Source: Planctomycetota bacterium
Lineage (GTDB): Bacteria > Planctomycetota > GCA-002687715 > DRQF01
DNA: 64,000 nt
Assembly (NCBI GenBank): GCA_011369445.1
Contig: DRQF01000169.1
Span: 1,632-65,631 of the forward strand
Reading direction: 5' to 3'
In this document: positions 1-64,000 of the stretch, in pieces
Layout: every line of letters begins with the position of its first letter
Numbering within the stretch: the first letter of the stretch is position 1
The notes under the pieces: generated by a model
The model's database searches: none
The model's input: only the letters and a program-made list of their open reading frames with translations
What the model was told of the DNA's origin: nothing
Made by a program: the position numbers and the translations under genes

Positions 1-1812
1 CTGACCAAGGCGCAGCGAAAAAAGTACGGGGAGGCGCTGGGTGAATGGCTGAAGTGGTACACGGGGAAACCGGAGATCACGCTGCGCGCCGGGAGCTGGT
101 GGTACAACCAGACATGGGGGCCCAGCCATCTCAACATCATGCACAGCCGCGACGCCATCACGCAGAAGTTGCTCATTGCGTTGGCGATTCGCGGTGCCGG
201 GACGAAATACGAGGCTGATGCCCGATCATTCATCGCGTCGTGGGCGGATCGGGTCCCCCGGGAGTGCATTCCTGCGTTCGATCGGATGGGGGGAGTGTGG
301 GCGGAAAGCGCCGGACACGGGGGCTACGGACCCGTCACCGTGATCCCCTACGCTTTCGAGGCGTGGCGGACCGCGACCGGTCAGAACCTCTTCACCGAAG
401 GCAAGGCGTGGAACTACTTGCGTGAGGAGTCACGCTGGTTGACTTACTCGAAGGTTCCGCACGTCGGTCGGCTCGCCTACATCGACGACAGCTCCGGCTC
501 CATCGACGCCGGGTTCGGAGTCTGCGCTCCCATGGTGGCGCGCGCTCTTCGCGACCCCCTGGCCCAGTGGATGGCCGACGATGCGAGGAAACGTTTTCGC
601 TATGGCCGGGGGTATTGGCAACGCCTGGTGGCGCGGGACGCTTCGATCAAACCGCGGTCGGCGTCGGAGTTGGATCTTCCGTTGGCTTATTGCTTCAAGG
701 GAGCGGGGCATGTTTTCATGCGCTCTCAGTGGGGAAATCCCAATGCCACGTGGGCGTTCTTCGGCGCCGGGCCTCACTTCGCGGGGCATGCGCATGATGA
801 CGAGGGGCATTTCATGGTCTCCAAGAAGGGAGGCTTGATCACGAGGGGAGGAGGAACGAGCAGCAATGATGCCGATCACTATTGGGGCGGCTCCCTCATC
901 TTCAACATCGTGACGATCTTTGATCCTGGTGAGACATTTCGCCGCAACCGGCACAACGAGAACGACGGCGGACCGTTGCGCTGGGTTTACGACAACGAGT
1001 ACAGGGAACGCGGACATCTCGTCGGCTACAAGAGCGGCCAAGATTTTACGTATGCCGCGGCCGATCTCACTGACGGCTACAACAAGGCGAAAGCGAGCGA
1101 GGTGTTCCGCCAGTTCGTCTACCTCCGCGGTCGCCGTGAATTCATCATCGTCTTCGACCGGGTTCGCTCGACCAAGGCTGGATTCGCCAAACACTTCATG
1201 TTGCACGTCCCCACGAGACCCACCGTCACCGGGAAGGCCGTCGTCGCGGTCCCCGATCATGTTGTTGAATACCGGGGAGATTCCTTGACGGCGACCTGGC
1301 TGAGCCTCCCTGGGAACTACGGTGAGGGGCGGAAGGTGTTGTCCGAGGGGCGAAGTCGGATGTTCATGAGGACGCTTCTCCCGAGGGACGCCGTCATGAC
1401 CGTACGCGGTGGCGACGGATACGATGCCTGGGGACATCCTTTGGAGAAAACGGCGCAATACAACCACGACAAGGCCCTGGGAGCGCGCCGGAAGAGGACT
1501 CCCCTCGCCCCCTGGCGGTTCGAGGTGGCGGCTCCACTTTCTAAGCAGACGTTCTTCCTGCACATCTTCGAGATCGCAGACGAGAAGACCCGAAGCATGC
1601 AGCCGGTGGATCTCGTCGAAACGACTTCCCGCGTGAGCGTCCGCATCGGTGACACACGCTCCCGGTGGGAGATCAGTTTCTCGAAGAGTGGTTTCCTTTC
1701 GGCAAAGCTGAAATCGCCCAAGGGAAAGAGCGTCAAGTTGAAGCCGACGCTTGAATTGCAACCCCAGTACGACGTCTGGGAAAGAGTCGTCGGGAAGACG
1801 AAAGGCGGGTAG
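1..1812 (+). CDS. Heparinase II/III-like family protein (N-terminus lies outside the window)
   Basis: ORF track 139..1812. The same frame is open back to base 1 (LTKAQRKKYGEALGEWLKWY...), so the 5' end is cut by the window edge. FFGAGPHFAGHAHDDEGHFMVSKKGG resembles the G-x-GH-x-H-x-D-x-x-x-F core of heparinase II/III C-terminal domains. Confidence 0.55.
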   Translation: MTKAQRKKYGEALGEWLKWYTGKPEITLRAGSWWYNQTWGPSHLNIMHSRDAITQKLLIALAIRGAGTKYEADARSFIASWADRVPRECIPAFDRMGGVWAESAGHGGYGPVTVIPYAFEAWRTATGQNLFTEGKAWNYLREESRWLTYSKVPHVGRLAYIDDSSGSIDAGFGVCAPMVARALRDPLAQWMADDARKRFRYGRGYWQRLVARDASIKPRSASELDLPLAYCFKGAGHVFMRSQWGNPNATWAFFGAGPHFAGHAHDDEGHFMVSKKGGLITRGGGTSSNDADHYWGGSLIFNIVTIFDPGETFRRNRHNENDGGPLRWVYDNEYRERGHLVGYKSGQDFTYAAADLTDGYNKAKASEVFRQFVYLRGRREFIIVFDRVRSTKAGFAKHFMLHVPTRPTVTGKAVVAVPDHVVEYRGDSLTATWLSLPGNYGEGRKVLSEGRSRMFMRTLLPRDAVMTVRGGDGYDAWGHPLEKTAQYNHDKALGARRKRTPLAPWRFEVAAPLSKQTFFLHIFEIADEKTRSMQPVDLVETTSRVSVRIGDTRSRWEISFSKSGFLSAKLKSPKGKSVKLKPTLELQPQYDVWERVVGKTKGG

Positions 1813-1823
1813 GGCTGCGCTTT

Positions 1824-1848
1824 ACGGGGCGCCATGCTGTCGCCCCGT
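1824..1848. terminator. GC-rich hairpin between convergent genes (candidate bidirectional terminator, no U-tract)
   Basis: ACGGGGCG-ccatgctgt-CGCCCCGT, an 8-bp stem read directly from the sequence. It sits in the 40-nt gap between the stop at 1812 (+) and the stop at 1853 (-). Confidence 0.3.
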
Positions 1849-1852
1849 CGCG

Positions 1853-2464
1853 TCACGCCTCGGCGGGATCGCCGATGTCAACGATGAGGATGATACGGTC
1901 GCGGTCGCCGGTGTTCTCGACGGAGTGCAGGGACCTTGTGTCGAAGACGACGGTCTCGCCTGGGCGATGGGCGTGGGGCGTGCCGTCGACCCAGACGGTG
2001 CATCCGTCACCAGCGACAAGGCCCAGGTGGATGCGGCAGATGGGCTGGTCGTAGACGTCGGAATGGGGAATGATCCGAGATCCTGGACTCACTCGGGAGA
2101 AGGCCGCGGCCGTGACCTCTTGGACGGCAAGGAGGTGGTCCGTCGTGAACGGGCACTTTTCCGCGAACCCGAGGATGCGGCCGTCCTCGTCCGTCGGCAT
2201 GGGCCCCTCACCCCGGTCCACGAGGGGGTACATGTCCCAATGGCCCGTGTAGTTCTGCGTAGCCCACCAAGTGAAGAAGGTGGTCTGGGGCAGGGCGACG
2301 GCTTCGTCTCGGAACCGTTCCCAGTGCTGGGCGAGGTCGGCCGCCGTCTTCTCCGCATACCGCATCAAGTCCATGAAATCCTCCCACCGGCTGTCTGCCC
2401 CTGCGTCCTCCCGTATGGGCTCCACCCGTGCCTCGAATAGACCCCGAGGATCGGCGGTTGTCAA
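1853..2464 (-). CDS. Aspartyl/asparaginyl beta-hydroxylase family (cupin-type 2OG oxygenase) protein
   Basis: 203-aa ORF. GSRIIPHSDVYDQPICRIHLGLV...VVFDTRSLHSVENTGDRDRIILIVD matches the PH-x-D ... H-x-x-N ... R-x-x-L-x-x-D pattern of Asp/Asn beta-hydroxylase domains. The start is uncertain: TTG at 2464 lacks an RBS, and an internal GTG (ARVEP) is preceded by GAGG. Confidence 0.6.
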   Translation of the reverse strand: MTTADPRGLFEARVEPIREDAGADSRWEDFMDLMRYAEKTAADLAQHWERFRDEAVALPQTTFFTWWATQNYTGHWDMYPLVDRGEGPMPTDEDGRILGFAEKCPFTTDHLLAVQEVTAAAFSRVSPGSRIIPHSDVYDQPICRIHLGLVAGDGCTVWVDGTPHAHRPGETVVFDTRSLHSVENTGDRDRIILIVDIGDPAEA

Positions 2465-2489
2465 GACGCGATGACGCGCCGCTCATGGA

Positions 2490-2867
2490 TCAGTCGACGA
2501 TGATGACGGGGTCGCGAGTGAAGATCTGTCGTGCCGCCCGGCGATTCCTCCGCGTCCCGAAGAGGAGGACGGGGCGAAACGTTCCCGTCGTTTTCGGACA
2601 GCGGATGGGGATCAGAAGCCGGACGGGCCGGTTCGGTACGCGACCGTCTGCGGGGACATGGCAGCCCCTTGCTGGTCGTTCTCCTCCCAAGCGGCGTTGC
2701 CGCGACTCGTCGTGTCGGCAATGACAATGGGCAGGAGTACCCGCAGGAGCGTCGTGTCGCGCCACAGCTTTCCGTTCGAGACGAAGGTGATGCACCGCGG
2801 ACGCACCTATGAGTTCCCGGCTCGCGTAGTCCCACCACTTCGACGCGGAGGACGATTGTTGTCGAGA
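2490..2867 (-). pseudogene. Coding-like signal without an intact ORF (candidate frameshifted gene remnant)
   Basis: Hand-counted third-position GC is about 84% in the frame of ORF 2612..2806 (VRPRCITFVSNGKLWRDTTLLRVLLPIVIADTTSRGNAAWEENDQQG...). It is about 79% in a different frame for 2490..2620 (LIPIRCPKTTGTFRPVLLFGTRRNRRAARQIFTRDPVIIVD*). The signal is again high in that second frame for 2796..2867 (SSASKWWDYASRELIG). No single frame is open with a start codon. I could not recognise the family. Confidence 0.25.
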
Positions 2868-2950
2868 TCATATTCCGATTTGAGCGTCTTCTTGGGGGCC
2901 AAGAGTGGCAACGATGCCGTGATGCGCCCTCCGTCCGGGATACCGTCCGA

Positions 2951-3781
2951 TCAGCGTTTCGGCAGCCACGCGTCCAACGCCCCGAGAAGAGCCTCCACCG
3001 ACTGGGCGACGAAGAGTCGGGGCTGGAGTTGGGTCGGGTCATAAGGCGTCGCCGCAATGTCGTCGACGTCGAAGGCCTGAAGTCGCCCCGCGCGGTCGAA
3101 GAGGGTGAGCTCGTCCACGGAGGAAAGGAGGCCCGCCCCGAAAGCCTTCGGATTCCCGTCTTCCATAACGACGCCGAACTCAAGGGTGTACCAGTACATC
3201 CTCACGATGCGTTCGACCTCGTCGTCGGTCTTCGCTCTCGACGCCGCGAGTCCGAACCGACGGCTGACGTCGGCGATCTCTGAATTTGTCAACGTGGCCG
3301 CATGTCCCACGAGTTCATACACGACGTCGGGCTCCGGAGTGTAGAACGGGCGGCTCGCATGCCGGATGCACTGAGTGGAGGGAAATGCGCTGCGGGCCAG
3401 ACTCTCGAGGAAAGCTCGCGGGGTCACCAGCCCCGCGACCGGGATCATTTCGAACCCGGAGGCTCGCCGCAGCAGGGGATTCAGGTCGACGAGTTGGGGG
3501 ATGGTCGTTTGAGAAAACGCCAGGCGATCGCGCAGCTCCACGATGAACCGAGAGGCTTTCTCGTCCTGAAGGGGGAGGAGACGGCCGAGGATGTGACGCC
3601 ACAGGGCGTTCTCTCGGGCGGTGTAGGTGATCCTGGGGATGGGCTGCCTCGTATGGTGGGACGCGGCAAGGCGAGCTATCTCGTTGCGACGTGCCCGGTA
3701 ATCCGGGTCTCGAAATCCGGGGTGGTCGGCATCGAGCCGCACGAGATCGTGGGGGACGGTGGGTTTGTCGGTGGAGTGCAT
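2951..3781 (-). CDS. phhA: Phenylalanine-4-hydroxylase (aromatic amino acid hydroxylase family), with an atypical metal-ligand position
   Basis: 276 aa. QCIRHASRPFYTPEPDVVYELVGH and YWYTLEFGVV align with the PAH family motifs Q-Y-I-R-H-x-S-x-P-x-YTPEPDxxHExxGH and YWFTVEFG. Confidence 0.85.
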   Translation of the reverse strand: MHSTDKPTVPHDLVRLDADHPGFRDPDYRARRNEIARLAASHHTRQPIPRITYTARENALWRHILGRLLPLQDEKASRFIVELRDRLAFSQTTIPQLVDLNPLLRRASGFEMIPVAGLVTPRAFLESLARSAFPSTQCIRHASRPFYTPEPDVVYELVGHAATLTNSEIADVSRRFGLAASRAKTDDEVERIVRMYWYTLEFGVVMEDGNPKAFGAGLLSSVDELTLFDRAGRLQAFDVDDIAATPYDPTQLQPRLFVAQSVEALLGALDAWLPKR

Positions 3782-3840
3782 GATTGTGGTCCTCCCGCGT
3801 TCCGACTGAAAACACGGGATGCGACCTCCGGAACGCGAAG

Positions 3841-3863
3841 AGGCAGCCCCGCGCGGGCTGCCT
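3841..3863. promoter_or_regulatory. Perfect 9-bp inverted repeat in the divergent phhA / thioredoxin-like gene intergenic region
   Basis: AGGCAGCCC-cgcgc-GGGCTGCCT read directly from the sequence. It lies 60 nt upstream of the phhA start, on the opposite strand side of the region. Confidence 0.25.
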
Positions 3864-4038
3864 CCGGGAATCTCGCCGGGCCGCCTCGCGCTTTAGGCGC
3901 GGGCGTAATAAGCGATGCCCGCATGGGCGCGGGCGACGGCGGGGGAGGTTTGGCAAAGATTCGCGTTCATGATGTGGCCACGGTACCCCATCCCTACCCG
4001 GACTCCAAGGTGATGCGGCTTCGCGGTTCACTTCGGAT

Positions 4039-5298
4039 ATGATGGCGACCATGATGATGCTGGCCATTCTCACCGTTCTGCTGCTGTCTCCCTGCTTGCC
4101 TTCCCAAGACGAGGCGTTCCGTTGGGAAACGGGTCTCTCGGAGGCTGAAACCCTGGCGAGGCTGAAGAACCTCCCATTGCTCGTCTATTTTCGCTGCCCT
4201 CCGTGACGCGACTGCAAGGCGTTTGATGCGCAGTTGGCGCATCCTCCGAAGGCGTTCCGCGAGCTGGCCAGGCGTTTCGTCTGCGTTCGGGTGACCGACA
4301 TGCGCGGTGTGGACCTGGATCGATACCGGTTCGACTTCGACTTGACATTCGCGATCCTGACCATGCACCCGGATGGGACGATCTATCACCGATTCGGTGG
4401 ACGAGACCACACGAGCCCGACTCGCTGGATCGCGATGAAGCCGCTCCTCGACGTGATGAGAGCCTCGTTGATACGGGACGCCGAGCACCGGAGGAACGGC
4501 GAGCCTCCTCCTGTCCGTCCTCGTCGGACCATCGAAGATTACCCCACCTGGAAGGAGTTCGTGGGAGGGCGCACGCTCGAGTGTGCTCACTGCCACCAAG
4601 TGGGCGAGCACGAGGTCGCCAGCGCTGAGCGTGCCGGTGGATTCGACCGCACCTCCATCTGGCGTTGGCCTCCACCGGACCGGATCGGACTCGTCATGGA
4701 TGCGACGGATCAGACCCGCGTCGCGTCGGTTACGCCTGGCTCCGCGATCGCTCGGTCGGGGATTCGGGCGAACGACCGGCTTGTGACCGTGGCGGGAATG
4801 CGAATCGCCAGCGTGACGGACATCCAGGCTGCTTTGAATGGCTTGCCGTCAGGGAAATGCGCGGCTTCCATCGAATTCGTTCGTGCGGGAAAACAGCGCG
4901 CAGTCCGAGTCGTGCTCGAGAAGGGGTGGAAACGAGGAGGACCGCTCACGTTTTCCTGGCGTCCGCTCAAGTGGGCGATGTCCCCCGCACCGGGGTTCGG
5001 GGGCACGGACTTGAAGGCCGAGCGGAAGAAGAGCTTGGGCATTCCCGTGGAGAACTACGCTTTCGAGATCGGCTACCTCGTCGACTGGGGTCGCAAGGCC
5101 CATCGGGGCCGCAATGCGCGCAAGGCAGGTTTGAAGGTCGGCGACGTCGTGACGTCCGTGAACGGGAAGACCGATTTCCGAGACCAGAATCACTTTCACG
5201 CCTGGTTCCGATTGCGATGTCGCGTCGGAGAGGTCGTCGAAATCGGAATCCTCAGGAAAGGCCGCCCCCGGGTTATCCGACTTCCCGTCGTGCAGTGA
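4039..5298 (+). CDS. Secreted thioredoxin-fold / CxxCH / double-PDZ protein; extended model reads TGA 4204-4206 as selenocysteine (UxxC)
   Basis: ORF track gives 4234..5298 (TTG start). The same frame is open from ATG 4039 and is interrupted only by TGA 4204-4206. The upstream part is a signal peptide followed by FRWETGLSEAETLARLKNLPLLVYFRCPP-TGA-RDCKAFD, a thioredoxin-like N-terminus with the TGA at the first Cys of CxxC. Downstream are CAHCH (4582-4596) and two PDZ-like segments (GSAIARSGIRANDRLVTVAG..., ARKAGLKVGDVVTSVNG...). Confidence 0.6.
4225..4243 (+). promoter_or_regulatory. Candidate bacterial SECIS hairpin downstream of the in-frame TGA
   Basis: GATGCGC-AGTTG-GCGCATC, a perfect 7-bp stem with a 5-nt loop containing G and U. 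The stem starts 18 nt after TGA 4204-4206 and the loop begins 25 nt after it. Confidence 0.4.
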
Positions 5299-5331
5299 GA
5301 AGGGGACCGAGACTCATGGCGGGTTCCCTCG

Positions 5332-7944
5332 TCAATGATCGAGCATGACGGGGCGCACCGGGCGAACCCCAAGGCTGTAGTTCGTCGTCGCCGGAGTTTC
5401 CACGTCCCGATAAGCACAGCGGGCGTGGACGGAAGTGTCGGTGAAGGACCCTCCGCGCACCAGTCGTCGCTCGACAACGCCGCCTCGATGTGCGTCCCGT
5501 CCATCGATGGTTCCGGGTTCATAAGGCCCGTACGTGCTACGACACCACTCACGGACGTTTCCCAGCATGTCGTGGAGCCCGAACGGATTCGCCCGGAAGC
5601 TGCCTACGGGGGCGTGCACGACATGGCCGTCATCCAGCTTCTCCTCGAAGCTGATCCAACCGGGCGCGAAGACCTTGGCCGTGCGCCCCGCCAGATTGGT
5701 CATGCCGACCAGATCGGCGACGTCGTTGCCGGGCCACCACACCGTCGACGTCCCGCCCCGGCACGCGTACTCCCATTGGGGTTCGCTCGGGAGCGCCCAA
5801 CCCAACCCGGCCAAGACTCGGACCGCGTCGTTCCACGAGACGTCGGTGACTGGATTCGCGAGTGTGGTCGTCTTCCGCCCGTAGGTTGACCCAGCGGGGT
5901 AAGAACTCGGGTTCATTCCCGTGAGACGACGCCATTGCCCTTGAGTGAGTTCGTACTTGGACATGAACATCGCGGGGAGGCTGACGCGCAGGAGCGGGCG
6001 CTCGTCCTCTTGAGCCGCGGGGTCGTAGTTGACCTCGTTGGGGTCGAGATTCTGGGCGCCCATGATGAAGGCCCCACCGGGGAGGAGGACAAAGACCACG
6101 CTCGAGTCTCCGGTGACGGTGATTCTCCCCGTCTGCTCATCGCGATGCGGAATCTCGCCGGTGGCGATGTCCGCGAACTCCTCGAAGCCCGACTCAGGAT
6201 CGGGACCGAGAGGAACGAGTCCCGTCTGAGGGACGAGCGAGACGCCCGCGTAGCTCGGATTCTTCGCGATCCGAGATAGCGATGCCCGCCACGCTCTGGC
6301 GTGCGCGCGAATGGATTTTTCGGCGACGGTCTGGGCAAACGCGAGGCGGCGACGAATCCCCCAAACGCCATCCGCCGAGACTCCATTTCCCATCAACCCG
6401 CTTTCCGGGTCACGAAACGCCTCCAAGGACTCGATCAATTCCACCAGCCGATCATGCCACCAGCGATCTTCCTGGGACGCAAAGGTCGGGGGGCTGTCGT
6501 CCTTGCTGACTTCGGGCCGCGGGTCGGCGCGCTGCCTGATTCTCGCGAGTTGGCGACGGTGTGCCGGCAATTCGTCGACGAGAGCTTGAGCCCTTTGGAG
6601 CCAGGCGACCATCGCATCGATTCGATCGGGGAAGTAGGGGACGAGTTCCGTGTCCGCTTCGCGTCGCAGCTCCCCCAGTGTCTGAAAAGCAGAGAGCCTG
6701 AGAACGTTGGCGCGCTCGGCTTCCGCGCGCAGCCTCTCCCGCTGGGCTTCGCGGTTCTTCAGATAGAAGACGCCGGAAGTGACGGTCAACATGAGGAACA
6801 GTCCCGTCATGGCCGTGGCGATCGCGGGGTGGCGACGACACCAAAGGTACAACCGAACGTGTGCGGGGACGGAACGGGCGAGGATGGGACGTTTCTCGCG
6901 AAACCTTCGCAGGTCGTTGGCGAGGTCCAGCGCCGTTGCGTACCGACGATTCGGATTCTTGGCCAGACAGCGTCCTACGATCAGCGCCAGGTCCTTTGGG
7001 ATCTTGGGATTCAGGGCTCGTACCGACGGTGCCGGTACGAGTGCGATTCTGCGGAAAAGCTCTTCTCTGGTGATCCCCTGGTGCGGCCGCTCGAGTGTGA
7101 GGCACTCGAAGAGGGTCACGCCAAGGGAATAGACGTCGCTCCGGGCGTCAATGGGTACGCGGCCTTCGCTGATCTGCTCGGGCGAGAGGTACGCCGGCGT
7201 GCCGATGACGTCGCCTGTGGCCGTCAAGGACGGCCCCGATGAATTGGCGGTGAGGTCGACCGCCAACCCGAAATCCAAGAGCATGGGGTCGCCGGAGGGG
7301 GTGACCATCATGTTGCCAGGCTTGATGTCCCGGTGAATCAGTCCGGCCTCGTGAGCGTCGTGAAGGGCCCTCGCGGCTTTCTCGAAGTAAAGAGCGATGG
7401 CGTGGAATTCGTGGTGACGAAATGGAAGCCCGTCCGCAGTGGTTTCGGATCGGACGTCGTCGCTTCGGGCGCCCGCCACTGCGCCCGAGACAGGAATGGT
7501 CTCCACCATGTCTTCGGCCTTGACCGATTCGGTCGTCGTCACACCAAAGACGCGGGTGTCGTCGGTGGCCGTGACGATCCAGTCCTTGAGGGAGACACCC
7601 CGGACGAGGGGCATTGCCATCCACGGGAGCCCATCCTCCTCTCCGAAATCGAGAATTCGGCAGACGTGAGGATTGTCGAGACGGCTCGCCAATTCCGCTT
7701 CTCTGCGGAATCGGGCGATGTAGTGGGAAAGGGCTTCGGGAGACAGGGCGAGGACTCGACGACTTAGAATCTTGAGGGCCACCCGTCTCAGTAGCGTCAG
7801 GTCCCTGGCCTCCCACACTTCACCCTGCCCGCCGCTCCCGATGAGGCGCAGAAGCCGGAATCGGTGCGCAATTGTTCTTGAGTCGTCGGATTGCCGCGGC
7901 GTTCCGGATGCCCCGGAGCCAGGCTCGTGGGGGGAAGATGTCAT
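5332..7944 (-). CDS. Ser/Thr protein kinase fused through a TM segment to a C-terminal FGE-sulfatase (SUMF1-type) domain
   Basis: 870 aa. Kinase motifs are GSGGQGEVW, VALKIL, HRDIKPGNMM, DFG and GTPAYLSPE. A hydrophobic segment (AIATAMTGLFLMLTVTSGVFYL) follows. The C-terminal part carries FGE-type motifs: NPVTDVSWNDA, WEYACRGG, HDMLGNVREW and RGGSFTD. Confidence 0.85.
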   Translation of the reverse strand: MTSSPHEPGSGASGTPRQSDDSRTIAHRFRLLRLIGSGGQGEVWEARDLTLLRRVALKILSRRVLALSPEALSHYIARFRREAELASRLDNPHVCRILDFGEEDGLPWMAMPLVRGVSLKDWIVTATDDTRVFGVTTTESVKAEDMVETIPVSGAVAGARSDDVRSETTADGLPFRHHEFHAIALYFEKAARALHDAHEAGLIHRDIKPGNMMVTPSGDPMLLDFGLAVDLTANSSGPSLTATGDVIGTPAYLSPEQISEGRVPIDARSDVYSLGVTLFECLTLERPHQGITREELFRRIALVPAPSVRALNPKIPKDLALIVGRCLAKNPNRRYATALDLANDLRRFREKRPILARSVPAHVRLYLWCRRHPAIATAMTGLFLMLTVTSGVFYLKNREAQRERLRAEAERANVLRLSAFQTLGELRREADTELVPYFPDRIDAMVAWLQRAQALVDELPAHRRQLARIRQRADPRPEVSKDDSPPTFASQEDRWWHDRLVELIESLEAFRDPESGLMGNGVSADGVWGIRRRLAFAQTVAEKSIRAHARAWRASLSRIAKNPSYAGVSLVPQTGLVPLGPDPESGFEEFADIATGEIPHRDEQTGRITVTGDSSVVFVLLPGGAFIMGAQNLDPNEVNYDPAAQEDERPLLRVSLPAMFMSKYELTQGQWRRLTGMNPSSYPAGSTYGRKTTTLANPVTDVSWNDAVRVLAGLGWALPSEPQWEYACRGGTSTVWWPGNDVADLVGMTNLAGRTAKVFAPGWISFEEKLDDGHVVHAPVGSFRANPFGLHDMLGNVREWCRSTYGPYEPGTIDGRDAHRGGVVERRLVRGGSFTDTSVHARCAYRDVETPATTNYSLGVRPVRPVMLDH

Positions 7945-7996
7945 GGGAGCCCAAAGTGGACTCCCATCGACCCGCCGTCAAGTCCGGAATGTCGTC

Positions 7997-9763
7997 CTAC
8001 TTCACCTTTGCGAGGGGAAAAAAGTAATCAGGTCCGAGTTCAGCGTCGACCTCGTTGAACGGATAGGCGTCGATCGTGTCGCCCTTGAGGTGATTCTTGT
8101 AGAGGTTGATGGGGCGGATCACGGCCAAGTTGTCGTCATACTGGACGAACAATTGAACCTGGATGTGGGACCTGTCGACCTTGCGGAACGCTCCTCGCCA
8201 CCACTTCCAGTAGATCTCGTGCTCCCATGCCTCTTCGGGAATCTTCGCCACGAGGACCTTCGCATCGGGTTGGGATTTCTTCCATGCGTCGATGGCCTTC
8301 TGGACGAGAACCGCCCGGTCGGCGCCCTTGTAGGCGTCGAGGGGAAGCGTGTTGTTGGCGATGATCTCTGCTTCGAGACTCTTGGCCTGTTTGGCGATGG
8401 CTTTTCGCGCCTCGCTCAATCGTTTCTCAAAGGGTGCGGCGGATCCGTCTCCGAACGCCTTCAACACGAGGATTTTTGCCTCTGCGAAGCCCAGAACCTG
8501 ATCGATACCGCTGTTCCTGTGGAAGTACATGGGTTTCTTGTTCTGTACACCCTCGTCAGCAATTCTTGTCGCTTCCGCGATGTCCTTCTCGATGGCGGCC
8601 GGGAGCGTGGCTTTGTAGGCCTCGAGCTGTGCCGAGAATCTCTTACGGCGCTTCAGGACGTAAGCGACGCGCTTTTCCATGGCCTCGCCCTCGGCGGTCT
8701 TTTGCGCGGCGAGGGGAGCGTAAGTGTTTGCGATCCGGCGAATCTCCTTCAGGCACTGGCCGTCCTCTTCGATGACGCCGGCCAGGATCTTCGGGTGTTG
8801 GACCGTGAATCGGAAGTCCCCGTACCGCTGCGAGAAGCTCCCGAGGAGATCGAAATCCTTCTTGTAATTGGGGTAGTTTTCCATCCCCGTGATCTTTCGG
8901 AGCTTGGCGTCCTCCGCTTGCAGACGGCTCTTCAGAGCTTGGATCTCATCCCCCTTGCTTTGGATTTCCGCAGCGAGGGCCGCGACGTCGGGGTGGCCAG
9001 AGGGAAGTCCCCGCATGCCTTCGACCGCGTACTTCAACTTCTCGATGCCGCGTTCGAGGGTGGCCAGCGCAGATCGGACTTCGCGGTGGATCGGTTTTGG
9101 ACCCTTGCCGTCGATCCGCTCGAGAACCTTGGCGGCGGAGCGGGCGAATCCGCCCGCCTGCCGGAGGTTGAATCGGACGTTCTTGAGCTGGTCCTTTTGG
9201 CGATAGTCGAGGCGTGGGGCGGGAGCGGATGGGGCCGCGGGTTTCTTCTGCGGGGACGTTGTGCCACCCGTTGTCGGTTTGGCGGCAGAGGTGGAGCCCG
9301 CGGCGGGCTTCTTCGCGGGTTGCTTCGGGAGGGAGGCACCCGTCTTTGGTTTGACGGGCGTGGGGGGCTTCGCGGGTGCGAGGATGGCCTTGATCTCGGC
9401 TGCGGCCGCCATCGCTTTGTCGTAGCGCGCCTTCGTGGCCGCATATCCCTTCGCACTGCTGGGAACCGAGGCGATGAGCTTGTCCGCGGCAGCCAGGCGT
9501 TGGTCCGCTGAGCTCAATCTCATCTTCGTCAGCCTCAAGCGACTTCCCCTGGCCGGTCGCCCCGGCGTGCCCGCGGACCCGCGAGCGGCGTTGATGTCGG
9601 CGACGGCCTGCCTGATGAGGGAGTCGGCGGACCTGAGTGCTTGGTCCTGCGGAGCGGTGGCCGCTCCTGCGAACGAGGCGGAGACGAGAAAGGCTGCGAT
9701 GAGGGCGACCCCGCGGAACACGAGGGCGGGGCGGCAGGCGTAAGTGCGTTGTGGGGCCGTCAT
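7997..9763 (-). CDS. Secreted hypothetical protein with a Pro/Lys/Ala-rich linker
   Basis: ORF 7997..9841. I prefer the ATG at 9763 (MTAPQRTYACRPALVFRGVALIAAFLVSASFAGA, a signal peptide), which is preceded by AAGAGGA. I recognised no family. Confidence 0.6.
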   Translation of the reverse strand: MTAPQRTYACRPALVFRGVALIAAFLVSASFAGAATAPQDQALRSADSLIRQAVADINAARGSAGTPGRPARGSRLRLTKMRLSSADQRLAAADKLIASVPSSAKGYAATKARYDKAMAAAAEIKAILAPAKPPTPVKPKTGASLPKQPAKKPAAGSTSAAKPTTGGTTSPQKKPAAPSAPAPRLDYRQKDQLKNVRFNLRQAGGFARSAAKVLERIDGKGPKPIHREVRSALATLERGIEKLKYAVEGMRGLPSGHPDVAALAAEIQSKGDEIQALKSRLQAEDAKLRKITGMENYPNYKKDFDLLGSFSQRYGDFRFTVQHPKILAGVIEEDGQCLKEIRRIANTYAPLAAQKTAEGEAMEKRVAYVLKRRKRFSAQLEAYKATLPAAIEKDIAEATRIADEGVQNKKPMYFHRNSGIDQVLGFAEAKILVLKAFGDGSAAPFEKRLSEARKAIAKQAKSLEAEIIANNTLPLDAYKGADRAVLVQKAIDAWKKSQPDAKVLVAKIPEEAWEHEIYWKWWRGAFRKVDRSHIQVQLFVQYDDNLAVIRPINLYKNHLKGDTIDAYPFNEVDAELGPDYFFPLAKVK

Positions 9764-9865
9764 GGGAATCCTCTTTGGATGGCACGATGTATTCAGAGAG
9801 ACAGGATGTGATGCCGTCTTCCTGTCGGCAAGTGAAATCACTTGTCTTCAGTGCAAACGGGTGTG

Positions 9866-9893
9866 TTGACATCGACGGACCCAGGTCTACGCT
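9866..9893 (+). promoter_or_regulatory. Sigma70-like promoter candidate for tupA (TTGACA-16 nt-TACGCT)
   Basis: TTGACA at 9866-9871 and TACGCT at 9888-9893. The tupA ATG at 9900 lies only 7 nt after the -10 element, so the transcript would be leaderless or nearly so. E. coli-type consensus may not apply to this lineage. Confidence 0.3.
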
Positions 9894-9899
9894 CGTTGC

Positions 9900-10745
9900 A
9901 TGAAGATTCACTGGCCGAAGGGAGCCGTGCCGGGGCGTGTCGTCGTGGTTTGCGGGGTCCTCTGTCTCGTCCTGACGATGGCGTGCGGTGCGGCTGACCC
10001 TAAGGGCCGGGCCGTCCTTCGGCTGGCAACCACGACGAGCACGCGGGATTCCGGTCTTCTGGAGGTTCTCGTGCCCCTGTTCGAGGATCAAGAGCACTGT
10101 CGGGTCGATGTCGTGGCCGTCGGAACCGGTGCGGCTCTGCGACTGGGGGAGGGGGGAGATGCCGAGGCTGTGCTGGTGCATGCCGAGGCTGCGGAGCTGC
10201 AGTTCATGGACTCCGGTTTCGGTGTTCGTCGTGAGCCGGTGATGTACAACCGTTTTGTCCTTCTCGGGCCACCGGATGATCCCGCCCATGTGGCGCGTCT
10301 GCGGGCTGCCTCTGCCCTGCGCCGCATTGCGGAGGGACGCTTTCGTTTCGTGTCGCGTGGAGATGACAGCGGAACGCACAAGAGGGAACAGTACTTCTGG
10401 GAGCAGGTGGGCGGGCGTCCTCGATGGCCCGACTATGTGGAGTCGGGCAGGGGAATGGGGGCCACGCTGATCATGGCCGACGAGCTCGATGCCTACGTGC
10501 TGAGCGACGAGGGGACATGGCGTCGAATGGCCGAGAGATTGAGCCTTCGAGAGATCGTCGTCGAGGGGGAGGAAATGCGTAATCCGTATTCCGTCATGGT
10601 CGTGGCGCCGGATCGCACGGGACGGGATCGACGCCTTGCGGATCTCTTCGCCGATTTTCTGATCTCGGAGAAGGCGCAGCGTCTGATTCAGGACTTCACG
10701 GTCGGCGGTCGGCATCTTTTTCACCCCCTCCGGTTGAAGCGGTGA
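9900..10745 (+). CDS. tupA: Tungstate ABC transporter substrate-binding protein
   Basis: 281 aa with a signal peptide. LRLATTTSTRDSGLLEVLVPLFE...VAVGTGAALRLGEGGDAEAVLVHA...VMYNRFVLLGPPDDPA matches the TupA-type TTTST-DSGL / AVGTG / GDAD-LLVH pattern. Confidence 0.75.
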   Translation: MKIHWPKGAVPGRVVVVCGVLCLVLTMACGAADPKGRAVLRLATTTSTRDSGLLEVLVPLFEDQEHCRVDVVAVGTGAALRLGEGGDAEAVLVHAEAAELQFMDSGFGVRREPVMYNRFVLLGPPDDPAHVARLRAASALRRIAEGRFRFVSRGDDSGTHKREQYFWEQVGGRPRWPDYVESGRGMGATLIMADELDAYVLSDEGTWRRMAERLSLREIVVEGEEMRNPYSVMVVAPDRTGRDRRLADLFADFLISEKAQRLIQDFTVGGRHLFHPLRLKR

Positions 10746-10767
10746 TGGTGATAAGGCGGGACCCGGT

Positions 10768-11472
10768 TTGGATCTGATCGCGCATGGTCTTTGCGAAGCC
10801 GGACGACTGATCGCGTCCGGCGATGCTCTCGTCTTCGCCGCAGCGGGGCGGAGTCTCGCGATCTCGGTGGCCGCCGTTTTGGTGGCGGGCGCGCTGGCGG
10901 TCCCACTGGGGGTATTCCTGGCAGACAAGGCATTTCCCGGGAGAGCACTCCTCGTACTGACGCTACGTGGCGGCATGGGGATGCCGACGGTGCTCGTTGG
11001 ACTGTTGGGATTCGCTCTCTTCTCCCGCCGCGGCCCCCTTGGCGGGCTCGACCTTCTGTACACGCCCGAGGCGGTGGCGATCTGCGAGACTCTCTTGGCC
11101 TTCCCCATCGTCGTGAGTTGGACGCACGCCGCCGTGAGCGGACTCGACCCACGATATGCGGAGACCTCGCGCACGCTGGGGGCGCGATCACTGCGCCGTC
11201 GCTGGACCCTTGCGAAAGAGGTGCGATTGAGTCTGGTGTTGGCTCTGTTGACGGCCTTTGCCCGCTGCTTCAGCGAATTGGGCATTGCCATGATGGTGGG
11301 TGGAAACATCAAGCACCGGACTCGAACGCTTGCCACGGCGACGGCCCTCGAGACGTCACGGGGCGAGTTCGCGCGCGGCTTGGCGATGAGCCTGATCCTC
11401 CTGGTGATTGCGCTCCTCGTTGCTCTTGTGGCCGCTGCCTTGACTCGAGTTCGAGAGCGGGAAGCAAGATGA
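10768..11472 (+). CDS. tupB: Tungstate ABC transporter permease
   Basis: 234 aa, multi-TM, immediately after tupA. The TTG at 10768 is the first possible start after an in-frame stop at 10735-10737. The stop overlaps the tupC ATG (ATGA). Confidence 0.7.
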   Translation: MDLIAHGLCEAGRLIASGDALVFAAAGRSLAISVAAVLVAGALAVPLGVFLADKAFPGRALLVLTLRGGMGMPTVLVGLLGFALFSRRGPLGGLDLLYTPEAVAICETLLAFPIVVSWTHAAVSGLDPRYAETSRTLGARSLRRRWTLAKEVRLSLVLALLTAFARCFSELGIAMMVGGNIKHRTRTLATATALETSRGEFARGLAMSLILLVIALLVALVAAALTRVREREAR

Positions 11473-12065
11473 CCAGGATCCAGGTTCGCGATCTCGAAGT
11501 GGAGCGGGGCCGGCGGCTCGTCTGCCGGGTTCCCAAGCTCGACGTCACGGCCGGGGAAGTGTTGACCATTCATGGGCCGAATGGATGCGGCAAGACGACT
11601 CTGCTGCGTGTTTTGGGCGGGCTCGAAGAGGCAACCCGTGGAGAGGTTCGTCTGGGGGTTCCGGGACGAGAACGGGTCTTCGTCCACCAGGAGCCCGTGT
11701 TTTTTCGAGGCACGGTGATGAGCAATGTTCGCTACGGACTGGTCGCGCACGGGATCTCGGACGCGCGGTCTCGAAGTCTCGAGACCTTGGGCCGCCTCGA
11801 CGCCGCCCATCTCGCGGAAAGGGACGTTCGTCATCTCTCCGCGGGCGAGCGCCAACGTGTCGCACTCGCGCGCGCTTTGGCTCTTCGGCCCAAGATCCTG
11901 CTGCTCGACGAGCCGTTCGACGAGCTGGATCCGGAGGGACTGCGTCGCACGAAAGACCTACTGTCGGAACTTCGCGAATCGGCGATTGTGATCGCCTCGC
12001 CCCATCCGTTGCCGTTTTCCAGCCGCAATGTGGCGCTTGAGGGCGTTTCTCAGGCACCGGAGTGA
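11469..12065 (+). CDS. tupC: ABC transporter ATP-binding protein (tungstate transporter ATPase)
   Basis: This is the last 199 codons of the 424-aa ORF 10791..12065. The start MTRIQVRDLEV overlaps the tupB stop. Walker A is GPNGCGKTT, the signature is LSAGERQRV and Walker B is ILLLDEP. Confidence 0.8.
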   Translation: MTRIQVRDLEVERGRRLVCRVPKLDVTAGEVLTIHGPNGCGKTTLLRVLGGLEEATRGEVRLGVPGRERVFVHQEPVFFRGTVMSNVRYGLVAHGISDARSRSLETLGRLDAAHLAERDVRHLSAGERQRVALARALALRPKILLLDEPFDELDPEGLRRTKDLLSELRESAIVIASPHPLPFSSRNVALEGVSQAPE

Positions 12066-12162
12066 TTTCGTTCCAGGCGGTGAATCCCCGACCCCGTTCT
12101 TCCCAAAAACTCGCAATCCGTGTATACACGAGGTGGCTCGAAGGTCGATATTGAAGGATGAG

Positions 12163-12552
12163 ATGACCAAGAAGAAGCGCAAAACGCCGTCGACTAGTTT
12201 CCCCTCGCTGCTGGCGGCAGCCACGGGGGAGTCACTCCCTCTCCCGGGAGCGGTTCCCAGGGACCTGAAGAAGCTGATCGACCAGATCAGGCGATTCTGG
12301 ACTCGCCCTTCGGAAACGATTCGCATCAGCGAAAGATCTATTGACCTTGCAGGTAGATTCGTCCAGGATGTACTCAATGATGAAGAGCGCATCGTCCTCG
12401 TTCAGGTTCTCGAGTTGAGGATGTTCTCCGGAACCGACTCATGTGTGAAACCTGAATGGGATCGACACACTGCAGTGCTCCGCGTGATCGTCGCCAAGTG
12501 GCGAGAGTTCCGCGAATCTCAGGGTGTTGCGAGCGATACGCCGGAATCTTGA
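12163..12552 (+). CDS. Hypothetical protein
   Basis: Internal ATG of ORF 12028..12552 (MTKKKRKTPSTSF...). The region is visibly less GC-rich than its surroundings. I recognised no family. Confidence 0.4.
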   Translation: MTKKKRKTPSTSFPSLLAAATGESLPLPGAVPRDLKKLIDQIRRFWTRPSETIRISERSIDLAGRFVQDVLNDEERIVLVQVLELRMFSGTDSCVKPEWDRHTAVLRVIVAKWREFRESQGVASDTPES

Positions 12553-12581
12553 AGCTTTCGGATTCTCAGCGAGGTCAACAC

Positions 12582-13163
12582 ATGTGGAATGACGAGCCGG
12601 AGCGGTTCTTGACTCAGCATGCCCAGGAGCTTTCGACATTCTTGGATCGTCAGCTGGAGCAGGTCGATCATCGCCGTCGCCGGAAGAAAGCGGCGATCGT
12701 CGTTTTGGCTGGAGTCTTGGGCAGCTTGCTTCTCCTCGTGTTTGCGTTCCCCGACGAGAGCGTACGGGCGAGCTTGGAGAAGCGTGAATCCAACGATGCA
12801 GTCATCGCGATGAGAGCGTCCGCCCTCTCCGATGGGGCCCACGACTGGTTGGGTGAGGATGTTGGGCGGGCCCGCTTGTTTGACGAGTTGAAACGCCACC
12901 TCCAGGCCGGAGACAGGAGAAAGCCCATCTCCGATTCCAGGGTGTCCGCCCGGGTCGTCGAGATTCTCGGGCTTCTGAATGCCAAGCAGGTCCTGGCGAC
13001 CATGCCCGTGTCCTCGAAGGACATGCATACCTTCCTCCACGCCGTGCGACGAAGCCGTGCCGTGGGGTTCGCGGCCACCCTTCGCGCACTGAAGACGCGA
13101 CCGGGTTTGCTCGACGATACGCGAAGGTTGGTGGACCGAGTCCTAGGTCAACTCGCCCGCTGA
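12582..13163 (+). CDS. Hypothetical single-pass membrane protein
   Basis: Internal ATG of ORF 12456..13163 (MWNDEPERF...). One hydrophobic segment is present (AAIVVLAGVLGSLLLLVFAF). I recognised no family. Confidence 0.45.
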   Translation: MWNDEPERFLTQHAQELSTFLDRQLEQVDHRRRRKKAAIVVLAGVLGSLLLLVFAFPDESVRASLEKRESNDAVIAMRASALSDGAHDWLGEDVGRARLFDELKRHLQAGDRRKPISDSRVSARVVEILGLLNAKQVLATMPVSSKDMHTFLHAVRRSRAVGFAATLRALKTRPGLLDDTRRLVDRVLGQLAR

Positions 13164-13211
13164 CCTCCGATTCTCAAGGCTCTCCCTGCGACGTTCGATG
13201 CGCCAGCACAC

Positions 13212-13248
13212 CCGAGCCGCATGCGGACGAGGTCCGCTCGCGGCTCGG
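13212..13248. terminator. Compound GC-rich hairpin between convergent genes
   Basis: The outer stem is CCGAGCCGC...GCGGCTCGG (9 bp). It encloses an inner stem GCGGAC-gag-GTCCGC. The structure lies between the stop at 13163 (+) and the stop at 13276 (-). Confidence 0.35.
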
Positions 13249-13275
13249 CGGCTGCTCGGTGTGGCACAAGGCCCT

Positions 13276-13599
13276 CTACGTGGTTCGGATGTCGGCGCTG
13301 TCCGTGCAGTTTCCATCCTTAACCAGAACGGTCACCGTGTTCGGCGGCGCGACGTCAGGCATGGTGAAGACGATCGTGAACCGGTTGCCGTCCCAGGTGA
13401 CCGTGTGGGGAATGCTGCCGATGTCGTCGGACACGTCGACGGTGGTGCTTCCCGGGCCGCTGGACGATCCGGTGACAGTGACCTGACTTCCTCCACTCGC
13501 ACTGGAGGGAGCAGTGGTGATGAGCCCGCCGGGAGAGGTGGCGGCGCCGAGGAGACTCATGAGAAGGACGGTGGCGAGGAGGTGGAAAGTGATCTTCAT
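13276..13599 (-). CDS. Small secreted hypothetical protein (beta-rich, Ser/Thr/Gly-rich)
   Basis: 107 aa with a clear signal peptide (MKITFHLLATVLLMSLLGAATSPGG). I could not recognise the family with confidence. Confidence 0.55.
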   Translation of the reverse strand: MKITFHLLATVLLMSLLGAATSPGGLITTAPSSASGGSQVTVTGSSSGPGSTTVDVSDDIGSIPHTVTWDGNRFTIVFTMPDVAPPNTVTVLVKDGNCTDSADIRTT

Positions 13600-13746
13600 G
13601 TTTTCTAACCCTGGATCGATGGACTCCGGCGGCTTTCCAGGCCAGGGATGCGACCCTCGAGGAAGTTCGGGGGGGCCCTGGATGGACCGGAGATCAAGAA
13701 AATGAGAGAGACACCCGGGAAAGCTTCGGGCGCGGGCGCGACGCGC

Positions 13747-13773
13747 GGCCGGTCCTCATAGTAGAGGACGGCC
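13747..13773 (-). terminator. Hairpin downstream of ruvA (10-bp stem with one bulged G)
   Basis: GGCC(G)GTCCTC-atagta-GAGGACGGCC, located 38 nt beyond the ruvA stop. There is no U-tract. Confidence 0.3.
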
Positions 13774-13810
13774 GCGGGGAATACCAAAAGAATATTATCC
13801 CGACCCTTTG

Positions 13811-14392
13811 TTATATGGATCGAAGGGCTTGGCGGACGAGATCCTCGACGGAAACGTCAGGATCTGCCGCCAGTACCCGTTCGACGGCCTGCCGCGCCGC
13901 CTTCGGTGGGCAGCCCAGGACCTCGAGGGCCTGGAGGGCGTCGCGGACGGCGGGGTGGCGGATGGGGGTGTCCAGGCCGGGTTCAGAGAGAAAACCGTCG
14001 AGCCCTCCCTGAAGTTCGGTGACAAGGCGCTGCGCCGTCTTGGGGCCGATCCCCTTCAGGCTCTTCAGGAAGTCGGTGCTGCCTGTGGAAATCGCCTCCG
14101 CGAGGTCGCGAACGGAGGCGCGGGAGAGGATCGCGTTGGCCAACCTGGGACCGATGCCGCTCACCTGCTGGAGCATGCAAAAGAGGCGACGCTCGTCGAG
14201 GCTTGCGAAACCGTAGATGCGGAGGATGTCCTCGCGCACATGCATCCAAGTCCAGAGCTTCACCTCACCGCGATCGGGAAGCGATTGCGTCGTCGAGAGC
14301 GGGGCATGGATTTGAAAACCCATTCCCCCCACATCCAAGACGACCTGCGTCGGTCTCTTCTCGGCGATCGTGCCCCTGAGATAGTCGTACAA
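13811..14392 (-). CDS. ruvA: Holliday junction branch migration complex subunit RuvA
   Basis: 193 aa. MYDYLRGTI...VVLDVGGMGFQIHAPLST...LQQVSGIGPRLANAIL...LKSLKGIGPKTAQRLV shows the typical RuvA N-terminus and two HhH motifs. The start is TTG. Confidence 0.9.
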   Translation of the reverse strand: MYDYLRGTIAEKRPTQVVLDVGGMGFQIHAPLSTTQSLPDRGEVKLWTWMHVREDILRIYGFASLDERRLFCMLQQVSGIGPRLANAILSRASVRDLAEAISTGSTDFLKSLKGIGPKTAQRLVTELQGGLDGFLSEPGLDTPIRHPAVRDALQALEVLGCPPKAARQAVERVLAADPDVSVEDLVRQALRSI

Positions 14393-14404
14393 CGCGCGGG
14401 CTTT

Positions 14405-15790
14405 CTACTTGTCGACGGTGCGCAGGGAAAGTCCCATCTCCGCGAGTTGGTCCGTGATTTCCTTGAGCGATGTGGCTCCGAAATTCCGTTGACTCAGCAA
14501 GTCGTCGACCGTGTAGGCAACCAGGTCTCCGATGGTGTTGATGCCCAGGTTGGAGAGGCACTTCCGGGCGCGAACCGAGAGATTGAGGTCGTTGACCGAA
14601 TTCTTCAGACGCTCGTCCGACGGGTCGACCGCGAAGCTTGGCGGAGTCGGGCGACGTTGGGGTTCTGCGACCGGTCCGCCCGCGGGCTGGACGGGGAGCA
14701 ACTCGTCTTCGGGCTTCATCCCGAGCCTCAACCCTTTCGACTCCAGGATCTGGCGAATCTCGTTGAGACTGGTGTCGCCAAAGTTCTTGTAGGAGAGCAG
14801 CTCGGTTTCCGTCTTGTTGACGAGATCGCCGAGGGTGACGATATTCATCTTCGAGAGGCAGTTTCTCGAACGCACGGACAATTCGAAGTCGGAGACCGGA
14901 ATCTTGAGAATCTGATTCTTCTTGTCCTGCTGAACCTGCTGCTCCTCGTCGTAGTACATGGTCAACGACGCCTCGGCGTCCTTGATGTAGAGCCGGGCCC
15001 TGGGGTGCTGCGGGTAGATCGAAAGGACCTTGCGATAGCAGAAAACAGCGTCGCGATATCGCTCATGGTCCTCATAGAGGACACCGAGATTCATGAGGGC
15101 GTTGACGGGGGGAGGGACGCGGTCCACGAGGTCCTCGTAGAACTCGATGGCCCGGTCATCGTCATTGATGTAGTCGAGAGCAAGGGCGAGGTGAAACCGA
15201 GCCTCCACGTGATCCGGATCGTCCGCGAGAATCGCCTCGTACCCGGCGATGGCTCCCTCATGGTCGCCGCCGATCTCAATCAGGCGGGTGCGGAAAAACC
15301 GTCCGTCGGAGGATTCCTGGTAGGACTTGGGAGCACTTTCCAGGGCCTTTTCGGCCGCCTCGACGTCGCCCGCCTTGATCAGGGCGTGGAGACGGAGAGT
15401 GAGCGCCTCTGGCGCATCCTTCAAATGACTCAGGATTTCAGCGGCCCGTGTCGGCTGCCCCTTGGGGGCATCGAAGGAAAGCGCTCCGCCGAATGTGAGA
15501 GCTTCCGCCAAAGCGTACGCCGCCACGCCGCTGGCGGGCTGCCCGGCCTCCAAAAGCGGGAGGGCGCGGGGAAGATCACCGAGCAGCCACCGCGCCAGGC
15601 CCGCCTGAACGGCCGCCTCGCCCTTCGGCTCCGATTCGAAGTCGGAAAGATGGTTTTCCAGGGCGCGAAAGGCCTCTTTGTCCGCCAAGATCTCCCTCTT
15701 GAGTGCGAGCATCTGGCCAAGGTCGAGATCCTCGGGCTTTTGATTCGTCCAACCCCAGACATCGATCGCCGTCGTTTCCGTGGCCGTCAT
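14405..15790 (-). CDS. TPR-repeat protein with two C-terminal RNA polymerase alpha-subunit CTD-like (HhH) domains
   Basis: 461 aa. The N-terminal half is TPR-like. The C-terminal half contains DFELSVRSRNCLSKMNIVTLGDLVNKTETELLSYKNFGDTSLNEIRQILESKGLRLG and DLNLSVRARKCLSNLGINTIGDLVAYTVDDLLSQRNFGATSLKEITDQLAEMGLSL. Both closely follow the RpoA alpha-CTD pattern LELSVRSxNCLK...IGDLV...ELL...NLGKKSLxEI. Confidence 0.8.
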   Translation of the reverse strand: MTATETTAIDVWGWTNQKPEDLDLGQMLALKREILADKEAFRALENHLSDFESEPKGEAAVQAGLARWLLGDLPRALPLLEAGQPASGVAAYALAEALTFGGALSFDAPKGQPTRAAEILSHLKDAPEALTLRLHALIKAGDVEAAEKALESAPKSYQESSDGRFFRTRLIEIGGDHEGAIAGYEAILADDPDHVEARFHLALALDYINDDDRAIEFYEDLVDRVPPPVNALMNLGVLYEDHERYRDAVFCYRKVLSIYPQHPRARLYIKDAEASLTMYYDEEQQVQQDKKNQILKIPVSDFELSVRSRNCLSKMNIVTLGDLVNKTETELLSYKNFGDTSLNEIRQILESKGLRLGMKPEDELLPVQPAGGPVAEPQRRPTPPSFAVDPSDERLKNSVNDLNLSVRARKCLSNLGINTIGDLVAYTVDDLLSQRNFGATSLKEITDQLAEMGLSLRTVDK

Positions 15791-16049
15791 CGGCTTCTCC
15801 TCAAGCGTTTCTCGGGGCGTTCCGTCGTTCCAAAGACCGTCCTGGGAACGCCATGGGGCGGGATTGTACCGCTCGAGGGGGCGGCATCAAACCCGGGGCC
15901 CGGGATGGAGATTCCCGGCGGTTCCGCGGCCGCCTGCCCTTGTTCCAGGGCGTCCGGTCCGGCATGATGTGCGGCCCTCCCCGGATGCGGCGTGGGCATG
16001 ACGTCCATCCTCTGGTGTCCCCGGGGGTTGGAGCTCGGGACGGAGTTTC

Positions 16050-17513
16050 ATGTTTGATTCCCTGACGAAGACCTTCGACGCCGTTCGCCGACGGTTCGCC
16101 GGCAAGAGCAAGCTGACCGAGGCCAACATCAACGAGGCCCTGGGAGAGGTGCGGACCGCCCTCCTCGAGGCCGACGTGAACTTTGCCGTCTGCAAGGACT
16201 TCCTCGCGAACGTTCGAGAGCGTGCCTTGGGTGCCGAAGTCCTTGCCGGCGTGTCGCCCGGGGACCAGTTCATCAAGAGCATCCATGATGCTCTTGTGGA
16301 GCTCATGGGGCCCGAGGACCCGTCGATCGCATGGAAGAAGGACGGGCCGACCGTCATTCTCATGGCGGGTCTCCAAGGCTCGGGCAAGACCACCACTTGC
16401 GGAAAGCTCGCGTTCAAGTTCAAGAATGAGGGGCGCAAGCCCTTGCTTGTCGCCGCGGATGTCCAGCGTCCGGCCGCCATCGAGCAGCTGAAGGTTCTGG
16501 GAGAGCAGGTGGGTGTTCCGGTCCATGCCGAACCTGGGGCGGCGCCTCCGGATATCTGCGAGCGGGCGGTTGCGAAGGCGGTCGAACTGGGTGCCGACAC
16601 GGTCATTCTGGATACCGCAGGGCGTCTCCACATCGACGAAGACCTCATGAATGAGGTCTCCCTGATCGCGGAGAAGACCCATCCGGACGAGGTGTTCCTC
16701 GTGCTGGATGCGAACACGGGTCAAGACGCCGTCCATTCCGCCGAGGAATTCGACAAGACACTCGCTTTGACGGGAGTCGTGCTGACCAAGCTGGACAGCG
16801 GGACACGGGGCGGAGCGTCCTTGTCGGTCAAGAAGGTGACGGGCAAGCCCATCAAGTTCATCGGTGTCGGTGAGAAGCTCGACAAGCTCGAGAGTTTTCA
16901 CCCAGCACGCATGGCGGATCGGATTCTCGGCATGGGAGACGTCGTCTCCCTGGTGGAGAAGGCCCAAGACGCCATCGACGAGGAGTCCGCCGAGAAGGCT
17001 GCCCGCCAACTGCTTCTGGGGCAATTCAACTTCGAAGACTTCCGCCGTCTGATGCAGATGGTCCGGAGCATGGGCCCGATCAAGGACCTGTTGAAGATGG
17101 TTCCCGGGATGGCGGCTAAGTCGGAGATGCTCGATCAACTGGACGAGCGTCAGTTCGACCGCAGCGAAGCCATCATCTCCTCGATGACGCCGCAGGAGCG
17201 TGTGCATCCGGAGATCCTCAACATCTCGCGCCGTGAGCGGATCGCCCGCGGTGCGGGGGTCGACGTTCAGCATGTCCATCATCTCGTGCGAAGCCTGAAA
17301 CAGATGGGGTCGCAGATGAAGATGATGAAGAAATCCGGCATGATGGGGCGCTTCATGGATCCCATGAAGACGCTCAAGAAGGAACAGAAGCGCGATTTGA
17401 AACGCATGTCCGCGGAGGGACGAAGCGTTCTCGAGCTGCCGGCCTTCAAATCGACTCGTACGGCTCGCAAGGGTGGGGCCAAGTCCAACAAACGTAAGAA
17501 GAAACGCAGGTGA
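16050..17513 (+). CDS. ffh: Signal recognition particle protein Ffh
   Basis: 487 aa. The N-terminus is MFDSLTKTFDAV...LTEANINEALGEVRTALLEADVN. The G domain carries GLQGSGKTTTCGKLA and DTAGR, and the M domain is Met-rich. Confidence 0.95.
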   Translation: MFDSLTKTFDAVRRRFAGKSKLTEANINEALGEVRTALLEADVNFAVCKDFLANVRERALGAEVLAGVSPGDQFIKSIHDALVELMGPEDPSIAWKKDGPTVILMAGLQGSGKTTTCGKLAFKFKNEGRKPLLVAADVQRPAAIEQLKVLGEQVGVPVHAEPGAAPPDICERAVAKAVELGADTVILDTAGRLHIDEDLMNEVSLIAEKTHPDEVFLVLDANTGQDAVHSAEEFDKTLALTGVVLTKLDSGTRGGASLSVKKVTGKPIKFIGVGEKLDKLESFHPARMADRILGMGDVVSLVEKAQDAIDEESAEKAARQLLLGQFNFEDFRRLMQMVRSMGPIKDLLKMVPGMAAKSEMLDQLDERQFDRSEAIISSMTPQERVHPEILNISRRERIARGAGVDVQHVHHLVRSLKQMGSQMKMMKKSGMMGRFMDPMKTLKKEQKRDLKRMSAEGRSVLELPAFKSTRTARKGGAKSNKRKKKRR

Positions 17514-17557
17514 TCCGGAACGCGCCGGACCCTCATTGTTTTGGAGTCTGAACTAGA

Positions 17558-17938
17558 ATGGCAACTGTCATCCGTCTGACGCGTCGCGGCCGCCGCAACG
17601 CCCCTTTCTACAGAATCGGTGTTTTTGACGTTCGTACTCGTCGCGATGGCCGAGCCATCGAGAATCTCGGCCACTACAATCCGTTGGCCAAGGGGGATGG
17701 GCCTCAGTTCGAGTTGAACGTGGAGCGTGCCAAGTACTGGATCTCGGTCGGTGCGCGCCCCAGTGCCACCGTGGCGTCGTTCCTGAAGCGAGAAGGTGTT
17801 GCCCCCGTGGAAAAGGCGAAGAAGACCGATCGCAACCGCAAGCGCTCAGTCAAGCGCCTGGCAGCGGAAAAGAAGTCCGGCAAGCTCCACGGCAAGACGA
17901 AGAAGAAGGCCGCCGCTTCCGCGAAGGCGTCGAAGTAG
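17558..17938 (+). CDS. rpsP: 30S ribosomal protein S16 with a Lys-rich C-terminal extension
   Basis: MATVIRLTRRGRRNAPFYRIGVFDVRTRRDGRAIENLGHYNPL is a canonical S16 N-terminus. At 126 aa, the protein has a basic tail (KAKKTDRNRKRSVKRLAAEKKSGKLHGKTKKKAAASAKASK). Confidence 0.9.
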   Translation: MATVIRLTRRGRRNAPFYRIGVFDVRTRRDGRAIENLGHYNPLAKGDGPQFELNVERAKYWISVGARPSATVASFLKREGVAPVEKAKKTDRNRKRSVKRLAAEKKSGKLHGKTKKKAAASAKASK

Positions 17939-18019
17939 CAACGGTCCGGATCGGATTCAGGGGCGAGGTTTCTCGCTCCGAGTTCGTCGGTCTCCCAACG
18001 GCTCCGTTCGAGGTGTCCC

Positions 18020-19300
18020 GTGAGCGGCAAGGCAGCAATGAAAAAGATCCTCGGGGTGCTCGAGAAACGGTTCGGCGGGTTGCGATCGCTGACCGAGGAT
18101 CGCCCGCTTGATCAGTTGATCCTCCTCCTCCTTTCGAGGGGCGTTGCGGAGAAGAAGGCCCACGAGGCTCTTGCGACTCTCCGCGAGCATTTCGTCGACT
18201 GGAACGAGGTGCGAGTGAGTCCTCTGCACGAGATCGAAGCGGCCTTGTCGCCTCTCGGGCAGAAGGGGATGTTGGACAAGCCCACACGTATCCGCGCCCT
18301 CTTGAGCCTGGTGTATTCCCGGTTCAATCGGGTGGACTTGGATTTTGTGCGCGACTGGAGCGACCGGAAGTCCGCCCGCAAGCGCGACCGCCTGTTGATG
18401 GCCATCTCCGACATCTCCCCCGGCTTGCCTCCGATCCTCTTGGCCGCCTTGGATGGCCTGGGGGCGGCATTCCGCAATGATCCGGAAATCAATCGCGTCT
18501 TGACGCGACTCGGTCTGGTCAAGACCGGCGGAACCACGCCAGCGCAATGGCGTAAGTCGGTCCGGGAAGCGTTCGATGACGGTGACCAGTTGGTCCTCCT
18601 TTGGGGGTTGCATCTTCTGGCAGCGTCCTACTGCCGCAAGTCCTTGCCCGACTGCGTGCATTGCCCATTGAAGACCTCCTGCCCCTCGGCGGACGCCGAG
18701 ATGGAGAAAGTCCGCGCCGCAAGGGAGAAAGCGAAGGAGAAGGCCCGCGCCGAAGCCCGCAGGATCGCCAAGAAGATGGCGGCGGAAGCTCGAAAGAAGG
18801 CTCGCGAAACCGCAAAGAGAGAGGCTCAGGAGAGAAAGAAACGGGAGGCCGAGGAAAGGAAGCGAGAGGCCCGAGCCAAGAAAGAGGCCGAGGCGGCGAG
18901 GAAGAAGAAGGCCGCGGCGAAGAAGAAAGCGGCGGCGGAGAAGAAGAGGGTCGCGGCGGCCAAGAAGAAGGCGGCGACCGCGAAGAAGAAAAAGGCCGCG
19001 GCGGCGAAGAAGAAGAAGAAGGCGGCCGCCAGCAAGAAGAAGGCCTCCGCCGCGAAGAAGAAGACTTCGAAAAAGAAGGTGACCAAGAAGAAGGTCGCGA
19101 AGAAGGCGACGGGCAAGAAGAAAACGGCGAAGAAGAAAGCGGCCGCGACCAGAAAGAAGGTCGCGAAGGTGACGAAGAGGAAGGTCGCGAAGAAGCCTTC
19201 CAAGGCGTCTCGCAAGAAGACTTCGAGTGAGTCTGCGCGCGGGACATCCAAGACGAAGAAGAAGACGTCCTCCTCGTCCGCCGCTCGTCGCAAGAAGTGA
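18020..19300 (+). CDS. Endonuclease III-like (HhH-GPD fold, 4Fe-4S loop) protein fused to a ~200-aa Lys/Ala/Glu/Arg-rich histone-H1-like tail
   Basis: 426 aa. The N-terminal ~220 aa have an EndoIII-like layout that ends in C-x6-C-x2-C-x5-C (YCRKSLPDCVHCPLKTSCPS). The remainder is low-complexity, of the AAKKKAAAEKKRVAAAKKKAATAKKKKAAAAKKKKKAAASKKK type. The start is either GTG 18020 or ATG 18038. Confidence 0.7.
   Translation: MSGKAAMKKILGVLEKRFGGLRSLTEDRPLDQLILLLLSRGVAEKKAHEALATLREHFVDWNEVRVSPLHEIEAALSPLGQKGMLDKPTRIRALLSLVYSRFNRVDLDFVRDWSDRKSARKRDRLLMAISDISPGLPPILLAALDGLGAAFRNDPEINRVLTRLGLVKTGGTTPAQWRKSVREAFDDGDQLVLLWGLHLLAASYCRKSLPDCVHCPLKTSCPSADAEMEKVRAAREKAKEKARAEARRIAKKMAAEARKKARETAKREAQERKKREAEERKREARAKKEAEAARKKKAAAKKKAAAEKKRVAAAKKKAATAKKKKAAAAKKKKKAAASKKKASAAKKKTSKKKVTKKKVAKKATGKKKTAKKKAAATRKKVAKVTKRKVAKKPSKASRKKTSSESARGTSKTKKKTSSSSAARRKK
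18700..19297 (+). repeat. Purine-rich low-complexity coding repeat (GCG/GCC-AAG-AAG type) encoding the Lys/Ala tail
   Basis: Direct reading shows long runs of aagaag/gcggcg codons. The antisense frames yield the F/L/A-rich artefact ORFs 18519..19247 and 18826..19611. Confidence 0.8.
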
Positions 19301-19893
19301 GTCGCTTCTATCTCGCTTCGGCATCGCCTCGTCGCAGTGCACTCCTGCGGGACTGGGGTGTCTCCCACGAATGCCTTCCATCGCGGATCCCTGAAGCGAT
19401 CCGCCTCGACATCGATCCAGCGCTCGTGGCACAGACCTTGGCCGTCCGAAAGTTGATGGCGGCATTGACGCGCGAGGGCCCAGCGCGCCGACCGTGCTTC
19501 GGGCTCGGGGCGGATACCCTCGTCGTTCTGGAAGGAGAGGTGCAAGGGAAGCCCTCGTCTCCCGACGACGCCGTGACGATGCTGATGAGGGAGTCCGGAC
19601 GAAAGCTCCAAGTCATCACTGGCGTGGCCGTGGGGCGATTCCTGGAGGACGGGGACGAGATCGAGAAGGGCTTCGAGGTCTCAACGGTGGTTATGCGGTC
19701 CTTCTCCCGCGACGAGGCCCTCGCCTACTGCGCGACCGGGGAGCCTTTCGACAAAGCCGGGGCATTCGCCATCCAGGGGAAGGGAAGGGCGCTCATCGAG
19801 TCGTTCTCCGGTTCCCATTCCAACATCGTGGGGTTGCCCCGGGAACTCACCCTGGCGCTCTTGAGGCGGGTCGGACACCCAGGGCCGAGCTGA
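19297..19893 (+). CDS. maf: Maf-like nucleoside triphosphate pyrophosphatase
   Basis: 198 aa. Diagnostic motifs are FYLASASPRRSALL, GADTLVVLEG...GKP and AGAFAIQG. The GTG start overlaps the preceding stop. Confidence 0.85.
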   Translation: MSRFYLASASPRRSALLRDWGVSHECLPSRIPEAIRLDIDPALVAQTLAVRKLMAALTREGPARRPCFGLGADTLVVLEGEVQGKPSSPDDAVTMLMRESGRKLQVITGVAVGRFLEDGDEIEKGFEVSTVVMRSFSRDEALAYCATGEPFDKAGAFAIQGKGRALIESFSGSHSNIVGLPRELTLALLRRVGHPGPS

Positions 19894-19953
19894 GACGGAT
19901 CGAGTCCCGACCAAAAGTGCGAAATCGGTTCCGATGAGAGTTAGAATACCTCG

Positions 19954-20565
19954 ATGATCGACGGCGAACGACTCTTTCTTCTCACGCTCGTCCTGCTTCT
20001 TCTGATCGTCGGGTTTGCCGGGCCGCTTTTTTTCTCGACCCGTGGCGAGGGCGGAACCGTGGGACCTCCCGTTCTGGAGGCGGGGGAGGTCTCCGAAGAA
20101 CTCTTGGGGCAGACGCCGGCCTCCTTACGGGAAAAGGAGAACGCTCGCCGGCTGGCCGAGCTGGCAAAGGGCTGGATGCCGAGCAGACGGCCGCTGGTAC
20201 AGTGGCGCGGAGTTCTCCGAATCCGACCGGAGAAAGATTGGCCTACGGACTTCGATGGCTTGGAGCGCATGTATTCCCGGAGACTGGACTTCGAGCAGGG
20301 CCCTCCGTTCCACTTCATCGTGGACGGACAGGGCGGCGTGCGGTCCACGACCCGTTGGGAGGAACAGACGCGACTGAGGGAGCCTCGTCTGCCGGGAGAG
20401 TCGGAGTGGATCCACGTCCTCTACCTCGCGACGCCTCCCGCGGAGAGCGACGGCGCAAAACTCGAGCAGGTCCTTAGGAGCGAGGCGTTCAGCCGGGGCG
20501 GCTTGGCGAAGCGCATCGGGCTAAAAGGGAAGGTTGTCGTCGTTTCCCATCGGAGAGACTCATGA
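19954..20565 (+). CDS. Hypothetical membrane-anchored protein
   Basis: 203 aa with an N-terminal TM segment (LFLLTLVLLLLIVGFAGPLFF). FHFIVDGQGGVRSTTRWEEQ faintly resembles the amidase_2/PGRP motif YHF-I-D-x-G-x-I...W, but the similarity is weak. Confidence 0.5.
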   Translation: MIDGERLFLLTLVLLLLIVGFAGPLFFSTRGEGGTVGPPVLEAGEVSEELLGQTPASLREKENARRLAELAKGWMPSRRPLVQWRGVLRIRPEKDWPTDFDGLERMYSRRLDFEQGPPFHFIVDGQGGVRSTTRWEEQTRLREPRLPGESEWIHVLYLATPPAESDGAKLEQVLRSEAFSRGGLAKRIGLKGKVVVVSHRRDS

Positions 20566-21110
20566 GACATGTCGCCTACGTCTTCCTGCTGTCCTCGCTC
20601 ATGGCCCTTGGGATGGCCTGCGGGACGGTTTCCGACGAACCACCGGGCTCTGCCGATCCGCGGGTGCGTGCTGACGCGAATCCTGTCGAACTCGAGGGTT
20701 CGAAGGTCGTGCTGGCCGGGATGACCGTCAACGTCGAGATTGCGGACAACTGGGAGACCCGCGGCAGGGGGCTTTCGGGCCGGACGCGACTCGGGCCGAA
20801 CGAGGGCATGATTTTTCTCTATCCGCGTGCCGACATGCGGAGTTTCTGGATGAAGGGATGTCTGATCGGATTGGACATCTTGTTTCTCGATGACGATGGG
20901 CGAGTGCTCAATATCGCCTCGTTGGATCCTCCCGAGGATGAGGAGATCGAGGATTCCATCCCCTCCGCGGATTCCATGGCGCCTTCGCGCATGGTTCTGG
21001 AACTGAGGAAGGGGTGGTGCGAGGAACATGGAGTCAAACCGGGCGAGCGAGTACGTCTTTCGAAAACCGTCCGTGGAAGGCTGCAGGCGTTGAGGAGGAA
21101 GAGCTCGTGA
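20562..21110 (+). CDS. DUF192 domain protein (putative lipoprotein)
   Basis: 182 aa. VEIADNWETRGRGLSGRTRLGPNEGMIFLYP...FWMKGCLIGLDILFLDDDGRV...VLELRKGWCEEHGVKPGERV matches the DUF192 (COG1430) pattern. The N-terminus is LSSLMALGMACG. The start overlaps the previous stop. Confidence 0.75.
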   Translation: MRHVAYVFLLSSLMALGMACGTVSDEPPGSADPRVRADANPVELEGSKVVLAGMTVNVEIADNWETRGRGLSGRTRLGPNEGMIFLYPRADMRSFWMKGCLIGLDILFLDDDGRVLNIASLDPPEDEEIEDSIPSADSMAPSRMVLELRKGWCEEHGVKPGERVRLSKTVRGRLQALRRKSS

Positions 21111-22405
21111 TGCGGAAAACCCTGCCCCTGTTCATCTCTCCTGCCCTTCTGGCCGCTGTGCTCATTCTCGTTCTCCCGAGATTGCTCAGGACGGGGGCGC
21201 ATCGCCCTGATGACCACGAGGCGGGGGTGGATACCTACCGGGAGGTCTATGCCCTCGCGAAGCGAACAGCCTACCGGGAGGTGCCCGACGAAGAACTCAT
21301 TGCCGGGGCCGCGAACGGAATGCTAAAGGTCATCGATCGGTACTCCAGGGCTTACGATCCCAAGCAGTGGCAAAGGTTCCAGAGAAGGAGTGAGGGCCGG
21401 GCTCTCGGCGTGGGAATCATTTTCACACGGCTCGAGGGAGGAGTCCGCATCCTGCGAATCATGCCGAACAGCCCCGCGTCGAGGGCGGACCTGCGACCGG
21501 GAGACAAGGTGATCGCCGTCGACGACGACGTCCTCCCCGAGGATGCGGACGCCACGCTCTTGCAGACGATGCTGGAGGGGGCGACGGCGAGGAAGATTCG
21601 GTTGAAGCTCGAGGCGTTGTCGGACGGTTCGGTACGAACGGTCACGGTCGTCCGAGGAACCTATGCGACCCCCAGCATCCTCACCCAATGGCTCGAAGAG
21701 GAGCAAGTCCTCTATTTGAAGTGTTCGCGATTCCACGAGGAAACGGATGAGGAGATCGCGCGAGCACTCATCGCCGCGGAAGATCGTCACCTCGCCGGCA
21801 TCGTTCTCGATCTTCGAGACAACTCGGGAGGGTCACTTTCCGGCGCCGTTGGCGTCGTCAGTGCTTTCGCTCATCCGCCCGTCGTCGTCGTTGCGGCACA
21901 CCGAGACCGTCGCGTGGACTATCCCCCGTCCGCGTCGCCCGTCGACATGGAGACGCCGTTGTGCATTCTCGTGGACGAGCACAGCGCATCGGCCTCGGAG
22001 GTCGTCGCCGGCGCTCTGCAGGACCTCATGCGGGGCACCGTCGTGGGGACGCGCACGTTCGGAAAGGGTGTCATGCAGAACATCTACGCCCTGCGGACTC
22101 GCGAGATGGGTGTCAAGCTCACGACGGCACGCTGGCTGACTCCTTCGGGGCGCTCCGTTCAACAGGGTGCGGGCGGCGGAGGAGGGGGAATCATCCCGGA
22201 CGTCTTCGCGAGCCGTCCCAAATCCGAAGAGTCTCTCCTCGGCGAGTGGTGGAGTCGGCTGGACGTTCCCGACGAACTCGTTGCGCTCATGGAAAAGGAT
22301 GAGTCCAGAGTGCACATCGGGCCCCGTTTTCGAGACTCACAGCTCGCCGTGGCGCTGAAAGTCTTGAAGGGCGAACCTGTTCTCGAAGCGGTGTCCGGTT
22401 CGTGA
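21110..22405 (+). CDS. Carboxy-terminal processing peptidase (S41 family) with PDZ domain
   Basis: Internal ATG of ORF 21014..22405 (MRKTLPLFISPALLAAVLILVL), overlapping the DUF192 stop by 1 nt. The PDZ segment is SPASRADLRPGDKVIAVDD. S41 motifs are LDLRDNSGGSL, SASASEVVAGALQD and GTRTFGKG. Confidence 0.85.
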   Translation: MRKTLPLFISPALLAAVLILVLPRLLRTGAHRPDDHEAGVDTYREVYALAKRTAYREVPDEELIAGAANGMLKVIDRYSRAYDPKQWQRFQRRSEGRALGVGIIFTRLEGGVRILRIMPNSPASRADLRPGDKVIAVDDDVLPEDADATLLQTMLEGATARKIRLKLEALSDGSVRTVTVVRGTYATPSILTQWLEEEQVLYLKCSRFHEETDEEIARALIAAEDRHLAGIVLDLRDNSGGSLSGAVGVVSAFAHPPVVVVAAHRDRRVDYPPSASPVDMETPLCILVDEHSASASEVVAGALQDLMRGTVVGTRTFGKGVMQNIYALRTREMGVKLTTARWLTPSGRSVQQGAGGGGGGIIPDVFASRPKSEESLLGEWWSRLDVPDELVALMEKDESRVHIGPRFRDSQLAVALKVLKGEPVLEAVSGS

Positions 22406-23109
22406 CGGGGGAAAAAGGCGAGGGGAAACGAGCCCCCAACTTGTGTCCCGATCTCCACCGGGCGCGTCGATTGGGCTTTCCCGAGGTCGTCTACGCCCCC
22501 GGAAAGACTCCCGGTGAGCTGCGCGACATCGTGAAGTCCTTGCTCGCCTCCGACCCGAGACTCCTCGTCACACGAGCCGATCTGGAACAGTATCGGGCAC
22601 TCGACGGATTGGGGTCCACTCTTTGGTTCCATGACGCAGCGCGCGTAATCACCCACGGATACCCTTCGGTTCGGCGGAGGGGGCTCGTGAGCGTGATCTC
22701 CGCCGGGACGACCGATAATCCCGTCGCCGAGGAGGCGGCCATCACCGCCGAGATGTGCGGCTGCCGGGTCCTCATGATCCGAGATGTGGGTGTTGCGGGT
22801 TTGCACCGTGTTCTTGAACGGGTAGAAGATCTTCAAGCGGCATCCGTCCACATCGTCATTGCGGGAATGGAAGGGGCCTTGCCCAGCGTCGTCGGAGGCT
22901 TGCTGCCAGGGCCGATCATCGCGGTCCCCACCAGCGTCGGCTACGGGGCCTCGTTCCAGGGACTGGCTCCCCTGTTGGGTATGCTCAATTCCTGTGCACC
23001 CGGGGTGACGGTCGTCAACATCGACAACGGTTTCGGGGCGGGGTTTGCCGCAGCCCGAATCTTGGCGCTGGGGCCGCGGGACGAAGATGCTGAGGAAACA
23101 GAGGAATGA
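22402..23109 (+). CDS. larB: LarB-type (PurE-like AIR carboxylase family) nickel-pincer cofactor biosynthesis protein
   Basis: 235 aa. [28 protein letters not shown]...[64 protein letters not shown] matches COG1691/LarB. The gene overlaps both neighbours by 4 nt. Confidence 0.75.
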
Positions 23110-24260
23110 GAAGAGACCCGAGCCGACTTTGGCGCGCCCGATTGATTCTCGAGGACGGCAGTGTTTTCCGAGGGACTTCATTCGGCGCCGAGGGAGAATC
23201 CGGGGGCGAGGTGGTCTTCAACACCGCCATGTCCGGGTATCAGGAAGTGCTGACGGATCCCTCTTATACCGGCCAGATCGTCTGCATGACGGCGCCTCTG
23301 GTGGGGAATTACGGGGTCACCGGTGAAGACATGGAAAGAGACCGCCCCTCCGTGGCTGGATTCCTGGTTCGCGAGGCGTCGACGATGGCTTCGAACTATC
23401 GAGCTCGGGAGGATCTCAGAGGATGGCTTTCTCGCTTTGGCGTCATTGCTCTCGAGGGCATGGACACGCGCGCCATCACGCGGCGCGTTCGAGACAAGGG
23501 TGCAATGCGGGGATTCGTCACCACCGAGCCGCTGGAAGACGACGTGTTGCAACGCCGTCTTCGAGACGTCGAGGAACTGGTCGGTAGAGATCTGGTGAGC
23601 CCGGTGAGTCGAACCTCCGAGGAGGAGTGGACGGAGCCCGTCGCTTCCACCTGGCTTCCGGATTATCCCAAGAAGACGACCGATGCGCGGATGCGGGTGG
23701 TCGCTTTCGACTTCGGCGCGAAGGACAGCATCCTGCGATGTCTGCGATCGCTGGGCTGCGACGTGATCGTCGTTCCGAGTGGGGCGACAGCCGAGGAGGT
23801 GTTGGCGCACGCGCCCGACGGCGTGTTCCTCTCGAATGGGCCCGGCGATCCTCGCCCGCTGGAGGGCCCCACGGCCGTCGTCCGAGAATTGCTCGGGTGT
23901 GTCCCCATGTTCGGGATCTGTCTTGGACACCAGATCATGGCGCAGGCCGTGGGGGCCGAGATCGTCAAGCTCAAGTTCGGGCATCATGGATCGAATCATC
24001 CCGTGAAGGACCTCACCACAGGAAAGGTGGAGATCACCGCTCAGAATCACGGCTTCGCCGTGACCCGGGAGTCGCTCGAGGAATGTTCGGTCCGGGTGAC
24101 CCATCTCAACCTGAATGACGGGACCGTCGAGGGGATGGAGCTGCCCGATCGCCAAGCCTTTTCGGTCCAATACCATCCGGAGGCGTCTCCAGGCCCCCAC
24201 GACGCCCTTTATCTTTTCGAACGCTTCCGCGATCTCATGGTCGAGGCTCGTGCGTCTTGA
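23106..24260 (+). CDS. carA: Carbamoyl-phosphate synthase small (glutamine amidotransferase) subunit
   Basis: 384 aa. Diagnostic segments are [54 protein letters not shown] and [12 protein letters not shown]. Confidence 0.95.
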
Positions 24261-24370
24261 TGGAGTCTCCCTCGCGGGTTAGGGTAGCCGCCGTTAGGAC
24301 TTGGGCCGCAAGTCCGTGATCCATAAAGAGATATGGATTTGAATTCCCTCTCGATTCTCCTGGGTGAGTC

Positions 24371-25636
24371 ATGCCTGTCAACGCTCTGATCGGCCTCCAA
24401 TGGGGGGACGAAGGTAAGGGAAAAATGATCGACGTCCTGTCCGCGGACGCGGATTGGGTCGTGCGGTGTCAGGGAGGAAGCAACGCCGGGCACACAGTCC
24501 AGGTGGGAGACGAGACTCTCGTCCTGCACTTGGTGCCGAGTGGCATTCTGCGGGCAAACGCGCGATGCATCATCGGGCACGGCGTTGTCTTGGATCCGGG
24601 AAAGCTCCTGGAAGAAATGGACGTCCTCGCCAGCCAGCGGGTGGAACTTCTAGGGCGCCTTTTTCTCTCCAATCGTTGTCACGTCGTCTTTCCCCACCAC
24701 AAGGTCTTGGACGCCCTCCAAGAGGAGGGGCGGGGCGGTGCGAAGATCGGGACCACGGGACGCGGCATTGGACCGGCGTATGCGGACAAGGCAGCTCGCC
24801 GCGGCCTGCGGCTCCACGACTACCTCATCCCCGACCGTCTTTCCTCCCATTTAGCGGTCCGCCACGCCCAAATACGCGAACACTATCCGCAGGCGGAGTT
24901 GCCTCCCCTGGACGAAGTCGTGGCCCAGCACCAGGCATTCGCGGAAAAGCTGGCGCCCCATGTGGTGGATACCGTGGGGATGCTTCTCGATGCCTATCGT
25001 CGCGACGCACGGATCTTTCTCGAGGGGGCCCAGGGAGCGCTTCTCGACATCGACGTGGGGACCTATCCCTTCGTCACCTCCAGCAACACCCAATCCGGCG
25101 GGCTCGTGACGGGTTCGGGCCTGCCGCCAGGAGCGTTTCAAGATGTCTTGGGTGTCGCCAAAGCATATGTGACCCGCGTGGGGGAGGGGCCCTTCCCGAC
25201 CGAACTCGACGACGAGTCGGGGCGAAGGATGAGAGATCGGGGACACGAGTACGGTGCGACGACGGGGCGCCCGCGTCGGTGCGGATGGTTTGACGGTGTC
25301 GCGGCTCGATTCGCCGTGGAGACGAACGGCGTGACGTCCCTCGCGCTCACGAAAGCGGACGTCCTTTCCGGTTTCGAGCGGGTACGCCTCTGCACGGCCT
25401 ATGAGTTGGATGGCCGATCCCTCGAGACCCCCCCCGCGGCGATACGCGATCTGGGGCGGGTTCGCCCAGTTTACAGGGAAATGGAGGGGTGGAGTGAGGA
25501 CATTTCGGGCTGTCGTACGTATGATGCGTTGCCGAAGGCGCTGAAGCTCTATGTGGAAGCCGTGGAGGCGGTTTCCGGTGCCCCGGTGGGGCGCGTGTCG
25601 GTCGGACCGCGTCGCCAAGACATCATTTTCCGGTAG
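24371..25636 (+). CDS. purA: Adenylosuccinate synthetase
   Basis: 421 aa. Diagnostic motifs are GLQWGDEGKGKMIDVL, GGSNAGHTV, GTTGRGIGPAY and GATTGRPRRCGW. Confidence 0.95.
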   Translation: MPVNALIGLQWGDEGKGKMIDVLSADADWVVRCQGGSNAGHTVQVGDETLVLHLVPSGILRANARCIIGHGVVLDPGKLLEEMDVLASQRVELLGRLFLSNRCHVVFPHHKVLDALQEEGRGGAKIGTTGRGIGPAYADKAARRGLRLHDYLIPDRLSSHLAVRHAQIREHYPQAELPPLDEVVAQHQAFAEKLAPHVVDTVGMLLDAYRRDARIFLEGAQGALLDIDVGTYPFVTSSNTQSGGLVTGSGLPPGAFQDVLGVAKAYVTRVGEGPFPTELDDESGRRMRDRGHEYGATTGRPRRCGWFDGVAARFAVETNGVTSLALTKADVLSGFERVRLCTAYELDGRSLETPPAAIRDLGRVRPVYREMEGWSEDISGCRTYDALPKALKLYVEAVEAVSGAPVGRVSVGPRRQDIIFR

Positions 25637-25650
25637 TGGGAAGGTCACCG

Positions 25651-26382
25651 ATGGTTGAAGTCCCCGAGACGTTGCGCCACGTTGCCATCATCATGGATGG
25701 GAATGGCCGTTGGGCGAATGCTCGGGGCTCCCGCCGCACACGGGGACACAAGGAAGGTGTGAAGTCCGTCCGCCGCGTGACGACCACTCTCGCGGAATCC
25801 GGCCTCGAGTATCTGACTCTCTATGCGTTGTCCGTCGAGAACTGGGTGAAGAGGCCCCGTCCGGAAATCGAGTTCCTTCTCATGCTGCTCAGGCGATTCC
25901 TGATCCAGGAGAGGCGCACGATCATGGACAACAACATCCGCTTCCGTGCCATCGGTCGAGTCCACGAATTTCCCGACTCGGTTCGCAAGGAACTCGATCA
26001 CCTCACCGAGATGTCTCGCGACAACGACGGGATGGTGCTTTGCCTCGCCCTCAACTATGGGGGGCGCTCCGAGATCCTCGACGCCGTTCGCAGCCTGGCC
26101 ACGAAAGTAAGAGACGGAGATCTGGAGCCCGACGCTCTCGACGAGAAGATCCTCCGCGGGGAACTCTACGACCCCGACATGCCCGACGTCGACCTTCTGA
26201 TTCGTACGGCGGGCGAGATGCGAATCAGCAACTTCCTCCTTTGGCAGGTGTCATATGGAGAGATTTGGGTCACCCAGACGTTTTGGCCGGACTTCGGCGA
26301 GCGGGAACTCGAGCAAGCTTTGCGGAGTTTCGGGGGACGGGAGCGCAAGTTCGGGGGCCTGGCTCAAAAAGTCGATGCGTAG
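25651..26382 (+). CDS. uppS: Isoprenyl transferase / undecaprenyl diphosphate synthase
   Basis: ORF track starts at GTG 25636. I prefer ATG 25651, which is preceded by GGGAAGG. Diagnostic motifs are HVAIIMDGNGRWA, LTLYALSVENW, IRTAGEMRISNFLLWQ and YGEIW. Confidence 0.9.
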   Translation: MVEVPETLRHVAIIMDGNGRWANARGSRRTRGHKEGVKSVRRVTTTLAESGLEYLTLYALSVENWVKRPRPEIEFLLMLLRRFLIQERRTIMDNNIRFRAIGRVHEFPDSVRKELDHLTEMSRDNDGMVLCLALNYGGRSEILDAVRSLATKVRDGDLEPDALDEKILRGELYDPDMPDVDLLIRTAGEMRISNFLLWQVSYGEIWVTQTFWPDFGERELEQALRSFGGRERKFGGLAQKVDA

Positions 26383-27223
26383 CCGGCTTCGAATCGGATC
26401 GACTCTTGTGGCGACGTTAGTCCTTCTCGTCTTCGTGGACGGTTGGGTCGGTTATCCGGTCGTGTCCGGTCTCATCCTCTTGGGTTTGACGTTTGAGTCG
26501 CAACGAGAATTGATGCGCATGCTCGCCCCCGGCGAGTCGGCGTTGTGGGTTCTCCTGTGTACCCTGTTGCTCTTTGTCGGTGTGGCCCTAGGCTCGCGTG
26601 GGGCCGAGCACGTGGGCGTCTGGGAGATCACGGGTGGGGTCGCCGTGGCGGCTCAAGTCATCTTTCTCATCGCGGCGACGGGGCGGATGGCTCGGGGCCC
26701 CGCGCATCCCGAAAGGCTCGCTCCTTGGTTGGCTTCGTCCTCCCTGGCCCTTCTCTGGCTCGGCGCGCCCATGGCGGTTCTGTGGTCCTTGGTCGTGGGG
26801 CGCACGGGAGGCGAAGGAAGTCTCTTGGCGGTCGTCCTGGTCCTGCTTTGCAAGTGTGCGGATATTGGAGGGTACCTCGGCGGCACCCTTTTTGGCCGTC
26901 GACGCATCATGCCGCACGTTTCGCCCAAGAAATCCTATGAGGGTTCGCTGACGGGGCTGATTCTCACCCTTCTGGCCGCATGGGGTGTTCAATCGGTGGC
27001 GCCGAATCTTCTCGAGGGCCTCGATTCCTGGAAACTTGCGGCGTTTGCGGTCGTCATCAACCTGTTCTCCCAGGCGGGGGATTTCGCCGAATCCATGGTG
27101 AAACGCTCCGTCGGGATCAAGGATTCCGGAAGCCTCTTGCCGGGGTTTGGGGGCGCTCTGGATATAATCGATTCGCTGACCCTGGCGATTCCCGCCGCGG
27201 TAGGGTTACTCGGACTCATCTGA
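26375..27223 (+). CDS. cdsA: Phosphatidate cytidylyltransferase family protein
   Basis: Internal ATG of ORF 26255..27223 (MRSRLRIGSTLVATLVLLVF), overlapping the uppS stop. The protein is multi-TM. The C-terminal signature region is SMVKRSVGIKDSGSLLPGFGGALDIIDS, which deviates from the canonical H-G-G / D-R (see findings). Confidence 0.8.
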   Translation: MRSRLRIGSTLVATLVLLVFVDGWVGYPVVSGLILLGLTFESQRELMRMLAPGESALWVLLCTLLLFVGVALGSRGAEHVGVWEITGGVAVAAQVIFLIAATGRMARGPAHPERLAPWLASSSLALLWLGAPMAVLWSLVVGRTGGEGSLLAVVLVLLCKCADIGGYLGGTLFGRRRIMPHVSPKKSYEGSLTGLILTLLAAWGVQSVAPNLLEGLDSWKLAAFAVVINLFSQAGDFAESMVKRSVGIKDSGSLLPGFGGALDIIDSLTLAIPAAVGLLGLI

Positions 27224-27242
27224 AGGAGGTGCCAAACTCACC

Positions 27243-28235
27243 GTGTCCGACCAAACGATCAGCTTGAAGAACCTGGAGGAGGAAAGAGCCCTGCTCGGGC
27301 ACCTGGATCGCAACCTTCGAATTCTTCGCCAGGCTCTCGGCGTGGAGGCCACCTCGCGAGGAGGTAAGTTGACGTTGCGCGGCGAACCGAGTCAGGTTGA
27401 GGAGGCCTCGTCCCTGGTTCAGAAAGCTCTGGGCGTCATTCGCTCCGGCAAGGGGGACGCGACCGATGTCGCGGAGATGTTCGAGGAACACGAGCGCGTG
27501 GGCGGAAATGGGAAGGCGCGACCCAAGTCCAGACTCCGCATCAACGTGCAGCCTCGGAGCGCGAACCAGAAGAAGTACCTGGAGGCCATCGAGAAAAGCC
27601 CCGTGACCTTCGGTGTGGGGCCGGCCGGGACAGGCAAGACCTATCTCGCGGTGGCCATGGCGATCTCCTTCATCAAGGCGGGCGAGTTTCGACGGTTGAT
27701 CCTCGTTCGTCCGGCCGTCGAGGCCGGGGAGCACTTGGGTTTTTTGCCCGGCGACTTGGAGGCGAAGATCCGACCCTACCTGCGGCCGCTTTACGACGCG
27801 TTGGAAGACCTCCTGCCCCATGCGACGCTCAGACGCTATATGGAGGAGGGGATCGTGGAGATCTCTCCTTTGGCCTACATGCGCGGACGTACGTTGAACA
27901 ATGCCGTCATCATCCTGGATGAGGCCCAGAATACGACGGTCGCGCAGATGAAGATGTTCTTGACCAGAATGGGAGACAGCAGCAAGATCATCGTCACCGG
28001 TGACACGTCGCAGGTGGATCTTCCCGGTGGCCACGAATCGGGTCTTGTTCATGCGTTGAAGGTGCTCCGGAGGATTGACTCCATTCGGTTTTGCACCCTC
28101 AAGAAGGAGGATATCGTTCGGCATCCGGTCGTCCAGGACATCGTGAAGGCCTACGGGCGATTCGAGCACAGGGGCAGGGACGACCGCGAGGGAAGGGACG
28201 AGAAACCCGGGAGAAGCCGCAAGGGGGGCGAGTGA
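27243..28235 (+). CDS. phoH: PhoH-like ATPase
   Basis: 330 aa. Diagnostic segments are GPAGTGKTYLAVA, ILVRPAVEAGEHLGFLPGDL, AYMRGRTL and IILDEAQN. Confidence 0.9.
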   Translation: MSDQTISLKNLEEERALLGHLDRNLRILRQALGVEATSRGGKLTLRGEPSQVEEASSLVQKALGVIRSGKGDATDVAEMFEEHERVGGNGKARPKSRLRINVQPRSANQKKYLEAIEKSPVTFGVGPAGTGKTYLAVAMAISFIKAGEFRRLILVRPAVEAGEHLGFLPGDLEAKIRPYLRPLYDALEDLLPHATLRRYMEEGIVEISPLAYMRGRTLNNAVIILDEAQNTTVAQMKMFLTRMGDSSKIIVTGDTSQVDLPGGHESGLVHALKVLRRIDSIRFCTLKKEDIVRHPVVQDIVKAYGRFEHRGRDDREGRDEKPGRSRKGGE

Positions 28236-28669
28236 CCTTGATCGACGTCACGGTGCAAGTCCATGCTCCTGAGTTGCAAGATGTCGAAATCGCCACCTTC
28301 GTCGAACGCGTTTTGGAGTTGGAGGGAGCGTCCTTGGACCTGAGTGTCGTCGTCTTGTCCGACGAGGAGATCAGGCAGATCAACAGGGAGTTCTTGGGCC
28401 ACGATTTTGCGACAGACGTGCTCGCGTTCGACTTGAGGGAAGACGGGCAGGTTGGGCCTGACGGCGAGATTCTCGTCTCCATCGATCACGCCAGGCGGGA
28501 GGCTGGAGCGCGTTCCCACGGAATTGCCGACGAATTGCTTTTCTACGTCGCTCATGGAGTGCTGCACCTGTTGGGTTACGACGACCATGACCCCGAGGAA
28601 CGGGCAAGGATGCATGCCCGCCAGGCCCACCTGATGAACGCACTGGGGCGAACGGTGGATCCGTCATGA
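28232..28669 (+). CDS. ybeY: rRNA maturation RNase YbeY
   Basis: GTG at 28232 overlaps the phoH stop (GTGA). At 145 aa it is typical YbeY size. The metal motif is HGVLHLLGYDDH. Confidence 0.85.
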   Translation: MTLIDVTVQVHAPELQDVEIATFVERVLELEGASLDLSVVVLSDEEIRQINREFLGHDFATDVLAFDLREDGQVGPDGEILVSIDHARREAGARSHGIADELLFYVAHGVLHLLGYDDHDPEERARMHARQAHLMNALGRTVDPS

Positions 28670-29778
28670 CCGGGGCCGACGACGCCGGAGAGTCGGACGC
28701 GCGGAGGGACGAGCTTTTTTGGAAGATCGCCCTGAAGAACAGTCTGGTCACCCGGGAACAGGTGCGGGAGTGTCGTGAAATCCAGCGGCGCATCGAGGAC
28801 CTGGGCGTCTCCGCGAAACCGATCGGCGACATCATGCTGGAGAAGGGCTTTGTCGATCGGGAGGTCCACGATCGGATCTTGGCGAAAATCGCGGCCCTCG
28901 GCGCTTCCCATCGCATCGAAGGGTACAAGTTGCAGGAGAAGCTTGGGCAGGGCTCTATGGGCGTCGTCTGGCGAGCCCGACAGATCTCTCTGGATCGCAT
29001 CGTCGCCGTGAAGATCCTGGCTCCGTTCTTGCAGAAGAACGAACGATTCGTCTCGCGGTTCCTGAAGGAAGCCAAAGTGTTGGCTCGACTCAACCACCCC
29101 CACATCGTGCAGTGCATTGATGTGGGACGCAGCCACGGCCTCTACTACTTCGCCATGGAATATGTCGACGGGCCGACGGTCGGCTCCATCGTGAAACGCG
29201 GAGGACGCATGGCGGATGAGCGGGCGACTCGCATCATTCTTCAGGTGGCCATGGCTCTTGATCACGCCTTCGAGCACAGCATCATCCACCGCGACATCAA
29301 ACCGGACAACATCATGATCGCTTCCGGCGGCGTCGTGAAACTCTGCGACCTCGGGTTGGTCAAGGATCTGGACACAGGAGGCGACACCACGGACACGGGA
29401 ACAACGCTGGGGACGCCCAACTACATCTCACCCGAGCAGGCGAGAGGCGACGAGTTCATCGACCAGCGGTCCGACATCTATTCCCTCGGGGCCACCTACT
29501 ATCACATGGTCACGGGAGTCACGCCGTTCCAATACGAGAACCCGGCGGCGACTCTGGTGGCCCACCTCAACGAGGTGCCGAAAACTCCCAGGGAGCGTGT
29601 CCCCGAACTCTCCGCCGAAACCTCGCGCATCATTTCGAAGATGCTGCGGAAGAATCCGGACGATCGTTACCAGAGACCCAGCCAAGTGGTTGCGGATCTC
29701 GAGAAACATCTGGCGCGATTGACGGGTGAAGGGGATCCCCTGTTGCTCATCCGCCCGCGCCGTCGGCGGCGCCGCTGA
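28666..29778 (+). CDS. Ser/Thr protein kinase with an N-terminal T2SSE_N/MshEN-like helical domain
   Basis: 370 aa. Kinase motifs are GQGSMGVVW, VAVKIL, HRDIKPDNIM, DLG and GTPNYISPEQ. The N-terminal ~90 aa (FWKIALKNSLVTREQVRECREIQ...PIGDIMLEKGFVDREVHDRILAKI) resemble GspE-N type repeats. The start overlaps the ybeY stop. Confidence 0.8.
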   Translation: MTGADDAGESDARRDELFWKIALKNSLVTREQVRECREIQRRIEDLGVSAKPIGDIMLEKGFVDREVHDRILAKIAALGASHRIEGYKLQEKLGQGSMGVVWRARQISLDRIVAVKILAPFLQKNERFVSRFLKEAKVLARLNHPHIVQCIDVGRSHGLYYFAMEYVDGPTVGSIVKRGGRMADERATRIILQVAMALDHAFEHSIIHRDIKPDNIMIASGGVVKLCDLGLVKDLDTGGDTTDTGTTLGTPNYISPEQARGDEFIDQRSDIYSLGATYYHMVTGVTPFQYENPAATLVAHLNEVPKTPRERVPELSAETSRIISKMLRKNPDDRYQRPSQVVADLEKHLARLTGEGDPLLLIRPRRRRRR

Positions 29779-29784
29779 AGAGGG

Positions 29785-30615
29785 TCAATCTCCGTGCGCA
29801 GCGGCTCGAATGGCGAGGAGCCTTCGGAGCAGTGGACCGAACTCATGGAGGGGGAGTGCGTTGTCCGCATCGCTCTTGGCCTTGGCCGGCTCTTCGTGGA
29901 CTTCGAAAAACAGCCCGTCGACGCCCACGGCCACGGCGGCCCGGGCGAGAGGTGGGATCATGGTGCGGTCGCCGGAACTGCTCTTCCCGTGTCCACCTGG
30001 GATTTGCACAGAGTGGGTCGCATCGAAGATGACGGGAACTCCCAAGGCCCGCATGACGGGGATCCCCTTGAAGTCGTTCACGAGAGTGTTGTATCCGAAG
30101 GCCGATCCTCTCTCGGTGAGGGAGACCTTCTCGTTGCCGGACTCCTCGATCTTCGCAACGACGTTGGACATGTCGTGGGGCGAGAGGAACTGCCCTTTCT
30201 TGACGTTGACGATGCGCCCCGTGCGCGCGGCGGCCGCGAGGAGGTCCGTTTGGCGACAAAGGAACGCCGGAATCTGGATGACGTCGGCGACCTCCGCGGC
30301 GGGCTCCGCCTGCCAGGACTCGTGGATGTCGGTGACGATGGGGAGGTCCAGCTCCCTTTTCACCCGCCCCAGGATGCGGAGACCTTCCTCCATGCCCGGA
30401 CCGCGGTAGCTCGAAATGGAACTGCGGTTCGCCTTGTCGAATGAGGCCTTGAACACGAGGCCTACGGGAAGACCGGCCGCCGCCTCCTTTAGGGCCGCGG
30501 CGTGCCGGAGGGTTGTTGCTTCATCCTCCACGATGCACAGGCCCGCCAGGACCGCGAGCGGTGCGTCGGGGCCGATGGCAGCCTGACCGCATCGAATCGT
30601 TCGTACCTTCGTCAT
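29785..30615 (-). CDS. kdsA: 3-deoxy-8-phosphooctulonate synthase
   Basis: 276 aa. Diagnostic segments are FKASFDKANRSS, IVTDIHE, IQIPAFLCRQTDLL, VNVKKGQF and DATHSVQ. Confidence 0.9.
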   Translation of the reverse strand: MTKVRTIRCGQAAIGPDAPLAVLAGLCIVEDEATTLRHAAALKEAAAGLPVGLVFKASFDKANRSSISSYRGPGMEEGLRILGRVKRELDLPIVTDIHESWQAEPAAEVADVIQIPAFLCRQTDLLAAAARTGRIVNVKKGQFLSPHDMSNVVAKIEESGNEKVSLTERGSAFGYNTLVNDFKGIPVMRALGVPVIFDATHSVQIPGGHGKSSSGDRTMIPPLARAAVAVGVDGLFFEVHEEPAKAKSDADNALPLHEFGPLLRRLLAIRAAAHGD

Positions 30616-31526
30616 CTTCGTTCCTCACGTTCGGCGCGAGCCGGTGTCATTAGGATTTGGCGGCGCCCGGAAAGTCGCACATCCACGGGCAACACTCCGC
30701 CGGGATCGCCATCGATCTGATAGGGCTCGGACGCATCGTCGCTCGAGATTGTAAACCGCTGCCCCCGCAGAACGCGCGCCCGGCCGGAGTCCGCCCTTCC
30801 CAACAGGGCGCACGCGACCTGGCGAATGACCGTTCTGCGACCCCGTCCCCGGCGAACGTGGCAATCCAGCAAGCCGTCGTCGAGTTTGGCCTCGGGCGTC
30901 AACCTCATGATGCCCCCGTAGTTGGCGGTGTTGCAAACCGTGATCGAGTGGAAAGGGCCGACTCGCTCCCCGCCGTCCGTCTTCACGAAAAGTTTCGGAG
31001 TCCGGAATCCGAGAAGGACCTTCGTGCCGATGGGAAGGTAGGCCGCCATCCCCATGCCGCGGCCCCGACGACCGCGATTCTCGTGGAGCGCCTTGACGAC
31101 ACGGGCGTCGAATCCGGCCCCCACATTGGCGAGAAAGGGGCGTTTCCCGGCCAGACCGATGTCGGCGGCGACCGTCGATCCCTCCAAGAGACGTCGCGCG
31201 GCCTGGATGGGGTGCCTCCGGGGGATGTTCAGTTCCCGTGCGAGGACGTTGGCGCACCCGAGGGGAATGATTCCCACGGGAATGTTTTCGTGGTTCAAAA
31301 GCCCCCCGATGACTTCGCGAAGGGTTCCATCTCCCCCGACGGAAAAGACCGCGTCGAAATCGCCGGCCTCTTTCTTCGCGATGTCGGTCGCGTGACCGGG
31401 TCCCGTCGTGAAGCGAATTCGAATCTCGTGGCCGTCCCGCTCGAGAGCGTCGCGGAGGCTGGTCGCCGTCCGCTCCCCCTCGTGTCGGCCCGCCTTGGGA
31501 TTGGCGATGACGAGTAGGCGGCTCAC
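30612..31526 (-). CDS. Diacylglycerol kinase family lipid kinase (YegS/BmrU type)
   Basis: 304 aa. LLVIANPKAG and SVGGDGTLREV are present. The gene overlaps kdsA (ATGA) and the upstream FGE gene (GTGA). Confidence 0.8.
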   Translation of the reverse strand: MSRLLVIANPKAGRHEGERTATSLRDALERDGHEIRIRFTTGPGHATDIAKKEAGDFDAVFSVGGDGTLREVIGGLLNHENIPVGIIPLGCANVLARELNIPRRHPIQAARRLLEGSTVAADIGLAGKRPFLANVGAGFDARVVKALHENRGRRGRGMGMAAYLPIGTKVLLGFRTPKLFVKTDGGERVGPFHSITVCNTANYGGIMRLTPEAKLDDGLLDCHVRRGRGRRTVIRQVACALLGRADSGRARVLRGQRFTISSDDASEPYQIDGDPGGVLPVDVRLSGRRQILMTPARAEREERR

Positions 31527-32314
31527 TGATCTCGAACGAGGCGAATCCCCACATCATCGGCGCGCGCGTCGCGACTCACTCCCCGTCGCGACGTCAACCG
31601 GCATGCGGAGGCCCTGTCGCGGAAACTGCCGCCCCGTACGACGACCGGTGCGTCGGGACGGGGTGTTTCACCGTAGGGAGCGAGGCGGGATGTGGTCCAC
31701 TCCGCGACGTTGCCGCTGACGTGAAACACTCCGTGGACTTCGTAGGGCTTGGCGTCGACTGGACGGGGTTGGCCAACGGAGGTCACGGCCCGATGTCCGT
31801 CGAATGCGTTGCCCCAGGGGTAAAACCATTGAGTGGCGCCCCGAAAAGCGAATTCCCACTCGACCTCAGAAGGCAGTCGGGCCCGGCGGAAGGCCGCGTA
31901 TGCCTGGGCCTCCTCGAGGGTGATTCCCCGGATCGGAAGCTTCTCCGTCCCTGCTGGGGGGTGCTTGCCTTTCCATCCGGGGGGGGAGGGGATGCCCGCT
32001 TCACGGGCGGCGTCGGATGCGAGGAACTCGGCGTACTCCTCTGCGCTGACCTCTCGGCGCGCGATGTGAAATCCCTTGATCTTGATGCTGAGGGACTCGT
32101 CACGACGTTCGAGAGCCAAATCGGCGGGAGAGACCCCTTGGGAGGCAAGCAGAGCGATCTCTTTGTCGGTCAAGCCCGGCGAAAAGCTGTCCGTGCCGAT
32201 GACGGTGAGCCAGTCTTCCTCATGAAAGGTTGTGTCCTTCGACGGCTGGGGGCGAACGAGAACCAGCAGAGCCAGGGACACCAGAAGGACCAATGGTAGA
32301 GGCAGAACCCGCAT
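31523..32314 (-). CDS. Secreted FGE-sulfatase (SUMF1-type) domain protein
   Basis: 263 aa with a signal peptide (MRVLPLPLVLLVSLALLVLV). FGE-type motifs are PIRGITLEEAQAYA, WEFAFRG, HVSGNVAEWT and VVRGGSFRD. Confidence 0.8.
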   Translation of the reverse strand: MRVLPLPLVLLVSLALLVLVRPQPSKDTTFHEEDWLTVIGTDSFSPGLTDKEIALLASQGVSPADLALERRDESLSIKIKGFHIARREVSAEEYAEFLASDAAREAGIPSPPGWKGKHPPAGTEKLPIRGITLEEAQAYAAFRRARLPSEVEWEFAFRGATQWFYPWGNAFDGHRAVTSVGQPRPVDAKPYEVHGVFHVSGNVAEWTTSRLAPYGETPRPDAPVVVRGGSFRDRASACRLTSRRGVSRDARADDVGIRLVRDQ

Positions 32315-32407
32315 TTCACATCTCTCCTCGATTCGGGGCCGATGATAACCGTCCCCGCTTCCACGAGCCAGAGCGCTGACGCGAGTCCTGCCGCCCCTTC
32401 GATGAGA

Positions 32408-34576
32408 TCAGTTCATTTCCGCCAAGCTTCCACCCGCCAGCTCCATGCGCAGCTCGATGAGGAGGTCGCCCCTACCCCGTTTCGGCAGGGCGAAGATCAC
32501 CTGAAGGATGTCCTTGCCGTCGGGGTTCACCTGAACGCCCAGGCTCGTTTCCGATGAACCCTTCTTCGGGCTCGGATAGATCTCGGAACCCTTGGCGTCC
32601 ACGCGGACAGGCGCTCCGTCCACCTTGAACGGGACGAAGACGAAGCCGGGTTTGATCGTGACCTTTTTCTTCCCTCGCTTTTCCTTCCATCCGGCATCGA
32701 AGGTGACGAAATAGGTGCCTGCCGCCAGAGAGGGGGACGCGATGGGCAAGTCGGTGTGGAAAAGGCCGATCAGAACGGCGTCCTCGAGGCCCTTTTCCTT
32801 CGAGAACGCTACGAAGTCCCTGGCCTTCGTGAAGTCCTTCATGTCGCGATTGATGGCGTAGATGGCCTGGTAGGGGCCGGGGACCCCGAGCTCCTCGTTC
32901 CAGTCGAAGTGCTCGAGGATCGCACTGCGTCCCAGGCGACGGTCGAATCGGGGGAGGCTGCGCTTCGCTTTGATATCGCTCTTCGTGAGCTTGAACTCTT
33001 GGAGGCGGCTGTCGAGGCGACCATTGCGAGACAAGCGATTGAAGAGGTCGACGCCGGGCGCGGCCGAGCGCGCGCGACGGAAGCCGACATACTTGTAGGG
33101 GATGTTCGGGTCAGCACCGAGTCGCATGTAGGTGCTGGCGTAGATGCCGGGCTGATCGCAGGCTCCTCCTCGAAGGACCATGAGATCTTCGTTGAAGCGG
33201 GAGGTCACGTCGTTGGTCACGACGCCATCGATCTTCTGGAACGATTTTCTCGGGACGAAAGGACTCGTCGTCCACTCGGCGACGTTGCCGCACATGTCGA
33301 AGATTCCCAGCGGCGAGCGGCTCGAATCGAGGGCGCCCACGGGGAGGACCGCCGGCAACTCGAGTCCCTTGGGAGGACGCATCTTGGCGCGAATATCCAG
33401 GTTCACGGCCTTTTGGTCATTGATTCGGCCCGTCTCATAGATGTTGCCAAACGACCACAGACGCCCGTCGTAACCGTTTCGCCCGGAACGGGCGGCCACT
33501 TCCCACTCGTCTTCCTCGGGGAGGCGACAACCCGTCCATTCGCAGTACGCCTCGGCGTCGTAGAAGCTCACGTAGGTGACGGGGCGGTGCTCCCAGCCCG
33601 CGGGGATTTTTCCGTCGGGCCAGATCTCCTTGCGAGGGTGCTTCTTGGTCCGCGGGTTGGTTTTGCTGCGGTCCTCGTACCACGGCCCGGGTCGGTTCGT
33701 CTGTTGGCAGAAATACCAGTAGGCCTGATGGGTGATCTCCGTTCGATCGATCATGAAGGCCGGCACGGTCTTCTTCTCGGTTTGCGAACTCAAGAAGAGG
33801 TAGCGAATCTTGGAGTCCTTCAGCGATCTCTTCTGCTGCTTGGCGATCTGTTCGATGTCCTTCGTGCAGATGCCCAGGGTGACGTCCTCGGCGGTCGGAA
33901 CGACGACCATATTGCGGGGAATCGTCACGCGGATGTCCGATGTCAACTTCGCTGCGAGATCGTCAATCTCCCGATCCTTCTCCTTGATCTCGGCCCGAAG
34001 GGACTTGATCGACTCCGCCTCGGGAAGCGTTGGAACGATGATGTCCTTCCACGCCGCCTCGAAATCGTCGCGGGGCATGACGGCTTCAAAGGCTTGATCG
34101 ACGGTACGCGAGCATCGAAGTGGGGTGGGAGATGTCGTCTCCTCCAAGAGGGCGGAGACGAATTCGATAAACTCGGTGCGAACGGCTTTGAAGATCGTGC
34201 TTCCGATCTCCTGTCGGAGCGTGGGCTCCAGTTCGTCGACGAGGGCTTCGGGGGGGGTGCCGTCGAATTTCCCGTCCTTGTTGTGGCCGGCGATGATCTC
34301 GGCCAACTTGCTACCGAGGAGTTTTTGCTTGTCGTGATTGTAGGCCCGTTCGAATTGGCGCTCGGTGCTGTCGTGCTTCTTCCTGATGGAAGCGCGGAGC
34401 TTGTCGATTTTTCGAACGAGGACCTTCTTCGACTTTTCGATCTTGTCGATGTCGCGGCGAATTCGCTGCTTGCTCTGGGCGAAGGTCGTGTTCGCGCCAC
34501 ACAGCGAGAGAGCAAGCCCCACCAGTACAAAGCAAAGCAACGGCCTCGATCCGTACCTCTTACTCGTTCGACTCAT
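32408..34576 (-). CDS. Large secreted protein with a central FGE-sulfatase (SUMF1-type) domain
   Basis: ORF 32408..34729. I prefer ATG 34576 (MSRTSKRYGSRPLLCFVLVGLALSLCG), which is preceded by GAGGAAGGGA. A coiled-coil-like N-terminal region is followed by PVTYVSFYDAEAYCEWTGCRLPEEDEWEVAARSG, FDMCGNVAEWT and VLRGGAC. I could not recognise the long C-terminal region. Confidence 0.75.
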   Translation of the reverse strand: MSRTSKRYGSRPLLCFVLVGLALSLCGANTTFAQSKQRIRRDIDKIEKSKKVLVRKIDKLRASIRKKHDSTERQFERAYNHDKQKLLGSKLAEIIAGHNKDGKFDGTPPEALVDELEPTLRQEIGSTIFKAVRTEFIEFVSALLEETTSPTPLRCSRTVDQAFEAVMPRDDFEAAWKDIIVPTLPEAESIKSLRAEIKEKDREIDDLAAKLTSDIRVTIPRNMVVVPTAEDVTLGICTKDIEQIAKQQKRSLKDSKIRYLFLSSQTEKKTVPAFMIDRTEITHQAYWYFCQQTNRPGPWYEDRSKTNPRTKKHPRKEIWPDGKIPAGWEHRPVTYVSFYDAEAYCEWTGCRLPEEDEWEVAARSGRNGYDGRLWSFGNIYETGRINDQKAVNLDIRAKMRPPKGLELPAVLPVGALDSSRSPLGIFDMCGNVAEWTTSPFVPRKSFQKIDGVVTNDVTSRFNEDLMVLRGGACDQPGIYASTYMRLGADPNIPYKYVGFRRARSAAPGVDLFNRLSRNGRLDSRLQEFKLTKSDIKAKRSLPRFDRRLGRSAILEHFDWNEELGVPGPYQAIYAINRDMKDFTKARDFVAFSKEKGLEDAVLIGLFHTDLPIASPSLAAGTYFVTFDAGWKEKRGKKKVTIKPGFVFVPFKVDGAPVRVDAKGSEIYPSPKKGSSETSLGVQVNPDGKDILQVIFALPKRGRGDLLIELRMELAGGSLAEMN

Positions 34577-34977
34577 CTTTGATCCCTTCCTCGGATACAT
34601 GCATTCACCGTTTCCGTGCCACCGCGATGGCGGCCGGTTGGTTTCGGACCTTCGGGAATCAAAGGTGCTAGCCGGTCTTTCGCGTACTCTACGCCAGGGT
34701 ATCCACTGGGCTCGTGTTGGGACGATCACCCGGGCGCGCTCCGATGTACGGCCAGGATCTTAGCAGTCCGCGAGGGACAGCTCCAAGGTATTCCTCGAAT
34801 TCAAGATACGTGCGAGATGAGGACTCCGTAGGGGGTAAAAACCCGGTTTTCGGCCCTCGGGCCGGCTTTCGGCTCATCGCTGGCAGGGTCCTCGGTCGAA
34901 TATATAACCAAGAGGGGCGCCGAGAGGCCGACCGGGAGATCCGCGCATTTCCCGGTCGTTCCCCCAATGAACGGGGT

Positions 34978-36024
34978 ATGTGCATGAACGAATCGAGCCC
35001 GGGAACAGCTCCGGAAGGTCAACCGACACGATTGGCGGTTCCGCAGGCGAGCGCCGGCCGACGTTTGGATGTCTGGCTGAACGACGTTTTGGGCTGGAAC
35101 AGCCGGGCCCGGGTTCAGGAGCAGATCAAACTGGGCGGCATCCTGGTCGACGGGGAGGCCGTCAAGCCATCCCTGCGGCTGAGGGGAGGGGAATCGATCG
35201 AAGTTCACGCCGAAGGCCCCACGGCGGACGATCATCTGCTGCCCGAGGATCTCCCGCTGAAGGTGATCTACGAGGACGCATCGGTGATCGTCCTCGACAA
35301 GCCTCCTTTCATGGCCGTCCATCCCGGCGCAGGTCGAAGAACCGGGACGTTGGCGAATGCACTTGCTCATCATTTTCGAAGCCTCTCCGACGTGAACGGG
35401 TCGCTGCGACCCGGAATCGTTCATCGCCTGGACCGGGACACGACGGGGGTCATCTGCGTTGCATGTACGAATCGCGCTCACTTCTCAATTGCCGGTCAAT
35501 TCCATGATCGCGAGGTGGAGAAGACCTATTTCGCCATCGCCGAAGGCGTTTTGGAGTTCGACGAGTACCTGGTGGAGGAGCCCATCGGTCGTCATCCGGC
35601 AAATCCTCTGAAAATGGCTTGCCTGCCTTCAGGGCGTCCGTCCTCGACCCGCTTCGAGGTCGTCGAACGACTGGACGGATTCACCTTCGTCCGCTGCCGC
35701 CCCAAGACGGGGCGGACCCACCAGATTCGTGTCCATCTCGCCCATATTGGCCACCCCATTCTCTGTGACCGCCTGTATGGGCGGCGACACCGCATCACGA
35801 GGGGGGAGATTCTTCACCTCTCGCCGGAGGATCCCGACTACGAGAAGACACTTCTCGATAGACAGGCCCTCCATGCTGCTAACTTGACGCTATTCCATCC
35901 GTTGAAAGGGGAGCGGATGACATTCGAAGCTCCGCTCGCCAAGGACATGGAAGCCGTTCTCGAAGTGCTTCGAGGGCGGAGGCCCCGGTCCAGATCCACT
36001 CATCAGGGAGACCGCTCGCCATGA
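34978..36024 (+). CDS. rluD: 23S rRNA pseudouridine synthase, RluD type (S4 + RluA-family catalytic domain)
   Basis: Internal ATG (34978 or 34984) of ORF 34714..36024. The S4-like segment is [11 protein letters not shown]...[20 protein letters not shown]. The catalytic motif is [14 protein letters not shown], followed by [20 protein letters not shown]. Confidence 0.85.
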
Positions 36025-38057
36025 ACGGTGCCGATCATCTGCTGTCGCTGGTTTCCGGCGACGTCGACAAGGAAAAATACCAAGACCTCAACTGGTCGGG
36101 GTCGTTCCGCGACTACCTGAACAAGGTCTACGAGAACCCACTTCTGGCCAGGAACTCCTGGCAGAGGCTCTACGATATGGTGATCGCCCACGGTTGGGAC
36201 GAGTACACCGAGCACAAGGATCGGAAGGTCCGCTACAGGTTCTTCTCGGACCCGTACGGCGACGGAACGGATGCGATCTACGGTCTCGACTCATCGCTCA
36301 TGCGTCTCGTCGACATTCTCAAGGCCGGCGCCTTCGGATTCGGCGCAGAGCGACGCGTCATACTGTTGCACGGCCCCGTCGGTTCGGCGAAGTCCACGAT
36401 CGTGCGCCTGCTGAAGAGAGGGCTCGAACAGTACTCGAGAACCCCGGAGGGCGCCCTGTACACCTATTCCTGGAAGGATCCGAAGACGGGAGAATTGGTG
36501 CCGTCGCCTCTCCATGAGGATCCTCTCAAGCTCGTCCCTGAGCCGGCCCGTTCGAAAATCGTCGACGAGCTCAATGAGCGCATCGATCGGGGATACAAGT
36601 TGCGGGTTACGGGGGATCTGAACCCCTACTGCCGCCGTATGTTCGAGGATGCGCTTCGACGCTACGACGGGGACTGGATGCGCGTTCTGGATGACATCGT
36701 CGTGACTCGGATGATCGTCTCCGAGAAGGATCGGTGCGGCGTCGGGACGTTCCAACCCAAGGACGAGAAGAATCAGGATTCGACGGAGCTGACCGGCGAC
36801 ATCAACTACCGCAAGCTGGCCGAGTACGGGACGGACAGCGACCCCAGGGCCTTCAACTTCGATGGAGAGTTCTGCGTCGCCAACCGGGGGCTCATCGAGT
36901 TCATCGAGGTCCTCAAGCTGGACGTGGCCTTTCTCTATGACCTTCTGGGCGCTTCTCAGGAGCACTCCATCAAGCCCAAGAAGTTCAGCCAGACCGACAT
37001 CGATGAAGTGATCATCGGCCACACGAATGAGCCCGAATACAAGAAGCTTCAGAATAACGAGCTGATGGAGGCCTTCCGGGACAGAACGATCAAGATCGAC
37101 GTTCCCTACAACCGCACGCTGCGGAACGAGATTCGCATCTACGAGAAGCTCTTCAACGAGCGGTCCGTCAACAAGCACATCGCTCCCCACACCATCGAGA
37201 TGGCAGCGGTCTGGGCGATCTTGACGCGACTCGAGGAGCCCAAGCGTCCCAACTTGACGCTCATGCAGAAGGCGAAGCTGTACAACGGCAAGACGCTGCC
37301 GGGGTATACCGACGACACCATCAAGGAACTCAAGGAGGAGTGCGAGCGGGAGGGGATGGACGGCATCTCGCCCCGCTACATTCAGGACAAGATCTCCAAT
37401 GCCCTCGTGCGTTCGGGCGCCAGCCACATCAACCCGTTCATGGTTCTCAGCGAGTTGGAGTCGGGCTTGCAGCACCACTCGCTCATTTCGAGCGAAGATG
37501 TTCGCCAGCGCTATCGAGAACTTCTGACCTACGCGCGACAGGAGTACGAGGACATCGTGAAGAATGAGGTGCAGCGGGCGATTTCCGCGGACGAAGAGGC
37601 CATCTCGCGTCTCTGCCAGAACTACCTGGACAACATCCGGGCCTACATCCAACATGACCGGATCAAGAACCCGTTCACGGGAGAGCTGGAGGAGCCGGAC
37701 GAGCGCCTCATGCGATCGATCGAGGAGAAGATCGACGTCACGGAGAGTCGCAAGGACGCTTTCCGTCGCGAGATCATGAATTACATCGGTGCGCTGGCCG
37801 TCGAGAACCGGAAGTTCGATTACAGGACCAACGAGCGCCTGCACAAGGCGTTGGAGTTGAAACTCTTCGAGGATCAGAAGGACTCGATCAAGCTGACCAG
37901 CCTGGTCACCAACGTGGTGGACAAGGGGACGCAGGCGAAGATCGAGGTCGTCAAGCAACGGTTGATCGACAACTTCGGCTACGACGAGGAGTCGGCCAAC
38001 GATGTCCTCCAGTACGTGGCGTCCATTTTCGCGCGTGGTGACGCGAAGGAGGCGTGA
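36021..38057 (+). CDS. prkA: PrkA family serine protein kinase (YeaG-like AAA+ protein)
   Basis: 678 aa. The P-loop segment is [12 protein letters not shown], and there is conserved PrkA-type sequence throughout (CPLHEDPL-like [25 protein letters not shown]). The start overlaps the rluD stop (ATGA). Confidence 0.9.
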
Positions 38058-39175
38058 TGGACAATCCCTCCATGATTCGACGCATCGAGCACGACCACTT
38101 CCGATTCAGGGAGATCGTCCGCGGTCGGATCAAAAGCGGGCTGCGCAAGTACGTGTCCAAGGGGGAACTGATCGCGCGCGTGGGCAAGAATAAGGTCTCC
38201 GTCCCGATTCCGCAGATCGAGTTGCCCAGGTTCAAGTTCGACCACTCCCAGGGGCAGGGCGTGGGGTCAGGTGAGGGGGAGCCCGGAGATCCGACGGGAG
38301 GGCAGCCGCAACCCGGTTCCGGTGAGGCCGGTGAGGGCGAGGGCGAGCACGTCCTCGAAGTCGAGGTCGAACTCGAGGAGTTGGCCAAGATCCTCGGTGA
38401 GGAGTTGGAGCTTCCCAACATCCAACCCAAGGGGCAGGCCGAGGTGGAGAGCCGCCGCGAGAAATACACCGGTTTGCGGAACACGGGGCCGGAGTCGTTG
38501 CGCCACATGAAGCGCACCTGGAAGAAGGCGCTCCGCCGAGAGATCGCCCAGGGGACATACGACCCTTCGAATCCCAGCATCATTCCCCTGCGCGAGGACC
38601 GGCGATATCGTTCCTGGAAGGTGAAGACCGAACCTCAGTACAACGCGGCCATCATCTACATGATGGACGTATCAGGTTCGATGGGTGCGGAGCAGAAGGA
38701 AGTCGTACGGATCACCGCATTCTGGATCGATCTTTGGCTGCGTCACCAGTACAAGAACATTCAGAGCGTGTTCATCGTGCACGATGCCACGGCCAAGGAG
38801 GTTGACCAGGAGACCTTCTTCCACCTCCGCGAGAGCGGCGGCACGAAGATCTCGTCGGCGTACAGCCTTTGTCGCGACATCATCGAGGAACGGTTTCCAA
38901 GCGATGACTGGAACATCTATCCGTTCCATTTTTCCGACGGCGACAACTGGTCGGGAAAGGACTCGGCTTGGTGTATTCAGTTGCTCGAGGAGTATTTGCT
39001 TCCCAGGTCCAACCAGTTCTGCTACGGCCAGGTCAAGTCCGCCTACGGAAGCGGCCAATTCAAGAGGGATCTCGACCAGAATCTCTCCGACGTGGACGGA
39101 TTGGTCACCACGGCCATTCCCGGCCGTGAGGGGATTCTCGACGCCATCCGCGAATTCCTGGGCAAGGGACGGTGA
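38054..39175 (+). CDS. DUF444 / YeaH-YhbH family protein (vWA-like)
   Basis: 373 aa. The N-terminus is [26 protein letters not shown], followed by an acidic Gly-rich insert and MDVSGSMG (MIDAS-like). It occupies the position between prkA and spoVR typical of the conserved trio. Confidence 0.85.
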
Positions 39176-39185
39176 GGGCTGACGC

Positions 39186-40652
39186 ATGCGCTTGAATCCC
39201 GAGCTTTCCCGTTGGCAACAGGTCATCGAGGAGCACGTCCGGTCCTACGGATTGGACTTCTTCGACGTTCACTTCGAAGTCCTATCCTATGACCAGTTGA
39301 ACGAAGTCGCGTCGTTCGGCGGATTCCCGACCCGGTATCCCCATTGGCGATTCGGCATGGCCTACGAACAGCTCAGCAAGGGCTACGAGTACGGCATGCA
39401 GAAGATCTACGAACTCGTCATCAACAACGACCCCTGCTACGCCTACCTGATGAGTTCCAATCCCCTCGTGGACCAGAAGATGGTCATGGCGCACGTCTAC
39501 GCGCACTGCGACTTCTTCAAGAACAACTACTACTTTTCGTTCACGAATCGGAAGATGATGGACGAGATGGCGAACCACGCCACGAAGATCCGTCGTCTGA
39601 TCGACCGAGTGGGATTGGAAAAGGTCGAGGATTTCGTCGACCTCGCCCTGTCTCTCGAGAACCTCATCGACCACATGGCTCCCTACATCGCGCGGAGCGG
39701 CGACGACCCCTCGCCCGAGTCGGAGGAGGGGCCACGGCGGATTCCCAGCAAGGACTACATGGACTCCTGGATCAATCCTCCCGAGTTCCTCGAGCAGCAG
39801 AAGAAGAAGTTGCAGGAGAATCAGGAGCGTCGCAAGCGGGCGACTCCGGATCCCATTCGCGACATTTTGGATTTCCTGATCCACATGGCACCTCTGGAGG
39901 ACTGGCAGGTCGAAGTCCTCGAAATCGTTCGGGCTGAGGCCTACTACTTCAACCCCCAGGCGATGACCAAGATCATGAACGAGGGCTGGGCGACTTATTG
40001 GCACCAGAAGATCATGACGAGGCATCTTTTGGACGACGCCGAGCTCATCGACTACGCCCAGACGATGTCCGGAGCGATCTCGTCGTCCGGTGGGCAACTC
40101 AATCCGTATCAGATCGGCTTGGCGCTCTACCACGATATCGAAGAGCGCTGGAACAAGGGGCGACACGGTCTCGATTGGGAGCGGTGCGACGACGCGACGG
40201 CCAAGCGCGAATGGGACACGGGAGCCATGGAGGGCCGGGAGAAGATCTTCGAGGTGCGGCGTCTCCACAGCGACGTGACGTTCATCGACGAATTCCTGAC
40301 TGAGGGGTTCTGTCATCGCCATAAGCTCTTCGTGTATGGCTGGAACCCGCAGACCCAGCGGCAGGAAATCCTCACGCGAGATTTCGATGCGGTGAAGGCG
40401 CAGCTGCTCCGTCAGCTCACCAACGGGGGACATCCCGTCATCGAGATCGTCGATTCCAACCACGCCAACCGGGGGGAGTTGTTGCTTCGCCATCGGTGGG
40501 ACGAGACGGATCTGAGGGACGATTACGCCCGAGAAGTGCTGAAGAACCTGGAGCGGATTTGGACGCGACCCGTCCTCCTCGAAACCGTGCAAAAGGAAAA
40601 GACCGTCCGCTACCGGTCGGTCGATGGCGAAGTCGAACTCGAGGTCGACTGA
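39186..40652 (+). CDS. spoVR: SpoVR family protein (YcgB-like)
   Basis: 488 aa. FGGFPTRYPHWRFGMAYEQL, YELVINNDPCYAYLM, AHVYAHCDFFKNN and NEGWATYWH are characteristic of SpoVR. Confidence 0.9.
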   Translation: MRLNPELSRWQQVIEEHVRSYGLDFFDVHFEVLSYDQLNEVASFGGFPTRYPHWRFGMAYEQLSKGYEYGMQKIYELVINNDPCYAYLMSSNPLVDQKMVMAHVYAHCDFFKNNYYFSFTNRKMMDEMANHATKIRRLIDRVGLEKVEDFVDLALSLENLIDHMAPYIARSGDDPSPESEEGPRRIPSKDYMDSWINPPEFLEQQKKKLQENQERRKRATPDPIRDILDFLIHMAPLEDWQVEVLEIVRAEAYYFNPQAMTKIMNEGWATYWHQKIMTRHLLDDAELIDYAQTMSGAISSSGGQLNPYQIGLALYHDIEERWNKGRHGLDWERCDDATAKREWDTGAMEGREKIFEVRRLHSDVTFIDEFLTEGFCHRHKLFVYGWNPQTQRQEILTRDFDAVKAQLLRQLTNGGHPVIEIVDSNHANRGELLLRHRWDETDLRDDYAREVLKNLERIWTRPVLLETVQKEKTVRYRSVDGEVELEVD

Positions 40653-40750
40653 GCCCTCCGGGGGTCAGCTCCCCGAAATCCGACGATCCCGCCCTGACGA
40701 GTCATCCCGATCACTGCTGTGGGCGTCCGGTTGGTTTAGTATGTTCCCCC

Positions 40751-41683
40751 ATGGAACCGGAGAGACGACAGCGAGGATTTGACTGGGCTTCGGCGATCTG
40801 GCCGTCCGATCGGGCGCATTTCGTGTTCCTGCTGGGCACGGCCATCCTCGCGATCATCTTCAGAAAGCCCGTTCCGAGGGCCTGGGACTGGTGCTGGGTC
40901 AATCTCGCTCTGGTGGGTTGTCTGGTGCTCCTTTGTCGCATCTGGCCGGATCCCCGACGGGGAGCCATCCCCCGGATGGCCTTCACGATGGTCGTCATCC
41001 CGGTGGTGTTCACCCAACTGGGGTGGCTCGTGCCCTTCGTGAATCCCCACGGCAAAGAAGAGCTCCTCTTCCACATCGACAGGGCGATGTTTTTCGGAGT
41101 GAACCCCGTGGAGGCGACGGCGCGCCTTGCGAATCCCGTCCTTACCGAGGTTCTTCAATGGGTTTATGACTTCTACTTCTTCATCGCGGTGATGCTCGGG
41201 TCGGCGGTGTTGAGAACGAAGGAGCCCAAGCTCCTGGCCCGCATCACCCATGCGTTCATCGTGTGCGTGTATGCCTCGTACGTGGGCTACTACCTGCTCC
41301 CGGCGAAGGGGCCCAACATCAACCATCTCGGGCTCTACAATTTTGCGACGGACCTTCCGGGCGTCTTCATGGCGCGGGAGTTGCGTGAGACCCTGTTCAT
41401 GATCGAGAAGATCAAACAGGACTGCTTTCCAAGCGGCCATACCGCCGTCTCCGTTCTCGCACTGCTGCTGGCCTACCGCTACGTGCCCAGGCTCGTGAAG
41501 CCGCTTTGGCCCCTGGTCGCCGCCCTTGTCTTCTCCACCGTCTATCTTCGCTACCACTACGTCGCGGACGTATTGGGAGGTATCCTGTTGGCACTGGTCG
41601 CCGACCGCTGGGCTCGGCGCAGCCACCTGAAATTCGAAGAGAGGCATTGGAAGAATCATGGTGAGCCGAGCGGAGCGAATTGA
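40751..41683 (+). CDS. PAP2-family phosphatase, integral membrane
   Basis: Internal ATG of ORF 40496..41683 (MEPERRQRGFDW). The protein is multi-TM. PAP2 motifs are FPSGHTAVS and RYHYVADVLGG. Confidence 0.75.
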   Translation: MEPERRQRGFDWASAIWPSDRAHFVFLLGTAILAIIFRKPVPRAWDWCWVNLALVGCLVLLCRIWPDPRRGAIPRMAFTMVVIPVVFTQLGWLVPFVNPHGKEELLFHIDRAMFFGVNPVEATARLANPVLTEVLQWVYDFYFFIAVMLGSAVLRTKEPKLLARITHAFIVCVYASYVGYYLLPAKGPNINHLGLYNFATDLPGVFMARELRETLFMIEKIKQDCFPSGHTAVSVLALLLAYRYVPRLVKPLWPLVAALVFSTVYLRYHYVADVLGGILLALVADRWARRSHLKFEERHWKNHGEPSGAN

Positions 41684-42374
41684 CGAAGCCCTCCTTCTCG
41701 TGGCGGGCGGAGAAGGCGTGCTTTGGGCCCTGGCACTGAATGAGATTCCTGTTCGCAGGACTTATATCGAGGCGGTCACCGGTCTCTCGGAGCGCGTCGT
41801 GGTCAAGGCTCTCGCACGACTTGCCAACGCCGGATTGTTGGCTCCTACGAAGGGGCTGCGATTCGAACTCGAATCGCCTGAGATGGCGAGGGACGTTCGG
41901 GAGCGGGTGCCGCCGGGCGAGCGGCGACAGATCCACGAGGAGAGTTTGAGGTACGAGTTTCCACCGGCCGAGGACCCCGGTCCGACCTTTCGCCTGGTTC
42001 ACCTGATGGGGGCAGACCGCGTGGCGGACGCTGGAAAGCTCATGCTCGAGATCCTCTCCCATGAGCCGCCCCAGATCGAGGCGGGGCGGGCAGCGACCCT
42101 CCTCGAGGAACTGATACGGCGGATCGACGACGTGGGGGACGAGCCCCTGGGCTTGATGGAGGGCTTGAAGCTGGCCTGGTTGCGCTGCGGTATGCAGACA
42201 TTGGGCCCTCGGAAACTGCGCGCCCTGGGAGAGGACTTGAAGGCGGCAGGTCTCGTCGGGGCAGCGGCCGCGACGCTGGACGCCCTTTTGGTCGAGATGG
42301 ACAGGGAACTGGCGGCGCGGGCGGCGCGTCGCAAGGCTCAGAAGAAGGCGGTCGGTTCGGAGGAGACGGCGTGA
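41658..42374 (+). CDS. Hypothetical protein with an N-terminal winged-helix-like segment
   Basis: 238 aa. RRTYIEAVTGLSERVVVKALARLANAGLL looks like a MarR/wHTH recognition unit, and the rest is helical. The gene overlaps both neighbours. Confidence 0.5.
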   Translation: MVSRAERIDEALLLVAGGEGVLWALALNEIPVRRTYIEAVTGLSERVVVKALARLANAGLLAPTKGLRFELESPEMARDVRERVPPGERRQIHEESLRYEFPPAEDPGPTFRLVHLMGADRVADAGKLMLEILSHEPPQIEAGRAATLLEELIRRIDDVGDEPLGLMEGLKLAWLRCGMQTLGPRKLRALGEDLKAAGLVGAAAATLDALLVEMDRELAARAARRKAQKKAVGSEETA

Positions 42375-43879
42375 GACACCGCGACCCATCCGTGTCCGCC
42401 CTTCTTCTCGCAGGCCTCCTCGCCATGTGCGTGGCCTCGATGTGCCCGGCCCAGGACTCCCTCAAACTCGAGGATGGGAGATTTCTTCAGGGAGAGATCC
42501 TCGGCAAGAAGAATGGAAAGATCCGTTTCGTCACGAAGGCGGCGCGGCTTATGGAGGTCGATCCCACCGACGTCGTGAAGGAGCGACGCGGCCGCAAAAT
42601 CCATCCAAAGATACGAGCGATGCTTGCAAAGGTCGACGCGGAGGACCCGGTCGCCCTGTTCGAGATCGTCCAGAGAATCGAGGGGAAAAAGGCGTGGGCT
42701 CGGGACGCGGTGCGGCTGGCCCGGCGGGCCGTCGCCTTTGATCCCGAGTTCGAAGAAGCCCGAAAGTTCCTGGGGCACGTCAAGTACGGCGATGTCTGGT
42801 ACTCGAGCAAGGAGGAGGCCCACGAGGCTCTGACCGAAAAAATGACCGCCGCCGGATACGTCTTCGAGAGTGGCGGTTGGGTCAAGGCGGAGAAGGCTGG
42901 CCGCCTCAAGAGTCAGCCGGACGCATTCATCTTGGTCGACGATCTCATCTGGCGCCCCCTCGAAGAGGTGATGAGGGAGAGGGGCTACGAGCTATGGGAT
43001 GGCCAGTGGTATCCCCCCGAAGAGAAGGCCATCATCATCTACCTGAAGCGCTTTCAGAAACGTATCGGCGTGAAGGCCCATGGAGCGATGAAGGGCGCCG
43101 TGCGGGTGATCCACGTGCAGGGACGGGAGAGCGCCCAGGAGACGGCTCAGGAGCTCGATCAGGCCAGGAACTGGTTTTGCGACACGTTTCAGGTGGGTCC
43201 GAAGTCGCGCCCGGACATTCGGCGTCTCCGCGAGGAGCCCTTCAGTTTCCACTATGTGCTCTCGGATGAGGCCGAACTCGCACGCTTTGCGGAGGCTTAC
43301 AAGGACAAGTTCAAGTTTCAGGATCTTGCGTTGACGCTTCCGAGGAAGCATGCACTCTGGCCCGACATGGGCCACGCGATTCATCTCGGCGAGAGCTTGT
43401 GGCGGAACTACCTCGTGGCGCAGCTGGGGGGCACCTTGATGCAGTGGTACTGGCACCGAGGTTTTCCTCTGCCGGCGTGGATCTGGGTGGCCTCCGCCCA
43501 TCACGCCGAGATCGCCGTCTTCGGTCAGGCGAGAACCCAATATGTCACCCGGGCGAAATATGACCGGACCACGAACCCCCCGGGACTCGATCGAAGAAAC
43601 CTCTCCGCGGCCAAGGAGGATCTCAGGGATCTGTACGAGGCCAAGGAGGTGAAGAGCATACGCGAGCTGTTCGCGAAGTCGTTCAACGAACTCGATTCAT
43701 CCGATGACCTCTTCGGCGTCGTCTTGTTCGATTGGTTCGTCAAGGAGCGATCGAAGGCGTGGTTCGGTTTCCTCTCTGGCCCGAAATCCGGGGCGCTCCA
43801 GAAGCGTTTCGAGAAGTACTTCGGCGGCAAGTTCGAGAAGGTGGAGCGGGATTTCAAGGCCTGGGTGATGGCCGACTGA
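42371..43879 (+). CDS. Secreted hypothetical protein
   Basis: 502 aa with a signal peptide (VSALLLAGLLAMCVASMCPAQD). I recognised no family. It is the last gene of the co-directional block that begins at rluD. Confidence 0.6.
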   Translation: MRHRDPSVSALLLAGLLAMCVASMCPAQDSLKLEDGRFLQGEILGKKNGKIRFVTKAARLMEVDPTDVVKERRGRKIHPKIRAMLAKVDAEDPVALFEIVQRIEGKKAWARDAVRLARRAVAFDPEFEEARKFLGHVKYGDVWYSSKEEAHEALTEKMTAAGYVFESGGWVKAEKAGRLKSQPDAFILVDDLIWRPLEEVMRERGYELWDGQWYPPEEKAIIIYLKRFQKRIGVKAHGAMKGAVRVIHVQGRESAQETAQELDQARNWFCDTFQVGPKSRPDIRRLREEPFSFHYVLSDEAELARFAEAYKDKFKFQDLALTLPRKHALWPDMGHAIHLGESLWRNYLVAQLGGTLMQWYWHRGFPLPAWIWVASAHHAEIAVFGQARTQYVTRAKYDRTTNPPGLDRRNLSAAKEDLRDLYEAKEVKSIRELFAKSFNELDSSDDLFGVVLFDWFVKERSKAWFGFLSGPKSGALQKRFEKYFGGKFEKVERDFKAWVMAD

Positions 43880-43904
43880 GGTTCCGTGGTGGGCGTCTTT
43901 CGTC

Positions 43905-46034
43905 TCAAGGAGCGGCCAGCTTGAACTGCCCCTCGTTCTGATCGGCCAGCCGACGCATGAAGTCGGCGGAGGGATCGACCCCGTCGATTCCCAGGCTGGA
44001 GACGAAAAGGGAGTGGATTTGGAGCCTCCTGTACCGGTTGCGCTCGCGAACGGCCTTCAGGATCTCCGAGGTCTGGGTGATTCGACCCGCTGACGGCTGG
44101 CCGTCCGTGAGGACCACGATCGTGTCCGCCTCCTTGTCCTTGAAGGCACGTTCGATCCCACCCCAAAGATTCGTTCCTCCGTCCGCGCGGACGTCGCGGA
44201 GCCTCTCGATCGTGCCCTTCTTGCGGGACGGCGTGGCGGGGCGAATCCCACCGAAGAAGCTCGTCACGCCGCCGGAGAAGAGCAGGACATTGTAGGAGCC
44301 GGGGGGTGAGAGAGAGGAGATCGCGCGGCGGAGTTCCACCTTCAAGGTCTCCAGCTTGCCGCCATTCATGCTCCCGGAGATGTCGCAGACGAACACGATG
44401 CGATTGCTTCGCAGGTCGAGGCCATAGAACATGGGGCCGTACCGCTCGTTTGCGGCCCTTGCATGGAGGGCCGGCGGAAGGCGAAGCGGCACCCAGTTTT
44501 GGGGAAGGGTCTCGATCCATGCCGCCCACACCTTCGGGGCGACACCGAAACGCTTGCCGGTGAGATACGCCAAACCGTCCGCCGCGACTCTCGCGAGTCG
44601 GTAGTGATCGAAGCCCGTGGCGCGTGCCAGTTGGGGGAGCACCTGGCGCCTTCCATCCTTGATGAGGGCCTCGATCGCGGCAAGCCTGACCTGCCAGCGA
44701 CGATGTGCCAGGAAGGGCTCCATGCGGCGGCCGAAATCGTCGAGGGACGCCGTCCCGGCCAGGGGGAGCAGGGCCGTCAGGAGACGCCAGTCCTTGTGAC
44801 GTTCCAAGGACTCGGTGAGCCACATCCTTGCGGTGGCCCCGGCGACGCCGGCATCCGCGAGACGTCGAAGCTTCGTCCAGTGAAGATCGAATCCTCCCGA
44901 GCGAATGCGACCGCGGACGCGCTCCCAGGGGCGTTGACGGCCGGTGGAGTCGGCCAGAGTCAAGGCCGCCCAGGTCGCCGTGACGAGGGATTCGTCGCGA
45001 GCGAGACGCTCAAGGTGCTTCACCAGGTCGGCTCTTGGATGGCTGCGGAAGAAGAGGACTGCGAGCGCCTTGGCTTTCGGCTCCGGGTCGCTGAGGAGGC
45101 TGAAGAAGAAGGGGTTCAGTTTTTCGATTTCACTGGCTTGCATGATGTCGAAAAGGCGACGAACGTCCGCCCACGGTACGTCCTCAATCCGCTTGGCCAG
45201 CTTCACTACCAAGGAGGGGCGGCCCGATGCCGAAAGAACCCGTCTCATCCCGCTGGCTTCGGCTCGTGCCAGGTCGACGATCCACGCGTCCACCACGAGA
45301 TCCTCGGCTCCGGGAGTTCCGCGACGAAGGAGTTCGAGTGCGGCTTCGCCGGCATGGAGGCGATCCTGATCTTCCACCGCGGCCACCCAAAACGGCATCC
45401 GGTCATCGGCGGGGAGATGTCTTGCCACCCGCCAGATGTCTCCCTGGACGACGGGGTTTTCGCTTTCACCGTAGAGGTCGGTGAGGAATGTCGTTGCTTT
45501 GGCGCGCAGGGGGTCGTCCTCATCCAGGAACAGGGTGAGAAGCCGTAGGAGGGCCGAGCCCAGGGGATCGCCCAAGTGGCGTCGAATCTGTTCTTCGAGC
45601 AGAGCGAGGCTTTCCGTCCTGGCCTTCGACTCGCGGATGAGAAGGTCGATGAGGTCGACCTTCTCGGCGATTCCGGGGGTCTTCTCGTAGAGCGTGAGAA
45701 TCGTCGACTTGGCGTCCGCCAGTGGGTGGTAGATGATCGCCTCGAGGGCGTCCCAGGCGTCATCGTCCCGCGGCCACCTCCGAAGGAGGGAGCGGAGAAA
45801 ACCGAGGGAACCCTTCGTACCGACCCTTTGGGCCGCGTGAATGAGGAGCGTGCGTCGTGTGGGGGAGGACGCCGCGGACCGCCAGGCGTCCTCCCAGCGA
45901 CCGATGTCCCATGTCCGATTCTGCGCTTGGACGGCGTTTGCGGTGCAGAGGATCCACATGAGGCAGAAGCCGGCGCGACGGGCTGAAGTCGCCCGTCTCC
46001 GCTGCTGCTGCCGGTGTGGGTGTCCTGGGGCCAT
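43905..46034 (-). CDS. HEAT-repeat protein with a C-terminal von Willebrand factor A domain
   Basis: ORF 43905..46760. I prefer ATG 46034 (MAPGHPHRQQQRRRATSARRAGFCLMWILCTANAVQAQ), which is preceded by GAAAGGA. The C-terminal vWA segment is IVFVCDISGSMNG...ADGGTNLWGGI...TIVVLTDGQPS. The ORF part upstream of 46034 is antisense to the neighbouring repeat gene. Confidence 0.75.
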   Translation of the reverse strand: MAPGHPHRQQQRRRATSARRAGFCLMWILCTANAVQAQNRTWDIGRWEDAWRSAASSPTRRTLLIHAAQRVGTKGSLGFLRSLLRRWPRDDDAWDALEAIIYHPLADAKSTILTLYEKTPGIAEKVDLIDLLIRESKARTESLALLEEQIRRHLGDPLGSALLRLLTLFLDEDDPLRAKATTFLTDLYGESENPVVQGDIWRVARHLPADDRMPFWVAAVEDQDRLHAGEAALELLRRGTPGAEDLVVDAWIVDLARAEASGMRRVLSASGRPSLVVKLAKRIEDVPWADVRRLFDIMQASEIEKLNPFFFSLLSDPEPKAKALAVLFFRSHPRADLVKHLERLARDESLVTATWAALTLADSTGRQRPWERVRGRIRSGGFDLHWTKLRRLADAGVAGATARMWLTESLERHKDWRLLTALLPLAGTASLDDFGRRMEPFLAHRRWQVRLAAIEALIKDGRRQVLPQLARATGFDHYRLARVAADGLAYLTGKRFGVAPKVWAAWIETLPQNWVPLRLPPALHARAANERYGPMFYGLDLRSNRIVFVCDISGSMNGGKLETLKVELRRAISSLSPPGSYNVLLFSGGVTSFFGGIRPATPSRKKGTIERLRDVRADGGTNLWGGIERAFKDKEADTIVVLTDGQPSAGRITQTSEILKAVRERNRYRRLQIHSLFVSSLGIDGVDPSADFMRRLADQNEGQFKLAAP

Positions 46035-46130
46035 GGAAGTCCTTTCGTGTGCAGTGTCGTACGTGAGATCGGACGGTGGAAGTGCCTGCAAGTTACCTCT
46101 GAATGCCGGAGTTCTCGAATCTCTCGACTG

Positions 46131-46156
46131 TTGGAAGACCGCGGAGGGGTTATAAT
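46131..46156 (+). promoter_or_regulatory. Promoter-like element with a perfect TATAAT
   Basis: TATAAT at 46151-46156 lies in a locally AT-richer divergent intergenic region. The nearest -35-like hexamer, TTGGAA at 46131-46136, has a spacing of only 14 nt. The element would drive the gene starting at 46297. Confidence 0.3.
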
Positions 46157-46296
46157 GGCAGTGATGAGCGGATGAACCGGAGCAACCTCGGGGCTCCGGG
46201 CCCGCCAGGCTAGGCGCGTTCCCGATCCCTGAATCAGCTCCCATGCGCTGTCCCCGGAGGGACGCCGCAGGACAACCCGTCTTCGGAGGATCGACC

Positions 46297-48201
46297 ATGA
46301 AGCACCCTATCATCACCCTCACGTGTCTTCTCCTCGGGGCCATGCTCGTCCTGGGAGACATCGCGACAGCCCAGCGGGGAAGAGTGGGACGCTCCAGCAG
46401 CGTCGGACGTTCGGGGGGAATCAGCCGATCCGGCGGGTTCAGCCGCTCGCGCGGGGGTTCGCGCCCCTCCGTCGGGCGTTCCCGTTCGTTGGGTGGACGG
46501 TCTCGGCCCTCGATCGGACGCTCCCGGCCGTCCGTGGGACGAACTCGGCCGTCTTTCGGTCGTTCTCGGCCGTCCTTCGGCCGTTCGGGGTCCACGCGAT
46601 CCTTGGGCCGGACGCGTTCGCAGGGATTCAGTTCCGGGAGTCTCGGGCGGTCCTTCGGCCGTGGGTCGTCCGGATTCACGCCTCGGTCGAGTCGCTCCGG
46701 GAGCTCCAGAGGATTCGGTAGCGCTTCGGCGGGAAGGCGTCGCACCGCACCGTTTGGCACGAGTCGCAGTCCACGCCTCTACCGGGGGCGCTACTCCCCG
46801 TCGATCTCCAGAAACCCCTCGGTGCGCTCGGGGCGGAGTCCATCACTCTCCCGATCCCGTTCCACCCGACGCTTGGGGGCTTCGTCCATCGCTCGCGGGG
46901 GTTTGGGGCGCGACGGTCTTCGGTCGCCGTCTCCGGATCGCATCGCCGCTCCCAGGCGCTCGCGCGGTTTCGAAGGGTTCTCCGTCAGCGGTCGCAAGAC
47001 AGCCCGCCCTGAGAGTTATCGCAAGGAACTCGCCCGCCGCGTGGGGGGGGCAGCGGGAAAGAGGTTCGAGAAGGGCGGTGCGCTCGGCGACGGGGCCCCG
47101 GGCGTCCCTGGCAATGGGAACAAGGGTCGGGGCATCCCTGGCCTGGGGAACGAGGGGCGCGGTGGACCCGGCATGGGGAAACCCGGAGTCGGTAAGCCGG
47201 GCGCGGGAAAGCCCGGCGTGGGGAAACCCGGAGTCGGGAAGCCAGGCGTGGGAAAGCCTGGAGCGAGGCGTCCTCCCGGCAAGGTCGGACACCTCCACTG
47301 GGGTGACATCGACCACAACACCAAGGTCAACGTCAACATCTTCGTCGGAACCTACGGATACGGCTTCGGTTTCTACTACGGCCACTTCCATCACGGTTGG
47401 TGGCGTCACTACGGCGGCTACCTGGGCTACTATCCCTACTGGTTTTGGAGTTCGTGGTGGTATCCCTATTGGGGCTATGCCTATTACCCCTACTACTGGT
47501 CCTACCTCTACTATCCGGCCTATCGCGTGCACGATGTGTACGTCTATCATGAGCCCTACTACACCACCTCCGGGTACTATGCGGGCGCCGGATTCGATGA
47601 TGACCCGTACTACGACGAGGAGGGCTCGAGCTACTCAGGCGCAGGTGTGTCCCGCGCCGAAGACGCGACGCCTCCGCGGCGACCCGTGGCCACGGACCAC
47701 GCCTTCGCAAAACCATTCGTCGAGGGGGTCGATGCTGGCGGCACCGCGGCGGCGGCGATTCAATTCGGGAATCGCGCCATGGCGCGCAAGGAGTTCCGGC
47801 GGGCCGCCGAGGCCTACCGCCAGGCCTTTCACCTTGATGGGGGCAACGACGCCCTGCGTCGCATGTCGATTGCGCTCTTTGCAGCGAACGATCCCCCCCT
47901 GGCTTCTGCCGCCATGGTCCTGGGCATCGCGGGCGAGAGGAAGGGGATGCTTGACTATGCCGTCCTGATCGACGAGCTGCTTCCTAAGGGCACGTTCGCG
48001 AAGAGTCTCGCCGCCTTGGAACGCTATCTCGTGGACGAGCCCAACGATGAGGCCTCCAACCTCTTGCTGGGCGCCCTCTACGTCGTTTCAGGTCGCGAGT
48101 ATGCGGGCTACATCGTCCTCACCCGACTGAAGGCCGCCGGGTACGAGACCTCGACCGTGGATCTTTTCATCGATCAGGCACGCACCGGGCTCATGAAATG
48201 A
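46297..48201 (+). CDS. Secreted low-complexity protein: Arg/Ser/Gly-rich repeats, GKPGV repeats, Tyr/Trp-rich block, TPR-like C-terminus
   Basis: Internal ATG of ORF 46243..48201 (MKHPIITLTCLLLGAMLVLGDIATAQ, a signal peptide). The reading frame is consistent through all repeat blocks. The C-terminal ~190 aa look like an ordinary helical/TPR-like domain, which argues for real coding. Confidence 0.7.
   Translation: MKHPIITLTCLLLGAMLVLGDIATAQRGRVGRSSSVGRSGGISRSGGFSRSRGGSRPSVGRSRSLGGRSRPSIGRSRPSVGRTRPSFGRSRPSFGRSGSTRSLGRTRSQGFSSGSLGRSFGRGSSGFTPRSSRSGSSRGFGSASAGRRRTAPFGTSRSPRLYRGRYSPSISRNPSVRSGRSPSLSRSRSTRRLGASSIARGGLGRDGLRSPSPDRIAAPRRSRGFEGFSVSGRKTARPESYRKELARRVGGAAGKRFEKGGALGDGAPGVPGNGNKGRGIPGLGNEGRGGPGMGKPGVGKPGAGKPGVGKPGVGKPGVGKPGARRPPGKVGHLHWGDIDHNTKVNVNIFVGTYGYGFGFYYGHFHHGWWRHYGGYLGYYPYWFWSSWWYPYWGYAYYPYYWSYLYYPAYRVHDVYVYHEPYYTTSGYYAGAGFDDDPYYDEEGSSYSGAGVSRAEDATPPRRPVATDHAFAKPFVEGVDAGGTAAAAIQFGNRAMARKEFRRAAEAYRQAFHLDGGNDALRRMSIALFAANDPPLASAAMVLGIAGERKGMLDYAVLIDELLPKGTFAKSLAALERYLVDEPNDEASNLLLGALYVVSGREYAGYIVLTRLKAAGYETSTVDLFIDQARTGLMK
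46477..46602 (+). repeat. In-frame 21-bp tandem repeat (about 6 units) encoding RSRPS(I/V/F)G heptads
   Basis: Units read directly from the sequence are cggtctcggccctcgatcgga, cgctcccggccgtccgtggga, cgaactcggccgtctttcggt and cgttctcggccgtccttcggc, with degenerate flanking units. Confidence 0.8.
47176..47265 (+). repeat. In-frame 15-bp tandem repeat x6 encoding GKPG(V/A)
   Basis: The sequence ggg aaa ccc gga gtc / ggt aag ccg ggc gcg / gga aag ccc ggc gtg / ggg aaa ccc gga gtc / ggg aag cca ggc gtg / gga aag cct gga gcg was read directly. Confidence 0.85.
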
Positions 48202-48207
48202 TGATCA

Positions 48208-48229
48208 CCCCGGCCCTTCCGGGCCGGGG
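48208..48229. terminator. Strong GC hairpin between convergent genes (candidate bidirectional terminator)
   Basis: CCCCGGCCC-ttcc-GGGCCGGGG, a 9-bp all-GC stem. It lies between the stop at 48201 (+) and the stop at 48247 (-). Confidence 0.5.
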
Positions 48230-48246
48230 ACGATTCTGCCTCCACT

Positions 48247-50043
48247 CTACCGGCCAGACATCCAACTTTGGCGGATTCGCAGCTGTTTGGGCGTCGCCCC
48301 TTTCATGGGGCGGATCGTCGCTCGGATCCTCCCGGGCGCGAGCGACACCTCGACGTCTTGAACCTTCTTTCTCCCCTTGAGGGACAGGGTCACGGTGTCG
48401 CCTGGTTGATGGCGGGCGAGAAGAGTCGAGAGATCATAGTCTTTCTTCCCGTCGATGGCGACGATGAGATCCCCTCGTTGGATGCCCTTCTCCCGCAAGG
48501 CCGTGTTGACGAACCGCACGTGAAGGTGTCCCGTAGCGTCCTCCCTGTGAACGAACGGAAGCGCCGGCGGCATCTCGACCCTTGTGAATTCGAGGCCCGC
48601 ATAGGAGAGGATCTCTGCGATGGGCGGGTCCACCGTGCCCCGGACATGGCGTGCGAAGAACTCCGAGAAATCGTAGTTGCTGACGGCCGTGCAGGCCCGC
48701 TCGATGTCGCCCTCCTCGAAACCGATCCATCTCTCCGCGAACCAGCGATTGAGGAATCTCATGACGTCGTCCAGCGACTTCTTGTTGTCGGTTTTCTCCC
48801 GAATCATGAGGTCGATCAAGAGCCCCAGATACTCACCCTTGCCGTAGTAGTCGACGCGTCGGCCCTCCGGTTCGTTCCGGTAACGATGCCAGACGTTTCG
48901 GCTGGCCCAATAGACGGAATGCTCGTGGCTGCGCGGCTTCGACAGCTCCCTCGACATTTTCGAAGCCATGCTCTGAAGGTATTGGTCGAGATCGGTGATG
49001 TTGGCGCGCAGCATGGACAGATCTCCGTAGTAGGAAGTCCACCCCTCGGAGACCCACAGGTTGCCCGTGTAGTTCTCATGCTCGTATTCGAAGGGCCCAA
49101 GGGTCTTCGGGCGGATGCGCTTGACATTCCAGGTGTGGAAGAACTCGTGAGCCGTGATGCTGGCGATCGCCTTGGGGTCGGATCTCAGAGCGGGGCCGGA
49201 TAGGCCGATGCTTGTCGAGTTGAGGTGCTCCAATCCACCACCACCGCCGCCGCCCGTGACGGTGAAGAGGAAGAAGTACTTGAAGAAGGGGTAGCTCCCG
49301 AAAACTCCTCCCTCGGTCTCGACGATGCGCCGTACGACGTCCGTGCAGGCGTCCAGGTCGAAGTCGTAGCTGCCGGTGAGGTCGAAATAGACGCAGGCGA
49401 AGGGGGTCGCGCCCACCCGGAACTCCTTGGTCTTGAAGTGGCCGAGCATGGTGGGGCAGTCGATGAACGTGTCATAGTCCCGAGCCGTGCGAACGAATCG
49501 GTCCTCGGTGGGGATCATCCCGTTGGCGATGTCCCATCCCTCCGGCAGTTCGTACCTACACGTGACCGGCCGGTCCTTGTGTCCGACGACGTACATGTAG
49601 GTGACGGGGCCCTGAATGTGGAGTCCTTCGGGTTTTTTGCTCTGCTGGCCGGGCATGAAGCGGCGACGGCCCGGAGGAACGACGTAGCGAATGCGAACGT
49701 CTCCGATGCCCGCCGTGGAGATGGACCAAGTGGCGTGGTCGATTCGCAGAGCGTCGAGAGCTGCGCCGGTCTGAGCGTTGACGGCCCGGAGTTCCTTCAC
49801 GTTCTTTCCGGCGTTGTGAAGGCGATAGGCTCCGGGCGACCAGTTGGGCATGGCGACGCGGAGGTGATCCGTGTGAACCCGCCCGACGTGGAGCGTGACT
49901 TCCAAGGATCGCAGGTCAGGAAGGACCTTCACGGTGTAGTCGATCACCGGAAGGATGAGATCGTCGCGGTTTTCTTGAGCGACTGCGAATTCGAGGCCAG
50001 ACACCAGCACGAGAGCGCAGAGACAACGGAGAAGGGGTTTCAT
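48247..50043 (-). CDS. M61 family glycyl aminopeptidase with C-terminal PDZ domain
   Basis: ORF 48247..50331. I prefer ATG 50043 (MKPLLRCLCALVLVSGLEFAVAQ), which is preceded by GGAGGAAA. The metal motif HEFFHTWNVKRIRP is present. The C-terminal PDZ-like segment is REKGIQRGDLIVAIDGK. Confidence 0.85.
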   Translation of the reverse strand: MKPLLRCLCALVLVSGLEFAVAQENRDDLILPVIDYTVKVLPDLRSLEVTLHVGRVHTDHLRVAMPNWSPGAYRLHNAGKNVKELRAVNAQTGAALDALRIDHATWSISTAGIGDVRIRYVVPPGRRRFMPGQQSKKPEGLHIQGPVTYMYVVGHKDRPVTCRYELPEGWDIANGMIPTEDRFVRTARDYDTFIDCPTMLGHFKTKEFRVGATPFACVYFDLTGSYDFDLDACTDVVRRIVETEGGVFGSYPFFKYFFLFTVTGGGGGGGLEHLNSTSIGLSGPALRSDPKAIASITAHEFFHTWNVKRIRPKTLGPFEYEHENYTGNLWVSEGWTSYYGDLSMLRANITDLDQYLQSMASKMSRELSKPRSHEHSVYWASRNVWHRYRNEPEGRRVDYYGKGEYLGLLIDLMIREKTDNKKSLDDVMRFLNRWFAERWIGFEEGDIERACTAVSNYDFSEFFARHVRGTVDPPIAEILSYAGLEFTRVEMPPALPFVHREDATGHLHVRFVNTALREKGIQRGDLIVAIDGKKDYDLSTLLARHQPGDTVTLSLKGRKKVQDVEVSLAPGRIRATIRPMKGATPKQLRIRQSWMSGR

Positions 50044-50161
50044 GGGCGGGTTTCCTCCAATTTGAGCACCGAAGGAGCTGACGGTTCGCTTGGTGCGGTC
50101 TTTCGCCTTCGCCGTTTGTGTCGATGAGTCCCGGGCAGATGTCGAGGGATGATGTCTGTCT

Positions 50162-53100
50162 TCAGCGTCCTCGCGGAAAGGTGGGGGCGATCGTGCGGGT
50201 CTGCCAGGTGTCCATCCACGGAGCGGTCTCGAGAACGTGCTTGGGGGGGTAGCCGCCCATGCGGTGGTAGGGGAGAGGAGCCACGGTGTCCGGCGCCGCC
50301 GTGAGCGGATCCATGTCCTTGCACCAGCCATCCGTCAAGAGGAAGTAGGTGCGCCGGGTCCCAGGAGGAATGGGAGGAAGGCGTCGAGCCTGCACTTCGA
50401 GAACGATTTCCTCGCCGTGATTCATCACGACGTAGCGATCGTCGACATGGGAAAGCAGTTCCCTGACGTCTCCGTAGCGGGTGTATCGCCCTCCCATCGT
50501 CTTCCAGGAAAGCGCTGGCAGAATGTCATCGTAGTCGTAGATCTCCGGTTTTCTTCCCTCGGGGAGGACTTCTCGGGGATACCCCAAGAATCGCAGCTCG
50601 GCGCGATCGAAACCGAGTTGCGTGGATCGGACGATGGCGCTGGGATCTTCCCATGCCAGTCTCACGCGATCCACATGGACTTCCAGGTTGGTGCGCAGGC
50701 GGATCTGTTCGAATTCCCCCGATGCGAGGGCGGTCACGTCAAGCGCCATCGACCGCGTCATTCCTCCGGGGTAGCCCACGTTTTCGAGAACTGTTTCCCA
50801 CATGCCGGTGGGCGAGGTCTTGCGGTCGACGCTGAGGGCTTGCGCCTCCACGCCGGCTTGCCACGCCGCAAAGTTGATGTGGGAGTAGGGATACTCGACC
50901 CAACCGTCGAGGATGAGCCAAAGGTGCGCGTCGGCGTTCGGACGAGCGGCAAGGATTTCCTTACTGTCGAATCGGAGAGCGATGCGTTGCTCTCTGGCCA
51001 AGTAGCCCAAGAAGCGTCGATCCACCTCCATGCCCTTCACGAAGCGACGGTCCTCGTGGAGTAGGTCCTCGAGGACGTCGTCGCCTTTGGCATTGCGCGC
51101 TTCTTCGGGAAGGAAAGGCCTGCGCAGGGCGAGGGGACGGCCGGTCGGGAAGGGGGCTGATGTCCCCAGCCGTTCGTCACAGTAGACCTCGACGTCTTCG
51201 GAATGGTCGACGGCGAGAAGCGAGAGAGCGTCCAGATAGGTGATCTCCTCCATCGGCTCCACGACGCGCAATTCGAGCAACCCCTCCCGCACGGGGAGGG
51301 ATCCGATTCTTACGGTCTCGGTTTCGTCCGGAGGGGCGTAGGAGCCGGGGCCCACCAGGAAACCGAGACCGCCAACACCCAGGAAGTCCGTGACGAACTC
51401 GAATCCCGAACCGTCAGAGCGGGCTTTGAAAAGGACGGGGCAGGAGGACGCTTTTCGATTGATCTCTTCATAGACGTGGAGGCGATCAGCCTTGAAGTCG
51501 ATCTCGCTTTGAAGGACGAGATCTGGCCAGAGGACGCGGACCGCGTCGGCGTTCGTGTAGGTTCCCAATCCGATGTGAAGGGGGGCTGAGATGGAGGTAT
51601 TCGGCCCCGATACCGTCGACGAGAAGGCATGAACCCCCCGGTTGCCGGCCATCACCTCCACCGAGGCTCCCATCCCATGAGTGTTGGACCACATCTCCGC
51701 CAGCGACAGTTCTCGCTTCCCCTTGAGCGAGAGTTCCAACCAGTGGAGGGGGCTTTGGCTCGTGTTGATGAACTCGACAATTCGACCCGATGAGTCGGCC
51801 GCGAGAAGGTCCAGCAGTCCGTCTCCGTTACGATCATGGATGGCGACGGCCCGAGCGTGAAGGTTCTTGGCCAAGATGCCAGGTCTGGCCCAAGCCTCGC
51901 CGCTGTCTTGCCTCACCGCGACCAGATCGCCCGATTCCAGGTCGGAGAAGACCAGGTCGGGATCGCCGTCGTTGTCGAGGTCGCCCGACCAAACGAGGGC
52001 GGGTCGTCCGATCATGTCGGTGCGGCGCCTTGCGGCGTTCGGGAAGCCATTCCAGACCGCGACCGCGGAATTCCCCGTGGAGCGACTCAGGAGGACGTCC
52101 GGTGTCCCGTCCTGGTCGATGTCCGTGACACATGCACCGGAGGCTCCCCCGGCGTCATCCCATCCCAGTTCCGGGGGAGCGGGATGATAGATCCACAACC
52201 GATCGTTCAGGAGAAGACGATCCTCGCTCCCGTCGTTTTGGAGCAACACATCGACGTCACCGTCGCCATCGACGTCGAAGACCGCCAATCCCACCGTGTG
52301 CTGCGCCGCGCCGCGCAAGCCCGTGCGTTCTCCAATATCGGTGAACGGGGGCTCGTCACCCGACTTTCGGTTCTTCTCATAGATCGTCGGCCGATTGTTG
52401 TTGTAGAGAAAGTTCGGAGCGCCCTCGAAATCGGCGGGGTAGGACAGGTCCTTTCCGGCCGGTGAACCGGCCGCGGGAAGAGTGAGCTCGTTGGCGACCA
52501 GGATGTCGAGGTCGCCGTCATGGTCGGCATCCACGAACTGGGCGGAGCGAGTCAGAGCATCGCCGCCTCCAAACTCGGAGGTGAACTGGAAGACGCCCTT
52601 GCCGTCGTTGAGGCCCAGCAGGTTTCGTCCGGCGCCGTAGATGTACAGGTCGAGGTCATGGTCATGGTCCACATCTCCCATGACGGCGCCCAGAGCGATC
52701 AGATCTCCGCCGGCGGCGGCGAGCCCCGACGCTTCCGTGACGTCCTTCAGTTCGTCGTCTTGGGCGAGAAGAATCCGCCCGGCCCCTCGACCATCGCTCG
52801 AGAACAGGTCGAGGTCTCCGTCGCCGTCGATATCGCCAAGTGCGATGCCACCGGAGAGAGCAGGAGCAACTTGGCTCGTGAGAAACCCACGCACGTCGTC
52901 GCCTTTCGAGCACTGGAGGGCGTCGGGCCACGTTTTCGCCGGGGAGACCGCTTTCGCAAGTTCCTTGGATCGAAAGGTCAGTGGTACGGGGGGAGGCCCC
53001 GATTTCGGTTTCGATCCGTCAAAGTGGTCCATGCTCCGAATCACTTCGGACAGGCGGCCCATCTGGTTGTAGACGACCGCGAAAGTCTTGCCCATGGACG

Positions 53101-53764
53101 GCTTCGCATTCTGGTAGAGCGCAAACAAGCGGTTGGCCTCCTTGGCTTCCACCGGTCGCTTCAGTCGTCGCAGGGAGAGAGCCAAGGTGTTCCACGCGCC
53201 GATGAAATGGGGTTCGAGCTTGACGGCCGTGCGCAGCAGCTGGACGGCCTCCTTCAACTGGGGCGGCCTCTTCTCGAACAGGACCTTTCCCAGCCGATAG
53301 CAGCAGTCCGGATCCGTGGGAGCCAACTCCCAGGCCCTTCGAAAGCTCTTCTCGACAAGGCTTCGTTCCTCGCCCAGGTAGTCGAAAAGGATGCCCAGCG
53401 TGAAATGGGCTCGGGCCATATCGGGGTGCTCGCCGGCCAATTCCTCCAGCAATGAGCGACACTGCGCAAGCTGCTTGGCGCGCGCCGCGTCGTCCGTCGT
53501 TTGGGCGTTGAGCAGGGCCACCGCCAGGTTGAAGCGGGCCGTCGTCGATTTCGGTGCGCCTGCCTTCAATCGAATGAAGAGGGGGAGAGCTTCTCCAACC
53601 TTCTGCTGATCCATGAAGGAGACGGCGTGATTGTTCAGAGTCACGGCCTCGTCGAATGTCAAGGGACGTGACTGCCCGCTTTCCTTCGGTTCCGATTCCT
53701 TGGAACAGGCGAAGAAGAGGAGAACAGGGACCAAGACAAGGTAAGCGGATGGGCGGAAAGCCAT
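50162..53764 (-). CDS. CRTAC1-family protein: TPR + FG-GAP/VCBS repeats + ASPIC/UnbV domain + long C-terminal region (putative lipoprotein)
   Basis: 1200 aa. The N-terminus is LVLVPVLLFFACSKE, followed by TPR-like helices. Repeated D-x-D-x-DGD-x-D motifs are present (GDIDGDGDLDL, DADHDGDLDIL, DVDGDGDVDVL, DLDNDGDPDLV). The UnbV_ASPIC-like segment is NTHGMGASVEVMAGN...PLHIGLG. Confidence 0.8.
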   Translation of the reverse strand: MAFRPSAYLVLVPVLLFFACSKESEPKESGQSRPLTFDEAVTLNNHAVSFMDQQKVGEALPLFIRLKAGAPKSTTARFNLAVALLNAQTTDDAARAKQLAQCRSLLEELAGEHPDMARAHFTLGILFDYLGEERSLVEKSFRRAWELAPTDPDCCYRLGKVLFEKRPPQLKEAVQLLRTAVKLEPHFIGAWNTLALSLRRLKRPVEAKEANRLFALYQNAKPSMGKTFAVVYNQMGRLSEVIRSMDHFDGSKPKSGPPPVPLTFRSKELAKAVSPAKTWPDALQCSKGDDVRGFLTSQVAPALSGGIALGDIDGDGDLDLFSSDGRGAGRILLAQDDELKDVTEASGLAAAGGDLIALGAVMGDVDHDHDLDLYIYGAGRNLLGLNDGKGVFQFTSEFGGGDALTRSAQFVDADHDGDLDILVANELTLPAAGSPAGKDLSYPADFEGAPNFLYNNNRPTIYEKNRKSGDEPPFTDIGERTGLRGAAQHTVGLAVFDVDGDGDVDVLLQNDGSEDRLLLNDRLWIYHPAPPELGWDDAGGASGACVTDIDQDGTPDVLLSRSTGNSAVAVWNGFPNAARRRTDMIGRPALVWSGDLDNDGDPDLVFSDLESGDLVAVRQDSGEAWARPGILAKNLHARAVAIHDRNGDGLLDLLAADSSGRIVEFINTSQSPLHWLELSLKGKRELSLAEMWSNTHGMGASVEVMAGNRGVHAFSSTVSGPNTSISAPLHIGLGTYTNADAVRVLWPDLVLQSEIDFKADRLHVYEEINRKASSCPVLFKARSDGSGFEFVTDFLGVGGLGFLVGPGSYAPPDETETVRIGSLPVREGLLELRVVEPMEEITYLDALSLLAVDHSEDVEVYCDERLGTSAPFPTGRPLALRRPFLPEEARNAKGDDVLEDLLHEDRRFVKGMEVDRRFLGYLAREQRIALRFDSKEILAARPNADAHLWLILDGWVEYPYSHINFAAWQAGVEAQALSVDRKTSPTGMWETVLENVGYPGGMTRSMALDVTALASGEFEQIRLRTNLEVHVDRVRLAWEDPSAIVRSTQLGFDRAELRFLGYPREVLPEGRKPEIYDYDDILPALSWKTMGGRYTRYGDVRELLSHVDDRYVVMNHGEEIVLEVQARRLPPIPPGTRRTYFLLTDGWCKDMDPLTAAPDTVAPLPYHRMGGYPPKHVLETAPWMDTWQTRTIAPTFPRGR

Positions 53765-54781
53765 TCAGTCCTCCTTTCGACGAGGAGTCATTCGCCGGCG
53801 GGTTTCGTCGATCAGTCGATTCAGGCCTTCGACGGTGCGATCCTCGGGAGTTCCGACTCGTGGGAAGATCGGTGCGCGCTGCCTGGCGTAGAGCTCAGTT
53901 CTGAGGTGGGAGACCATCGCATGTCCTCGTCGCCTTTCTCGTTCTTCTCTCAGCCAGCCGATGTGGACCGGAGCCACGACGATGCGTTCTCCCGGACCGG
54001 GAGTGGCCTCCGCCAGGATTCTGCCGTCGAAGTCCACAGCCTGAGAGCCGCCCGGCCATGAGAACGGAGGGTAGTGGCTTCCGGTCGCCCCCTGGTTGCA
54101 GGCCAGTACGTAGGCTGTGTTCTCGATGGCCCTCGCCCGATTGATCACCGTCCACCAATCCATGGGGGCGGTGGCGCCCCAGGGATCCATGTAAGCGCTG
54201 ATGCGGATCATGACTTCGCATCCTCTGAGCCCCAGTTCTCGACAGACTTCGGGAAAGAGCCAGTCGTAGCAGGTCGCCACGCCCAGACGGCCGAGGGAGG
54301 TCTCGACGACAGGAAACGGGTCGTCCGGATAGTCCTCGATATCATGGGGGCTGGCGTGGACCTCCCAGGGGATCCAGGGGTTCGTCTTCCGGTAGCGAGA
54401 CAGGATGCGGCCCTCATCGGAGATGAGGAGAGTCGTGTTGAAAAGGCAGTCCGGATGATCCGGGTCGCTCTCGATGAAGCTCCCGGTCTGCACGAAGCAT
54501 CCGAGCTCTTTGGCCTTCGCGGCGATCCTTGCCACGTGTTCGTTCTCGACGGGGAGGGCGAGGTGTTCGCGCAATTCCTCGACGGTCCCATAGATGGGCG
54601 CGGACAGACCGAATTCGGGGAAGACCACGAGGCGCACGTCGTGAAAGGGCGCGTATCCGGTGACGGCTCGCTCCAGCAATTCGAGTGTCTTATCGGTGTT
54701 GCGTCTCATGTCGCTTCGTCGAGCCGGATTCGGCTGATCGAGCTGACAGAGAGCGGCATACCAGAGATTGTGGGTCTTCAC
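53765..54781 (-). CDS. Carbon-nitrogen hydrolase (nitrilase superfamily), aliphatic amidase/formamidase-like
   Basis: ORF 53765..54949. I prefer GTG 54781 (VKTHNLWYAALCQ), which is preceded by AGGAG. The E-K-C triad context is VVFPEFG, YRKTNPWIPWE and VATCYDWLFPE. The stop abuts the CRTAC1 gene start. Confidence 0.75.
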   Translation of the reverse strand: MKTHNLWYAALCQLDQPNPARRSDMRRNTDKTLELLERAVTGYAPFHDVRLVVFPEFGLSAPIYGTVEELREHLALPVENEHVARIAAKAKELGCFVQTGSFIESDPDHPDCLFNTTLLISDEGRILSRYRKTNPWIPWEVHASPHDIEDYPDDPFPVVETSLGRLGVATCYDWLFPEVCRELGLRGCEVMIRISAYMDPWGATAPMDWWTVINRARAIENTAYVLACNQGATGSHYPPFSWPGGSQAVDFDGRILAEATPGPGERIVVAPVHIGWLREERERRRGHAMVSHLRTELYARQRAPIFPRVGTPEDRTVEGLNRLIDETRRRMTPRRKED

Positions 54782-54981
54782 CGGTGGACTCCTCGAGATC
54801 GCGTGCGATGGGCCGACGTTTTTCACCGCCCCGGGGGCATGATACAACGGTCCCACCAGGTGCGAGATACGCCCGCCACGGAGGGGCTTGGTCTCACACC
54901 CGGCGGGTCGGCATCGCAACGTCCCGTCGATGGACTTCGACGGGTTCATTCACCAACAGCTTCACCGGAGTGGAGGACGCC

Positions 54982-56610
54982 ATGAGTCTCTACCGAATCC
55001 CCGAACCGAGGAACGAACCGGTTCTCGCCTATGCTCCCGGATCTCCGGAGACCACGCGTCTCTCGGCGCGTCTCAAGAGCATGCAGGCCGAGGAAGCCGA
55101 GATCCCGATGGTCATTGATGGGAAGGATGTCACCACGGGTGACCTGAAGGACATCCGCCCGCCTCACGACCACCGTCGCGTCGTCGCGCGATATCATGCC
55201 GGCCAGTCGAGCCACGTCGAGGACGCGATCGCCGCGGCGAAGAGGGCGCAGCCCGCATGGCGAGCCTTGCCGTTCGAGCAACGCATCAGCGTCTTTCTCA
55301 AGGCGGCCGACCTGCTCGCCACGACGTGGCGGGATCATCTGAATGCCGCGACGATGATCGGCCAGAGTAAGTCTGTGCACCAGGCTGAAATCGATGCTGC
55401 GTGCGAGCTGATCGATTTCTTCCGCTTCAACGCGAAGTTCGCTGAGGAGATCTACAGGGATCAGCCGGCCTCGTCGCCTGGGATGTGGAATCGGATGGAG
55501 CAGCGCCCTCTGGAGGGGTTCGTTTACGCCGTGACGCCCTTCAACTTCACGTCGATCGGGGGAAACCTTCCGACCGCTCCGGCCATGATGGGCAACACAG
55601 TCGTTTGGAAGCCGGCATCGACGTCGGTGCTCTCTTCCTACTGGGTGATGCGGCTGCTCCAGGAAGCGGGGTTGCCCGACGGTGTCATTAACGTCGTCTA
55701 TGGCTCGGGGTCGGCCATCGGCTCGGTTCCGCTCCAAAGCCCAGACTTCGCGGGGGTCCATTTCACCGGTTCTACGGCGGTCTTCCAGGGAATGTGGAGA
55801 GAGATCGGCTCGAACATCGAACGCTACCGCGCCTATCCGAGAATCGTCGGCGAAACCGGGGGTAAGGATTTCATTTTCGCCCATCCCTCCGCCGATCCCC
55901 AGGCGCTGGCCGTGGCGATCGTTCGGGGCGCCTTCGAGTACCAGGGGCAAAAGTGCTCCGCTGCCAGTCGTGCCTACGTGCCCAAGAGCATGTGGCCGGA
56001 CGTTCTCGAGCGGGTGCGAGCGATGCTCTCGGAGATCCGCATGGGGCCAGTTGAAGACTTCTCCAACTTCATGAATGCCGTGATCGATCGCGCCTCGTTC
56101 GAAAAACTGCGGGGGGCGATCGACGAGGCGAAGGCGTCGTCTCACAGCAAGATCGTGGCCGGCGGCGAATACGACGACACCGAGGGCTACTTCATCAGGC
56201 CCACCGTCATCGAGACTTCGGACCCGGCCTATCGAACCATGTGCGAGGAGTTGTTCGGCCCCATCATCACCGTTTTCCCCTACGAGGACGCGCAGTTCGA
56301 GGCGACTCTCGATCTGTGCGACAGCACGTCTCCCTATGCCTTGACGGGGGCGATTTTTGCCCAAGATCGCTATGCCGTGGACACCGCTACCCGTCGCCTC
56401 GTCGACGCGGCAGGCAACTTCTACATCAACGACAAGCCGACGGGCGCCGTCGTCGGACAACAGCCTTTCGGAGGGGGAAGAGCGTCCGGGACCAATGACA
56501 AGGCCGGCAGCAAGATCAACCTGTTGAGGTGGCTGAATCCGAGGACCATCAAAGAAACCTTCGTGCCGCCCCACGACTTCCGCTATCCGTTCCTCGGTGG
56601 GGGCGAGTGA
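54982..56610 (+). CDS. pruA: L-glutamate gamma-semialdehyde (1-pyrroline-5-carboxylate) dehydrogenase
   Basis: Internal ATG of ORF 54685..56610, preceded by GGAGGA. The N-terminus is MSLYRIPEPRNEPVLAYAPGSPET. ALDH-type segments are FNFTSIGGN, VGETGGKDF and QGQKCSAASR. Confidence 0.85.
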   Translation: MSLYRIPEPRNEPVLAYAPGSPETTRLSARLKSMQAEEAEIPMVIDGKDVTTGDLKDIRPPHDHRRVVARYHAGQSSHVEDAIAAAKRAQPAWRALPFEQRISVFLKAADLLATTWRDHLNAATMIGQSKSVHQAEIDAACELIDFFRFNAKFAEEIYRDQPASSPGMWNRMEQRPLEGFVYAVTPFNFTSIGGNLPTAPAMMGNTVVWKPASTSVLSSYWVMRLLQEAGLPDGVINVVYGSGSAIGSVPLQSPDFAGVHFTGSTAVFQGMWREIGSNIERYRAYPRIVGETGGKDFIFAHPSADPQALAVAIVRGAFEYQGQKCSAASRAYVPKSMWPDVLERVRAMLSEIRMGPVEDFSNFMNAVIDRASFEKLRGAIDEAKASSHSKIVAGGEYDDTEGYFIRPTVIETSDPAYRTMCEELFGPIITVFPYEDAQFEATLDLCDSTSPYALTGAIFAQDRYAVDTATRRLVDAAGNFYINDKPTGAVVGQQPFGGGRASGTNDKAGSKINLLRWLNPRTIKETFVPPHDFRYPFLGGGE

Positions 56611-57377
56611 GAAGGGGATTGCGATGTCTCGCGGTCCTCATCGCGCTGGTGGCGGCGGCGATGGGGCAGGAGACGGGGCAGGCCGTGCGTCCGCCGGCGC
56701 CCCGTTTCCGCCTGCATTCGCGGGTCGAGCAGCTCACTGAAGGGCGCCGCATGCTGCTCGTCGTCGATCGGGAACTCGAGTTGCGACCTCTCGACGAGAA
56801 GGTCGTGAATCTCCGGTTTCTCGCCGTCTCGGGGACACTGATCTTGCCGGGAGCCTCGCGTCGTTTCGACACGCGGGAGAAGCCTCCGGCGAAGGGCGAG
56901 GACGCCTTCGCAGCGCGATGGCGTGCCGTCGTCAACCACGACTTGAGGCTCGGGTTGGATGACCGGAGTCGGCCGAAGTCTCTGAGCGGTCTTCCCGACG
57001 CCGCCGTGAAGTCGGGACTGAGCGAGGCCGTCCTACTGGATGATCTCGCGTCCTGGTTCGTCCCCAGGGCGCCCGCCGGGATGCCAATCCCCGGAGCCTT
57101 CGAGTGGAGCCGGGCTTTTCGGGCGGCCGGGCTCCCCGTGCGCCTCGACTTCGCGCTCGAGCCCGTTCAAGGTGGAGCCTATTGGAAGGCGAAAGGGACG
57201 CTTGTCGGACCGAGCGTGAAGAAGAGCGAAGGGAGACTGACGTTCGAGAGGCCCGACGGAGACTTGCTGCCGCCTCGCCTGGACATCTCCCTTCAGGCGT
57301 TGCTCGAGCAGCCCGCTGGAAAGGGCCGTTCCCGTCTCGTCACCTTGCGCGTGACGGGTTCCATTCGCCGTCTCTGA
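56607..57377 (+). CDS. Secreted hypothetical protein
   Basis: GTG 56607 overlaps the pruA stop (GTGA). The signal-like N-terminus is VRRGLRCLAVLIALVAAAMGQ. I recognised no family. Confidence 0.5.
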   Translation: MRRGLRCLAVLIALVAAAMGQETGQAVRPPAPRFRLHSRVEQLTEGRRMLLVVDRELELRPLDEKVVNLRFLAVSGTLILPGASRRFDTREKPPAKGEDAFAARWRAVVNHDLRLGLDDRSRPKSLSGLPDAAVKSGLSEAVLLDDLASWFVPRAPAGMPIPGAFEWSRAFRAAGLPVRLDFALEPVQGGAYWKAKGTLVGPSVKKSEGRLTFERPDGDLLPPRLDISLQALLEQPAGKGRSRLVTLRVTGSIRRL

Positions 57378-57410
57378 ACGCCTTGCGGTACGAAACGGTA
57401 CAATGGGGCC

Positions 57411-58013
57411 ATGGAGTCCATCCCCACGGATTCAGATGCCGATCACCTGACGAAGGAGATCGTGAAGCGCATCCAGGACGGAGACGGGTCCGCCTGGGAG
57501 GCGTTCTATGAACGGTTCCATGACGGAATGCTGCTCGCTATCCGGTGCCGTCTGGGAAGTGGACTGAGGACGCATCTACAGAGCGAGGACATCCTGCAGA
57601 GCGTCATGCTGGAGGCCCTCGGCGAGTTGGATCGATTCCGACCGCGGGGCCCGGGAAGTCTGAAGCACTTCCTTCATCTGCTCGTGACGAGGAAAATCCA
57701 AGATCGAGCCGACTATTTCGGCGCGGCCAAGCGCAAGGGGGAGGTTCCTCTTTCCGCGGCCATGATCGATGCGAGGGCACAGCCGGAGCCCGGCTACAAG
57801 GACGCGGAGTCCTTTGAGGTTCTCGAAGCCGCATTGAATCGACTGCCCGGGCGGATGCGCGAGATCATTCTTCTGAGACGTATTGACGGATTGTCGGGCG
57901 CCGAGGCTGCACGGGTCATGAAGATCAGCGACGATGCGGCACGCAAGCTCTTCTCCAGAGCGATGGCCCGCTTGGTCTCAATGATGAAATCACGGGGCGT
58001 GTCCGGTGGATGA
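57411..58013 (+). CDS. ECF-type RNA polymerase sigma factor (sigma-70 family, regions 2 and 4)
   Basis: 200 aa. The region 2-like segment is AWEAFYERFHDGMLLAIRCRL...EDILQSVMLEAL. The region 4 HTH is REIILLRRIDGLSGAEAARVMKISDDAARKLFSRAMARL. Confidence 0.85.
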   Translation: MESIPTDSDADHLTKEIVKRIQDGDGSAWEAFYERFHDGMLLAIRCRLGSGLRTHLQSEDILQSVMLEALGELDRFRPRGPGSLKHFLHLLVTRKIQDRADYFGAAKRKGEVPLSAAMIDARAQPEPGYKDAESFEVLEAALNRLPGRMREIILLRRIDGLSGAEAARVMKISDDAARKLFSRAMARLVSMMKSRGVSGG

Positions 58014-60291
58014 ACGCGACTTGGAAGACCTGCTTGCCGAGTTCATCGAGCGCAGAGAATCCGGGGAGTCACTCACCCGCGAGGCCTTTCTCTCGGAGCA
58101 CCCCCGATGGGGCCCCGACTTGGCGGCGGCTTTGTCCGAACTCGACCGGGCGGAAGCTTTGCTCGGAAGTGAAACGGCCACGCCGCAGGAGCGATTGGGT
58201 CCCTGGCGTCTCATTCGCCCCATCGGCCGGGGTGGGACAGGTGTCGTCTTCCAAGCGGAGTCGGTCGAGCAACCCGGCAGCGTTGTGGCGCTCAAGGTGC
58301 TTTCCATGGCCGCCGGGTTGGATCGCCGCGCCGTTACCCGATTCAAACGCGAGGGTGAGGCGCTCGCTCGCCTGAACGATCCGCGCATCGTTCGTGTCCT
58401 CGAGACCGGGGAGTCCGGGGGGAATCTATGGATCGCCATGAGTCTCGTCGACGGGCGCCCGTTGACGCGAATTCTCGAGGCAAAGGGCGACGCGTGGCGC
58501 GAGCTTCCCGGGTCGGGGGAGCGCGAATGCCGGGTCGCACGCTGGGTGGCTGAGCTCGCCCGCGCCGTCCACGGAGCCCACGAAGCAGGACTGTTGCATC
58601 GCGATATCAAGCCCAGCAACGTGATGCTCGATGGCGAGGGGCGTCCCGTCCTGCTGGATTTCGGCCTCGTGGGTGACGACGCGGCCGCAACCTTGACCCG
58701 CACCGGCGACATTCTGGGGACTCCGGCCTACATGGCCCCCGAGCAGATTCGCGGCGAGACCGTCGACCGTAGGACGGATGTCCACGCCCTTGGAGTCCTG
58801 CTCTTCGAGCTACTGACCGGACATCGGCCGTGGAGCGGACCGGACCCCCTCGGAGTCATGGAAGCCATCCAATTCCAGCCTCCGCCGTCTGTGCGATCTG
58901 AGACCCCTGGCATCTCCCGGGGGATGGAGGGGCTCGTGCGGGCGGCTTTGGCGGTGGACCCGGAGGACAGACCCTCCGATGCCCTCGCGTTTGCGGAGGA
59001 TCTGGAGCGGTTGGCGTCCGGCGAGCGACCTCGGATGACCGGGCCGCCATGGTGGCGCCGGTGGCGGCCGTCACGTCGGCAAGGGATCGCCATGGTGGTG
59101 CTCATGCTGGCCATCGCCGCCGGGGTCTTGGTCGAGTCGCTCGGCCGGAAGAGCTCGACATCGTCCCGCCCGGATCTCTCCCTCGATGATGCTTTGATCA
59201 GTTGGTTGGACGGTCGCGAGGACGAGGCCAGGTCACACATCAAGCGGCTTCTTGACGCGGGGAATGGCGGCCCCGAAGCCGATGTCCTCATGGCGAGGCT
59301 CAACGGCTCGATGCCCCCGGACTTCACAGGTTCCGCATGGGAAGACCTCTCCGTCGCGGAGCGACTGAGACTGGAGGGGCATGCGTCGGAGGCGATCGCC
59401 GCCTATCTGCGCTGCATCCAGCGACAGCCTCAATCCGTGCTTCCCGGTCTCCTTCTCGGCCTGCAGGCTCTCGATGAGGAACGACTGGACATCGCGGAAA
59501 GGGAGCTCGACTTTGCCGTGCGACGCATCCCCGGATCGGGAGCGCTTCGGAGGTTGAAAGCCAAGGTCCAATACCGCCGAGAGGAGTACGCGGCATCCGT
59601 CCGCACTCTCCGCTTGGCTCTCGAGAATGCGCCCGGTGATCCCGACCTTCTGCGTGACCTCGCGAGAGGTCTTTACATGGCGGGAAGGTTCGAGGAGGGG
59701 CTGGAAGTCGCCTGGAGGGCCGTGGACGAGGTTGGGAAGGAGGGGGAAAAGGGGCTCGTCGTTCTGGCCGCGCTCCTGGATCGGAACCAACGGCACGACG
59801 AAGCCGAGCGGATCCTGCGCTCCCTCGTGACGCGTCATCCGAAATCAGTTTCGTATCGCTACAATCTTGCCGTCTGTCTGGACTATCAGCACCGGAGCGA
59901 CGAGACGCGGCAGATCTTGGAAGGCATTCTGGACGAGGATCCCCAGCATCTGGATTCCCTGATTCTGCTGGCGAACCTGCATGCGGGGGCGAATTCCGAA
60001 TTCTGCCAGGGATGCAGGGACTTTTACCGAAGGTTTCCCCAGTTGCTGGACGCCCGCAGGGCAGAAGAGTACATCGCCCGGGCGTTTCGTCGATTGGGGG
60101 GACGAGTTCCCCGTGCGCAGGAAATCCTCATTCGGCTCACGCGCCGTATCGGTCGGGAGGAAGCGATGCAAAGGGTCGTTGACGAGATCGCCGAGAAGGT
60201 GAGGGAGCGGTACGGGAGTACGAGCGAAGGAGCGAAGCGGCTGGCCCGTCTGCGCGAGGCTCGCGTGGCTCTCGACGTTCCTCGCCAGTGA
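58006..60291 (+). CDS. Ser/Thr protein kinase with one TM segment and a C-terminal TPR domain
   Basis: 761 aa. The GTG start overlaps the sigma factor stop by 8 nt. Kinase motifs are GRGGTGVVF, VALKVL, HRDIKPSNVML, DFG and GTPAYMAPEQ. The TM segment is GIAMVVLMLAIAAGVLV, followed by TPR-like repeats. Confidence 0.85.
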   Translation: MDERDLEDLLAEFIERRESGESLTREAFLSEHPRWGPDLAAALSELDRAEALLGSETATPQERLGPWRLIRPIGRGGTGVVFQAESVEQPGSVVALKVLSMAAGLDRRAVTRFKREGEALARLNDPRIVRVLETGESGGNLWIAMSLVDGRPLTRILEAKGDAWRELPGSGERECRVARWVAELARAVHGAHEAGLLHRDIKPSNVMLDGEGRPVLLDFGLVGDDAAATLTRTGDILGTPAYMAPEQIRGETVDRRTDVHALGVLLFELLTGHRPWSGPDPLGVMEAIQFQPPPSVRSETPGISRGMEGLVRAALAVDPEDRPSDALAFAEDLERLASGERPRMTGPPWWRRWRPSRRQGIAMVVLMLAIAAGVLVESLGRKSSTSSRPDLSLDDALISWLDGREDEARSHIKRLLDAGNGGPEADVLMARLNGSMPPDFTGSAWEDLSVAERLRLEGHASEAIAAYLRCIQRQPQSVLPGLLLGLQALDEERLDIAERELDFAVRRIPGSGALRRLKAKVQYRREEYAASVRTLRLALENAPGDPDLLRDLARGLYMAGRFEEGLEVAWRAVDEVGKEGEKGLVVLAALLDRNQRHDEAERILRSLVTRHPKSVSYRYNLAVCLDYQHRSDETRQILEGILDEDPQHLDSLILLANLHAGANSEFCQGCRDFYRRFPQLLDARRAEEYIARAFRRLGGRVPRAQEILIRLTRRIGREEAMQRVVDEIAEKVRERYGSTSEGAKRLARLREARVALDVPRQ

Positions 60292-60310
60292 AGGACGTAC
60301 TGGGGTTTTT
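60285..60310 (+). terminator. Weak rho-independent terminator candidate after the kinase gene
   Basis: CCAGT-gaaggacgt-ACTGG (5-bp stem) is followed by GGTTTTT. The stem overlaps the stop codon at 60289-60291. Confidence 0.3.
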
Positions 60311-60337
60311 CGGGGCAAGTTCGCATAAACTGTCGCC

Positions 60338-61249
60338 ATGAAACGCATCATTCACATACACGGTGTCCCCATGGACCTGGGGGCCAACCTCCGCGGAGTG
60401 GACATGGGGCCATCCGCTCTGCGTATTGCCGGGCTCGTCCCGGCGTTGGAAAAGCTCGGGCACCAGGTGAGCGATCACGACGAATTGGGAATCCGAAGTC
60501 GTGTCGCCCTCCAGGTCAAGGACACGACCGCGAAGTACGTGGACGAAATCGCTCTCATCTGCGGTCGCCTCTGCGGGGAGGCCGAAAGGTCGCTCGCGGC
60601 GGGGGCGTGCCCCGTGTTCCTGGGAGGGGACCACTCGATCGCCACCGGAACGATTGCCGGCGTCTCCCGCCACTTTGCGGAGCAAAACGAGAAAGTTGGG
60701 CTCATCTGGTTCGACGCGCATGCGGACATGAATACTCCGGAGACGAGCCCGTCCGGGAACGTCCACGGCATGCCGCTGGCCACACTCTTGGGATACGGTG
60801 TCGGGGCCTTGGTGAACGTCGGAGCACCAGGCCCCAAGGTGGACCCCGCGAACGTCTTCGTCATCGGTGCGCGAGACATCGACGACCACGAGCGCGACAT
60901 CATCGCGAAGGCCGGCGTCAAGATCTTTTCAATGAAGGAGATCGATCTCGTTGGAATGGCCGAGGTGACACGGCGTGCCATCGAAGGCGCTTCCCGAGGG
61001 ACTGCCGGCATCCACCTGTCCTTTGACATCGACGGACTCGATCCCGAAATCGCTCCGGGCGTGGGGACGCCGGTAAGAGGGGGAATCAACTACCGCGAGG
61101 CCCACCTCTTCATGGAGTTGCTGGCCGACACGGGCCTTCTCACGTCGATGGACGTGGTGGAATTGAACCCCGTCCGCGACGTTGCGAATCGCACGGCGGA
61201 GCTCGTCGTCCATCTGCTTCAGAGCGCCTTTGGACGTCGAATTCTATGA
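60338..61249 (+). CDS. rocF: Arginase (ureohydrolase family)
   Basis: 303 aa. Diagnostic segments are GVDMGPSALR, FLGGDHSIATGT, WFDAHADMNTP, SGNVHGMPLA and HLSFDIDGLDP. Confidence 0.85.
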   Translation: MKRIIHIHGVPMDLGANLRGVDMGPSALRIAGLVPALEKLGHQVSDHDELGIRSRVALQVKDTTAKYVDEIALICGRLCGEAERSLAAGACPVFLGGDHSIATGTIAGVSRHFAEQNEKVGLIWFDAHADMNTPETSPSGNVHGMPLATLLGYGVGALVNVGAPGPKVDPANVFVIGARDIDDHERDIIAKAGVKIFSMKEIDLVGMAEVTRRAIEGASRGTAGIHLSFDIDGLDPEIAPGVGTPVRGGINYREAHLFMELLADTGLLTSMDVVELNPVRDVANRTAELVVHLLQSAFGRRIL

Positions 61250-61341
61250 GTTGCGGCGGGGCGTGGAGATTCGACAAACCTCTTGGCATTCCTGTCGCGA
61301 TTCGCCATGCTCTTCCCGTGCCTCCCGTCCCTGGATGATTG

Positions 61342-62898
61342 ATGGACCGTTACACTCGAGAAACCGCATGCTGGCTTGACCTGCGTTTCGATCGGCAGGC
61401 CTACGATTTCATGGGCAAGGCCTATGATCCGTATCAGCCCCTGTTCGGCTTGCGGACGGAGGATTGGAACGCTGAGCGTTTCCTTATGGTGTCCCGCTGG
61501 GCCAGATTGCTTTCCCTCCTCGAAGGCCTCCGTCCCGGTTCGTTCTTGGACGTGGGGGGGGCGGAAGGGCTCGTTGCGAATCTCGTCAGTCAAACTCTGG
61601 GGATTTCCGCGGTCAGCGTTGACCTCTCCCATCAAGCGGCTCTGAGGGCGAAGGAGTTTTTTCAGCTTCCGACGGCAGCTGCGGATTCGGCCCGACTCCC
61701 ATTTGCGGACGACGCCTTCGACGTGGTGTTCATGAGCGAGGTCATCGAGCACTTGGCTCATCCCGTCCGCAGTCTTCTCGAGGCCCGTCGCGTCGCTCGA
61801 CTCGCCGTCATCGTGACGACGGAGGCCTTTGCCGGGGACGAAGCGGCCAGGCAGGAAGAGCTGGACGAGCGCCGCCTTTCACCCCACATGGACCGGAGCA
61901 TCTTCTGCGAGGGAGATTTCGCGAAAATCCTCGCGCCGTGGCGCATTCTGACGGGGAACCAGTGTGCAAGACTCCCCGAGTCCATTCCCGGCGATCCCGC
62001 TCAGCGAGAAGCTGTGTTTGCCGATTCCCTGGCCGTGCACGAGATTCGTTGGCCGTCCCACGGAATCATTGCCGTGGGACTTGCTGACGATGTCGAGCCG
62101 CCATCCAACTGGTTCTCCATGAAGACGCTGAGGAGCCTTCTCCAGCGGCTCGAACCTCACGAGGCGCCGGCGGCGGTGCTCGACCCCGACGAGGCGATGG
62201 ATGAGGAATCTCTGCGGATGTTGCGTTGCCCGACTTGCCAGGGGGAACTGTCGCGCGATGGGCCGCGGAAGATCCACTGTTCCGGCTGTGGCGCGGAGTA
62301 TCCCGTCTACGCGGGAGTGCCGAAGATGCTGACTCCACCGGATGCCCCATTTGCCGAAACGCTACGATCCAAGCTGGAGCGGGAATCTCCCGGGCTCTCG
62401 GCAACGGATCTGGATGATCTTCTTTCTCTCTCGGAGCGCCTGCGATTCGAGCTTCCGGAGCCCTTGCGGGCCACGTCGTTCCTGAAAGGCGACGCGGCTG
62501 GGTGGGAGTTTCAAAACGCCTTGAGAGTCGATGACGAACACGAGGGCGGAGGCGTCGTCGTGCGGGCGACGGATCGCGATCCGATGCTGCTGTCACCACG
62601 ACTGAGAATCCCGCTTTCTCGGTTGAAGCGCGTCAAGGTGCGTGTCGCTTGCGCGGAGTCGCAGGAGGCTTCCGAGTTCCTTCAGATCTATTTCTGGAGT
62701 TTGAAGAAGCCGGTTTGGTGGGAGCTCGGATCAGCGATTGCCGAGTATCCGACCGACGGCGTCGAGCGGGAGATCGTCTTGGATATTCCCCCGCATTTTC
62801 ACGACATCCCGGACGACGAACTCATCCGACTGCGGGTTGATCCGGGCCATGGACCCGGTCGATACGCGATCCGATGTCTCGAGTTGCTCACGGAATGA
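61342..62898 (+). CDS. Class I SAM-dependent methyltransferase fused to a Trm112-like zinc ribbon and an unrecognised C-terminal domain
   Basis: ORF track starts at TTG 61339; the ATG is at 61342. The SAM-binding motif is FLDVGGAEG, followed by FDVVFMSEVIEHL. The zinc ribbon is LRCPTCQGEL...IHCSGCGAEYPVYAGVPKML. Confidence 0.75.
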   Translation: MDRYTRETACWLDLRFDRQAYDFMGKAYDPYQPLFGLRTEDWNAERFLMVSRWARLLSLLEGLRPGSFLDVGGAEGLVANLVSQTLGISAVSVDLSHQAALRAKEFFQLPTAAADSARLPFADDAFDVVFMSEVIEHLAHPVRSLLEARRVARLAVIVTTEAFAGDEAARQEELDERRLSPHMDRSIFCEGDFAKILAPWRILTGNQCARLPESIPGDPAQREAVFADSLAVHEIRWPSHGIIAVGLADDVEPPSNWFSMKTLRSLLQRLEPHEAPAAVLDPDEAMDEESLRMLRCPTCQGELSRDGPRKIHCSGCGAEYPVYAGVPKMLTPPDAPFAETLRSKLERESPGLSATDLDDLLSLSERLRFELPEPLRATSFLKGDAAGWEFQNALRVDDEHEGGGVVVRATDRDPMLLSPRLRIPLSRLKRVKVRVACAESQEASEFLQIYFWSLKKPVWWELGSAIAEYPTDGVEREIVLDIPPHFHDIPDDELIRLRVDPGHGPGRYAIRCLELLTE

Positions 62899-63874
62899 TC
62901 GATGCTCGGTATCCCACCGGGATCATTCTCTGCTTCGGATGATTCGTCATGACATAGAAGCGTCCGACGGCCCGACGCACTCTCCGCACGGGCTTGATCG
63001 TGACGTCCACGCGATACTTCTTCCCGGCCTCGATTTCCTGGATGGTGGAGCTGATCTGTTTATCCGTGCAGACGATCTTCTTGATTTCGAGCGGGGTTCC
63101 ATCCGTGCACTCCACCGTGACCGATACGGTCTTGCTCTGGCCCGACGGGACGGCACCGAATGAAACCCGGTCGGGAGAGATCCTGACCGGTCCCTGAACA
63201 CGGGCGCTCACGGTGAGTTGGTCGAGCTCACGGATCTTGCATCGCATTCGCACCTGGACCGCGCCAACGAAGGTCGAGGTGGGAAGCTTGGGGCCCAGGC
63301 GCACATGGACAACGTACCCGTGTTCGCCGTCCACGTCGCCAAAAGGCTCCGATCGGGCCTCCAGGTGCCCCGACGTCGTCTGCACGCGCGCCAAGGGGAT
63401 AGCGTGTCCGGGCAGAACATGGACGCGAAAGGTCAGCTCGGGCGTCGCTCCCTCCTCGACGACCCCGAAATTCAGGCTCCGGGTCGAGAGCCACCACAGG
63501 GGCTGAACGGTTCCCCGCACCGGAAACATGACCTTCGTCTTTCCGTCGGCGTTGCTCTCGATGTACACGTACTTATGGATCTTCCCGGAGACCCGGCCGG
63601 TGTTCAGTGAGAGTCTTAGTTGCGTGGACGTGCCGGGGGCGATCGTCCGAGCGTCGATCTTTGCGCCGACACATCCGCAGGTCACGCCGACCTTCTTGAT
63701 GACGAGATCGGCGTCACCAAGGTTCTTCACGACGACGGTCTTCTTCTCGACCTCACCCTGCAACCTGTCGCCGAAATCCCATTCCTTGGCGTCGAGTTGA
63801 ATGACCGCCTTCTGAGCGAGGCCGGGGGTGACGAGAAGCAGGGCGCCGACGAGCGCTGGGAGTAAACGGTGCAT
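62888..63874 (-). CDS. Secreted DUF1573 domain protein
   Basis: ORF 62888..63895. The start is either 63874 (MHRLLPALVGALLLVTPGLAQ) or 63895. WDFGDRLQGEVEKKTVVVKNLGDADLVIKKVGVTCGCV matches the DUF1573 pattern. The 3' end overlaps the convergent methyltransferase gene by 11 nt. Confidence 0.75.
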   Translation of the reverse strand: MHRLLPALVGALLLVTPGLAQKAVIQLDAKEWDFGDRLQGEVEKKTVVVKNLGDADLVIKKVGVTCGCVGAKIDARTIAPGTSTQLRLSLNTGRVSGKIHKYVYIESNADGKTKVMFPVRGTVQPLWWLSTRSLNFGVVEEGATPELTFRVHVLPGHAIPLARVQTTSGHLEARSEPFGDVDGEHGYVVHVRLGPKLPTSTFVGAVQVRMRCKIRELDQLTVSARVQGPVRISPDRVSFGAVPSGQSKTVSVTVECTDGTPLEIKKIVCTDKQISSTIQEIEAGKKYRVDVTIKPVRRVRRAVGRFYVMTNHPKQRMIPVGYRASIIP

Positions 63875-64000
63875 GGCATGGGACCTCCGGGGCATGGTCT
63901 TATCTTAGAAGCCTCGGCCGCGCGGACAAAGCGCTGGCGAAACAAGCGGCCAGGCTCCCCCCCAGGTCAGAGGAGATCCTCGATGTCGACGCGCGGCCGT

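Follow-up and report, generated by a model that had tools for sequence, protein, structure and literature searches.

Several families of bacterial thioredoxins and thioredoxin-like oxidoreductases (Trx-like 1–3, DsbA-like, and Prx-like) carry selenocysteine (Sec) in UxxC or CxxU motifs, with Sec in place of a redox cysteine at the N-terminal end of helix alpha1, a SECIS hairpin within the coding sequence 16–37 nt downstream, and homologues that have Cys instead. The gene described here, at 4039–5298 of the window (the whole 64-kb stretch of DNA that we analysed), is alike in each of these respects, but its family differs in having a three-position motif, C/U-x-x-U-x-x-C, where the known families have a two-position one, and in being fused to a pair of PDZ domains and to a CxHCH motif that is invariant. 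Cys forms dominate in most Sec families, whereas in the clade sampled here Sec is invariant at the main position, in 68 of 68 genes.

The closest described system is the NCBIfam family NF041199, and the finding, although correct, concerns a family that has already been published and curated (NF041199; PMC13188914). The 2026 review of Zhang et al. lists it as a predicted selenoprotein with a CxxU motif and one Sec, citing the 2008 GOS survey (PMC13188914), and that survey (Zhang & Gladyshev 2008) contains a selenoprotein family named "Putative secreted serine protease MucD" (PMC2398784). Because the two share the CxxU motif and the reference, and because of the order of the table rows, NF041199 is very probably the GOS family; we note that Peng et al. 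2016 (PMC5029168) mention neither Planctomycetes nor the Trx7/PDZ family. The window protein is like NF041199 in domain order (Trx7 followed by two PDZ domains), in Sec position, and in the C-x-x-U context, and the window gene itself shows no difference from it; 28 of 68 related species, however, have a second Sec that is unrecorded in the review table, where the family has one.

The HtrA, DegP, DegQ, and MucD proteases and the site-2 protease RseP are alike in their tandem PDZ domains, which give the best structure and sequence matches, and in their periplasmic or exported location. We considered and rejected an HtrA/DegP/MucD serine protease, whose trypsin-like domain bears a His-Asp-Ser triad, as there is no protease domain in the Pfam search and the structure matches are limited to the PDZ tandem; the NCBIfam DegP, DegQ, and HtrA models score 27–55 bits against cut-offs of 416–756, and match only the PDZ parts at aa 218–326 and 357–418. 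Only the PDZ domains account for the earlier "MucD" label.

Our reading, which we hold with high confidence, is that 4039–5298 is one gene for a 419-residue exported NF041199 protein and probable oxidoreductase, that UGA 4204–4206 specifies Sec and the hairpin at 4225–4243 is its SECIS element, and that the 354-residue public record is an artefact. The UGA would be decoded as selenocysteine and the hairpin, lying inside the coding sequence, would serve as a bacterial SECIS element; by analogy with the established bacterial mechanism, its role would be to bring SelB-GTP-Sec-tRNA(Sec) to a ribosome positioned on the UGA. The predicted product, of about 46 kDa, begins with a signal peptide, followed by a Thioredoxin_7-type fold that contains the motif C53-P-P-U56-R-D-C59, the invariant CxHCH, and two PDZ domains (Table 1).

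Table 1. Positions in the window of the Trx7/PDZ selenoprotein gene and its features
Feature	Position	Strand	Basis
Full Trx7/PDZ selenoprotein CDS	4039..5298	+	Open frame; NF041199 match
Signal-peptide-like N-terminus (MMATMMMLAILTVLLLSPCLPS)	4039..4104	+	Hydrophobic core
Thioredoxin_7-type thioredoxin-fold domain, about aa 28–127	4120..4419	+	Pfam, profile match, homologue model
TGC, Cys53, -3 position of C-x-x-U-x-x-C	4195..4197	+	Codon table
TGA, probable selenocysteine codon, residue 56	4204..4206	+	TGA in 68/68 genes; Cys in distant homologues; structure alignments
TGC, Cys59, second Cys of canonical CxxC	4213..4215	+	Codon table, structure alignments, homologue model
Bacterial SECIS-type hairpin	4225..4243	+	Energy, spacing, covariation, published criteria, absence from Cys forms
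C-x-H-C-H (CxxCH) motif, aa 182–186, between Trx domain and PDZ1	4582..4596	+	Invariant in family
PDZ domain 1, aa 221–291	4699..4911	+	PF13180 E = 5.5e-14, two stretches; DegP/DegQ/RseP PDZ matches
PDZ domain 2, about aa 357–409	5107..5265	+	Second Pfam PDZ stretch; DegS/MamP PDZ parts; model

The reading frame and the domains it encodes

The frame that opens at ATG 4039 (or 4042) runs to the stop at TGA 5296–5298, spans 419 codons, one of them for Sec, and is interrupted solely by TGA 4204–4206; its read-through translation has PLLVYFRCPP immediately before the TGA and RDCKAFDAQLAHPP immediately after it. In the ORF list the gene begins at TTG 4234 and encodes 354 aa, and the public record HGY91332.1, named "PDZ domain-containing protein", is the same shortened product; the first 65 residues are missing from the public annotation, and HGY91332.1 is without the signal peptide, strand beta1, and the entire Sec/Cys redox centre. 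TTG 4234 falls inside the Thioredoxin_7-type domain and in the loop of the 4225–4243 hairpin. The 354-residue product is an ORF-calling artefact, and the result for the window is an annotation correction for HGY91332.1. A sequence-only reading of the window had already described the open frame with its single interruption, the start of the ORF track at TTG 4234, and the loss of both signal peptide and redox centre from the shorter form; we find all three as it described them, with the 354-residue form beginning in the middle of the thioredoxin fold. A tool-free reading of sequence can therefore recover a real selenoprotein, although not here a new kind of system.

We compared the window gene with 67 homologous loci from genomes of other species, making 68 genes in all; the loci come from Planctomycetota and Verrucomicrobiota, the same phyla as the NF041199 family. 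The same arrangement, a signal-peptide-like N-terminus and W..DL.AA...A....kPLLvvFR followed by TGA, is present in 67 of the 68 homologous loci, each from a different species genome, and is therefore far beyond chance; the protein sequence is conserved on both sides of the TGA across all 68. Among the matches listed, at least 120 database homologues cover just 74–86% of the read-through query and show the same truncation, and function prediction for them runs on decapitated proteins. Some of the homologue ORF calls begin directly after the TGA, and the starts lie at varying, non-homologous positions, not at the equivalent of 4234, while the N-terminal extension is shared; these shortened entries are likewise ORF-calling artefacts. 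ORF clustering within 7 kb on either side of the 68 loci revealed no conserved gene neighbour, the best cluster being present in eight loci.

These comparisons bear on whether TGA 4204–4206 could be a genuine stop, either because the locus is a pseudogene or an assembly error in the MAG, or because it encodes a 55-residue peptide and a separate 354-residue protein from TTG 4234. ORF callers and HGY91332.1 do treat the codon as a stop, TGA serves as an ordinary stop in this genome, also at the end of the gene in question, and some termination at a Sec UGA is to be expected under selenium limitation. Such a stop is hard to reconcile, however, with a TGA column kept in 68 independent assemblies between conserved stretches of protein, with a product that would start midway through a thioredoxin fold and lack signal peptide and redox motif, with a start codon lying in the loop of a conserved hairpin, or with the scatter of homologue start positions, and we consider it highly improbable.

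Read through the TGA, the protein matches the NF041199 model, "Trx7/PDZ domain-containing (seleno)protein", with 353.4 bits (cut-off 300, E = 1.5e-105), aa 28–415 aligning to profile positions 2–388 of 390, which is end to end, and it has the architecture of that family, an N-terminal Thioredoxin_7 domain and then PDZ domains. Pfam Thioredoxin_7 (PF13899) matches aa 28–89 of the read-through product at 34.0 bits, above the gathering cut-off of 27, and the domain therefore spans the TGA; the beginning of a thioredoxin-like fold upstream of 4234, as the sequence-only reading had it, is thus confirmed. The family profile also matches the disulfide isomerase 3fk8 over positions 28–127 (E = 1.2e-5), and the beta1 / CxxC / alpha1 arrangement is seen in the model of a Cys-form homologue, P0172. 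The signal peptide proposed upstream of 4234 likewise appears as a signal-peptide-like hydrophobic core with an equivalent in every reconstructed homologue, and it suggests that the protein is exported.

Between the thioredoxin domain and the first PDZ domain, all 32 Sec-form sequences compared have C182, H184, C185, and H186, and all 19 Cys-form sequences have C198, C201, and H202. The CxHCH motif is possibly a site of haem c attachment or of metal binding, although Pfam and NCBIfam searches of the window protein find no cytochrome domain in spite of its invariance. We also considered a magnetochrome (MamP-like) haem domain, from a weak match to the PDZ part of MamP; magnetochromes have a conserved histidine just upstream of CxxCH, the family consensus has none, and this candidate was rejected.

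Two PDZ domains are indicated by several searches: PDZ_2, PDZ_6, and PDZ each give two stretches in Pfam, the PDZ parts of the NCBIfam DegS and MamP models match aa 357–409, and a structural model of the 354-residue ORF has a second PDZ-like beta/alpha unit. With that model as query, Foldseek matches are confined to the DegP, DegQ, and RseP PDZ tandems, with none for the Trx or CxHCH parts. The domain content suggests a probable periplasmic selenol/thiol-disulfide oxidoreductase, with PDZ domains that would bind the polypeptides serving as substrate or partner.

The in-frame TGA and the redox motif

The column containing TGA 4204–4206 is TGA in 68/68 genes; neither of the other stops, TAA and TAG, nor any sense codon occurs there. 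Since the assemblies are independent, this excludes a miscall or an assembly error. In 16 of 20 distant full-length homologues the same column holds a Cys, within FRC-[VI]-P-C-x-x-C. Very probably the TGA is a true selenocysteine codon, and the proposal of the sequence-only reading that this is a candidate selenoprotein is supported by the conserved TGA column, by the Cys in distant homologues, and by the SECIS-type hairpin that follows.

The motif in the window protein has three redox positions, Cys53, Sec56, and Cys59. In alignments with solved Thioredoxin_7-type structures (2lst, 2k8v, and 1sen were used), Sec56 lines up with the first Cys of the CPYC motif of 2lst and of the CGAC motif of ERp18; Cys59 is in the initial turn of helix alpha1 and, like its counterpart in thioredoxins, has a Lys after it. 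We judged the position of the motif on a confident model of the Cys-form homologue P0172 (pLDDT 90.2); in that model beta1 comprises residues 56–61, C62-V-P-C65 is coil, and the helix runs from residue 66, such that the Sec-equivalent Cys is directly before helix alpha1. The best explanation of the modelled arrangement is that Sec56, as the N-cap residue of helix alpha1, is in the nucleophilic position, corresponding to the first Cys of the canonical thioredoxin CxxC. The placement of Sec on that Cys in the sequence-only reading agrees with both the alignments and the homologue model; its description of the motif as UxxC is right about the first CxxC position but incomplete, as the motif is really C-x-x-U-x-x-C, which the literature labels CxxU.

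The residue inserted at a UGA is not identifiable from sequence alone, and the codon might be read through as something other than Sec, either by near-cognate or suppressor decoding (Trp, Cys, or Arg) or under a reassigned code in which UGA is Trp or Gly. It is consistent with this that searches of the 64-kb window of the MAG and of approximately 1.1 Mb of homologous loci (10 kb on either side of each) yielded no tRNA-Sec, selA, selB, or selD: with ARAGORN, neither the window nor any of 60 loci has a tRNA-Sec, and tblastn with approximate E. coli SelA/SelB/SelD probes gives only weak GTPase-domain matches in two loci (L027 and L032). Such genes normally lie elsewhere in the genome, however, and their absence from these segments is therefore uninformative; complete Sec-insertion gene sets have been reported in several Planctomycetes (PMC4807772). 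A scan of the window for other recoded TGAs, using GC3 and nearby Cys codons, was too noisy, a redox-motif context being present only at 4204–4206.

Several observations weigh against insertion of a residue other than Sec. TGA terminates the 4039–5298 gene itself and 27 of the 62 complete family genes, which indicates a standard code, and the codon at the -3 position is only ever TGA or TGC/TGT; a changed genetic code is therefore excluded, in agreement with the sequence-only reading, which had noted that TGA is an ordinary stop here. Alternation with Cys, at the main column in homologues and at the -3 column within the family, is the signature of Sec and Cys and not of Trp or Gly; a bacterial SECIS-type hairpin accompanies the TGA and is absent from the Cys forms; and the family is curated as a selenoprotein. 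We regard non-Sec read-through as most unlikely.

The hairpin downstream of the TGA

The hairpin, GATGCGC-AGTTG-GCGCATC, has seven perfect pairs and a predicted energy of -10.5 kcal/mol; the 5' arm is at 4225–4231, the loop AGUUG at 4232–4236, and the 3' arm at 4237–4243. Its stem starts 18 nt and its loop 25 nt from the TGA, so that the perfect 7-bp stem-loop and the spacing described in the sequence-only reading are reproduced. The published bSECIS criteria (PMC13188914) call for a loop of 3–9 nt, a stem of 4–16 bp, a spacing of 16–37 nt, and an MFE of -7.5 kcal/mol or lower, together with a G within the first two loop positions; with a 7-bp stem, a G at loop position 2, a spacing of 25 nt, and the energy given above, the window hairpin conforms to the model, as had been suggested, and all four published criteria hold in 66/68 genes.

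The stem-loop might instead be a by-product of the conserved codons for the peptide F-D-G-Q-V-V-R-P, or some other RNA element, for instance one that causes a translational pause. It does lie in conserved coding sequence; three loop columns, A41, G42, and U44, show no variation, which constraint on the Gln codon CAG could also explain; and there is no match in Rfam, either for 4150–4320, even at E <= 10, or over the whole window at gathering thresholds. Against this, paired positions co-vary in a manner that forces changes of amino acid, with G/E/A at +8 accompanying V/A/G at +12. Across the 68 genes 94.3% of cells are paired, compared with 27–47% in slid registers, and there are 41 compensatory cells over four pairs, a number that is reached in none of 500 shuffles. 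The hairpin is also missing from 11 Cys-form genes, in which the same register forms an average of 2.6 of seven pairs as opposed to 6.6 of seven in the Sec-form genes, even though the Cys-form homologues encode a related peptide (FDxxV). Together with the fit of spacing, loop, and energy to the published model in almost every gene, these observations make a hairpin of some other kind very unlikely, and favor the SECIS element.

Twin-Sec relatives

The -3 codon, which is that of Cys53 in the window, is TGA in 28/68 species and TGC or TGT in the other 40, with no other codon represented; at least seven switches between Sec and Cys at this position are required on the tree. The 28 genes with UxxUxxC bear a second hairpin, and the single-Sec genes are without it. 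Twin-Sec proteins with UxxU are known, in eukaryotic SelL and, as listed in the 2026 review, in bacterial Prx-like, FmdB-family, and NF041115 metal-binding proteins (PMC13188914). The 28 family members are like these in having two Sec two residues apart, but differ in that their UxxU is part of UxxUxxC within a Thioredoxin_7 fold, and in that the first Sec repeatedly toggles with Cys. The twin-Sec form may be an unreported addition to the known family.

We tentatively suggest, at a little short of an even chance, that the redox centre is a three-position C/U-x-x-U-x-x-C in which the first position has been switched between Cys and Sec these seven or more times, and that each Sec-bearing lineage has an extra SECIS-like hairpin within the 18-nt interval that separates the main UGA from the main SECIS; there would thus be two recoding units only 9 nt apart and a stem-loop for each. 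The extra hairpin has the form AAGGAC-UGCxx-GUCCUU, and the loop of the main hairpin is 34 nt from the upstream UGA, a distance within the range of 16–37 nt. The variant offers a compact natural system for the handling by SelB and SECIS elements of two UGAs separated by 9 nt. The window gene is of the ordinary single-Sec form, and the cultured Saltatorellus ferox Poly30, with accession NZ_CP036434.1 and the motif peptide UEPUR, is among the twin-Sec carriers.

Reading frame, family and probable recoded codon

As the sequence-only reading had described, the frame opening at ATG 4039 is interrupted by a single TGA before its terminator, and reading through this codon gives MMATMMMLAILTVLLLSPCLPSQDEAFRWETGLSEAETLARLKNLPLLVYFRCPP-U-RDCKAFDAQLAHPP.... 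The mechanical ORF list carries the downstream TTG start noted in that reading, which falls within the loop of a hairpin following the TGA and yields a product of 354 aa; the public protein of 100% identity, HGY91332.1, is the same truncated product. With a cysteine put in for the TGA, Pfam recognizes two PDZ domains and a Thioredoxin_7 domain that straddles the TGA, which bears out the thioredoxin-like fold proposed there. We regard the match to the NCBIfam equivalog model NF041199, "Trx7/PDZ domain-containing (seleno)protein", as decisive.

Features of the Trx7/PDZ selenoprotein gene in the window
Feature	Nucleotides	Strand	Residues	Remarks
Reading frame	4039–5298	+		419 codons including one Sec codon
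Probable Sec codon, TGA	4204–4206	+	56	
Hairpin GATGCGC-AGTTG-GCGCATC	4225–4243	+		7 perfect pairs, -10.5 kcal/mol; UGA-to-loop spacing 25 nt
Hairpin loop	4232–4236	+		
Start in ORF list, TTG	4234	+		
C-x-H-C-H (C-A-H-C-H in the window; CxxCH type)	4582–4596	+	182–186	
Terminator, TGA	5296–5298	+		
Thioredoxin_7 (Pfam)			28–89	34 bits; gathering cut-off 27
NF041199 (NCBIfam)			28–415	353.4 bits; curated cut-off 300; profile positions 2–388 of 390

This family is already known, since NF041199 is curated and is listed in a 2026 review of prokaryotic selenoproteomes with the motif CxxU, one Sec and the example MCX6587993.1 (PMC13188914). The review's entry cites the 2008 GOS survey, in which a new selenoprotein family, "Putative secreted serine protease MucD", was described that comprised 2 Sec sequences and 12 Cys homologs and likewise had the motif CxxU (PMC2398784). 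We infer that the two names denote one family from their common motif, common reference, the order of table rows, and PDZ content, from which the name "MucD" would have arisen. The window gene is thus an ordinary, mis-annotated member of a published and curated selenoprotein family, and only the twin-Sec, two-hairpin variant of its relatives may extend the record.

Mis-annotation is general among the relatives. Each of the best 120 database homologs covers only 74–86% of the read-through query and none has a Trx annotation; these listed Sec-clade relatives are deposited N-terminally truncated (about 309–375 aa), under names that include "PDZ domain-containing protein", "predicted metalloprotease with PDZ domain", "RseP" and "serine protease Do". 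Their called starts are non-homologous, and several lie directly after the TGA equivalent, as in the database protein P0026 ("MDCSAFDGQL..."). We translated in frame upstream of each match at 68 homologous loci, each from the genome of a different species, mostly Planctomycetota MAGs with some Verrucomicrobiales, Akkermansiaceae or Omnitrophota, and one complete genome, that of the cultured Saltatorellus ferox Poly30. The region upstream of the TTG equivalent is conserved at 67 of the 68 loci, comprising a hydrophobic N-terminus, then W..DL.AA...A....kPLLvvFR, and then the redox motif. The remaining locus, L050 (match 2163–3107), matches from query residue 41 on and has many stops in its upstream frame, and at L061 and L064 the read-through stops early (275 and 283 aa); pseudogenization, a frameshift or an assembly error may account for these three cases.

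In the 68 genes, namely the window gene and those of the 67 loci, the codon at the main column (that of U56) is TGA in every case, with not a single TAA, TAG or sense codon. Three codons upstream (position -3) there is a TGA in 28 genes and TGC or TGT in 40, while three codons downstream (position +3) there is TGC or TGT in 67 and ATG in one. An exhaustive profile search gave about 400 representative clusters at E <= 1e-30, and the best 150 of these include about 20 full-length proteins (391–469 aa) of a more distant branch, annotated with Thioredoxin_7 and PDZ domains; in 16 of the 20, the column of the window's TGA is a Cys within FRC-[VI]-P-C-x-x-C. At the level of sequence, these patterns establish Sec/Cys pairs both at the main column and at -3, flanked on either side by conserved sequence. 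The true terminators of 62 complete family genes are TGA (27), TAG (26) and TAA (9), and the window gene itself uses TGA both for Sec and as its terminator; the genetic code is thus standard, and reassignment had rightly been discounted. The selenoprotein interpretation, under which selenium would be incorporated at the window's UGA, is accordingly supported. No tRNA-Sec, selA or selD lies within the 64-kb window or the homologous loci; full Sec-insertion gene sets have been reported for other Planctomycetes (PMC4807772).

The main hairpin and the twin-Sec relatives

The perfect 7-bp hairpin pointed out downstream of the TGA is present as described. The 68 genes align without gaps over 72 nt surrounding the TGA, and the arms of the hairpin occupy columns 34–40 and 46–52. 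Standard pairs form in 94.3% of cells, compared with 27–47% in registers that displace the 3' arm by 1–3 columns. Both sides have changed in 41 cells in four pairs (for example GGGC/GUCC, GAAC/GUUC, GCGC/GCGC and GGCC/GGCC), and none of 500 column shuffles attains the observed pairing or covariation. Such compensation entails linked amino-acid substitutions in the residues encoded by the two arms (G/E/A at +8 with V/A/G at +12), a pattern that protein constraint alone can hardly account for. In the loop, A41, G42 and U44 never vary and column 43 holds either G or U, which agrees with the "G followed by G or U" of the published bacterial SECIS model (PMC13188914); 66 of the 68 hairpins fit that model by all four of its criteria, the other two having a bulged stem. 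A negative control with 11 Cys-form genes in the same register gave a mean of 2.6 of 7 pairs, against 6.6 of 7 for the TGA genes. No Rfam family corresponds to this element.

NF041199 is recorded with one Sec in the review that names it (PMC13188914), whereas 28 of the 68 species here carry two, as U-x-x-U-x-x-C (L001, L004, L006, L008, L009, L012, L014, L017–L021, L023, L025, L026, L028–L030, L034–L036, L039, L047, L049, L055, L058, L065 and L067), the motif lying about 40–85 nt upstream of each match start. These twin-Sec genes have an extra hairpin (hairpin 1) directly after the main UGA, typically AAGGAC-UGCxx-GUCCUU, which the CxxU genes lack: 86% of its cells are paired in UxxU genes, and 49% in the same register of CxxU genes, which is the level of the shuffled and slid controls of the CxxU alignment. 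No convincing hairpin 1 occurs in the window gene, as expected of a single-Sec form. A neighbour-joining tree built from 60 complete members shows at least seven Sec/Cys state changes at position -3, and in every sister contrast (L004/L029 versus L005–L013, L012/L021/L023 versus L007, L018 versus L002, and L017 versus L015/L042) hairpin 1 is better in the Sec lineage.

The confinement of hairpin 1 to UxxU genes and its quality in Sec sister lineages suggest a separate stem-loop for each UGA, such that the upstream UGA would be served by hairpin 1 after 9 nt and the main UGA by the main hairpin (hairpin 2) after 18 nt. Hairpin 2 might also serve both UGAs, as its loop is 34 nt from the upstream one and within the published 16–37 nt range; covariation in hairpin 1 is weak, at three compensatory cells only.

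Redox centre and remainder of the protein

The window motif is C53-P-P-U56-R-D-C59-K, and the UxxC designation given earlier holds insofar as U56 and C59 align with the first and second Cys of the canonical CxxC of solved Thioredoxin_7-type proteins, but the literature term is CxxU, and C53 is an additional cysteine that makes both patterns present. Matches to the Thermus thioredoxin 2lst (...VYFHSEHCPYCQ...) and to ERp18/TXNDC12 (2k8v and 1sen; ...IIHKSWCGACK...) are individually weak (E-values 0.02–0.03) and concur with the Pfam assignment. AlphaFold models the Cys-form homolog P0172 with confidence (pLDDT 90.2, pTM 0.86), placing strand beta1 at 56–61, C62-V-P-C65 as coil, and helix alpha1 from residue 66; the Sec-equivalent residue would thus occupy the helix N-cap, in agreement with the nucleophilic position of thioredoxin, with C59 in the first helical turn and C53, the additional cysteine, where beta1 ends. 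Conservation, in contrast, partly favours another pair: C53 and position 56 are kept best, because the third Cys is absent from L047 (6125–6196; Met, in U-E-P-U-K-D-M) and from several Cys forms (P0183, P0185 and P0189). Both U56–C59 and C53–U56 are candidates for the two positions that would exchange a disulfide or selenylsulfide.

A confident model of the truncated ORF (pLDDT 93.8) has as structural neighbours only the PDZ tandems of DegP, DegQ, HtrA and RseP, and sequence searches concur. No protease domain was found, NCBIfam protease models scoring far under their cut-offs and matching the PDZ region alone, so the old "MucD" label should not be taken as a function. Eight members from Verrucomicrobiales, Akkermansiaceae and Omnitrophota (L051–L054, L056, L057, L060 and L066) reach 659–692 aa through a C-terminal extension of ~240 aa that is lacking in Planctomycetota members (about 415–450 aa). 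The CxHCH motif does not vary among 32 Sec-form and 19 Cys-form members; in form it corresponds to a c-type haem attachment site, or it could be a metal site, and neither Pfam nor NCBIfam reports a cytochrome domain. No gene neighbour is conserved across the 68 loci. From its domain content, the protein is most likely an exported selenol/thiol-disulfide oxidoreductase whose PDZ domains would hold substrates.

Follow-up and report, generated by a model that had tools for sequence, protein, structure and literature searches.

The 64,000-nt stretch of planctomycetal DNA analysed here (the window) carries on its forward strand an open reading frame, 46297..48201, whose translation joins several blocks of extreme amino acid composition in a single chain. 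The question raised by this locus is whether the whole frame is a gene and, if so, what kind of protein it encodes and how that protein might act.

The complete coding sequence (46297..48201, +) comprises 634 aa plus a stop and was defined from the ORF list, GC3 and a codon-level comparison with L003, a relative with 86% protein identity to the window protein. ATG 46297 was favoured as the start over the in-frame ATG 46243 because a Shine-Dalgarno-like GGAGGA (46285..46290, +), read off the sequence, lies 6 nt upstream of it, and the starts of the homologues are all placed immediately ahead of the hydrophobic stretch. GC3 in the 634-aa frame was 0.73-0.78 in every block of the ORF. In the low-complexity part, 127 of 166 differences between the window and L003 were at codon position 3, and 112 codons differed synonymously vs 35 non-synonymously, with no stops; third-position and synonymous changes prevailed in each block of the ORF. 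This pattern indicates that ORF 46297..48201 (+) is one real 634-aa gene, coding throughout, as the first-pass annotation had held from its consistent frame, and that its low-complexity tail is under purifying selection.

The NCBI annotation calls only the last 317 aa of the window gene (P0001), and NCBI and other callers annotate 310-317 aa of the family gene, with initiation for the window gene near nt 47248. Genes of this family are often shortened by gene callers, which also call spurious antisense ORFs in the GC-rich low-complexity 5' half, so that the true architecture of the family is hidden in many database entries. Since plus and antisense frames share third codon positions, third-position bias alone cannot tell them apart. 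In the overlap with the antisense ORF, the comparison with L003 gave 57 synonymous and 23 non-synonymous codons without stops in the plus frame, vs 42 synonymous and 35 non-synonymous codons and a stop in L003 in the antisense frame, and L001 has no long extension of the antisense ORF. The minus-strand extension 43905..46760, which the first-pass annotation had named as the possible true gene, is not conserved, and homologues, whose absence it had also considered, were found for every part of the protein. The DNA-level repeats are degenerate (21 nt x 4.4 at 76% match; 15 nt x 6.1 at 72%), and the independent assembly L003 has the same organisation except for an in-frame 15-codon difference at the pentads and the next segment, which makes misassembly unlikely. 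The reading that this is not a single gene, with only the C-terminal third coding, the minus-strand ORF 43905..46760 being real or the repeats being an assembly artefact, can draw on the short annotations and on the 951 aa of the antisense ORF that overlaps the 5' end, but it is already contradicted by the overlap codons, by the L001 locus, by an in-frame signal peptide and cationic tail in 7/7 readable loci and by the recurrence of the degenerate repeats in an independent assembly, and is hardly credible. An Rfam search of the region gave no match, and promoter and terminator consensus scans of the region found none.

A Sec-type signal peptide is predicted at aa 1-25 (46297..46371, +), where MKHPIITLTCLLLGAMLVLGDIATA is followed by QRG, from the conserved -3/-1/+1/+2 pattern. 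Its layout is MKH (n-region), PIITLTCLLLGAMLVLG (h-region) and DIATA before Q, so the window protein has the positive n-region, the h-region and the -3/-1 residues of Sec/signal peptidase I substrates, and AF2 places a helix at aa 5-19. In 10 full-length family members, position -1 was always Ala, -3 was A, G, V, I or L, +1 was Gln and +2 was Arg or Lys, and the same cleavage-site pattern was found in 15 database entries with intact N-termini. The signal-peptide-like N-terminus noted at first pass therefore holds, with -3/-1 and the +1 Gln kept in every readable homologue, and proteins of the operon and the neighbourhood also bear signal peptides or lipoboxes. From these patterns we infer Sec-dependent export of the window protein, with cleavage behind Ala25.

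By the positive-inside rule, a stretch of about +60 directly behind a signal peptide is unfavourable for Sec export, and the topology could be the opposite of the one proposed. The protein would then be a signal-anchored cytoplasmic protein with an uncleaved N-terminal helix in an N-out/C-in orientation, and its tail, aromatic block and TPR domain would lie in the cytoplasm, where, like RGG/RS and Tyr-rich proteins, they would bind RNA, DNA or polyphosphate at the membrane. Consistent with this are the N-terminal flank, which has only Lys2/His3 to set against the strongly charged C-terminal flank, the fairly long h-region (~17 residues) and the R/G/S composition, which is like that of nucleic-acid-binding RGG/RS regions. 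However, all 10 full-length members have the residues expected around a signal peptidase I site, with Ala in position -1, Gln in +1 and a residue that is small or aliphatic in -3. In the distant branch of the family the aromatic block is rich in Cys (5-12), and the operon partners are lipoproteins or bear signal peptides, so that a cytoplasmic location is unlikely and export is the preferred reading.

Behind the predicted cleavage site lies a polycationic Gly/Arg/Ser-rich region, which composition and AF2 mark as disordered (aa 26-293, 268 aa; 46372..47175, +). R, S and G make up 63% of aa 27-293 (56 R, 56 S and 57 G of 267), with P = 7e-48 against a background of eleven neighbouring genes. 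When the pentads and pre-aromatic segment that follow are counted in, the region has a net charge of +61 and a pI of 12, and the cationic tail has only 11 F and few Y. In homologues, the equivalent region spans 279-501 aa with a net charge of +20 to +74. In the full-length AF2 model, pLDDT is <50 over aa 24-466, save for a few short stretches just >50, and by pLDDT the low-complexity regions are as disordered as is expected of FUS-like prion-like/RGG proteins.

Within this region, R(S/T)RPSxG heptads were found by regular expression at aa 68-95 (46498..46581, +), and TRF reported a 21-nt period with 4.4 copies at 76% match at 46495-46586; the distant homologue P0029 has SRPSIG repeats. Two islands are conserved. 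Island 1 (APFGTSRSPRLYRGRY, aa 151-166; 46747..46794, +) follows the motif AP[FY]GT..[SG]PRLY[RS]G.YS, which is present in the window, L001, L003, L005, P0004 and P0154 and partial in L004, P0006 and P0011. Island 2 (GFEGF...PESYRKELARRVGG, aa 224-251; 46966..47049, +) contains the motif [SD]YR..L..R.G, often with GF.GF ahead, which was found in 13/19 close family members examined, and its helix at aa 238-250 (pLDDT ~52) is the sole AF2 helix inside the disordered region. Regular expression and TRF further identified six GKPG(V/A) pentads at aa 294-323 (47176..47265, +), equivalent to KPGVG and to the elastin-like pattern xPGxG. In another register the units read KPGVG/KPGAG, the form of the elastin pentad VPGxG, though six copies are too few to ascribe elastin-like behaviour to them. 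Their copy number varies, with the array and the following segment 15 codons shorter in frame in L003 and no pentads in L001, indicating that the array is lineage-specific and no family hallmark. The Arg/Ser/Gly-rich stretch and the six pentads described at first pass were thus recovered, but the exact RSRPSxG heptad occurs in only three copies, plus one RTRPSFG.

A His-containing junction (GHLHWGDIDHNTKVNVNI, aa 324-348; 47266..47340, +) leads into the aromatic block, and homologues have His runs here, e.g. HHHHDHY and HNHHHHHYDNDDH. AF2 gives a low-confidence beta-hairpin at aa 345-360. The aromatic block itself (aa 349-428; 47341..47580, +) is the hallmark of the family, with 39/80 residues being Y, W or F. 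The translation confirmed exactly the earlier hand count of 26 Y, 8 W, 5 F and 6 H in 80 residues and added 11 G and 5 P. Y+W+F make up 9.0% of the residues in the eleven neighbouring genes, in which the richest stretch of 80 aa has 9-18 aromatics, depending on the gene; against this background the binomial P of >=39 aromatics in 80 is 4e-20. The block contains aromatic runs such as WWYPYWGYAYYPYYWSYLYY and four aromatic-Y-P-(Y/A)-aromatic motifs (aa 379, 389, 397 and 406). Among 25 diverse members, only YP/YPYY is positionally fixed (P398 invariant, Y397 in >=90%), and the Y/W/F mix and positions drift among members while the aromatic content holds. No Pfam or NCBIfam model matches the block, and AF2 pLDDT over it is 29-39; in ways beyond the reach of AF2, a contiguous block of 49% aromatics may instead fold, aggregate or enter a membrane.

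The acidic linker reported at first pass behind the aromatic block was located at aa 429-470 (47581..47706, +) by conservation and carries an FDDDPYYDEE motif, for which the family consensus is DPYVE. Among the 25 diverse members, P437 never varies, and D436 and Y438 are kept in >=90%. All full-length members have an acidic linker, with a net charge of -4 to -11.

The C-terminal domain (aa 471-634; 47707..48198, +) was assigned as a TPR domain of ~4.5 repeats and 9 helices by AF2, profile and Foldseek. In the AF2 model, nine consecutive helices of 12-16 residues (aa 484-633, pLDDT 94-98) make up the sole confidently folded part; AF2 runs of the aromatic block with the TPR domain and of the full-length protein gave no confident structure outside the TPR domain and no confident contact between it and DPYVE or the islands. 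The top 50 Foldseek matches in the PDB were all TPR (probability 0.97-1.0) and of a generic type, and the family profile matched designed and natural TPR proteins of the PDB, the best matches ranging from E 1e-45, for a 16-repeat design with 14 matched stretches, to ~1e-12 for 3-4-repeat designs and OGT. The window protein alone scored below the Pfam TPR threshold (16.9-19.6 bits vs a cut-off of 25), while Pfam TPR_19 matched 5/8 close members (best E 3.4e-10), and in this set of eight Pfam detected nothing besides TPR. The TPR motifs of the family are AAEAYRQA and LERYLVxNPNDExSNLLLG, and this domain is the best-conserved part relative to L003 (61 synonymous and 11 non-synonymous codons). The TPR-like helical character proposed at first pass therefore stands, with the size corrected from ~190 aa to ~165 aa in 9 helices and 4.5 TPRs.

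When 1.84e9 representatives were searched with a profile, 205 matched at E<=1e-3, 13 of them at E<=1e-30, and most matches covered the aromatic block and the TPR domain jointly. Family members were recognised by >=24 Y/W/F per 80 aa, DPY(V/Y)E, and a TPR domain with AAEA[YF]R and LE[RK]YL..NP.D; the window protein has 39/80, FDDDPYYDEE, AAEAYRQA and LERYLVDEPNDEASNLLLG, and aligns end to end with P0002-P0014 (E 1e-178 to 1e-32). The first-pass annotation had asked whether homologues of the C-terminal domain carry similar blocks, and an aromatic block (24-39 Y/W/F per 80 aa) indeed precedes the same TPR domain in at least 104 of the top 150 representatives of clusters at 50% identity. In each fully readable locus (window, L001, L003-L007, P0015, P0024 and P0029) the module order is fixed: a signal peptide with a predicted cleavage site between A and Q[R/K], a cationic region of 280-500 aa, rich in Gly/Ser/Arg(/Pro) and predicted to be disordered, an aromatic block of 80-100 aa with 30-49% Tyr/Trp/Phe plus Gly/Pro/His or Cys, the acidic DPY(V/Y)E linker and the TPR domain with its 4.5 repeats. 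Wherever the source of a family member is named, it is a MAG of the Planctomycetota, and the database labels are 'hypothetical' or 'tetratricopeptide repeat protein'. With the whole protein, Pfam and NCBIfam returned only sub-threshold TPR and a spurious Extensin_1, leaving the low-complexity parts uncovered, in line with the earlier statement that the protein matches no described family; no homologues beyond the TPR superfamily were found in any sequence or profile search run, and literature searches gave analogies only, with no described planctomycetal Tyr-rich, aromatic-rich or TPR family of this kind. The sequence comparisons indicate that this is a conserved family, restricted to Planctomycetota as far as named sources show, without a name or curated model.

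Composition, predicted disorder and analogy with known systems suggest an adhesive, phase-separating or matrix-forming role for this family, probably that of a sticky, self-associating scaffold of the envelope or matrix. The specific form that we propose, tentatively and at somewhat less than even chances, is a multivalent scaffold of Arg and aromatic 'stickers' that is exported and docks by means of its TPR domain. Outside the cytoplasm, the protein would act as a multivalent sticker: the dense aromatic block would bind the Arg-rich tails of other molecules by cation-pi and pi-pi contacts, as well as other aromatic blocks, and the molecules would be linked into a network that is condensed, gel-like or insoluble. 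Anionic polymers of the envelope or matrix would be further ligands of the polycationic tail, and the TPR domain would dock the network onto a specific protein partner or short peptide motif; candidate targets are the exported HEAT-repeat protein encoded next to the family gene, the DPYVE motif and the two conserved islands of the tail.

Two known systems make such behaviour conceivable. In a secreted tick adhesive, Arg/aromatic cation-pi contacts drive coacervation and gel ageing, and removal of Arg or aromatics weakens them (PMC11794139). In a planctomycete surface protein, an exported disordered region phase-separates and glues cells (PMC7482068). The window protein shares Gly-rich disorder, many Arg and ample Tyr/Phe with FUS-like proteins and the tick cement glycine-rich protein, the latter also being secreted behind a signal peptide (PMC11794139). 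In those of these proteins that have been tested, pi-pi as well as cation-pi contacts between Arg and aromatics drive coacervation and ageing to gels. There is no homology, however, and here Arg and aromatics are segregated into two blocks with a TPR domain attached, in a bacterial protein that would presumably reside in the periplasm or at the cell surface. The aromatics are also not evenly spaced by polar G/S/Q/N as in FUS-like proteins, since 39/80 stand in one block nearly without polar spacers (49% Y/W/F). Polar residues space the aromatics in the phase-separating proteins that have been tested, which counts against the sticker reading. The planctomycete precedent, the surface-layer protein Brosi_A1236 of the anammox bacterium 'Ca. 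Brocadia sinica', is an exported protein whose disordered low-complexity regions bind to themselves, undergo phase separation and act as a glue for negatively charged particles and cells, but, compared by description, its disorder lies in C-terminal repeats rich in Thr/Ser/Gly, carried by a large S-layer protein of beta-rich structure without an Arg tail, aromatic block or TPR domain (PMC7482068).

The TPR domain could instead be the working part, as in periplasmic adaptors of the CpoB, BamD, PilF or BcsC type, with the low-complexity region serving as a tether or ruler across the wide planctomycetal periplasm. That this domain is the best conserved (61/11 codons) and only folded part and that tail length ranges over 279-501 aa agree with such an adaptor, and a bona fide TPR array in the C-terminal 165 aa is shared with CpoB/YbgF, BamD, PilF and MamA-type proteins. 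Here, however, the TPR array is only ~1/4 of the protein and its matches are generic (designed consensus TPR, OGT, MamA, PEX5), with no specific orthologous group. We know of no TPR family with a signal peptide, a polycationic tail and an aromatic block in front. A passive spacer would not keep 30-49% aromatics, cationic charge, two islands and DPYVE over >100 clusters, nor would it show purifying selection on the tail itself, and we give this adaptor reading only a small chance.

Somewhat harder to reconcile with the data is a covalently cross-linked wall protein, in which Tyr (with Trp, His and Lys) would be oxidised or cross-linked by dityrosine or DOPA-type chemistry into an insoluble layer, holdfast or cement, as for mussel foot proteins, extensins and eggshell or spore-coat proteins. 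With 26 Tyr/80 aa, flanking Lys-Pro-Gly pentads and His, predicted disorder and Tyr-rich secreted precedents (PMC4220933), the composition would suit it. Nevertheless, no tyrosinase, peroxidase or laccase gene adjoins the family gene at any locus examined, and many members swap Tyr for Trp/Phe, which are incapable of DOPA or dityrosine chemistry. Extensin_1 touches only the GKPG pentads, at 19.9 bits vs a gathering score of 105, and the window protein contains no SPPPP motifs. Cross-linking is thus quite improbable.

Weaker still is the case for a metal- or mineral-templating matrix protein of the silaffin or cingulin kind, in which mineral or metal ions would be bound or nucleated by the cationic repeats together with the His/Tyr/Trp block. 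The domain logic is cingulin-like, with basic repeats and Tyr-rich regions in an insoluble matrix (PMC4220933), many members have His runs ahead of the aromatic block, and MamA-type TPR proteins are among the fold matches. In cingulins, Lys-rich KxxK regions alternate with Y- or W-rich regions in association with silica (PMC4220933), and diatom cingulins, silaffins, AC3362 and mussel foot proteins, which are secreted and form insoluble matrices or adhesives, resemble the window protein in having both basic low-complexity repeats and Tyr-rich regions. By description, however, they are eukaryotic, lack a TPR domain, rely on the chemistry of silica or DOPA and are much poorer in aromatics, with 8 mol% Tyr in AC3362, for instance (PMC4220933). 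Their basic residue is Lys, whereas here it is Arg; the TPR matches are generic and no mineral-related genes lie near the window gene, and a templating role is very unlikely.

For the sticker scaffold, gene neighbourhood alone points to a possible partner. The divergent neighbour (43905..46034, -) encodes an exported HEAT-repeat and VWA protein of ~709 aa (Pfam VWA_3, HEAT_2), which is syntenic beside the family gene in L001, L003 and L006 and absent in L004, and in distant family members the gene row is HEAT, unknown, family gene. Between the HEAT proteins of the close and distant branches, similarity is confined to the final repeat and a tail of the form G..fG..p..W..W..LP and is weak (hhalign probability 25%), and the 502-aa unknown protein upstream in the close branch is unrelated to the ~400-aa unknown of the distant branch (hhalign 0.1%; BLASTP nothing). 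Ser phosphorylation of the RS-like tail could in principle connect the family protein with the adjacent PrkA-DUF444-SpoVR operon, but this idea was not adopted, because PrkA is cytoplasmic, the family gene is a separate transcription unit and distant members lack such a neighbourhood.

On the broadest view, which is doubtful, the window protein would be the first representative of a class of 'block-copolymer' proteins, spread across the Planctomycetota, that form condensates or gels outside the cytoplasm. In these proteins, polyarginine-like and separate, nearly pure aromatic blocks would be joined by cation-pi contacts into a periplasmic or surface material and the TPR domain would address a HEAT-repeat partner. 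To our knowledge, a block-segregated Arg/aromatic sequence design has not been described previously, and the aromatic block (<=49% Y/W/F) and the polycationic tail are attractive as material-forming peptides. If the proposed mechanism is true, the Arg/aromatic sticker chemistry of eukaryotic condensates and animal adhesives would be used extracytoplasmically by a whole bacterial phylum. The family would then be an exported, bacterial parallel to the Arg/Tyr grammar of eukaryotic condensates that could play a part in the unusual envelope, the holdfast or the aggregate matrix of planctomycetes, and it would offer a concrete molecular handle on the poorly understood envelope and matrix of these bacteria.

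The open frame on the plus strand runs from 46243 to 48201, and its translation gives 634 aa when counted from the ATG at 46297, with the sequence GGAGGA located 6 nt 5' of this codon. GC3 in the frame of the family gene was 0.73-0.78, the highest of the frames in all blocks. The protein aligned over its full length, with 86% identity, to a close relative from an independently assembled MAG of an uncultured Planctomycetia (locus L003), and the sole length difference was an in-frame indel of 15 codons, by which L003 is shorter, at the GKPG(V/A) pentad repeats and the segment directly after them. Synonymous and non-synonymous codon differences relative to L003 numbered 102 and 31 in the Arg/Ser/Gly-rich (R/S/G) block, 20 and 18 in the aromatic block, 15 and 5 in the linker, and 61 and 11 in the TPR domain. 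Compared without gaps, the first 293 codons (signal peptide and R/S/G block) showed 112 synonymous and 35 non-synonymous differences and no stops, and 127 of the 166 differences fell on codon position 3. The low-complexity parts are under purifying selection, and 46297..48201 (+) is one genuine gene, longer than annotated. The first-pass annotation had taken it for a real gene in one frame, which is borne out by GC3, the codon differences and the GGAGGA before the ATG, and artefact explanations for the gene are effectively excluded.

The gene is overlapped by alternative-frame or antisense ORFs at 43905-46760 (-), 46493-47968 (+) and 46843-47550 (-). Third-position bias alone cannot separate the first of these (951 aa) from the plus frame, since both share third codon positions. 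Within the overlap, the plus frame differed from L003 by 57 synonymous and 23 non-synonymous codons with no stop, versus 42 and 35 in the antisense frame with one stop in L003; the ORF of the VWA gene in locus L001 has no such antisense extension. The alternative raised in the first-pass annotation, that this minus-strand extension is the true gene, was rejected on the stop, the codon counts and its absence from L001. The true minus-strand gene encodes the HEAT+VWA protein and starts near 46034 or 45959.

The NCBI record (P0001, 'hypothetical protein ENK43_09385 [Planctomycetes bacterium]') holds only the last 317 of the 634 aa, the affected stretch being 46297-47250, and many database entries of the family are likewise N-terminally truncated. 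In the DNA of L001 and L003-L007, a G/S/R-rich region preceded by a hydrophobic N-terminus lies upstream in the same frame; spurious antisense ORFs were called over that stretch in L001 (5724-6083, a 310-aa call with a 119-aa antisense ORF) and L007 (9325-9963, a 567-aa call with two antisense ORFs). The GC-rich low-complexity 5' half is often cut off by gene callers, with spurious antisense ORFs called in its place.

The extreme composition described in the first-pass annotation was confirmed by counting. A predicted signal peptide (aa 1-25, junction ...ATA/QRG) is followed by a cationic tail (aa 26-348; 22% G, 18% R, 17% S; net charge +61, pI 12), which across the family measures 279-501 aa with a net charge of +20 to +74. 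At the signal-peptide junction, all 10 full-length members have Ala at -1 and Gln at +1, with A/G/V/I/L at -3 and Arg/Lys at +2. R, S and G make up 63% of aa 27-293 (binomial P = 7e-48 for the R/S/G block), and the heptads noted earlier were found as three exact RSRPSxG copies and one RTRPSFG at aa 68-95. The six GKPG[VA] pentads lie, as claimed, at aa 294-323; read in another register, this array gives the elastin-like unit KPGVG. The underlying DNA repeats are degenerate (21 nt x4.4 at 76% match; 15 nt x6.1 at 72%), and the pentad array (47176-47265) is absent from L001; the pentads are lineage-specific. In the close subfamily, the tail also carries two islands, AP[FY]GT..SPRLY[RS]G.YS (aa 151-166) and GF.GF...[SD]YR..L..R.GG (aa 224-251), and in the distant branch (L007, L009, L010, L011) a recurring (I/L)L(D/E)RY(R/G) motif.

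The aromatic block (aa 349-428, nt 47341-47580) contains 26 Y, 8 W, 5 F, 6 H and 11 G in 80 residues, exactly as had been counted by hand for the first four. The richest 80-aa windows of eleven neighbouring genes hold 9-18 aromatics, and with an overall Y+W+F of 9.0% the binomial P for at least 39 aromatics in 80 is 4e-20. The block of the window protein has four aromatic-Y-P-(Y/A)-aromatic motifs, and across the family only YP/YPYY positions are fixed, with P398 invariant. Members differ in their proportions of Y, W and F but keep the overall composition: in some the block is rich in F and G, and in the distant branch it is rich in Trp and Cys instead of Tyr, with as many as 19 W and 12 Cys in 80 aa. 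An acidic linker follows (aa 429-470, FDDDPYYDEE; net charge -4 to -11 across the family), in which P437 never varies and conservation of D436 and Y438 reaches 90% or more, and then the TPR domain (aa 471-634).

For this C-terminal domain, AF2 (input alignment of 70 sequences) predicted nine helices at aa 484-633 with pLDDT 94-98, the family profile matched PDB TPR proteins (best matches E 1e-45 to about 1e-12), and Foldseek returned generic TPR folds only, so the TPR-like assignment made earlier holds. Across aa 24-466, pLDDT was below 50, apart from a few short stretches barely above it, one being a weak helix at aa 238-250; the low-complexity regions are predicted to be disordered and the TPR domain folded. 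AF2 gave no confident contact between the TPR domain and the candidate motifs. The C-terminal domain is the only part assignable to a known group, the TPR superfamily. No Pfam or NCBIfam model matched upstream of it, an Extensin_1 match was below threshold, and literature searches found no description of the family, in agreement with the earlier failure to match a described bacterial family.

With a profile covering the aromatic block and the C-terminal domain, a screen of 1.84e9 cluster representatives gave 205 matches at E<=1e-3, of which 34 reached E<=1e-10 and 13 E<=1e-30; most matches extend over both parts. The proposed search for homologues of the C-terminal domain with similar N-terminal blocks was thereby answered: a stretch of 80 aa holding 24-39 Y/W/F occurs in at least 104 of the best 150 representatives and in 87 of 103 additional matches from a second search. 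Source labels, where given, read 'hypothetical protein' or 'tetratricopeptide repeat protein', and all named organisms were Planctomycetota, except one labelled just 'bacterium'.

In the close branch, the gene order is SpoVR, PAP2, a 238-aa unknown, a 502-aa unknown, the HEAT+VWA gene on the opposite strand, and the family gene; it is kept in L003, L006 and, as far as the contig reaches, L001, and L004 has the same row without the VWA gene. In the window, a PrkA (AAA+ kinase-like)-DUF444-SpoVR operon of YeaG/YeaH/YcgB type (36021-40652, +) is followed on the same strand by the PAP2 phosphatase gene (40496-41683, +) and the two unknowns, with gene ends overlapping or closely spaced, and synteny of the row from PrkA to the 502-aa gene holds in L003, L004 and L006, and for the part beginning at PAP2 also in L001. 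The 502-aa protein (42371-43879, +), which in the close branch lies beside the family gene, has a signal peptide (predicted export), no Pfam or NCBIfam match, and many invariant Trp/His/Arg positions in an alignment of five orthologues. The predicted exported protein of about 700 aa at 43905-46034 (-) has HEAT repeats, which end in the motif LTGKRFGVAPKVWAAWIETLP, and a C-terminal VWA domain. The family gene is divergent from it and convergent with a gene encoding an M61 glycyl aminopeptidase with PDZ domain and signal peptide (48247-50043, -), and looks monocistronic. Adjoining the M61 gene is that of a 1200-aa TPR + FG-GAP/ASPIC (UnbV) protein (50162-53764, -), and both are conserved in L003. 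A 773-aa FGE-sulfatase (formylglycine-generating enzyme-like) domain protein upstream of a pseudouridine synthase gene (32408-34729, -) is typical planctomycetal content unrelated to the family gene.

The distant branch has a conserved neighbourhood of its own: in four loci (L007, L009, L010, L011), genes for a HEAT protein (~300 aa), an unknown (~400 aa) and the family protein lie on one strand, followed by galactokinase on the opposite strand. Three of the four HEAT proteins have an N-terminal signal of lipoprotein type (...ATGC, ...AAGC, ...IGAC), and among the ~400-aa unknowns at least that of L007 starts with a signal peptide. The 502-aa and ~400-aa partners proved unrelated on comparison. 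The small HEAT lipoproteins end in a G..fG..p..W..W..LP motif similar to the one that closes the HEAT part of the HEAT+VWA protein, and the HEAT partners of the two branches have only the terminal repeat and this motif in common. A HEAT-repeat neighbour is therefore a weakly supported recurring association, as HEAT neighbours occur in both branches yet match with an hhalign probability of only 25%.

The first step of the proposed mechanism, export and cleavage after Ala25, is probable from the conserved -3/-1/+1 pattern, the exported neighbours and the Cys-rich aromatic blocks of relatives. These same features count against the chief alternative topology, a cytoplasmic protein with a signal anchor, which is suggested by the highly cationic mature N-terminus that disfavours export under the positive-inside rule. 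After export, self-assembly as a sticker scaffold is a tentative possibility, in which the cationic tail and the aromatic block would be complementary, multivalent stickers held together by Arg-aromatic cation-pi and aromatic pi-pi contacts; the resulting material, condensed, gel-like or insoluble, would also bind anionic envelope or matrix polymers. This proposal draws on the composition-level conservation and on tested analogues. In a secreted tick cement protein, Arg and Phe/Tyr drive coacervation and ageing into a gel, which is weakened or lost when either is removed (PMC11794139); the planctomycetal surface protein Brosi_A1236 has disordered regions that bind to themselves, undergo phase separation and glue cells together (PMC7482068). 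By analogy, the adhesive, phase-separating or matrix-forming role first suggested is plausible. Any resemblance to FUS-like proteins is functional at best, since their aromatic stickers are evenly spaced and those of the window protein are crowded into a single block. A basic region paired with a Tyr-rich one is also found in cingulins, silaffins and mussel proteins, which differ from the window protein in kingdom and chemistry, in the basic residue used and in aromatic density (PMC4220933). Other rivals to the scaffold are a cross-linked wall or adhesive protein, a TPR adaptor with a passive spacer, and a metal or mineral template. Anchoring of the scaffold by the TPR domain, via a partner protein or short motif (candidates being the HEAT neighbour, islands 1 and 2, and the DPYVE motif of the linker), is a less likely further step, and an exported bacterial condensate system built on an Arg/aromatic block copolymer is unlikelier still.

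As far as the data show, these proteins form a genuine conserved family, unnamed, often mis-annotated and restricted to Planctomycetota, and the window protein is rated as a predicted exported, putative low-complexity scaffold joined to a TPR domain.
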